The notes beneath the pieces were generated by a model, which did not search any database, was not told the DNA's origin, and worked only from the letters and a program-made list of their open reading frames with translations. The position numbers were made by a program, and so were the translations under genes. A DNA stretch of 63,025 nt, the filler included, from Sphaeroforma arctica JP610 (Eukaryota): the NCBI RefSeq assembly GCF_001186125.1. It is 4 parts of 2 records of this genome, joined end to end, with 100 filler letters (N's around TTAATTAATTAA, not from the genome) between each part and the next. Parts side by side here need not be neighbours in the genome. Positions count along the whole stretch, not along the records: positions 1 to 17,905 come from NW_014040549.1; 3 more parts are not named here. The stretch is one strand, 5' to 3'. Shown one piece after another: positions 1 through 63,025 of this stretch. The stretch's first letter is position 1. Each line of letters begins with the position of its first letter.

Positions 1-1
1 T

Positions 2-442
2 ATATGCGTTGCGTTGATTGATCCTTGTTCAGAAATTTCATGTATATCCGGTCGCTTTGCATTAATGAAAGATATCGAAAGGAGAACACAAACAACTCAC
101 CTCATTTTAGCCGATGATAAAACTTCTAAGTGTGATACCATGGCCACAGATGTTAAAATCTCCATGGCCGATGATAGGAGTATCACCACCCAAGCTGTGA
201 TAGTTAAGATGTCACAGAAGTACGACATTATAGTCGGAATGAGCGATTTTCTCACTCTGGGCATAACCGTAACTGGTCTACCAAACAACATATATCCATT
301 AAAGGATCAGTCAGACGATAACTGTCTGAATCCATATAAGCCCCCGTCAGATACAGCTAAGGCATTAATACCTGACTTTGCGAACAAAATCATGGATCTG
401 ATTCTAGTTAATAAGAAGACAAAGATCACATATCAGCCTTGA
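2..442 (+). pseudogene. Retroviral-type aspartic protease of element A
   Basis: ICVALIDPCSEISCIS ... YDIIVGMSDF; DPC in place of D(S/T/P)G. Confidence 0.7.
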
Positions 443-452
443 CTTAACCAAG

Positions 453-1732
453 GTGGACTTTACACAGTTAAAGTGTCCCTCAAGGAACTATGTATCCTGG
501 AGATTCGAGTCTGTGGTAAAAGAACAAGTTGAGAAATGGCTAGCAGATGGAGTGATAGAAATTAACTATCAACAGACGCCAGTTAACTTGGCGCTGCTAG
601 CCGTAGACCAACATAACTCTGACGGATCGTTTAAGAAAGTCAGAGTATGTTTAGATACAAGTCCAATACATAAATCATTGCCGACTCATAGCTTTCACTT
701 ACCTCGTATTAACGAGCTACTGCGAAGGATGGAAGGTGCTACAGTATTTACAACTATAGACCTTACACAAGGATACCATCAAATGCAGGTATATGAACCA
801 CACCGTAAATACTTTAGCTTTACGTGGAAAGGTAAATAATACCGGTTCAGAGGTTCACCTTTCGGGTTGCACTCTTTACCAGCATTCTTCTAACAAGTAC
901 TGGAAGAAATGTTTGCAGACATGTCTAACGTGCAAGTATACATAGATGACATAGTCATCTTTTCCAAAACTAATGGCGAACACGCCGCATTAATCAGACG
1001 AGTCCTTAAGAGACTCAACGAGCAAAACTTCAAGATTAACGAGAATAATGTCACTTCGCCATGAGCGAAATACAGCTCCTAAGCTACCGAATATCTGGGG
1101 AAGGTATTAAAATCGACCCCGGTAAGGTAGAACACCTGTTAGATTGGCGAACACCAACTACAGGAAGAGATGTTAACAGCATGTGTGGGTTTGTAAACTT
1201 CTTTTCAGATGGAGTACCTCACTTGGCTGACTACCTTAATCCTTTTGGACACTTAAAATGTCTTAAAGGCAAACTAGAAGACTTGTGGACTAAAGAGTGT
1301 GATGACGCATTTAAAGCGCTCAAACACGCAGTCCAGCAAGCCCCTGTTGTACAGGGACCAGTCGATGGCGTGCCGTTTGAAATAGCAACGGACGCCTCCG
1401 ACTTAGCCTTAGGAGGAGTATTATATCAGGTTATAGATAGCAAACCTATATATATACAATTCGTTAGTCGGGCAATGAATGCTTCACAGTTGAATTACCT
1501 ACCTGTGAAACAAGAGTTATTAGCCATAGTGGCAGCTCTAACACACTTCCGAGATTACTTATACGGAACAGCATTTACGCTGATGTGTGATCAGAAATCT
1601 CTTCAATATATGAAAGAGATGAAACCCGACTCGCAATTACTGAGTCGCTGGCATGATACAATATCAAAGTTTCATTTTGATATAAAACATCTGCCAGGAA
1701 TACATAACCATTTACCGGATGTGTTATCACGC
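453..1732 (+). pseudogene. Reverse transcriptase and RNase H of element A (in-frame stops, frameshift near 1050)
   Basis: ORFs 453-839 and 1061-2230 plus the intervening frame YRFRGSPFGL..QVYIDDIVIFS. Confidence 0.93.
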
Positions 1733-1769
1733 TTCGTACCGGACTCTAATAAATCCGTACGTGAGCTAC

Positions 1770-2175
1770 TAGCCACTGACAATCCCAGTGGGTTTAAACT
1801 GGCTCAAAAGATATTTGGGCCATATACCATAGATATGTTTGCTGCGCATCATAATGCACAATTATCGAATTACAGGACTTTGAATCATCCTTTGGGAGAT
1901 GCCTTTCAACTAGACTTCCCCAAACATAATGCGTGGGCTAATCCACCATGGCAGTTAATTGCCCAATTACTAACTCATGTTCATATACATAAAGCTACCA
2001 TCACGTTGTGTTGCCCATTACGGAGTAAAGATCCGTGGCCCAGTAAATTAATAAGAATGATACAATGCGAGCCAATATATTTAGATAGGGAAGTAGATAC
2101 TTTCCTATATCAGGGTACCCGAGCTGTCCAGAAGACGCCCTGGAGACATATTATATTATGTCGTATAGGTCCCAT
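1770..2175 (+). CDS. Dam-like N6-adenine (amino) DNA methyltransferase domain of element A, in frame with RNase H
   Basis: FGPYTIDMFAAHHNAQL (D at 1832) ... DAF ... NAWANPPWQLI (NPPW 1940-1951) ... LCCP..PW ... DTFLYQG..KTPW..IG; matches the DIRS1/phage-Dam-type pattern. Confidence 0.88.
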
Positions 2176-2251
2176 TGGAACAACCAAATGGACCCCTTCT
2201 GAGACCTTCCTTAACAAGGTCAAAGAATAGGAGATTCCGCTCTACACTAGA

Positions 2252-3660
2252 TTGAACGTTAAGCACTTCAAAAGCAACACAGCACCTGAAGTCTGTGCGC
2301 AAGAAATAAAATCTACTAGTGCCACTGTCAAGAAGCGTCAGTCTCTAGCTAGGACTCTGTTTAATAACATAAAGTCCAAGCCCGAAGTCTTTCAGACACT
2401 CTTACTAAAGGGATTAATGAAAGATAATCCCGAAGTATATACACATATAATGCGAGTATTAAATAAGTCAAGTGTATCAAACGCAATTGAGCGCACTCAT
2501 GACACTCATGCAAAAGAAGGACAGGAGTCTGGATACACTGCAGACTTAGAGACCACGCAAGTGGATCCTCAACACCCTACCTTTATACTGGAGGAGCTTA
2601 ATGATAAAAACATTATTGCTTGGCTGACGCAAAACCATAAGCTGAAGCACCAGAACGTAGTAGACGCACTTAAAGATGCTAAGCGAAATGGGATCGCGCA
2701 CCCTCAGCTGGCAACTTTAGTTGACAGAATATATCAGTCATGTACAGACTGTGATCTCATTCAGATCAAGCGCTATGGGTTCGCACCACTTAATAGTGTG
2801 ACCGAAGATGTTCCATGGCGCAGGGTCATCATTGATCTGGTTAACCTGCCCACGTCCAAGCACTCAGGCGACCGTTATGTATGCCACTTCTTTGATGTGG
2901 CGTCACGGTTTAACTTGCTCTATCCATTAAAGGATAAGAATACGCAGACCGTGGCAGAATCATGTTGCCAAGTCTTTGCTGACCACGGGTGGCCAGGTAT
3001 TATGTGCACTGATAACGGTAGTGAGTTCTGCGATGACGTAATGGAATCGCTAGTACTCGTATCAGGCATATGCCATAAGAGAGGTGTGCCATATAAGCCG
3101 CAACGCAAGGCGCGAATGAAACGCGCCATAGAAGACTCGAGTTCTTCTTGCGTACTGCATTAACGGATGATGCAGATGATTGGCCGTAACACCTTAAGTG
3201 GGTACAACCACAGATGAACGAGTGTGTTGATCCGGTTACAGGAACTACACCCGCTCGCTATTTTTGTGGCAGATATAGTGAGTTACAAATCCCCTTTAAC
3301 AAGGACGAACCTGATCACCGTGAGCTACCCTGGCTAGAGAAGGTACAACGTATTTATAACGTTGTATATCCTTGCTTGCGAGAAATACGCAATATAGCCT
3401 TATTAAAAAGGCGAAAGCGTTGAAACACTACCAAGAAGATAGCAGAGTATCAGGTTGGTGACAGAGTTAACATCCGTCAACGTAATTCCGATGCTAATGT
3501 ATTAACATTTAAATGGATAGGTCCATATATAATCTCTGTAGCAGACACTAAAAGTGGAACGTACGAGGTAAATAAACCAGATGGTTCTAGTGCGCATAAT
3601 ATAGGCACAAGTCGTATTCCGACTACAGAGATTATACTCGCAAGAAGACATGACTCTAAT
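2252..3660 (+). pseudogene. DDE integrase of element A (Zn finger, core, GPY/F), frameshifted near 3110
   Basis: HKLKH..CTDC, PWRRVIIDL, FFDVASRF, TDNGSEF, PYKPQ, KWIGPY. Confidence 0.9.
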
Positions 3661-4205
3661 GCCCCTCTTGATCGTTCTTAACTTAAAGACATTTTATGGA
3701 GAACGGATAAGGAAAGCTATACATACTATCGTACACGCTTTATAGACGGTACAATAGCTGAGTTGACTTCAGATGCTTTCGATAATCAAGACGATTTGAA
3801 ATTTAATCGAAAATGGCATAAACGCCTGCATAAGTCACGAGCTGAAAAAGATAGCATGTTTCCATCGTCTGAAGGCACGGAAGTTAAAACTTATCCGCCT
3901 ACAGCAATTATCCCGAGCTTTAATGCTCATCCTTTATATATGCTTAAGACACTGAAGCGCAACAAACGTCCAGTCGACCAACATNNNNNNNNNNNNNNNN
4001 NNNNNNNNNNNNNNNNNNNNNNNNNNNNNNNNNNNNNNNNNNNNNNNNNNNNNNNNNNNNNNNNNNNNNNNNNNNNNNNNNNNNNNNNNNNNNNNNNNNN
4101 NNNNNNNNNNNNNNNNNNNNNNNNNNNNNNNNNNNNNNNNNNNNNNNNNNNNNNNNNNNNNNNNNNNNNNNNNNNNNNNNNNNNNNNNNNNNNNNNNNNN
4201 NNNNN

Positions 4206-4619
4206 GCCAACCAGATGTGCCAGTCTAATGAAGGCTAAGTCGGTAATTCTTGATAAGTGGCAAGTTATTGGTTAAGACAAGAACTAAGGACATCAAGAGT
4301 ATTTTTATTCTTCTTCTAAAGATAGGATTTAATGAGTCTCTCAGATTCGCCCCAACGAAACATACCATAGTTTCTAATAGAGCGACAACGAAACACTAAA
4401 TAAAATCCCTTCGGCGGAAACAGTACTGAGAGAATTATATATAGGCAATGTCTCAGCCTCACAATCCCTCAGAGTATTGATGTTTTCACGAGGCATACCT
4501 AACTTTACTAAAAGTCTCATTTCGTTGATTTACTTTGATATTTTCACGATACTTAGAATTTACCTGCGCGTTTATTTACTATAAGGCGTTAATATCGCCT
4601 TATTATACCGAATCTTACA
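4206..4619 (+). repeat. 3' portion of LTR, probably the 3' LTR of element A
   Basis: Close reverse-complement match to 36260-36686; ends ...ATCTTACA; its 5' part falls in the N-gap. Confidence 0.8.
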
Positions 4620-4819
4620 CCAAGATTTCTCGCTGACACGACATCACCACCATCGCCGCCTGTTCTTCGTTCTGACACCAACCCCACTCGACCGGTCGAT
4701 GTTCAAATTTACGACAACTATTATGCTAATCAAGGTCATTGCAGTCGTAAAATGACATTACAACTGGCTAAACGCGACGGCGACAAACTAACATTTCCGC
4801 CACCAGTTAATGTTAAAAC

Positions 4820-5235
4820 CGAAAATTGTATGCTTGATAGTATCGATTGGACATAGGCAATGGCATTTCTTGAGTGTACTCCCACCATAGACAGTTTAGG
4901 CATTTGTGTATCGAAATCTAATGCGCGACTACCCTGGTTCTTCGGTCCTGATAGGGGGGGGGAGGTGGGGGCGTACTCTACAGTGACTGGAGCAAGCCCG
5001 ATCCCATTCTCGAAGACGCGTACGCTAACCCCGGCTGGAGCCTCATAAAAGTCATTGTCGAACTCATTTTTCGACTTGGTATTACGCTTACCTTCGTAGT
5101 TCCTCTACGACCTTGTGCTACATGATGGACCATGCTTATCAGCCGCATTCGACGACCTCCATACATCATACCAAGCACAGCAAGTCGGTGTACCTTCATG
5201 GACATTCCCCCTGGTCCTCATCATGGGCCCTCCTA
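4820..5235 (+). pseudogene. Dam-like MTase domain inside Copia element B (frameshifted)
   Basis: NCMLDSIDW*AMAFLECTPTID..SKSNARLPWFF, shift at G-run 4954-4962, then SDWS..DAYANPGWSLIKVIVELIFRLGITLTFVVPLRPCAT*WTML (NPGW 5027-5038), shift, then QQVGVPSWTFPLVLIMGP; collinear with the Gypsy MTases. Confidence 0.75.
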
Positions 5236-5562
5236 CCACCACTGTTGTCCCAGTTGAACATCTCCAAGCCGCAAATACATATACCTCGCCAATCCTGAAT
5301 TCGACAAGCATTGCCCTATCTGCACAGAGGGCAAAATAAAAGTCAAAGCAGTCCCACATCATAATCCTGTATCTGTCTATAGACCAGGCAACCGATTTCA
5401 TGTGGACCTCCAAGGTCCCGTGCCTGAGTGTCATTTCGGATTTCGATATGCACTCAATATGATTTGCGATGGCTCACGCTATGGTCTACATATGCTTCTC
5501 AACGACAAGGAAAATATGGCCCCTCATGGTGACAACATTACCAACTCTAAACACCTTGCCAG

Positions 5563-6530
5563 TGTAAAATCAGCGGGTTCATATAGTAGAAGCACATGTT
5601 ATCGTATATTATAAACGCATGAACGTCTAAACGCTATTACGTTTATAAAACCTGGTATACGTTGAAACACAATTGTCGATAATTGTATCTGTATAATAAT
5701 CAAATAATCTAATTATAGATATATTGAATTTACAGAAAACAGACAAACAAATAATCTAATTTGGATATTTGGAATTACAATTGTATACGACAGAGGCCGA
5801 GAGACTCTGTTAATATTGATATGATGGTTTTTCTACAAAGATATGTTTTCCATCAGAATATAGGGATACAACACTGGGTGAGTCTCAGGTGGTATTGACA
5901 CTTGATGACACATGCTGTATTACCAAATACTCTGAGAGCGCGAGATAGCCTACTGAGAAATGGGACATGAAAATGACCCCCCCTAGCCGGCCAACTAGAT
6001 GTGCCCGTCTATGCCTTCAATGGGATGGAGAGCTAGGTACCATGTGATGGGGTATAGGTACAGACATTTAACTGTACCATCATGGTGTTTTGGATTTCTT
6101 TTATTTTTCTTAAGTTGGACTTCGAGTTATTTTATTTGTAATTGCGATTGGGAGGTAGTTTCAAGGCATTGTAGAAGGAAGTACCATGCATTCAATGAAA
6201 TGAAGTATACTTAGAGTTCTTTTTATTGGTAATTGTGATTGGGAGGTAGTTTCGAGGCATGAAATAATATTGAAGGAAATATCATGCATCCAATGAAATG
6301 AAATCTGTTCTTAGTTATTGACACCGAATAAATCTAGACCGAAGTATTGAGTGATTAGAGCGGAACCATATAGATAATAGTCTCAGTCTGACATCCCCCA
6401 ATCTTTAGCTCAATACCAAGGGTTGAAGCTAAACTTAAATTACATTGTGCAAATTTACTTTGAAATCTTACTTTTCTTTTACGTTAACTTATTGAAACCG
6501 ATAGTCAGCCTGGTTAGTCTGACTTCTACA
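5563..6530. mobile_element. LTR-like insertion (about 970 bp) splitting the Copia B integrase core
   Basis: TGTAAAATCAG...CTGACTTCTACA imperfect inverted ends; AT-rich and non-coding; internal duplication about 6124-6303; no matching TSD. Confidence 0.55.
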
Positions 6531-7906
6531 TACAAGCTACTTTCTCAAAGTAACAATGTTCGATCTAACCCTCCGTACACACCGCAAATGAATGCCAAGG
6601 TTGGAAGTAGTCATAAAGTTCTTGAATGTTATAGTCCGTTTATTCCTACTAGGCGCTGGCATGCCCTGTAGACTATGGTCTGATGCTAAGAAATGAGCCG
6701 ACCGTAATCGCAATGAAACACCCGGCACTGATTCAATTATTCGTACACCATCTGAGATCTTGCACCAAGTGACCCCTACTCGGTATTATCGTGCTCGATT
6801 CGGCTGCGTTGCTCTATACAATATGGAAGGCAAACGCAAAGACAAGCACAAATATGGCACTCAATGTCATCACGGTGTACTAGTCGGACGAAGCGCCACA
6901 GGCACTGAGGACACATATTTTTATCCAAAGTCTTGAGACGCAACGCAGAATATCATCACGCAATGTTCAGTTTCTCTCTGACGATAAACCACAGTGGTCA
7001 GCTAATGGAAAAGAGCGACTCGATCCAATACTCTCCAAAGTCATGCCATACAATCGGATTGGCATACTCAGGCGACCGTTCCCACTGTGATTGTTCCTCA
7101 TGTCTTAGACACGCCTCCTTCTGGCTTTCTATTCCTCAAACTCCGGTTACCACCACGGCAATATTTCTCAACACAGCCTGCGGCGCCCACCGTAATTATA
7201 TCTCTACCACCTACTCCGATGCCTATCATTCCACCGATGCCACCAGCTACCCTTTGCTTCCAGACAATAATCAGCATTCTGATTCCAAACCTGATCTTTC
7301 TCTTGTCGCAAATAAGCACTCTACGGAATTACCCGATATTATTGATTTGTCTGACAACGACGAAGACTCCAAATATTACGAAGCTATCCAGGAAAACACT
7401 AACTACGTGGCTACGACTGCCACTGTCGTAGACCCAGCACCAATTCGTGATGAGATGACAATGCTGGAAGCCATCTCTCTCTTTGATGACAGCGTTCTCA
7501 AGTCCACATCCTTGGCTACGGAGTTTGACGATTGGGATCAATGGCAAGATGCTATTCAGATGGAATTCAAAGCACATCAGTTGAATGATTTGGCTGACAT
7601 TGTTCCCGTGTCTGCTATTCCTCAGGGTACCAAAGGTATCCATTCTAAGTATGTTTTCGTCCAAAAATTTAACGAAACTGGTAAGCCTATCTGCTACAAG
7701 ATACGAATGTTTGCCATAGGAGACGAACAATTGGAAGGTGACTCTTATACACACACGTATTCTTCTGCCATCTCTGCCACGGCTCTTCGATTATTCATCG
7801 CCAAAGCAAGCAGCCGCCAAACCATGAATACATCACTTCGATGTTGATAATGCATTTTTTTAATTCCAAACTTGACACGGCAGTTTACATGATTCTGCCG
7901 GAAGGA

Positions 7907-8150
7907 TGTAGTAAGTTACGCTCGAATAACTATATCTGAACGTTCAGGGAGACGTTGCGTCTTTATTATATTTTTGGATAACTGACTAAGACTCTCTAGT
8001 GAGTCAAGTGTTCGGTCTCTATAGGGATCGAACACAAAAGTAGTTTATCAGATCCTGTGATATAGTAACCATAAACTAAGTTTATCAGATCATATAATCT
8101 AATATATATACACTAGGTTTATCAGATCGTATGATCTGATAAACCTGACA
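7907..8150. mobile_element. Solo-LTR-like insertion in the Copia B RT
   Basis: TG...CA ends; similar to LTR 46501-46730 (AATAACT.TATC..AACGTTC..AGGGAGACGTTG and GTTTATCAGA..TCTGATAAAC palindrome); RT frame resumes after it. Confidence 0.65.
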
Positions 8151-8239
8151 TGTTTTGAAATTGAAATGCGGCCTCTACGGCTTTAAAGTAGCTGTGAGAC
8201 TTTTTGTGATACCCTCATCTTCGATGACTTCAAGCAAAT

Positions 8240-9348
8240 TTGAGGCTGTTGTGTGGTTCGTTGATGCTATTGAGTAGTTTTTTTGAGGTTGTTGTGTGGT
8301 TGGTTGATGCTATTGTGTAGTTGGTCGAGACTGTTGTGTAGTTGGTTGATGCTATTGTGTAGTTGGCTTAAGCTGTTGTGTTGTTCGTTGAGTCTGTTGT
8401 GTGGTTAGTTGAAGCTGTTTTGTGGCTTGTTGAAGACGTTGTGTGGTTGGTGGAGGCTGTTGTGTCGTCAATTGATGCTATTGTGTAGTTGGTTGAGGCT
8501 ATAGTTGTGTTGTTGGTTGAGTCTGTTGTGTGGTTGGATGAAGCTGTTTTGTGGCTGGTCGAGACTGTTGTGTGGTTGGTCGAGGCTGTTGGGTGGTTGG
8601 TTGAGGCTGTTGTGTAGTCAGTTAATGCAATTGTGTAGTTGGTTGAGGCTGTTGTGTAGTCAGTTAATGCAANNNNNNNNNNNNNNNNNNNNNNNNNNNN
8701 NNNNNNNNNNNNNNNNNNNNNNNNNNNNNNNNNNNNNNNNNNNNNNNNNNNNNNNNNNNNNNNNNNNNNNNNNNNNNNNNNNNNNNNNNNNNNNNNNNNN
8801 NNNNNNNNNNNNNNNNNNNNNNNNNNNNNNNNNNNNNNNNNNNNNNNNNNNNNNNNNNNNNNNNNNNNNNNNNNNNNNNNNNNNNNNNNNNNNNNNNNNN
8901 NNNNNNNNNNNNNNNNNNNNNNNNNNNNNNNNNNNNNNNNNNNNNNNNNNNNNNNNNNNNNNNNNNNNNNNNNNNNNNNNNNNNNNNNNNNNNNNNNNNN
9001 NNNNNTATTGTGTAGTTTTTTTTAGGTTGTTGTATTGTTTGTTGATGCTGTTGGGTGATTGGTTGAAGCTGTTGTGTGGTTGGTTGAAGCTGTTGTGTGG
9101 TTGGTTGAGGCTGTTGTTTGGTTGGTTGAGGTTGTTGTGCGCTCGGTTACCGATAGACTTTTTTGCGGTCGGTTGAGGATGTTGTATAGTTGGTTTATAC
9201 TATTGTATTGCTGGTCGAGACTGTTGTGTGGTTGAAATATGCTATTGTGTAGTTGGTAGAGGCTGTTGTTTGCTTGGCTGATGCTATTGTGTAGTTTTTT
9301 TAGGCTGTTGTATTGTTTGTTGATGCTATTGGGTGATTGGTTGAAGCT
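8240..9348. repeat. 21-bp GT-rich minisatellite (consensus about GGTTGAGGCTGTTGTGTGGTT) spanning an N-gap
   Basis: Directly visible 21-nt periodicity on both sides of the gap. Confidence 0.9.
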
Positions 9349-9956
9349 CAGAGTAGAGGTAAAACGGACCTGATAAGTTACTGTTCTCAGATATTAAAGT
9401 ATCTTTTAAAGTGTTTTAAGTTTTAAGTGAATAGTTGTCATTTATTTGATTCGAGTCCCTGCTTTCATATGCATTGGACTCGTAATTCTTGAGCCATCAA
9501 AAAACACCCCTTATGGTGAAATCCAATCCAAAGGCAGCGTCGCCACGTCTTCAACTGATCATGGCTTCCATTATAATCTTTGGCCTTATACGTTTAGATT
9601 GTACTTCTATATTTAGGGATGCCCCTATGGCTATCAGATATTTTCCATATTGATGATTCCGTACTCCCGTCACGTCGGCTCCGAGATTAATTTCCATCTG
9701 TAATATTTCTGTGTCCCTTTCTGAGTTTAGATTCTCTCCTTGGTTGATGATGGGATAAACCTGTTGAGCCTCTGGTGTTTGACCGTAGTTTTATGCTTGG
9801 TAAACAATCCTGGTTTTCTGTGATCAATATTCGATACGGTCATTACCGCCGTGTTCCGAGTGGATAGTGCTGTTCGTGCTAGCAGCGTACGTAGCGAATT
9901 CGTCGCTGATAAGGGTGCTTCATTTAACAATCACACAAGTTTTAACGTGCCCCTGC

Positions 9957-10287
9957 TGTGGCATTTAGGGACCAGATTATCAAAAAGCCAGTCCAAATCC
10001 CAAAACCAAGGATTATCAAATACTTAGTTTTGGATCCAGGATCCAATATTCTGATATTAGCGTGATCAGAAATCTAGTGGGATTACCGATAGACAATACC
10101 GGGACTCTCGCGCGTGAGAGAAGCACTTATGTATGAATCGAGTCTAGTGTAGAAAACACCAAACACAAATAAAGACTCAATGCGAGTGCTTCAGCCTAAG
10201 ACTTTTACCTAGCTGAGAGATCTGCACTCGAGAAGAGGTCTATTGTTACCTTTGGTCGTACCTTGTAAGCTACTCTCAAACTCTGCA
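9957..10287 (+). mobile_element. Solo LTR (331 bp) related to the LTR of element D, inserted in the integrase of element C
   Basis: TG...CA; collinear similarity with 38318-38637; flanks CTGC/CCGC (4-bp TSD with one mismatch); integrase frame continues across it. Confidence 0.82.
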
Positions 10288-11695
10288 CCGCGGAACAAGA
10301 TGCGTGTTACATAAACGGATGAGTACGGAAGCGTGCATGTCGGTAGACTTAAGAGGCTCACCAAAAGCCCGAAGTGTACAGCCATCATGTGCCAAGAGGA
10401 CATATGAGTATCTTTTGGCATCAGGAGGAAGGGACATGTAGTCCAAATTAATCTTATCAGACATGGCCGCCGGTCGGGAACGCTGTTGTAAGAGACCTCG
10501 CGTGCGGCCGGTTGATAGTCTAACCTGAATTATGCCACTATACGTCTCCAAACCCAAGGCTTGGCGACGGCCAGCCAAGAGGTGGCTATACCCGTCATGC
10601 CATATCCAAATGACGGCATGGACCCGTTCGGGGCACACAGGTTGATCCATGCATGTAAGGTGTAGGGTCTCAATCTGTTGAAACACTGATGTGTCGGTTA
10701 CAGGGTGGCGATGTCGTACCGTATTCGTCCGGCGGTTATGGAGGGGGGCACCTGTGTGGGGTGCGGTTGATACCGTGTACGGGATGTCAGGCGGGAGTGC
10801 TGGACGAGGCTGCCACTATTTTTTAGGGGACAGTGGTTAGTTGGCGGAGAGGTCCTTGTCAGGACCTTGTGTAGCTATATCGTTATCCGATAGGTCAGGG
10901 TAGGGCGAGGTGTGCGCATTCAATGAATGCTGCACTGCGAGTTCTTGGTGCTGGCGAATCCAATCGCCAGTGCCAAGTGGAACCTCTTGAAAGGAAGGAA
11001 CGGCATCGTTAGCCGTGTAGCCCTGATCAGGATGGTACTCGCTATTATATTCCTGGATAGCCACATTCAGCGAGGCTTTGAACGATGATGTGTCGGGTTG
11101 GGTCCTGGTCGGAAAGTCGTCGGTGCGGGTGGGCATGGCGTCGGCGACGTGTGATCATCGTTCGTCCAGCGGTCGGAGGAAGGGATCCACCATGAAAGTT
11201 ATGTACATGTGGTAATTGTCCGTTGCTGGGACAGGCGACGGAATGCTGGGACAGGCACAGGCATGTTATCTTTTATTGCGTCCGGGACGGCCTCAGATAT
11301 GGTAACGTCGGGTGCATCCGCACAAAATTCCGTTGGTTCAGTGGGAGCATGGGCAGTGTCTGGTGTAGCGGTCATGAGCATTGGTTCGTCTTCATCTATA
11401 AGCTTAGTTTTCATCCACAAATAAGGAAACGTTCCGGTTAGTGGCTGTCCTCCGTGGCTGGCATGAAAACATCCGAGAGGGAATCGGATCCCGTCACCAC
11501 TGGCGGAACAGGTAGTGGGCTGTCCGGTGTAAGGGCTGCAGCAGGGACTCTCAACGGGATTGGAGATATTGTTGTCCTCCGTCAGAGAGATGTAGTGATG
11601 TACAGCATGGGGTCATAGCCGATCGTGAGAAGGCAGTTGGGAGGACGGTAAGGCCGACTCGCTTCCAGAAACTGGTCGGGACCACAAATAGCGGT

Positions 11696-12130
11696 TAGGC
11701 CCCACGAAGGTGTGCGATAAGCGTGAATGGCCACGGCGGTTTACCCTCGATATGCCTGCCTCTACGGGGATATGTGTCGTCACGGTGTGAGATGACAAGT
11801 GACGTTTCCAGGACGAGGCGAAAGACGACAGATAACTAGACGGCCGATGGCCAGAAGGAAACGCATGCGACCACGGACGTAAAAATAACGTCCGGAACTC
11901 GAACACGAAGGAATCCACCGATGTCCGTTCAGGGCAAGGTCATCTAGCAGTGTTTATGTTGGATCCTGGACGGAGTACGCGTCCTGAACACATGCGCCCG
12001 TGCCGTCCTTTGTAGATCGTGAGGACGTGGTCCTCATGGCTGGCGAACAGCTCAGAGTCGAATGGGGCCCATATTTGTTGCTACACATCAATCCATAGAT
12101 CATTGATAGCCCAACTAGTGTGGTCCAAAA
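11696..12130 (-). pseudogene. Degenerate Dam-like MTase domain of element C
   Basis: DHTSWAINDLWIDV*QQIWAPFDSELFASHEDHVL (ELFAS 12039-12053), DAYS, HC*MTLP* at the NAWANPPW position (11929-11952), ACVSFWPSAV*L, DDTYPRRGRHIEGKPPWPFTLIAHLRG (GKPPW 11731-11745). Confidence 0.78.
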
Positions 12131-38637: not shown

Positions 38638-41600
38638 TTTTTACAATATCCTTGAAACATAGATAAGTCAACCAGAATCACAATACGCTAAAGAAATTAT
38701 CGTAATTAGTGAAACAGAATTCAGTACAGTTTTAAGACCACTCTAAAGTAATAGAAGATTATTACGAACAAGATGAAGTTAACTTCCAAGAGGTGCCAAC
38801 AGAAAGAAGTTGGAGCCGCTACCCAGGACTGCCGCGGAAATAAGAACGAAGAGGAGCGAAAGAAAGAGACGTTCCGCCGATAACGTGGCCTTAGGACAAC
38901 AACCAAGGTAACAATATCGTGTCCAGAAGCAAGCTGGACACGTGTCAAGGAAGTACGAGTGTAGTTATGATCACAGAGAGAACATCCGCGTGTAGAAAAA
39001 TTAGAAGTGCCACGTTGATTAATTAATCAATGTTGGGGATTTTCGAACAAGAAAATCTACTGACGTCAGGGGCCCTACACAACAAAGCTAGGTAAACTAG
39101 ATAAAATAGCACAAGCGATAAAATTTCTATCAACTAGCTAGAATTATGAGTCTACCAACTAATACATCTACAGAGAAACAAATAAAACATTAACGTAAGG
39201 TGCACACATCACAAGACAGTCAGGCAGTACAAGTGTTGTTATGATCACAGAGAGAACATCCGCGTGTAGAAAAATTAGAAGTGTCACGTTGATTAATTAA
39301 TCAATGTTGGGGATTTTCGAACAAGAAAATACACTGACGTCAGGGGCCATACAAGATAAACTTGAATGAAGTAGCATATACAAACAACAAATAATAAAAG
39401 ACAACATACCCCCTCTCGACACATTTATTGTTAAAAAAATGTATATAGCCGAAGGCTCTTTAATTTAAATCTAAGCAATTTTTGTACGATAAAGTCACTA
39501 AATGTACATAAAAAAATTGGAATTGTCGCTAAATGTACTTTTGTACATATTTGATCCATATTTCAGTGCGTTTTCATCGAGAAAAAGGGTGAATGTAAAT
39601 TCAGTGACTTTTCCACATTTCCAATGTACATTTAGCGACTTTGTTCATATATCTGTCAAGGCAACTGCGTCCTGGTTAGTAGGTTTATATCCAAGCTGGG
39701 ACAAATAGTACCGGTGCCTATATCGACTCTATACAAGATGAGAGTAAGCATTCATGATCCACAGCCAGAATGATGCATGCCACTCGTGGATGCGGAGCTC
39801 AGACGATGATATGATTTAGCTATCAAGGATTGTGGTGACGATGAGGAAGATGATCTCATTCAAATAAGTCAATACATTAGTGAGTTAGAGTTCATGCGTT
39901 CACGCTTAGGCGACCAGATAAACGAAGCACCTATGACTTCAGAATTTCCTAAGCTACCAAAAGATAGCTACTTTGGAAAATTGTGAAGACACCATAGAGT
40001 TCACTACGCAATGTAGAGATATATTCCTAGCGAAGTCCATGCCGCTGTGTCAGTACCCAGCACTAGTGGCCTATTAGACTCCACTGATGCAACGGAGAAG
40101 ACCAAGTCGATACTCAATAACTTAAGAGATTCTGAGACGCGTACAACTAAGCACTTCAAGGAACCTGAGCAATTCAATAGAATCATTATTGACAGGCTCA
40201 GGCCCCACCCAGTAGACTATCTGTTGGATAAATACCTCGGTGACATGCAGAACAAGAAGTTGAACGTCGAAATGCGCACAGAGCATGCGCATATGACAAT
40301 GGCGATGTTCGAGGAGCGTTACCGCAGCTCAGAAAAGGAACCCATACACTATCCCCACATCAATTCAGTCTATGCCCCAAGAAGGCTTCGAAGCAGGCCA
40401 AGCAGGCTGAGGCGCAGGTCAAGAAGGATGTGCAAATAGCAAGACTGTCCATTACCTCTGGCAAGGTAGAAGATATCACGGAGGGCGATGAACACTGAAA
40501 CAACTGGTGGGCGGAAGCAAACATGATTGACCTGGCTGGCAGACTCAATGTTTATACAGATGAAGAAACGTTCTTAATAAATGCAAATGAATTAAATTAC
40601 CAACGGTTATCATTACTTCCCGCACACGAGATCAACGTTTACACATAGATATACAAATTAATGGCAATACATACAATGCACTAGTAGACTCGGGCGCATA
40701 ACGCTCATGTATGGAGAAGAGTGTAGCAACAGAACTATGTCTTTCCGTCAGAGCGCAACCGGGTTATATACAATTAGCACAAACAGATGCAAGAATACAA
40801 CTCACAGGATCAACTGGAGTTTGTGACATCAGTTATGGATGTTGGAAAACCTCTCAGTTTTTTGAAGTATTGGATTTACCAGACAAGAAGGCACCAATAC
40901 TTCTCGGTATGGACATTTTACCATACATAGGTATATACATAGCAGGATAAATCAATCCACAGATACCAACGGATGCGAAGTAGGAATCACTCCTCACTCC
41001 ACATGAAGAGGACCCTGAGCATAAACAAGAAGGCTTCAGGGAGTCACTTGCATATCTTCGAGATACCAACACGAACATACCTCCTGACGAACATTGCAAC
41101 CTACCAGGCTCCACAGTCACAGTACCTGCAAGTGAAACTAATGTCAGACAAATGAGGCACGCTAAAGTCAAATTTGTACCTCACCAGTATATTCCACAAA
41201 CGGATGAGAGTGTACAGGGGTGGCTTACAGATGGTCACATGTACAAACCGAACTACACCCAACAACAGTAAATTTACCGTTGTTATCAACAGATCAACAT
41301 GATCAAACAGCTCTCCTCAAGAAAGTACAGACATGCCTAGACTAACGCGAGATCAATTATTAATATGAACAAGATAAGTTTGAGTTACCGAAAATAAAGG
41401 AAGTACTACACAACCTACAAGGAGCACAGTTCTTTTCAAAGCTTGATCTCACTAGAGGATGTCACCACTTTCCAGTAGACGAAGCAAGTCAACACTTCTT
41501 CACATTCTCATGGAGAGGAGCGCAATACTTATTTAAGTCAGCGCCGTTTGGACTACACTCACTCACAGCACAGCTCCGGGGAGCCATGGCAAACTTGTTA

Positions 41601-42549
41601 ATAAACATCAAATGAGTGCAAGTGTATGTAGATGACATAGTCATTGCAAGTCTTACAGAAGAAGAACATCGTAAGACAGTTCGTAAAGTAATCTAGCGAC
41701 AGAATGGAGCAGACTTCCGTCTCAATCACAAGTGTGCCTTCGCGGTCAAAGTGGTCAACATTCTAGGTTTGAAAGTCACCACACAGGGACTCAAAGCAGA
41801 TCTTGAAAATTAGAAAAGGATGATGGACTGGCCACTACCCAGAACAAAAATAAATCTACACAAAGCGGTGGGACTAGCAAATTACAAGCGCGACCATGTC
41901 CCCAACTTTGCCCACACAACTAAACACTTCCGAAACATCATGAAAGAAAAATTGAATCATAACATATCCATGTTATGGACTCCGGAACTCAAAAAGAAGT
42001 GGGAAGAACTCAAAGAAGCCATCGCCTATTCAGCGACATTAGCATACCCTGCTGATGGGGTACCGTTTCAAATAATGAATGATGCTTGTGACTATGGCAT
42101 AGGAAAATGTTTATGTTTTATTTCAAGTCATCGATGGGGTTAGAAGCGACATTCTCTACTTCTCGAAAGGCTTGAATCCAACACAACAACGATATGGCAG
42201 AAATACTAATGAGCTACTAGCACTCGTATACAGCCTGGAACAGTTCTCCGACTATATCAAAGGAGGGGACATAACACTGTGGACAGATCACAAAGCACTC
42301 ACGCAAATGAACAGTCAACAGACGTTACACCCAATGCTAGCCAAATGGATAGCAAAAGAATTACACCACCACTTCTCCATCATACACGTCCCAGGCAAGG
42401 ACAACCAGATGGCAGACAGGTTGTCGCGTCTACATGAAAACACTTCGAATACTAAACTTCGAAGGTACTACAAGAAGCGAATGAAACAACACAATATAAC
42501 CAAGAGTATATCACATAGGAACCGAATATATCCACAACTATATCAGCCA

Positions 42550-42990
42550 TAGACTGAATGTTACACTCCAGATTCTACCAAGAAGCTGAACGAGAATGTT
42601 ACACTCCAGATTCTACCAAGAAGCTGAACGACGGTTTGGGAAATTCACAGTGGATCGATTTGCATCGGCACACAATACACACACAGATAAGTACTACACC
42701 AAAATTCATAACGCGCTACAACAAAAGTGGGCGCAGGAAGTGAATGCATGGGCGAACCCACCATGGAAACTCATACCTGATATCCTTGACGAAATCATTG
42801 AAGAGGCAACCAGCATCACGATATGTGCACCATACTACCCCAATGCAACGTGGTTTCCAAAATTCTTGTCTTTACTAGAAGAAGACCCGATGCTAGTGGA
42901 AAAGACAAACAATACTTTCCTCAAAGAAGGCAAGAAAGCTTGTGGCAAGACCCCATGGGGTGTCACATTAGTCGTAAAGATAGGAGTGAA
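42550..42990 (+). CDS. Dam-like MTase domain of element D
   Basis: D*MLHSRFYQEAERRFGKFTVDRFASAHN..NAWANPPWKLI (NPPW 42755-42766)..ICAPYYPNATWF..NTFLKEG..GKTPW..KIG; a 38-bp tandem duplication (42556-42631) shifts the frame at its start. Confidence 0.9.
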
Positions 42991-44188
42991 GTGTCCATAT
43001 CTTGACTCAACGCGGGAACAACGTGCCATACACGTTGCAGCATCAGAACCAGTTCACTCTGGAGATGCACCACAGGCAACAGAATACGAGACACGTGTCA
43101 ACCTCATCGAGCAATACCACAAATTGAGAATTTACACTCTTGAGGAACCGATACATAAGTTGGAAGCAATGGACATGGTTGGCCTGATATCCAACAACAT
43201 GTACACAAGTTCATTGACGGATGCATACCATGTCTCAAAAATAAGATACACAAAAAAGGAATTCCATCCCTTACAATCAATCACAGCCACATTTCCAGGC
43301 GACAGAGTCCAAGTGGACACCATAGGGCGGGCCACTATTGGATTCCAACAGAGGGCACACATATGTGTTAGTATGGCTCGATGTACACTCATCCGTATGT
43401 CATATTACTCCGATGATGGACAAATGAGCGGCTACTATAGCACGCACGCTAGTACCAATCATGTGTGACCATGTATTTTCACAAATCATACAGACTGACC
43501 AAGGCACTAAATATTAACAACATGCTTCCGAAAGTTGTTGAACAAGCGTCAATGCAACACCTAGTCTCTCGGCCGTGTCAACCTAAAGTCTTAGGTGCGA
43601 ACGAACGATCACACAGAGATCTCATGCCACTGTTACGAAAATTCGTTGAGCAATACCCAGGTAACTGGTGTTCACGACTTCATTCGTAGAGATGGGTCAC
43701 AATCTGCGTACATCAAGAAGGCACAAGTCACCACGATTTAACGTGTACTTTGGTCGCAGACAGAATCAACTAACGGACTACAACGAGCCAGTGACCGCAC
43801 CCAGTACAACAGTATATTGGGAAGAGCGACTGCAGAATCTAGAAGAAGCCATCAGGCCACAACTAGACAATAATGTTGTACAATATCAAGAGAAGATGCG
43901 CGCAGCATACGGTCAAAAATACCAAAAGAAATATGTAAACTTCCAGGAAGGGGACTTTGTCATGGTTCGCTATCAAGGTGAAATGAACAAGTTAATAGCA
44001 CCAAATGGCGGACCATACAAAGTAGTACACAGGGAGGGCAATGGGTATTTTTTGTCTGTAGCCTTGATGGGAATAAAACCCCCGAATATCCTGACTCGAT
44101 CAGTGATGAGCTACTTGGACTTGTAAAAAGGACCAGTGCTCCGGAAGCATTTACTTCCAATAATCACGCACAACAAAACGAGAAGACT

Positions 44189-44330
44189 CAGTTCTCCTCG
44201 ATAGTCGACGACAGGCCGTACATCCGAGGTGATAGATCCCAGGAGTACCTACTGCAATGGACAGATGGGGAGCGTACCTGGACGCATGAATCAGACATCA
44301 CAGATGCTGATGTCATTGCAACATACCGTC
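44189..44330 (+). pseudogene. Chromodomain at the C-terminus of the element D integrase
   Basis: QFSSIVDDRPYIRGDRSQEYLLQWTDGERTWTHESDITDADVIATY. Confidence 0.75.
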
Positions 44331-44794
44331 AACGCCATAGATGCAAACGAAGGCAGTCAAGGCCAAAGAAGCCGGCGACGACGAGCACTGATGAAAGATC
44401 AGCGAGCAACAGAAAGCGCACAACTAAGCAAGTCTCACTGATACCACGGGACACTTCCACTTTTCTCGCCTTGAAGCATGCTCACCAGAGGGACAAGGAC
44501 CAAAGACTCGGTTGTAGAGCCACCATTGAGAAGCGCTTTCCTAAGCCAAGTTGAGATCAACCAAGAGCACCGGTCAAGACTGACTAAGATGAGCGTGGTA
44601 GAGAACTCCTGTCATAGTATAAAAGCCAATATCCGTCTGTGAATTAGATTACCGATATGCAAAAGTATGTACGAGCACATCAAATTAATGAGGCACAGAG
44701 GATGAGGAGTTTTTGCTTAAAAATGACAAGAAAGTTATTAATGCATCAGGAATATTTACAAAACTCAAGAGATTGTACCGATATGCTAGTGACC

Positions 44795-45490
44795 CCTGAT
44801 TAAAACAGGGCCTGTTGGAAACATGTCGGTCGTAATTAGAAGCGGCGGGACTAGCTCAGAATTTTTGGACGTTGACAGCTGTGATTTGGAGGCTTTGATG
44901 ACGTATGACGACTGAGCTCTATTTTGTGAGTTAGCTATGGGCCTGTAGTGTGTTTCAGAGAGACAGCCCGTTTTATGTTACACCCCATCTCACCTCAGAG
45001 ATCTCTTGGCAGTTTATATTGACAATGTAATGTTCTGAGGGTAGATAATGATCAAAGAGCTATTCAAGGGCATTGCCCCCACTTATCATCTAGCAACTCA
45101 CACCAGGCCATTTTCGTTTTTAGAGGCATATTCACCCGCCGCGCTTCAGGTTATACCACAAATTTTAGTCAGGTGCCTGATCACAAGAGCATACGAATTC
45201 CACGGGGATATTTCAAAAGGGCTGGCATCAACAAGACACTTATCAACCAGTACGTGCAATGGCATACTTTTCGCTCTTTTCTTTGGCACAGAGTTTATGC
45301 AGCCTAATATCACCAGACGACGCCATCGCCGGACTCGTAAGTATCAAACAAGCATCCCTAGAGCCATCTCGATCGATCGAGACCGTGACAGTAGCCGATC
45401 AATTCTTCAACGGATGGTTCCTCACGAGCCCACTTCAAAAAGCTGTGGACTTGCACTCGATATAGAAACGAATGCTGTAACAGAATAATA
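44795..45490 (+). pseudogene. Ty1/Copia RT remnant
   Basis: LKQGL..KHVGRN*, LLAVYIDNVMF (45015-45026), QPNI..KYQ. Confidence 0.55.
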
Positions 45491-45605
45491 ATTATTAGTT
45501 GGAACNNNNNNNNNNNNNNNNNNNNNNNNNNNNNNNNNNNNNNNNNNNNTTAATTAATTAANNNNNNNNNNNNNNNNNNNNNNNNNNNNNNNNNNNNNNN
45601 NNNNN

Positions 45606-46730
45606 AGTTGAAAAATTAACACTTTTGTCTATTCCTAGAGCTAGGTTGTTTTTCTTGTAATATTATATATCCTTGCCCCACTTACCGTAGGAGCAACAAT
45701 CCTATTTCTAAACCCGACTTCTTCTACGCACACTACTCCTTAGATCTTATTCGCTAACTATACTACTTCCATTTCTCTAACGCAATTTCTATTGAGCATC
45801 CTTTGACTAAAAATATTTCTAGAACAGGGTTCTAACTCGATATCTAGCCTACACTATCACCCTTACTGTTTGTCTCTACAACATATAATCACAAAACTAT
45901 ACTTCACAATCGTTTCTACTTAACTGATCGTCTGACTGGACCATCGTCTTGGCCATGTGGTCCTTCTGGTCCTGCTCATTTCGTTCTTGTACTTCTGATG
46001 CCTTCTCCTTTTCCGGTTACTCCTTAGGTTCGGTCGAGGGCTCCTTGGGTTCGGTCGTAGTGTCAATACCTGCCTCCGTTCTTGAAGTCCCAGTAAAGTT
46101 AGGTACCTGTCTAGGAAGCCTAAAGCGTTCGAGCTGTCTAGCCATATTGATTCTATTGCTGAAGCGTCCATTGTTCACCTCAGATTCCATTTGCTGATTC
46201 CATCGGACGTGCTGATCGTTCGGTCTCGGCGTCTCTTCCGATTCGCTGCCACTATTCGACATCAAGGATGGCATTGTGGCACTAGCGTCACTACTTGTGT
46301 ACCCGCTATCCTCTTCTACCGCATTCTGAAAGATGTCGACATTTTGCTGCGCCATCTTACTTTCTCTATTACATTCGATGTTTTCTTTCTTTGTTCGTCG
46401 TATTCTTATAGAAAAAATCTGATAAATTTCATTCAATTACTATAAAGTAGCTTATTCATTAATTACTAATAAGCTCACAACTTCCCTGGTAAGTTAAAAA
46501 TGTGGTAAACGAGCGCTTCAATAACTGTATCGCAACGTTCTCCTCTCATAGAGAGGGAGACGTTGTCCATTTATTAGTAATTGAAAATTAATGACTCTAA
46601 TAATGAGTCATAAGTCATGTGCTGTGATAGTCAGCAAAAACCAAGTTTATCAGAATATTCTGATAAACTGTAAAAACTATAATAAAACTAAAATAAACAA
46701 ATAAACCTAAGTACTTGTATTCTGACCACA
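45606..46730 (-). mobile_element. 5' end of an LTR retrotransposon E (LTR 46501-46730 plus gag-like ORF 46017-46436), adjoining Copia F
   Basis: TGTGGT...ACCACA termini; similarity to 7907-8150; gag-like ORF downstream on the minus strand. Confidence 0.65.
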
Positions 46731-47232
46731 ACAACAAGGAACTTCATCACTTTCACTTTGAAGTCAACACAGCGTATCTATATTGTAAACTAGATGCGCC
46801 GGTCTACATGCTCCCCTCGAAGGGGAGTGTTGAGCTTGGACATTATCCACCCCATCGGTGCAGAAACTCCGCCGTGGCCTCTCTACGGCTTAATGTAAGC
46901 CGGGCTGCTCTGGAGCCAGTACATTGGCCGCACCATAACATCACTAGGCTTTAACAAAAGTCCGCAAGATGAGAACATCTGTGACCATTCTGTTCGCGAT
47001 GTTACATTGCTTCTTTACGTCGACGATGTCTGATTTTTTATGTTTGGTCAGGTCACAATAGTATGTTCAACCAATTATTTTAGCTCAATATTTCAAAGGC
47101 GTAAAGTTGAAAGTGTCTAAGCCCTGAGTATTTGATAACCACCTCCCGCTTTTGGACTGTTAAACTTAACTGGAAGTCTATTTCAAATAATAGCACAATC
47201 ATTCCAAAAGTGAAGCTTATACTCATTCCAAC

Positions 47233-47557
47233 GCCAGCCCCATCATCTCAATATGCGGCTTCACATTGGAATGATTGGGTTAGGTGTACCATTTCACGCT
47301 TCACATTTGGGACAACTAAAATGTATTGACATTGATTTCATGGATACGCACCGTTGGCCCGCAATTATTTAATTTTGCTCTATCTGCTAAATATCTGCCA
47401 GCCCCCATCATCTCAACATGCGGCTTCATATTGGAATGATTGGATTGAGTGTACCATTTCACGCTTCACATTTGAGACAACTAGGACGTGTTGTCATTGA
47501 TTTTATGGATACATACCGTTGTCGCGTAATTTTTATTTTACTCTATCTGCTAAATAT
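47233..47557. repeat. Two-copy tandem duplication (about 164 bp)
   Basis: Directly visible. Confidence 0.8.
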
Positions 47558-48208
47558 ACTTCATACTACAGAGTGAAGATTATAACACAACATCACACAA
47601 AAAATAAAATTTATAAGTAGGTCTCTTCATTATGGTAAGCAAAAATATATATAACAAGTTTGATTTTTAGTTGATTTAATTTACAAAGAACGCAGTGTAA
47701 TAAATACAGTAGTTCGGTCACTTAAAAATGTAGTCAAAACCGAGAAACGCTTAGTAGAGAATGTTAAGTCTGAATAAGTGATATCAGTCAAAAGTACCGT
47801 TCTGAATGGCGCACTTGCTGTATTTATTAATCATGTTCCTATATGGGACTCGATTTCTTCTAACTACTGGTCATGTGAAAATATCCGTATCTAAGGTTTT
47901 GGTTTCCTAGTTACAAATTTATGATGATATCCGATGAGTCATCATCCTCTCTCACTAAAATCTATATTGCACTATCTGGTCCGGTTATCTGGCCCGGTCC
48001 TGAAATTGATCTTTTAGGTCTGGTCCTCTGGTCCGGTCCTACATCCCGTCTACGGTACTTTGTCCTGACACAGTTTCGCAACCTACGTATGTTGAACAGC
48101 TAGTTACGAAAATTGAACCCTTGGAGAGAGTAAGTACATCCATGAGTACATCCTTTGATGTTCATCTGTCTCGCACAGTTCTGCAGGACTCTGAGTTTCA
48201 TAACATCA

Positions 48209-48607
48209 TCGGATCCTTAATATTAGGAAACTATGACTGGGGAACCTCTAGTGAGTTCGGGGAGGATTTGTGTCTTTGTAAGTATCCTGATGCGAGCTAT
48301 ACTGGATAGAAGGACAAACGATCTCATATATGATACTTTGGTCGGATCATTATTATTAGGATACTATGACTGGGGAACCTCTAGTGAGTCCGGGAAGGAT
48401 TTGTGTCTTTGCACGTATTCTGATGCGAGCTATACTGGATTGAAGAACAAACGATCTCATATATGATACTTTGGTCGGATCCTTGATATTAGGATACTAT
48501 GACTGGGGAACCTCTAGTGAGTCCGGGAAGGATTTGTGTCTTTGTACGTACTCTGATGCGATCTATATTAGATAGAAGATCAAACGATCTCATATATGAT
48601 ACTTGGG
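48209..48607 (+). repeat. Three tandem 133-bp copies of the Copia RNase H first-motif region
   Basis: Units start at 48209, 48342 and 48475; each encodes LCLC.Y(S/P)DA.Y..KRSH. Confidence 0.9.
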
Positions 48608-50339
48608 TGTCCTTGCAAATGCTCGATTATACTTGAGAGCGCGCAGTCAGACCCTCGTCGCTCTCAGTACAGCGGAATCCGAATAGATAGGCCTTGTGGA
48701 ATCCTGCCGTGATGTCAACACCGACTTGAATCTGCTATCTGAGCTTGGTCGTTCACAATAACCTGCCGGGTTCGTGTTGTTAGAACAACCAAATTGCTAA
48801 GAAGATGGCGGAAGAGTTGGCTACCAAGCGTAATATCCATATATATGCTAAGTATCCCTTTGTACGAGAGTTGTGAACTAAAAAACGATACGAGTTGACG
48901 GTCGCTGATGCTTTGACTAAAGCACTACCGCGAGCTGTATTTGTGACACATCGCAATCAGATGTTGGATCTTCGCTGTTATAAATGCACCCTCGTGTCTA
49001 CGTATATTTGTAAGTGCGCCTAGCTTATGGGGGAGTCATATGAGCAACAGCAGCTAAATTCTTTCGTTCGTGGGGGTGTCGAAATGTATATTGCCGGACT
49101 GGGAAAAGTCCAATTGGCGGACTCAGCCTTAGCTGAATGTGTTGTATAGTATTTTTCCTGAACACAAGCTGTGTTTACGAGTTGGTTTAATGTGCTGATC
49201 AGAAGTTCTTGAAATTATGTATACAAGAGTTTTAGTAGGTGTAATGTTGCACACTTTAGACTTGGATATCATATGGTGTAACAAATACAGTTAGGGGTTT
49301 GCCGAGAAAATAGAGATGGAACGGCCGTTCAATCCGGCTATACTTTATGCAAATACCCGTATGAATACCCTGTCAAAACGTAAACAACGTTTACATATAT
49401 AAAGTAGGCAAGTGAGTTCGACACCTGATATGTTCAAGTTACTGTGCGAGCATTGAAATCATCTCAATCCAAAGTATCGCCATCATTGCCAATTGTACAC
49501 ATCCGTTCCAATTCCAAGATCATCTTACCCTTTCATATACGATGATGGATATTTGAACTGCAGCCCATAAATGAAATTTCGACACCTATTATGATCAAGT
49601 CTCCCACACCTAACAACGCGAGTAACAATATCATTGTCATTAAGACATCATTGTCAAGTGTGGGCTCATCCGAACTGGCAGATGGAAATCCAAGATCGAA
49701 GCCAGGAGCAGAATCGGCATCTGATATTCTATTCGCTGTCAATCTCCGCCATTTAAATGATCCCCGAAGGGCAAACTTTCGAGAACAATAATTGCCCTCG
49801 AAAGTCTTTGTACGGTTCGTATTTACGGCATTCGGAGTTGTTTTACTACAATTTTGATTTTACTTGAGAACTGGATTCAGTACTGATTACAATTTCCATT
49901 CTTGACCAATCGATGTATTTACTTTTAATGAGTCTGTCGTCTCTAGAAATTAACAAAAATGGTTACAAATTAAATACATTTAAAATTACTCATTGACACA
50001 AACTTTCAAATGATTAAAAGTTTCTGACCCCAACGATCAACATTCACACCAAATCTGTCCTACTCACCATGTTGCAAGATAATCTCGTCCCTTTAGGAAC
50101 GCGTAGCCACTAACATTTGGGTGAAAATAGTATATAACTGGACGCACATATGGTTCTGTGTAGTAAAATTAGGAAATCGTGCGATAGTAAATCAACCAAT
50201 GCAAGTGCAAATGTCATTCCAATACTTTAGAAAATAAGACCGTCTAGTAAACTGGCATCATCCAAAAGGCGTCAGCTCCGTTGACAGTACCCGATTCTCG
50301 TCACAGAAAAAAAAAGGTACGGTCGCGCCTACCAGTATA

Positions 50340-51354
50340 GAGGCCAGAGTCCTCCTGATCATCATCGACTTTATAGTACAATAACAGATTCCTTCACCTG
50401 CATGAAGTTGAGATAAGTATCGGTTGCCATTTTCGCGTCTATATCGGTCCTGAGATGCATAAACTGGTGTGGTGTGGAAGGGCCTTCGTAAATGCTAGGC
50501 GCCGATGAGTATCCGTCAGCTCATAAAATTAGTTCGCCAGCTTTAAAACAGAATTTCCAGTCGGGTTGCAACTTTAGTAATTTTCTTCCGATGTATCACA
50601 CGTATTCGGTTGCTATTCTTTGTTTGGATATTCAGATTTACCTCCGTTTGGCGATTCATCACGGCGGTCATTTAGGCTTAGACGACGGCAAGATCATCGA
50701 TACCACTAAGATAGCCTAGACAATTGTTGTCATCAGTACTATTGGCAATGATAGGATGTGAAATATCCTTCTCACGATACGTGGCAGTTAGAAATACACC
50801 CTCTTCCTTCAGCCTGGCTTCTACTTCAACTTCCAGTTTAAGTAGCCAGCAGCATCCTTCAGCTTGGAACTGACGTCCTTCATTTTCTCAGATAGTCTCA
50901 CGGTCTCGCAATATCTCGCTCATTGGTTCTTTCAGTCTCCATATGTCCTTTAGTCTTTTCGCTCACTGGCTATCAGTCGTCTACTTCTTCCACATGTATT
51001 TCATACTCTGTGAGAGTGAACTATATAAGTCATGACCAATTATTTAAACAAACTTTTCGCCGGATAAAAACAGCCTCCTCGGAACGGAATAAACTCACTA
51101 GTTAATAGAGATTTAACGAAGTGTCGGCTCTTCGACATATATAATTACAGCAACAATATTGAAAACACGCAAGTCTATTTTGTACAGCAAACTAATTGAA
51201 CACCTATACATACATTTAACAACTCTTGAACAACAAACCAAATCAACTTGTTAACATAACCTGCATCTAATAGAGGACAGGCCGTTCAGCTTAGACTCAG
51301 GCCGAGTCCACGAATCCGATATCTTCATAGTCCAGCAATAGTTGATTTTTAACA
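50340..51354 (-). mobile_element. Copia-like 5' remnant G (LTR about 51031-51354 plus gag fragment)
   Basis: LTR start resembles that of 49077 (TATTGC.GGACT..GGACTC.GCC..AGCTGAA); gag-like KLKDAAGYLNWKL.VEARLKEEGVF. Confidence 0.5.
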
Positions 51355-51550
51355 ACTTATTCGTCGCCGCTGATCTCGCTCTCTGATTGAGAGTACTTAT
51401 TGAGTCATAATACTCTCTTTAAGTATTCTATTCAGTACTATGAAAATGCCTAGGTGACCATATTCGAGAAAATAATATTGTATACAGGTGCTTTGTTATC
51501 GAGCATGTATTGCGTCAGTTTCTCATTTATCCTTCTTCAAGCATGTTGCT

Positions 51551-52250
51551 TTAGTGTCCTTTTAAAATCACAAGATCATCATAGTGTTTCTCCTCAGTAG
51601 GCGCGAACCATCCTTCCCAACCAATATGCGCGGGCATATATATATCAATGAGTAACGTTAGTGGTGGATTTCTCGAAAGCGATAGGAATGTCGAGGTGTG
51701 CAAATAGCGCGCATTTTTTACTGGTTCGCAAGCACCTATGCCCGCAGTGTAAATAGCCAATAGGTCGTCTACTAACCGGCGTTTGTCTAGACCTGTTGCC
51801 AGAAACAGCTCCTAAACGCTCAAGTATTTAGGGGCTACTACGGAGGCCAAAAGGTATAGCGCGCTCAAAGTATGTGGCTTCCTCGAACAGGAATCGCACG
51901 AGAGAGTGTCCTGCTGTCTGATCCGAATAGTTCGAAACACGTCCAACATCGACCACCAAAAAAGTGGGATCGACGGGGGCAGCTGCCACATGAACTAGCA
52001 CCTTGCATAGCTTGATACATTGAAGTTCTCTGAATGTTATGGCAGAATGGACATTCGAGTGGTGCGGTAAGGTAAGTAGGGGATACGACGACGTTTGAGA
52101 GAACCGTCAGCCCGTAGTTTACAAAAGACTCCAATCGGTGACAAATAGTACAATGGGTATCGTTTAACCTATTCGATCGGTATGGGACCAATGAGAACGC
52201 ATTGCTGGAGTTCTATAATATGATGTGATTGAAGCTCAGAGCCAGGGAAT
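51551..52250 (-). pseudogene. DIRS/Ngaro-like reverse transcriptase fragment
   Basis: Frameshifted FLVVDVG / FRTIRIRQQD / YFERAIPFGLRSSP*I / LVDDLLAI. Confidence 0.55.
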
Positions 52251-52770
52251 GTGATCTTTTGCAGAGGGTAGTTCTTTATGGCGGTCCGGCCTGATAGTGG
52301 CTAGTAGTGTGTACGTTCTCTTCATGCCTGTGCTACGGTATGATAGGGCTGACATGATGCCCTTTAGTTGACCAATTGATGCATTTTGGTAATGCACTAG
52401 TTGTATCAAGTCCTGAATATCTGCGTGTGAGATAGGTACAGCAGAGGGACCCGTAGTGATTATGTTGGTGACGAGGCAATATCGGCTGACGTAATGGCTG
52501 GTGTGGGGTCGATCACCCTGGGAGATGTTAGTGATGGCGTATATAAGTGGTGGCGTGGTTGCTGAAGTCTGCGAAGTAGCAGAGGTTGTCGATATTGTTT
52601 TAGTTACGGGCTGGAAGCGTAGCGGTACTCAACTTAAAAGGCTCCTTTGTGTTTCAGTAGAATGAATAGGACTAGAGTCACTGGAGAAGGACGAGGACGA
52701 GGACGAGGACGATTTTGCTAGTAGTGCGCTGAAATGGATTTTGTTATCGGACAATTTTCCGGCCGGGTCG

Positions 52771-53516
52771 TTGCAGTTGTTAGCTTAAGTTCGTATAACT
52801 CTTTGCAAATTCTACTACATTTATTGCCTTGTTCTCTAATCTATACTTTAGTGCAAGCGAACAAGTGTTTGTGCGTGTGCTATGATTGCCTATTTATACA
52901 CACAAATACACTCTATATTTATTCTAGTTATACAATCGCCATCTGCCCATACCCGAATGGCTTTTTAGAGGTTACTCGTTATGCCCTCTCGAGCCTATGA
53001 CAAATTAAAGAGTACAAGAAGACGGCGCTTTCAACTATTATACAGTTGCGCCGTAAATGCAACGTAAGATAAAGTGGCCGCCGAGGAAGAAGCCACTAGA
53101 GTCAAAGTGAAGCGTATTGCTAAACAACAAGCCGAGAAGGATCGTTTGCAGTTGTTAGCTTAAGTACGTATAACTCTTTGCAAATTCTATTACATTTATT
53201 GCCTTGTTCTCTAATCTATACTTTAGTGCAAGCGAACAAGTGTTTGTGCGTGTGCTATGATTGCCTATTTATACACACAAATACACTCTATATTTATTCT
53301 AGTTATACAATCGCCATCTGCCCATACCCGAATGGCTTTTTAGAGGTTACTCGTTATGCCCTCTCGAGCCTATGACAAATTAAAGAGTACAAGAAGACGG
53401 CGCTTTCAACTATTATACAGTTGCGCCGTAAATGCAACGTAAGATAAAGTGGCCGCCGAGGAAGAAGCCACTAAAGTCAAAGTGAAGCGTATTGCTAAAC
53501 AACAAGCCGAGAAGGA
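52771..53516. repeat. Near-identical tandem duplication (about 375 bp x2)
   Basis: Units start at 52771 and 53146. Confidence 0.92.
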
Positions 53517-54443
53517 AGCCAAACTCTCTTTGTACTTTTGTATAACTTGTATACTTCATACAGATAGTTGTTTCTGAGTAATGTTTGCTATATACAGGTA
53601 TTCTACTACTCTTTGAAGTGAATGGTAGACGAACACCCCGGCACAGGGACTAAAGCCCTGTCCAAGTATCGGCGAAAATATATGTGCAATATACATTTAA
53701 GTTGTGCAATATACACGCAATTATCAGTCCTCTTATGATGATTTTCATGTTACTGGTGTCTACCTTTTCGCATGCTACAGGTCAAAACTACTTTAATTTT
53801 AAGGTCATGCCTATGAGTTTTCACAGCATGAAATACATACATTTACTACACATTATGCGATTTGTATTATTATTTGTCAGGTCGTCGCATCTAGTTGAAG
53901 GGCTTGGGGGATGTCAGAAGCTATTGACCGTCATCCACGCGAGTAAGGCTCAGTAAAAAATACAGTCATCACAGCACAACTTGTCAATTCGACCAGCCTA
54001 AACACAAATATAATAATCCGCTCGCGAACGTCAGCGCTGAAGCTATGAAATGTACACTTACACTAAAAGCATTAAAAATACGACACCTATTTTAAAATAC
54101 TGATATACACTCATATGTTATTAGAACAGCGTATACAAAGACGTGCATTAAAATGATACAAATATATCGTGCGTCCCGTGCTCAAGTACCCGAACAATTT
54201 TATAGGTAGTTCGTGTTCTGATTTTGTTGTTTGTTGATTTTGGGGCGAACTTTGCAATGTTGAGGTATAGGAGACCACAAATTCTGATTTAACAATGATA
54301 GTACGTCTCTGAATCCAAGCTTAAAATCAATATCGTGTCAAAGTATACTTGAGCATCGGAAGAACTCTTCATTTGTGTTGCACACATCAAATTATACTGT
54401 TTATATATATATATATATATATGGGTAATTGCAAGGCGTCCGG

Positions 54444-57117
54444 CTACCAGTCGCTTTCTTCCATGAAAACAATTACATATGCTACCATTGAGCCGAATAC
54501 AAATATGTTCCCGATCAGCACCATAAAAAGAGCCCCCAGCGTGATGATTGACGCATGACATAATACCATCGGTAGGCCTGCACAAAGTGGAGAGCGAGGG
54601 AAATGTCGTTCAATTCGTATACAACATATCCATAATCGCTGCTTGGAAGATCAGCGAACTAATACAGAGGTTTAGCCAAAAGTAGAGGCTACATATCAAT
54701 CGTTATTATGATATAACACCATAGGTTGCCCTACACATATCAGCAAGAAGAATACGTTATATATTGCAGTTCGGTAAAGCTCAAAGCAAGTAGAGGCAAT
54801 CGATGGATGTCTACAGAATTAGTCTGAGAGCAACATGATATCAAACAATCATGGTTAATAGTTCACGTATAGGGCAGTTCACGCTTTTCTGTCTATTAAG
54901 ATGTGATATAATAACTAATATTTTTCAACGTGCGGCACTCGATTCTCATCCAGAATATATACCTTAAGCACAAAGATAGGCCTGCTCACCACGCTAGATG
55001 AATGTGAAAAGATTTCAAAACTCTCGGTAAACTAGCGATGAAACGACTAAGAGCTCCATAGAGCGCGTAATGATGAGGCATAACCACAATATATCATATA
55101 CTGCATTAGTGAACTTCACCTTCCGGAGGAAGTCAAAACTAGCGGAGTGATGACCTAAGAAAGGCAGGGTAGGCATAAGCTCGAATAGAGGAAGAGGCAC
55201 AGGCCTAAATAAGTACAGTATATGCTAATAAAATTTACAGTTCGAGACACGATTTATGCACTGAAGTCCGACGAGACGTGTTAAAGTCTACATCCTGCCT
55301 CACGCCTAATAATAAATGAGTGCGGTTCGCAGATGAATCACAAACGGGCCTTGTATATGCATACCTATGTACTTTCAATGTAATGTACTAGGCGCACAAA
55401 GTTAAGCGACTGATACACCAAGGTGATGTACTGAAGGCTTTGCCTGTTAATATATCTTGCAAATCTCAGATACTACACAAGGACATATGAGGACAATAAA
55501 ATAACTGTGTGAATATAGTAGTATTGACGATGCGCTACACCCTAAAATGCTAATATTATAAAGCGAGATTATCAAAACGTGGAACTTTTGAACTTTTAAC
55601 GTACCAAAAGCGGCGAGCATCAGTGAAGTGCTTGCAAACACTCCCATCTCCATCGGACCCCTAAAATCAAACATCACAGGGGTTTGCAGTTGTTAGCAAG
55701 CAAAGGGTTTTACTACGACTGAGGTATTAGGAAACAAAATTCCTGGAACTGAGAGCTACCAGCCGGACTGATAATGTATGAACTTACGCCAGCTATTCTC
55801 AACAGCTGTGGGCATTGCGAGTCTAGTATATATATATATATATATCACCTACGAAAACGACTGTATCATTCGTGGATATAGCACTGTTCTGTGCATACTC
55901 TCAAGTCGTGCAAGCAGTCAAGTCATGCGTACACCACTTTTGACAATCAACTAGCAGAGAAACCCATCCTTGAAAGCCGAGAAGATAGATCGTTCATAGG
56001 GCAACTGCTAACGTAGATGCTCGAATATAAAACTTACAAACCATGGTATCGAAGAAAAACAAATACTCTTCAGCTTAAAGAGAACATGCACGACCGACAT
56101 ATAGGTACATGCTTTAAGAAATGAGAAGCTATAGAAAATATCGAGATTAGATGCTCTCTCAGCAGCACTCGTACATGTACGACAAGAAGACGACACTGGT
56201 TCCTGTCCACCTAGTCACATGAACATTTAATCAGATAAGTCCGCTGCCAGACACCAATACTAATCAAAAACCACGCTATGCTTCGCCAGATACATCGTGT
56301 CTCATTTTAAGCAATACGAAGAAAGTAAGAAACAGTGGTTTGCCAGATAGATCACTATACGATATATATAACACGAAGTAAAAGACATACTGTGCTTCGC
56401 CGAATACGTCACTTCCCATTTTCTGAGAGATCGCTACTGGCAGTGGCGCAGTCAAGTAGAAAAATACTATAGTTGCAACCAAATGGTGATGTACGTGTAG
56501 GGGAGTGGTAAAGTATGTTAAAAAAAGACAGAAGGGAGCGTTGGCAGAAATAAAAGGATATAGTTGCTTGTAGTAACCCCAAAATAAGTAGTGCAAAACG
56601 AGTAGATTACAGCAACCTTCGAAGAACACATTTTTCGAAGGGGGAAAATAAAAAAGGTGGAAGGTGAGAGGGCGTGAGGCGAGAGAGGCCTGTGGTAAGC
56701 TGAGGGTAAGTGAGAAATCCTGAAAGCATCTCGACATGTTTTGGACATTCTCTCAGATTGACATTCCGTAGGGACAAACCTTCAATTGCAATAGCACGAT
56801 ATGTGATCACAGCGACACATCGGTGTGGTCAGATCAAACTGCACACACTGTGCCCACATATGTAGGATACGATTCGTATCACGTGGAATATTATCCGGAC
56901 TAAATGGCATACATTTGTAACATTTGTGCTTCTGCAATAATGTAATAAGAACTGTACCAAGTAGCAATCGTGATAGAAAAGTGAACGTTGAACGCAAAAC
57001 AAACTTTGAAGCACTTACCTACAAACAAAGGCGTCCAATTATTGAAAGCTGGCAAGGCGCATGCCAGAAATATCAGCATAACTCCGACTGACGCGGCGGT
57101 CCCAAGACCAACCATTG
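54444..57117 (-). CDS. VPS55: Vps55 / LEPROT(L1) family membrane protein; exons 57019-57117, 56391-56466, 55605-55660, 54444-54577; start exon not located
   Basis: Spliced VGVMLIFLACALPAFNNWTPLFV|VFFYLTAPLP..|..AAF|GLPMVLCHASII..GNIFVF..DW* with GT-AG boundaries. Confidence 0.88.
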
Positions 57118-58188
57118 CTGTACACAATGATATACAGAGACGTTGAGAACAAGGACCTCAAACAGGCAGTTACGATACCATGTTAGATTGGCATATGTGA
57201 TCAAGAGTGAGGGTAAACGAATAGAAACTATCTCACGACATCTCGCTAATCTAAGCAGCCTGAATAAATAATATCGCAAAAGAGCACATATCACATCATG
57301 TCGACTTTCATACAACAGACGCAGCTTTCGACGTATACGGGGAAAAACTAGTAAAAGAATCAGGTTTATAGTACCTCTGCCTAAACTTGTAAGACGATCA
57401 AAAAAAGTATATCGTGCTGAGCATTTACAGGTTTACATGCCCATGACGGTCTGCAACTGATATAGAGGTATGGTAAATTATAAATGCCATATTATCAATT
57501 TTTTCACATTGGTTTACAAATACTTCTGTCTGCGTATATTCTTACATGTTGACACATGCAGAAAAAATCACAAAAAATCGATTGTTAGAAACAGCTACAA
57601 ATGCGGGTTTATACATAATATCAAAAATAAAATATATCTGCGCATATAAACCGCTCATAAACAACATGCATAACCATGCACATGATCATATGCCATACAT
57701 GTACAAGTGTATAGGTCCTCATAATAATATAACGTCGATACCTCTTGACATAAAACGAATACAACAATAATATAAACAAAACCCTTTTGCATTTATATTT
57801 GCATATTATCTACACGTAAAATACGTATATGTACGCATAATCGATTTCGAAGTACATCTATGATTTTACGAAACAACGTAGGTATTTCACAATATGATAC
57901 GTATGATACAAATATGATGACAACACGCGGCTAGATGATACCTCATACACATGTATCTCCAATTGTACAAATAGTCATGAACAACACGAGCACAAACAGC
58001 CAAAACTATATATATATATAGATATATATATATATATATATATAATTATATACATACATACATACGCACAACAAACANNNNNNNNNNNNNNNNNNNNNNN
58101 NNNNNNNNNNNNNNNNNNNNNTTAATTAATTAANNNNNNNNNNNNNNNNNNNNNNNNNNNNNNNNNNNNNNNNNNNNACACACACACG

Positions 58189-58255
<67 letters not shown>

Positions 58256-58337
58256 GTATATAACGCACAATTCCACTTGTGCATGGATTCATAAGCTAAG
58301 TTATGACACAAACACACACACACACACACACCCGAAT

Positions 58338-58540
58338 GTGTTATTTCCAATCGGCACTGCAGCGGGGGGTACCCATGTGAACGCCGTGTCACCCTGCACG
58401 TCTGTCAGATTATAAGCACCCTCGTCATCGGTTTGTAGTTCGACATTACGATCGAATCGAGCTGCCAGGTCAAGGTCGCTTAGACCCTTCTGAATGACGT
58501 CGTTTATAGTCATCGTCCTAGCTGCATTCAAGTCCAACCA
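58338..58540 (-). CDS. Probable exon of an unidentified gene
   Basis: Open, coding-like composition (DLDLAARFDRNVELQTDDEG) between AT-rich flanks. Confidence 0.35.
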
Positions 58541-59097
58541 ATAAGTTATATACAGGACTAACTATTGGTATAGAGGTACACTCAGATACTTGCCTGTGAC
58601 TCTTGTTCTATTTGTATAAATTTTAGACTACAATATTTGTTGCAGTATTGTAAAGAGAGAGAGCTGGCTACACGTAACACGATAGAACCTCAGAGTTGTC
58701 AGATCACAAAAAATAATAATTTCATCGCTCAAAATTGCCCGCCAAAAGTATTCTGACGACAAACCGAGAAATCTATTTTTTTGTTTTTATATATATTAAA
58801 AAAATAAGTAAAAGCACTTCATACACACGTACTGCAAAGGCATAAATAGCTGCATGTGTCTATATACTATGTTATGATATGTATGGCTTGCTCTATAGTT
58901 GATAGCACCGATTATCTCAGTGACGGGCAAAGGTCAGTATGGAATACATTTATTTTTCTAGACAGACTACTTGATGGATAGAACACAATAGGAATGAGCG
59001 TATAAGGCATTCAAACTTCAGTATGTCATTCAACTTTATTTACATTTGATTACTACTGCTGCTAGGCGGATTTAAGTACAGGATATATAAGTATTTT

Positions 59098-60552
59098 CTA
59101 TTCCCGGATATAGAAAATAAGAGCCGAATTCTTCTGCAAAATCTCCGTGTGTTTCTCCGGCACATCCGTTCCAAAGTCAGATATCGTATCATCATCGAAC
59201 AGAATCGTCTTATTCTCCAGTGAGCTAAAACATGTGTAATGTCCTGAGCGCATCTCGGCGCCCAGATGAGTTACTACCGACACTGGCGAGTAGGTGACTA
59301 ACGCGTGTTTCTTCTCACTAGCCTGCCTCGGTAGCAACTGTGTGGGTAGTTCACAGGTAATGTTTCCGATACGCACGGGTCGCTGTGACTTGCCCAGTTC
59401 GCCGGTAGTCATGTCCAACTGCGTGCGCACAATATGCACAATCAGGAACGTCGGCATACGGAAGAACTTGTTGATTCGCGATGTGTCTGGGTGCGATGTG
59501 TTGCACGCCCCACACCGCCACCCATCCAACGGCTCGGAGCTGACCGTCTCATTAAACAGCGCCTGCACAGTGGTCTCCGACGTCTCACTCCCCACAGACA
59601 GACTGAGAATGTTATTTATATCCGGACGTACCTGAGTGACCACCCGGCAGTTACCGCAATAGTACGCGGTGATGGTCTGGTACGCCAGACTGGCCGCAAA
59701 CTGCGCTGCCCCCACAGAGAAGCGCTCGTTCCATTGTAGGTCTGCCATCACCTCGTGTACTGTCGCCGTGCCTTTAATCAGATCGTCAAAGGTATCAAAG
59801 TTGATTAGTCTCTCCTCAGATGTGGCCGCGACCGCTTCGAGCGTCTGTAGTACAAATGTCAGCCACTCGTGCACATCCTGCTGTTGCTGCTTAACCCCAG
59901 ACTTGGGCTTCTGCACATTGGACTCGGGGAAGGCCGACATCGCCACCCGGAACGCGTCCATGCACTTCTGTGGCTCGTCCTTGCTTTTGGCTTTCGCATT
60001 GTTGGCCAGGGATTCCAACAGCGGGTACAGCGTCTTCACCACGGGCTGTTTCTTAGCAACCGCAGGGTCGGTGGGCTCTCTGTGCGACAGCTGGGCCAAC
60101 AGAGGACGCAGCTTGCCGTTGAAGAAACTGTGCGCGAGGGCCTGGCTCACCGAGTTCATGAAGCACAGGTTCTGATTCTTCGCATTCGGCAAGCCAACAG
60201 GCACGGTGACTAACGGGCGCGTGTTCTTCTTCTCTCCCGCATTGCTGCCACGTGGGGTGGGGGGCCCTGGCGCAGGCGAGTTCTTTCCACTGCCACTGGT
60301 GGCACCGGAATCAAACGGAGATCTAAAATCGTAGGACAGTGCGGAACTACGGCGTCTCCCCAGTGAGGCGCGGCCGCCTTTGGCTGAGTTCTGTGTGGCG
60401 GTGAGTTGATCGTCCAGGTCTGTTAGTAGAGTCTTCATGTCCACAAACCGGTCAGGCTGACGGTTAATTTCTAAAAATGTCTCTACCGAATCCTGCCACG
60501 CCCGTTGTGGGGTGCCCACCGCGTGGTAATCACGGGTCATCACTCGGTTGAA
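59098..60552 (-). CDS. Ubiquitin-specific protease (USP/UCH, peptidase C19) catalytic exon; probable upstream exons to about 62055
   Basis: Cys box GLPNAKNQNLCFMNSVSQAL, QQQDVHEWL, CxxC pairs, His box HLGAEMRSGHYT, FDDD. Confidence 0.93.
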   Translation of the reverse strand, partial: FNRVMTRDYHAVGTPQRAWQDSVETFLEINRQPDRFVDMKTLLTDLDDQLTATQNSAKGGRASLGRRRSSALSYDFRSPFDSGATSGSGKNSPAPGPPTPRGSNAGEKKNTRPLVTVPVGLPNAKNQNLCFMNSVSQALAHSFFNGKLRPLLAQLSHREPTDPAVAKKQPVVKTLYPLLESLANNAKAKSKDEPQKCMDAFRVAMSAFPESNVQKPKSGVKQQQQDVHEWLTFVLQTLEAVAATSEERLINFDTFDDLIKGTATVHEVMADLQWNERFSVGAAQFAASLAYQTITAYYCGNCRVVTQVRPDINNILSLSVGSETSETTVQALFNETVSSEPLDGWRCGACNTSHPDTSRINKFFRMPTFLIVHIVRTQLDMTTGELGKSQRPVRIGNITCELPTQLLPRQASEKKHALVTYSPVSVVTHLGAEMRSGHYTCFSSLENKTILFDDDTISDFGTDVPEKHTEILQKNSALIFYIRE

Positions 60553-60989
60553 CTGTGGAGATAAACGTGGGGTTGGTTAGCAACAAAGCATGCAAAATAT
60601 GGGATCGCAAATCATGTGCGGTGTAGACATGGAAATGATCCGGGGTATTTTAATGCGGATGATCGCGTTTTTTAAGTGAAGAAAGCATCGGATAGCAATC
60701 AGAAATTTTGTCATATTTCCCTTAAACAATGTGCAATCTTCGAGCCAGGCGGCACACATATCACACTGTAGCAAATAACAAACTGATGCTGGTCTGAGAA
60801 TTATTCAAATGTTACATAGAAATGTCGAATTGCTAGTAACGTGGGCTGTGAATCAATTCGACATAATCTAACTAGAGTTAGGAGGACATAGTTAGATAAA
60901 TACGAATCCAAGACATACATATCAATACACGATAAATGGAGATGAATATGTAAGCATATTTGAAATGAAGTATATGGATACAATTGTAC

Positions 60990-61025
<36 letters not shown>

Positions 61026-62645
61026 CTATATTTGAATACATAAATCTATAAATCTATAAAACGATATATATATATATTTATATATATATATATATATCTA
61101 TATCTATATTTGAATACATAAATCTACAAAACTAATAAAACTATATATATATATATAATAAATATATATATATATAATATATATAATATAATATAATATA
61201 ATATATATGTATGTACGGATATAACAGGTANNNNNNNNNNNNNNNNNNNNNNNNNNNNNNNNNNNNNNNNNNNNNNNNNNNNNNNNNNNNNNNNNNNNNN
61301 NNNNNNNNNNNNNNNNNNNNNNNNNNNNNNNNNNNNNNNNNNNNNNNNNNNNNNNNNNNNNNNNNNNNNNNNNNNNNNNNNNNNNNNNNNNNNNNNNNNN
61401 NNNNNNNNNNNNNNNNNNNNNNNNNNNNNNNNNNNNNNNNNNNNNNNNNNNNNNNNNNNNNNNNNNNNNNNNNNNNNNNNNNNNNNNNNNNNNNNNNNNN
61501 NNNNNNNNNNNNNNNNNNNNNNNNNNNNNNNNNNNNNNNNNNNNNNNNNNNNNNNNNNNNNNNNNNNNNNNNNNNNNNNNNNNNNNNNNNNNNNNNNNNN
61601 NNNNNNNNNNNNNNNNNNNNNNNNNNNNNNNNNNNNNNNTATATATATATCGCTGCAATGACAAAAATTGGTAGTATTCAAGCAGAATTTACCATGGCGC
61701 ATTTTGCCATTAAAAATATGATTACGATGGATATGGCTTCGCCGTGGGTGTAGACGTCCTTCTATATTAAAATTCAAGCACACAAATAAAAAACATTCTG
61801 CAATCACAGCCAAGCAGCATTCCATATATAACTTACCTTAGGATAAAATATAACGCCCATGTGGCTGGATATTTCTTCGAAAGTGACTGTGTACAGCAGC
61901 ATGCAATCCCATTGTGGTGACACATTGAGATTCCACATTAACTGCGATGGGTAGTTGGGCCACTCGACGTTAATTGTCTGTCGAGTGACTAATGCTTGCA
62001 ACACATCGTCCAGCTCGTCTTTCAACGCTAATAGTAATGGATTAGAGTTATCCATAATGATAGGTATTGTAAATTCTATATCTAAATATCGAACTAGACT
62101 ACGCTTGTCCCGTCTTCAACTAGGTACTCTCAGTGCCTCTCTTATACATTGATCTGAGTTACCTGACAAGTGTCCACACCTCACTGGAGAATATGTATAT
62201 ATGCGTGGTTATGAGATATATTCATGTACTAATATTAGAGTCACAGACTCATATATGGCTATGTTTCAGCCACGTAAATACTCTATATATGTATTTTATA
62301 ATAGAAATACAAAATAGTTTATCCTTGATATGTAGTATTTATGTTTTGTAACATTTTAATGGTGGTAAAATACATTTGTTCCATATATAAAATAAATAAA
62401 TAGCCGTATTCTCTTGGTTTTTAGGGGGTAAACTGAATAAAAGGTTCGGTACTATTTTCGAATCTTCGGAAAGTCTGAAGTTTGAACACTCTCGACGCTC
62501 TACATCGCGCAGTATTTATAATTTATAAATATGATGCCTGTAGCTATGTAAATATCGTATATATGTGTATATGGATATAGATTTAGATATATCGACGTAA
62601 ACGAGTCACCGATAAACCTTCACGTACGCATAACTTATTATAATA

Positions 62646-62915
62646 ATGGGAGCGAGGTCACCTTTCCAAGGCGCGCAAGGCGTAGTACCATACCTGCCGG
62701 CGGATAGTGGTGTAGATAAACAAGTGGTTAAATATCTGCCAGTGGATACTGACTGGGATACAACGGAGTGTTATATGATCGTCTCTGCAGGCGAAAGTCG
62801 TTCAAGGGAAGATGCTACATCGCTGCTGAATAATGTTCGATGGAGCTATGTGATGTCTGATCCGGCGTTCAAGGAAGACTGTGGATTCAAGGTGTGTTTA
62901 AGCACTTTGGAATGA
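62646..62915 (+). CDS. Possible first exon of an unidentified, divergently oriented gene
   Basis: ATG-initiated coding-like ORF after an AT-rich intergenic region. Confidence 0.35.
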   Translation: MGARSPFQGAQGVVPYLPADSGVDKQVVKYLPVDTDWDTTECYMIVSAGESRSREDATSLLNNVRWSYVMSDPAFKEDCGFKVCLSTLE

Positions 62916-63025
62916 GGTACCTATGTTGTTGTTCAGCTTTTAAGTATCGTATGCGTGGGCGTATCAGAGTGGACGTTGATTTGATTCTGACGCTTCTTAT
63001 GTTTGTGTATTTTTGTAGTATATAT

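What the first reader, a model, noticed from the sequence alone, without database searches (positions are those of the whole stretch)
1061..3660. Ty3/Gypsy retrotransposon with a Dam-like DNA methyltransferase between RNase H and a DDE integrase
Seen: one ORF runs from the RNase H end (DVLSR) straight into IDMFA..NA..DAF..NAWANPPW..P..W. The integrase follows in the same frame after a single TAG (2228-2230). Established: this phage-Dam-like domain is a hallmark of DIRS1-type tyrosine-recombinase retroelements, where it follows RNase H. Ty3/Gypsy Pol is normally PR-RT-RH-INT, and NPPW fits the (D/N/S)PP(Y/F/W) catalytic motif of 6mA/4mC methyltransferases. Inference: this is an integrase-type LTR lineage encoding its own amino-methyltransferase, perhaps marking its cDNA or insertion site. 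I do not know of this as a described standard architecture.
Basis: partly seen in the sequence, partly recalled or inferred. Interest (0 to 1): 0.93.

Follow-up and report, generated by a model that had tools for sequence, protein, structure and literature searches.

The report
Decayed Gypsy retrotransposon carrying Dam-like methyltransferase
This is a broken copy of a Gypsy-type jumping gene in a single-celled relative of animals that carries an adenine-methyltransferase-type domain between its RNase H and integrase; the design is real and would likely mark the element's own new copies, but a 2026 preprint already described it in this same species.

Summary
Observation confirmed. ORF 1049-2230 runs from RNase H into a Pfam Dam domain (28.7 bits, cutoff 28.1; NPPW at 1940-1951), and a DDE integrase follows in frame. 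Two intact relatives hold RT-RH-Dam-integrase in one 1,376-1,400-aa chain, collinear with this copy. The RT groups with Ty3/Gypsy, and the domain is as conserved as RT/RH (66-68% vs 28-30% in the linker). The TAG is one of six in-frame stops in a dead copy, not a designed break.

A host gene in the window matches Sphaeroforma arctica. The architecture is the 'ichthyosporean DAM-LTR' lineage of bioRxiv 10.64898/2026.05.21.726589 (May 2026), which profiled this species; its E. coli methylation test was negative. So the finding is real but known, and this scan met the same kind in other genomes.

Two additions here. The lineage keeps a C-terminal chromodomain-like fold that the preprint says it lacks (Pfam Chromo in 9 of 12 segments, not in this copy's subfamily). 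The closest solved structure of the domain is the RNA cap methylase PCIF1, while the closest predicted ones are phage Dams. The substrate is unproven.

The parts
8..430 (+). Aspartic protease region of Pol (remnant; the element runs off the window start, gag not seen)
   Evidence: tblastn to P0003 residues 35-175, 50%; weak Pfam RVP_2 E 0.011
426..1055 (+). Reverse transcriptase, two in-frame stops (837, 891), frame change near 1045
   Evidence: tblastn to P0003 185-395, 64%; RT tree
1049..2230 (+). Open frame: RT end and tether, RNase H, Dam-like domain
1358..1735 (+). Ty3/Gypsy-type RNase H
   Evidence: PF17919/PF17917; best solved matches are Ty3 RT/RH 4OL8 and Ty3-G Gag-Pol 7Q5B, E 2.5e-24 and 4.2e-24; own profile
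1781..2173 (+). Dam-like (PF05869) N6-adenine methyltransferase domain; IDMF 1829-1840, NPPW 1940-1951; three residues of the N-terminal motif missing in this copy
2228..2230 (+). TAG, a premature stop of this copy
   Evidence: P0002, P0003 and SARC_02119 (P0018) have an ordinary residue here
2231..2617 (+). Poorly conserved linker between methyltransferase and integrase
   Evidence: 28-30% identity among relatives
2618..3285 (+). Integrase: HHCC zinc finger and DDE core, cut by a frame change at about 3101-3112 and a stop at 3187
   Evidence: rve E 2.8e-9; own profile
3424..3678 (+). Integrase C-terminal (SH3-like) part
   Evidence: weak Pfam MLVIN_C E 0.02; collinear with P0003
3676..3837 (+). 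Degenerate chromodomain-like segment at the end of Pol
   Evidence: 59% identical to the P0003 segment whose model matches chromodomains; no Pfam Chromo hit by itself
4206..4619 (+). 3' part of an LTR ending TTACA, likely this element's 3' LTR (an N gap, 3985-4205, lies between)
   Evidence: 91% identical over 427 columns to the solo LTR at 36260-37030
36260..37030 (-). 771-base solo LTR, TGTAA...TTACA, with a 4-base target-site duplication (CTTA)
40624..44428 (+). Second, divergent decayed DAM-LTR element (PR-RT-RH-Dam-IN-chromo-like); Dam domain 42596-42985 with NPPW
   Evidence: Pfam Dam 50.9 bits; collinear with P0013

Best explanation
This is a dead genomic copy of a Ty3/Gypsy LTR retrotransposon of the ichthyosporean DAM-LTR lineage, whose intact relatives encode protease, RT, RNase H, a Dam-like domain and integrase in one chain, and whose Dam-like domain likely methylates adenine in the element's own new cDNA or RNA:DNA hybrid. 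Shown here: the domain order, one chain in relatives, Gypsy-type RT and RNase H, a methyltransferase fold with NPPW, conservation of the domain, and decay of this copy. Inferred: the domain is packaged with RT in the virus-like particle, places 6mA on the reverse-transcription product, and the host maintenance enzyme AMT1 then keeps that mark after integration, so that new copies sit in transcription-friendly chromatin (the preprint's model). The identity of the element is about 0.95 likely; the mechanism about 0.5.
For: One chain: P0002 (1,376 aa) and P0003 (1,400 aa) align in order over window 8-3912; 9 of 29 database proteins that I picked from the top and longest hits have Dam and rve in one chain, 3 more Dam and the integrase zinc finger. 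Gypsy RT: in a 111-row RT tree the 34 DIRS-like rows are one side of a branch (SH-aLRT 100) and this RT is on the other, in a 13-row group (92) whose members all carry the domain, among them Abeoforma whisleri P0010. The same small groups recur in the methyltransferase tree (this copy + P0002 + P0003, 100/100), so RT and domain travel together. Conservation: 66% and 68% identity in the domain vs 62/61% RT, 71/73% RH, 28/30% linker. Motif: NPPW or NPPF in 120 of 173 aligned relatives. Fold: best predicted viral matches are phage DNA N6-adenine methyltransferases (E 1.8e-7, TMq 0.62). Host: USP gene 100% identical to SARC_00361 of S. arctica. Preprint (whole text read): DAM-LTR insertions of S. 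arctica and A. whisleri are more often 6mA-marked and more expressed than other LTR elements.
Against: No catalysis has been shown: DAM domains from DIRS, DAM-LTR and an adintovirus did not raise 6mA in Dam-deficient E. coli. Iyer et al. (PMC4738411, passages) judged all DIRS1 copies likely inactive. The close intact relative P0003 has CPPW for NPPW, and 53 of 173 relatives depart from NPP[WF]. The preprint notes that the eukaryotic domain lacks the first catalytic part and half of the target-recognition region of canonical Dam. The 6mA enrichment is a correlation and could follow from transcription. The closest solved structure is an RNA enzyme. The 13-row RT group has 92% SH-aLRT only, under the starred level.
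Confidence: 0.5

Rival explanations
1. Same element, but the domain is a non-catalytic module kept for binding nucleic acid or SAM (template handling, particle assembly, or a decoy), and 6mA on these elements is laid by host AMT1 because they are transcribed.
For: Negative E. coli test; Iyer et al. call the DIRS1 domains likely inactive; CPPW in intact P0003 with the rest of the domain still 66-68% conserved; FPP, HPP and other variants in 53 of 173 relatives.
Against: NPPW is kept in this copy, in the second window element, and in most LTR-type relatives; the DxFA motif is nearly invariant. E. coli genomic DNA may be the wrong substrate.
Confidence: 0.25
2. Same element, but the domain is an RNA N6-adenosine methyltransferase like PCIF1/CAPAM, acting on the element's genomic RNA (near the cap or internally) to change its stability, translation or packaging.
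For: All 4 Foldseek PDB matches at E<=0.001 are PCIF1/CAPAM (best E 2.7e-5, TMq 0.53-0.57); VIA-align ranks PCIF1 first of 48,161 chains (Z 9.3, rmsd 3.1, 126 aligned) above T4 Dam (Z 7.5) and E. coli Dam (7.4); 11 of 48 relatives match Pfam PF12237, the PCIF1 family, best E 1.7e-7; Iyer et al. place DIRS1 domains in the PCIF1 clade. It would explain the negative DNA test.
Against: Phage DNA N6-methyltransferases match better than PCIF1-like viral proteins among predicted structures (ranks 1-3 vs rank 20 on); Pfam Dam matches 43 of 48 relatives vs 11 of 48; identity to PCIF1 is 13-16%; a fold does not name a substrate; the PDB ranking depends on which families have been solved.
Confidence: 0.2
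3. The TAG at 2228 is a programmed read-through or a real end of gene that separates RT-RH-Dam from integrase.
For: The integrase ORF follows in the same frame. The letters that other genomic copies carry at 2228-2230 were not among the rows shown.
Against: P0002 and P0003 are single chains across this point; SARC_02119 aligns on both sides with an ordinary residue here (63 of 135 identical); five other stops interrupt this copy, and at 837, 891 and 3189 over 99% of the summed contig depth of run X1 shows another letter.
Confidence: 0.03
4. A DIRS element (RT-RH-Dam) lies next to or inside an unrelated Gypsy integrase, or the join is an assembly artefact.
For: RH followed by Dam is the DIRS order; the window is a gapped, repeat-rich assembly with nested remnants.
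Against: RT and RH are Gypsy-type; independent intact chains have the same order; a second divergent element in the window repeats it.
Confidence: 0.02

Closest known systems
Ichthyosporean DAM-LTR lineage (Fernandez-Moreno, Romero Charria... de Mendoza, bioRxiv 10.64898/2026.05.21.726589; whole main text read; its figures and supplements could not be seen)
   Same: Ty3/Gypsy-type RT and DDE integrase plus a DIRS-derived Dam-like domain with an Asn-Pro-Pro triplet; host S. arctica; nearest named relatives of the domain are Abeoforma whisleri proteins and other S. arctica copies.
   Different: The preprint says this lineage lacks chromodomains; here most members keep a C-terminal chromodomain-like segment below the Pfam cutoff. 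Its main text does not mention PCIF1. This copy is dead. I could not match this family to one of the preprint's own sequences.
DIRS1-type tyrosine-recombinase retrotransposons with an MT (Dam-like) domain (PMC4738411 and PMC6338049, passages only)
   Same: Homologous domain placed after RNase H; same DxFA and NPP[WF] motifs.
   Different: RT is Gypsy-type, integration is by a DDE integrase in the same chain, and the nearby LTR has TG...CA ends and a target-site duplication.
Dam-less chromodomain-bearing Ty3/Gypsy elements of Mucorales (Rhizopus, Absidia proteins; control locus L001)
   Same: Nearest RT-RH relatives without the domain (about 40% identity); RT-RH-IN-chromo order.
   Different: No methyltransferase: only 2 of the 117 new proteins carry it; their chromodomain is canonical.
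Phage DNA N6-adenine methyltransferases (PF05869) and PCIF1/CAPAM
   Same: Same fold and NPP-type motif.
   Different: 13-24% identity; here a 130-140-residue domain inside a retrotransposon polyprotein, with no shown activity.

Membership tests
DAM-LTR (ichthyosporean lineage) | PF05869 Dam domain at E<=1e-5 | tested here: met
   E 1.2e-6 for the domain, 5.3e-6 in the ORF
DAM-LTR (ichthyosporean lineage) | RT groups with Ty3/Gypsy, not DIRS | tested here: met
   (SH-aLRT 100 between the sides); Ty3 is the best solved match of the RT-end/RH part. The DIRS-like label is mine, from RT plus terminal Dam in a short chain; no recombinase was looked for
DAM-LTR (ichthyosporean lineage) | DDE integrase in the same element | tested here: met
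   rve in frame; one chain in P0003 and others
DAM-LTR (ichthyosporean lineage) | Host is Pirum, Abeoforma or Sphaeroforma | tested here: met
   USP gene 100% identical to S. arctica SARC_00361
DAM-LTR (ichthyosporean lineage) | Dam domain groups with the other ichthyosporean DAM-LTR domains | tested here: inconclusive
   It falls in a 20-row group with the Abeoforma and S. arctica rows, but support is 93/60; Abeoforma proteins are the best-scoring named hits
DAM-LTR (ichthyosporean lineage) | No chromodomain (as the preprint describes the lineage) | tested here: inconclusive
   True at the Pfam cutoff, and this copy's subfamily has no Pfam Chromo hit; but 9 of 12 segments of the group match Chromo below cutoff and the P0003 segment folds like one
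DAM-LTR (ichthyosporean lineage) | Raised 6mA and expression of insertions | not testable with these tools
   No modification data; no run on record as RNA
Ty3/Gypsy LTR retrotransposon | Pol order PR-RT-RH-IN | tested here: met
Ty3/Gypsy LTR retrotransposon | Direct LTRs with TG...CA ends and a target-site duplication | tested here: inconclusive
   An LTR end follows pol in the same orientation and its solo copy has TG...CA and a 4-base duplication, but an N gap separates it from pol and the 5' end is outside the window
Ty3/Gypsy LTR retrotransposon | gag upstream of pol, primer-binding site | not testable with these tools
   Outside the window; no whole genome is held
DIRS1-type retrotransposon | DIRS-type RT | tested here: not met
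DIRS1-type retrotransposon | Tyrosine recombinase in place of a DDE integrase | tested here: not met
   The ORFs after the domain encode a DDE integrase; no recombinase family among the 9 ORFs scanned
Active N6-adenine DNA methyltransferase | Catalytic (D/N/S)PP(Y/F/W) motif on a SAM-dependent fold | tested here: met
   NPPW at 1940-1951; fold
Active N6-adenine DNA methyltransferase | Methyl transfer to DNA adenine | not testable with these tools
   Published E. coli test of related domains was negative

The most novel reading that the evidence does not exclude
The ichthyosporean DAM-LTRs are chromovirus-derived elements that pair a drifting chromodomain with a PCIF1-clade enzyme that methylates the element's own RNA or RNA:DNA hybrid rather than double-stranded DNA: a retrotransposon-encoded RNA adenosine methyltransferase, which would explain why the published DNA test failed.
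Probability: 0.18. Interest if true: 0.75.

Novelty: already known. Interest (0 to 1): 0.27.

Why it matters
If the domain works as proposed, a jumping gene writes an 'active' mark on its own offspring and so turns the host's 6mA system to its use. That idea and this lineage are already in a May 2026 preprint, so the locus adds no new kind. It still bears on an open question, what the DIRS/DAM-LTR domain does, since no activity has been shown. The data here point to two cheap leads: test RNA and hybrid substrates (PCIF1 likeness), and revisit the statement that the ichthyosporean lineage has no chromodomain.

Tried and rejected
Sequence search of the PDB with the domain and with its 48-row profile found nothing real; only fold searches did. 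No whole genome is held, so copies could not be counted and dN/dS could not be computed; per-domain protein identity was used instead. No RNA holder was on record; runs guessed to be RNA are contigs and say nothing on expression. The DNA letters of other copies at the TAG were not among the 40 rows shown of 514, so that point rests on protein relatives. The one metagenome scan gave 4 loci, none with the domain; L001 served as a Dam-less chromovirus control. No LTR pair was found around the second element. A profile of the three sequences of this copy's subfamily did not match chromodomains by itself (HHalign probability 1.2%). The methyltransferase tree does not resolve which DIRS group gave the domain (bootstrap not settled). 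Rejected: nested DIRS plus Gypsy; programmed read-through; a novel architecture. Literature searches; they found no earlier description than the preprint in the held library, and none of a chromodomain in this lineage (3 papers listed, two seen as listing only). The preprint's supplements and figures could not be seen and may already hold this family or the chromodomain point.

Full report
Observation. The window's frame +2 is open from 1049 to the TAG at 2228-2230 (393 aa). It holds the end of an RT, an RNase H (PF17919 E 1e-28) that ends in DVLSR at 1718-1732, and then a domain with IDMF (1829-1840) and NPPW (1940-1951). That domain alone scores 28.7 bits on Pfam Dam PF05869 (cutoff 28.1; E 1.2e-6); within the whole ORF it scores 26.6. 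The next ORF in the same frame (2231-3163) has an integrase core (rve, E 2.8e-9).

One element, one chain. Two database proteins, P0002 (1,376 aa) and P0003 (1,400 aa), are 64-66% identical in the domain and align in order along window 8-3912. P0003 has protease, RT, RNase H, the domain and rve in one chain. A search of 1.84 billion representatives gave 590 relatives at E<=0.001. I scanned 29 of the top and longest ones plus P0003 among them: 9 have Dam and rve in one chain and 3 more have Dam and the integrase zinc finger. A second, divergent element with the same order lies at 40624-44428 in this window.

This copy is dead. Against P0003 it has stops at 837, 891, 2228, 3187, 3421 and 3679, and frame changes near 430, 1045 and 3101-3112. 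Its methyltransferase lacks three residues of the conserved N-terminal motif. In public contigs of four runs the family is highly repeated (30,608 contigs laid in run X1), and at 837, 891 and 3189 over 99% of X1's summed depth shows another letter. The TAG site was not among the rows shown there; but P0002, P0003 and the S. arctica protein SARC_02119 carry an ordinary residue at it. So the TAG is most likely a mutation of this copy.

Gypsy, not DIRS. The best solved matches of the RT-end/RNase H part are Ty3 (E 2.5e-24). The RT tree had 111 rows: the two window RTs, 17 domain-bearing LTR-type chains, 34 DIRS-like chains (my label, from architecture) and 58 of the 115 domain-less relatives. The DIRS-like rows form one side of a branch (SH-aLRT 100). 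Both window RTs lie on the other side, in a 13-row group (92) whose members all carry the domain, including Abeoforma whisleri P0010. Its neighbours are domain-less, chromodomain-bearing elements, the named ones from Rhizopus and Absidia; only 2 of the 117 new proteins of that search have the domain. The small groups of the RT tree recur in the methyltransferase tree, but that tree's deeper forks are weak. After an N gap, 4206-4619 is the 3' part of an LTR whose solo copy (36260-37030, minus strand, 771 bases) has TGTAA...TTACA ends and a 4-base duplication; it is likely this element's 3' LTR, but the gap leaves that unproven.

The domain is kept. Identity to P0003 by part, for this copy and for P0002: RT 62 and 61%, RNase H 71 and 73%, methyltransferase 66 and 68%, linker 28 and 30%, integrase 58 and 54%. 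NPPW or NPPF stands in 120 of 173 aligned relatives, but 53 depart from it and P0003 itself has CPPW. The model (pLDDT 85.6, pTM 0.80) matches phage DNA N6-adenine methyltransferases best among predicted viral structures (E 1.8e-7, TMq 0.62) and the RNA cap methylase PCIF1/CAPAM best among solved ones (Foldseek E 2.7e-5; VIA-align Z 9.3, rmsd 3.1, 126 aligned, against 7.5 for T4 Dam). Pfam Dam matches 43 of 48 relatives and the PCIF1 family 11 of 48.

Host and prior art. The deubiquitinase gene at 59098-60576 (minus) is 100% identical to SARC_00361 of Sphaeroforma arctica. A literature search found bioRxiv 10.64898/2026.05.21.726589, whose main text I read whole (figures and supplements not seen). 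[quoted passage not shown] It finds these insertions more often 6mA-marked and more expressed than other LTR elements in S. arctica and A. whisleri, and no rise of 6mA when representative domains were expressed in Dam-deficient E. coli. Iyer et al. (PMC4738411, passages) put the DIRS1 domain in the PCIF1 clade and thought it inactive. Earlier notes of this scan report the same kind in other genomes (unchecked); I had reached my reading before seeing them.

How it most likely works. As part of Pol the domain would be packaged with RT and RNase H and so meet the RNA template, the hybrid and the new cDNA. The best-supported model is that it places 6mA on the new copy and that host AMT1 maintains the mark after integration (about 0.5). 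Rivals: a non-catalytic binding module (0.25) and a PCIF1-like RNA enzyme (0.2). Only the anatomy, the fold and the conservation are shown here; every step of catalysis is inferred.

What this locus adds. The preprint says the ichthyosporean lineage lacks chromodomains. A profile built from 42 chromodomains of domain-less relatives, run on 14 whole domain-bearing chains, found its best match at the C-terminus in 12 (1.6 to 27.4 bits; 9 above 9 bits; two pairs are near-duplicates) and none in P0002 or P0003; reversed chains scored at most -0.7; the window's second element scored 16.5. Pfam Chromo matches 9 of 12 C-terminal segments that I cut by eye, best E 3.9e-6, the misses being this copy, P0002 and P0003. 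A model of the P0003 segment (pLDDT 85.5), built with the other segments as its alignment, has chromodomains as all its listed matches (TMq 0.58-0.78, E 0.0045 and above). So the lineage likely descends from a chromovirus-type element, and this copy's subfamily keeps a more drifted version. Whether it binds histones is untested.

Verdict. Real, well supported, and already described for this species. Interest 0.27.

Noticed in passing
window 5012-5614 (+): Remnant of a third, distant Dam-like domain (23 bits, E 2e-8 on my profile) followed by a zinc-finger/integrase-like ORF (5258-5614); it lies just after the LTR end, so it may be an older element into which this one inserted.
   Followed up: partly
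window 10276-13183 (-): GC-rich (52%) decayed retroelement: weak RNase H (12275-12577) followed by two weak Dam-like pieces (12009-12119, 11701-11877) and an integrase-like ORF further on; possibly a fourth DAM-LTR family in 63 kb.
   Followed up: partly
window 6909-7847 (+): Ty1/Copia-type RT remnant (RVT_2, E 1e-5).
   Followed up: no
window 42556-42631: Exact 38-base tandem duplication at the start of the second element's Dam domain, which breaks its frame.
   Followed up: no
proteins P0020, P0034: Another arrangement among the hits: endonuclease/exonuclease/phosphatase domain, then Dam, then RT, RNase H and integrase zinc finger in 2,100-2,400-aa chains; long RT branch.
   Followed up: no
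protein P0003, residues about 690-695: An intact close relative has CPPW in place of NPPW while the domain is otherwise conserved; a natural comparison for activity tests.
   Followed up: partly
protein P0159: A weak Agenet/Tudor-like match (E 0.0039) in the linker between Dam and integrase.
   Followed up: no
window 59098-62055 (-): Host ubiquitin-specific protease gene (SARC_00361), two exons around an N gap; the only host gene I identified in the window.
   Followed up: yes
window 52771-53516, 47233-48608, 8240-9348: Tandem duplications and low-complexity repeat arrays.
   Followed up: no

What the first reader, a model, noticed from the sequence alone, without database searches (positions are those of the whole stretch)
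4700..5330. Ty1/Copia element with the same MTase, apparently inserted inside the integrase HHCC zinc-binding domain
Seen (not evident in the ORF track because of two frameshifts): YYANQGHCSRKMTLQLAK (4719-4772) resembles the Copia WHxRLGHxS motif. It is followed by about 140 aa of MTase (TID..NARLPWFF; DAYANPGWSLI; TFVVPLRP..*W; GVPSW..MGP), then CPICTEGK and the core HVDLQGP. RT lies downstream, which is Copia order. Inference: a second LTR superfamily acquired the same MTase family at a different position, separating HH from CC. That implies convergent capture or exchange between co-resident elements, and selection to tether an MTase to integrase.
Basis: partly seen in the sequence, partly recalled or inferred. 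Interest (0 to 1): 0.9.

Follow-up and report, generated by a model that had tools for sequence, protein, structure and literature searches.

The report
Copia integrase carrying an adenine methyltransferase
A broken Copia-type jumping gene, and a distant second copy from a marine protist, both carry a DNA adenine-methyltransferase-type domain inside the zinc-binding start of their integrase, a pairing I did not find described for this class and one that would likely let the element mark its own new DNA copies.

Summary
Confirmed. Bases 4719-5560 are a dead Ty1/Copia integrase with a Dam-type (retrotransposon-clade) adenine methyltransferase between the His-His and Cys-Cys halves of the zinc finger. 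There are three frameshifts and two stops, not two frameshifts. A second copy, Sphaeroforma arctica SARC_09551, has protease-like region, HH, Dam and CxxC in one predicted protein. It is collinear with the window and 36-56% identical region by region, so the fusion is inherited in a family. The two Copia Dams group together (100/98); pairing the relic with either testable Gypsy Dam of the window is rejected (p-AU about 0.005). A 2026 preprint describes Dam only in DIRS and Gypsy-like elements and never mentions Copia. Limits: no intact copy found, donor unresolved, no dN/dS. Both copies read NPxW rather than NPPW, so catalysis is unproven. The scan earlier noted Gypsy-Dam and Copia with cytosine methyltransferase on other DNA, but I found no Copia-Dam note. 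Verdict: new variant of a known kind.

The parts
4206..4619 (.). High-copy repeat that abuts the relic on the left; gag and protease of the Copia copy are missing here
   Evidence: Very many contigs laid, loose ends pile up behind 4619/4620 in all 4 runs
4704..4829 (+). His-His half of the integrase N-terminal zinc-binding region; first His position is Tyr (4722-4724), second His at 4737-4739
   Evidence: Ungapped 44-residue match to the sister's FHRSEGH region, z 11.6, 0 of 5000 shuffles; sister region matches Copia gag_pre-integrase clusters by features
4830..5235 (+). Dam-type N6-adenine methyltransferase domain, decayed: stop 4854-4856, damaged SAM-loop motif, frame change at G-run 4954-4962, NPGW at 5027-5038, stop 5123-5125, frame change near 5185
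   Evidence: 10 of 16 columns invariant in five other Dams are kept
5236..5311 (+). Linker of about 25 residues with a third frame change near 5280
   Evidence: Collinear with sister residues about 329-354
5312..5562 (+). CxxC-GK half of the zinc finger and first half of the integrase catalytic core (HVDLQGP at 5399)
   Evidence: 41% over 66 residues to an ordinary Copia protein P0003, E 7.5e-10 in the window; 48% over 79 to S. arctica SARC_06079
5563..6532 (.). Later insertion(s): patchwork of high-copy repeats interrupting the integrase core
   Evidence: Loose ends before 5563, many short diverged contigs up to 6530-6532
6533..6933 (+). Second half of the integrase core (PPYTPQMN at 6570) and Copia-like C-terminal region (RFGCVALY, GVLVGRS), frameshifted
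   Evidence: Translation; motif likeness is recalled; no Pfam hit
7440..7860 (+). N-terminal third of a Copia-type reverse transcriptase, cut off; the rest and RNase H were not found downstream
   Evidence: RVT_2 E 1.6e-6, 28.4 bits, under the curated 31.6, profile positions 6-75 of 244; no RT or RNase H family in 106 downstream frames

Best explanation
This is a dead copy of an old Ty1/Copia family whose integrase carries a Dam-type adenine methyltransferase domain between the His-His and Cys-Cys halves of its zinc-binding region, and that domain likely travelled with the integrase to methylate the element's new DNA copy. Shown: the order HH - Dam - CxxC - core - RT in this window, and protease-like region - HH - Dam - CxxC in one predicted protein of a diverged sister. 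Inferred: the domain was captured once from another retrotransposon (DIRS or Gypsy), by recombination at the spot where the CxxC normally sits, and was kept in frame while the two lineages diverged. Inferred and untested: because it lies inside the integrase rather than at a domain boundary, it would stay on the mature integrase, enter the particle and the pre-integration complex, and put 6mA on the cDNA or the insertion site, which the host's own 6mA system would then maintain as open chromatin (the model that the 2026 preprint proposes for Gypsy Dam elements). I put the architecture at about 0.9 and the active-methylase mechanism at about 0.45.
For: Sister P0002 (S. arctica SARC_09551) matches query residues 2-134 in one stretch; it has Pfam Dam E 1.2e-5 and Dam-cluster structural neighbours; its first 182 residues retrieve Copia-type clusters (Pol_BBD named in 5 of 10 structure rows, gag_pre-integrase by features). 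All four window pieces are collinear with it. Identity by region: HH 14 of 39, Dam start 14 of 38, Dam core 31 of 72, Dam end plus linker 16 of 38, linker plus CC 15 of 27, so the insert is as conserved as the HH part. First-His to CxxC distance is 200 and about 197 residues against 30 in an ordinary Copia. The Copia Dams are one side of a 100/98 branch; relic plus Gypsy 1 or Gypsy 2 is rejected, p-AU 0.0059 and 0.0046. The sister keeps DLFA and 12 of 16 invariant Dam columns.
Against: Both copies depart from the NPP triplet (NPGW, NPIW) that 6 of 6 other rows with the motif keep. Only 1 sister covers the Dam; no full-length copy was found. The sister is a gene model whose DNA I could not see, so small predicted introns could hide breaks, and its last 20 residues match an unrelated stretch of the window. 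The preprint found no 6mA gain when retrotransposon Dams were expressed in E. coli. Pairwise likeness of the sister's protease region to P0003 is not significant and Pfam finds neither Pol_BBD nor gag_pre-integrase directly. The join of the two core halves across the repeat patch is plausible but weak by alignment (348 of 2000 shuffles as high), and no contig bridges it.
Confidence: 0.6

Rival explanations
1. The fusion is real and was maintained, but the domain no longer methylates. It serves as a nucleic-acid or SAM-binding module on the integrase, for example to hold the cDNA ends or to steer integration to 6mA-marked chromatin.
For: Two independent departures at the third position of the catalytic triplet (G and I for P) while the rest of the fold signature is kept; no activity for any retrotransposon Dam in E. 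coli in the preprint.
Against: Asn, first Pro and the aromatic residue are kept in both copies, and the sister keeps the SAM-loop motif DLFA. From my own recall, the first Pro and the aromatic residue make the key adenine contacts in Dam-type enzymes.
Confidence: 0.25
2. A one-off recombination put Dam into an ancestral Copia and crippled the zinc finger. The lineage spread for a while, perhaps helped in trans by normal Copia elements, and the domain was a passenger.
For: All copies seen are broken or partial; no second contig of 80% likeness or more lay on 4706-5455 in 4 runs (contigs show presence, not absence); no relative outside S. arctica among 1.84 billion representatives at E 0.001 with a Dam part.
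Against: The two copies differ at about 60% of residues yet keep frame register, spacing and motif columns through the whole insert, which a neutral passenger would be unlikely to do.
Confidence: 0.12
3. The Dam stretch is a local nested fragment of one of the Gypsy-Dam elements in this window.
For: Three Gypsy-type Dam elements lie in the same 63 kb, and the relic is riddled with later insertions.
Against: A sister at another locus has the same junctions in frame; relic identity is 41% to the sister and 14-27% to the window's Gypsy Dams; topology tests reject pairing with Gypsy 1 or 2 (the third, most decayed Gypsy was left out of that test).
Confidence: 0.03

Closest known systems
DAM-LTR retrotransposons, ichthyosporean lineage (Fernandez-Moreno et al., bioRxiv 10.64898/2026.05.21.726589; whole main text read, supplements not seen)
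   Same: Same Dam family, fused in the pol polyprotein of an LTR retrotransposon; same host group (the paper names S. arctica); the window's own Gypsy elements fit that description.
   Different: All DAM-LTR lineages there are described as Ty3/Gypsy-like and classed by RVT_1; Copia and Ty1 occur 0 times in the main text. In the window's Gypsy elements Dam follows RNase H as a separate domain with NPPW; here it sits inside a Copia integrase with NPxW.
Dam-like methyltransferase of DIRS retrotransposons (passages of PMC5890265; preprint introduction)
   Same: Homologous domain with the same start (W-x-L), D-x-F-A, NP-x-W and P-x-W signatures.
   Different: DIRS elements use a tyrosine recombinase and carry Dam after RNase H; no DDE integrase.
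Ordinary Ty1/Copia pol (example P0003, an unnamed ENA protein with Retrotran_gag_2, Pol_BBD, rve)
   Same: Order protease - integrase - RT; CxxC-GK and H-x-D-x-x-GP core start; RVT_2-type RT.
   Different: 30 residues from first His to CxxC and no Dam, against about 200 with Dam here.
Retrotransposon-borne cytosine methyltransferases (SymbioLINE-Dnmt, SymbioDIRS-Dnmt3; PMC5890265, passages only)
   Same: Same theme of a retroelement carrying its own DNA-marking enzyme.
   Different: Unrelated C5 enzyme class; that paper says Symbiodinium Copia elements lack a DNMT.

Membership tests
Ty1/Copia | Integrase upstream of reverse transcriptase on the same strand | tested here: met
   Core at 5399-6600, RT at 7440-7860; the stretch between is contiguous in the window but no laid contig bridges the repeat patch
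Ty1/Copia | RVT_2-type reverse transcriptase | tested here: met
   RVT_2 E 1.6e-6, no RVT_1 hit; 28.4 bits is under the curated cut-off because only profile positions 6-75 remain
Ty1/Copia | Copia-type protease barrel and gag-pre-integrase region upstream of the core | tested here: met
   In the sister only, by predicted structure and model features (TM by query 0.43-0.49); direct Pfam and pairwise tests were blank; the region is missing from the window
Ty1/Copia | Compact HHCC zinc finger (about 30 residues from first His to CxxC) | tested here: not met
   200 and about 197 residues; this is the novelty, so the element is filed as a Copia variant
Ty1/Copia | Paired LTRs, primer-binding site, polypurine tract, target-site duplication | tested here: inconclusive
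   No LTR pair in 4200-9400; both ends are cut by other repeats
Ty1/Copia | Placement among Copia in an RT tree | not tested
   No reference Copia RT set could be fetched
Retrotransposon-clade Dam (PF05869) | Profile match over the domain | tested here: met
   Independent 4-sequence profile: sister 52.6 bits, relic 31.3, shuffles at most 8.8; Pfam on sister E 1.2e-5, 25.5 bits, under cut-off 28.1
Retrotransposon-clade Dam (PF05869) | SAM-loop motif D-x-F-A | tested here: met
   DLFA in the sister; damaged in the window copy
Retrotransposon-clade Dam (PF05869) | Asn-Pro-Pro catalytic triplet | tested here: not met
   NPGW (window) and NPIW (sister) against NPPW in 6 of 6 others with the motif; homologous domain, active enzyme not established
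Retrotransposon-clade Dam (PF05869) | 6mA transfer activity | not testable with these tools
   Not shown for any member in the preprint's E. coli assay either
DAM-LTR lineages of the 2026 preprint | Ty3/Gypsy-like organisation with RVT_1-type RT | tested here: not met
   RVT_2 and Copia order; works like a DAM-LTR but is not a member of the described lineages

The most novel reading that the evidence does not exclude
An ichthyosporean Copia lineage evolved an integrase-methyltransferase fusion enzyme: Dam is looped out of a still-folding HHCC zinc finger and writes 6mA on the cDNA or target site during integration itself, with a changed NPxW active site. It would be a further independent Dam capture, the first in Copia and the first inside an integrase domain.
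Probability: 0.3. Interest if true: 0.8.

Novelty: new variant of a known kind. Interest (0 to 1): 0.58.

Why it matters
The 2026 preprint argues that LTR retrotransposons repeatedly captured Dam to exploit host 6mA chromatin, but lists only Gypsy-like captures, and its RT tree used the RVT_1 family, which would not place Copia. A Copia capture in the same host group is an independent test of that idea across superfamilies. The position also narrows the mechanism: a Dam inside integrase cannot easily be released as a free enzyme, which points to action at the pre-integration complex and may bear on why isolated retrotransposon Dams showed no activity in E. coli. It also suggests that some 'orphan' Dams in such screens are Copia-borne.

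Tried and rejected
No whole genome was held, so copies could not be counted by tBLASTn. Word-based homologue searches found nothing new: 0 of 6 candidates, 0 of 640, only the query among 3690. Locus scans: 0 of 66, 0 of 7, 0 of 5, 0 of 7; one search gave 5 of 70, of which I read 4 (L001, L002, L003, L005) as DIRS-like from their frames, without a family scan; L004 was not inspected and was left out of the trees as a probable near-copy of L003. AlphaFold2 models of the sister were poor (mean pLDDT 30.7 and 42.1); fold searches on the better one gave no match at E 0.001 and best Z 4.4, so they are not used as evidence. No solved-structure hit for the best Gypsy Dam; no Rfam hit in 4000-10000. 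No run holding the stretch was on record as RNA. A first six-piece alignment was misaligned and not used. I considered the Dam remnant at 11707-12080 as a DIRS donor; its element reads as a third Gypsy type. Literature searches for a Copia-borne adenine methyltransferase (listings only unless stated) returned none; the library lacks most subscription papers, Repbase reports were not searchable, and the preprint's supplements were not seen.

Full report
Observation. One frame carries YYANQGHCS from 4719 and continues without a stop into the start of the methyltransferase, then past a TAG (4854-4856) to NARLPWFFGP. After a G-run at 4954-4962 a second frame carries DAYANPGW and TFVVPLRP up to a TGA (5123-5125). 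The first frame returns for GVPSW..MGP, and the second returns for CPICTEGK (5312) and HVDLQGP (5399). That is three frame changes and two stops. The breaks are real: one contig covers at least 4573-5592 with 0-1 other letters and no gaps in 4 of 4 runs laid. The same call shows a high-copy repeat ending at 4619/4620, a repeat patchwork at 5563-6532, and no second contig of 80% likeness or more on 4706-5455 (contigs show presence, not absence).

Is it a methyltransferase domain? Pfam misses the broken pieces but finds Dam (PF05869) in two Gypsy frames of the window (E 5.3e-6 and 1.9e-13). A profile from these two scores the relic, read with X at breaks, 24.1 bits against at most 4.8 in 2000 shuffles. 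A profile from four unrelated metagenome Dams gives 31.3 against 8.8.

Is the arrangement inherited? An exhaustive phmmer search of 1.84 billion representatives with the single frame 4964-5524 gave 3 hits. P0002 is S. arctica SARC_09551, 394 residues. It matches across Dam, linker and CxxC in one stretch, and separate comparisons add the HH region (32% over 102 residues, E 2e-14) and the Dam end (42% over 38, E 1e-7). It has Pfam Dam at E 1.2e-5 and Dam clusters among its structural neighbours (TM by query 0.54-0.61). Its first 182 residues retrieve Copia-type clusters: Pol_BBD meets the naming bar in 5 of 10 structure rows, and gag_pre-integrase and Pol_BBD clusters score 0.93 by features. 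Against this, direct Pfam and pairwise tests of that region were blank. P0001 (SARC_06079) is a third locus that begins at the CxxC, so it says nothing on Dam. P0003 is an ordinary Copia without Dam. So 1 of 3 hits covers the region and has the fusion. The host of the window is likely S. arctica or a close relative; this is inferred from these hits, not shown.

Anatomy of the junction. The first His lies 200 residues before the CxxC in the sister and about 197 in the window, against 30 in P0003. The HH regions of the two copies align without gaps (z 11.6); their likeness to P0003 is modest (18 and 57 of 5000 shuffles as high). The Dam begins (W-x-L, as in DIRS-like rows) almost exactly where the CxxC of an ordinary Copia would fall, and the sister has a lone Cys there (C-E-A-W) that the window lacks. 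A full CxxC-GK follows the Dam after about 25 residues. I infer recombination at the CxxC, perhaps with a short duplication; this was noticed after the fact and rests on two sequences. Whether the finger closes around the insert could not be modelled.

Origin. The two Copia Dams are 41% identical, against 14-27% between the relic and the window's three Gypsy Dams. They form one side of a 99/99 branch in 9 rows and 100/98 in 8 rows without the long third Gypsy. Trees forcing the relic with Gypsy 1 or Gypsy 2 are rejected (p-AU 0.0059, 0.0046). Neither a Gypsy 2 nor a DIRS-like sister for the pair is rejected (0.44, 0.26), so the donor is open. Identity is even along HH, Dam and linker (14/39, 14/38, 31/72, 16/38, 15/27), and the sister keeps 12 of 16 columns invariant in five other Dams. 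This suggests long maintenance as coding sequence but is not a selection test.

Copia identity. The core start matches P0003 (41% over 66). The core resumes after the repeat patch (PPYTPQMN, 6570), and an RVT_2 fragment follows (E 1.6e-6, under the curated cut-off). The rest of RT, RNase H and LTRs were not found.

Mechanism. Shown: domain order. Inferred: Dam stays on mature integrase, since it is inside it, and so reaches the cDNA and the target site. Borrowed from the preprint: 6mA seeded there is kept by host AMT1 and favours expression. Against activity: both copies read NPxW, where 6 of 6 other rows with the motif read NPPW, and the preprint saw no 6mA gain in E. coli. The window copy is dead. 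It is nonetheless present in RNA: runs X16 and X18 have unspliced contigs over 4536-5654 and 4536-5596, and the same runs show intron-type joints and no depth in 21 and 20 of 30 bins of a control stretch. Strand and level cannot be read from contigs; read-through from the repeat on the left is likely.

What is known. The preprint 10.64898/2026.05.21.726589 (whole main text read; supplements not seen) reports Dam in DIRS and in Ty3/Gypsy-like elements, including S. arctica; Copia and Ty1 occur 0 times. PMC5890265 (passages) mentions Dam only for DIRS. Other searches (listings) showed no Copia-Dam. Earlier notes of this scan cover a Gypsy-Dam and Copia with cytosine-methyltransferase-like domains in other genomes; none held all of Copia, adenine and methyltransferase.

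Verdict. Real, a new variant of a known kind: a further Dam capture, in Copia and inside integrase. Interest 0.58, held down by the recent description of the theme, the lack of an intact copy and the altered catalytic motif.

Noticed in passing
window 408-3984 (+): Gypsy-type element with RT, RNase H, Dam (NPPW intact, 1742-2227) and integrase (rve); fits the published ichthyosporean DAM-LTR type.
   Followed up: partly
window 42103-44554 (+): Second Gypsy-type Dam element (NPPW intact) with a weak chromodomain hit at its end (PF00385 E 0.0079, under cut-off). The preprint says the ichthyosporean lineage lacks chromodomains, so this deserves a check.
   Followed up: no
window about 11700-15800 (-): Third, heavily decayed element: zinc knuckle, protease-, RT- and RNase H-like stretches, then a Dam remnant at 11707-12080 that lacks the catalytic segment.
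   Followed up: partly
window 46515-46574 (+): Matches the last 20 residues of SARC_09551 at 75%, suggesting that the sister's integrase core is cut by a repeat also present here.
   Followed up: no
window about 20300-32890 (-): Multi-exon host gene(s) with long introns: ANAPC4 hit at 20304-20603 and spliced RNA contigs at 23354-24743 and 28604-32887.
   Followed up: no
window 8247-9390: 21-base tandem array, G+T-rich on the plus strand, spanning an assembly gap.
   Followed up: no
window 16709-16921 (-) and 59098-60576 (-): Mitochondrial carrier exon and an uninterrupted 491-residue ubiquitin-hydrolase frame.
   Followed up: no
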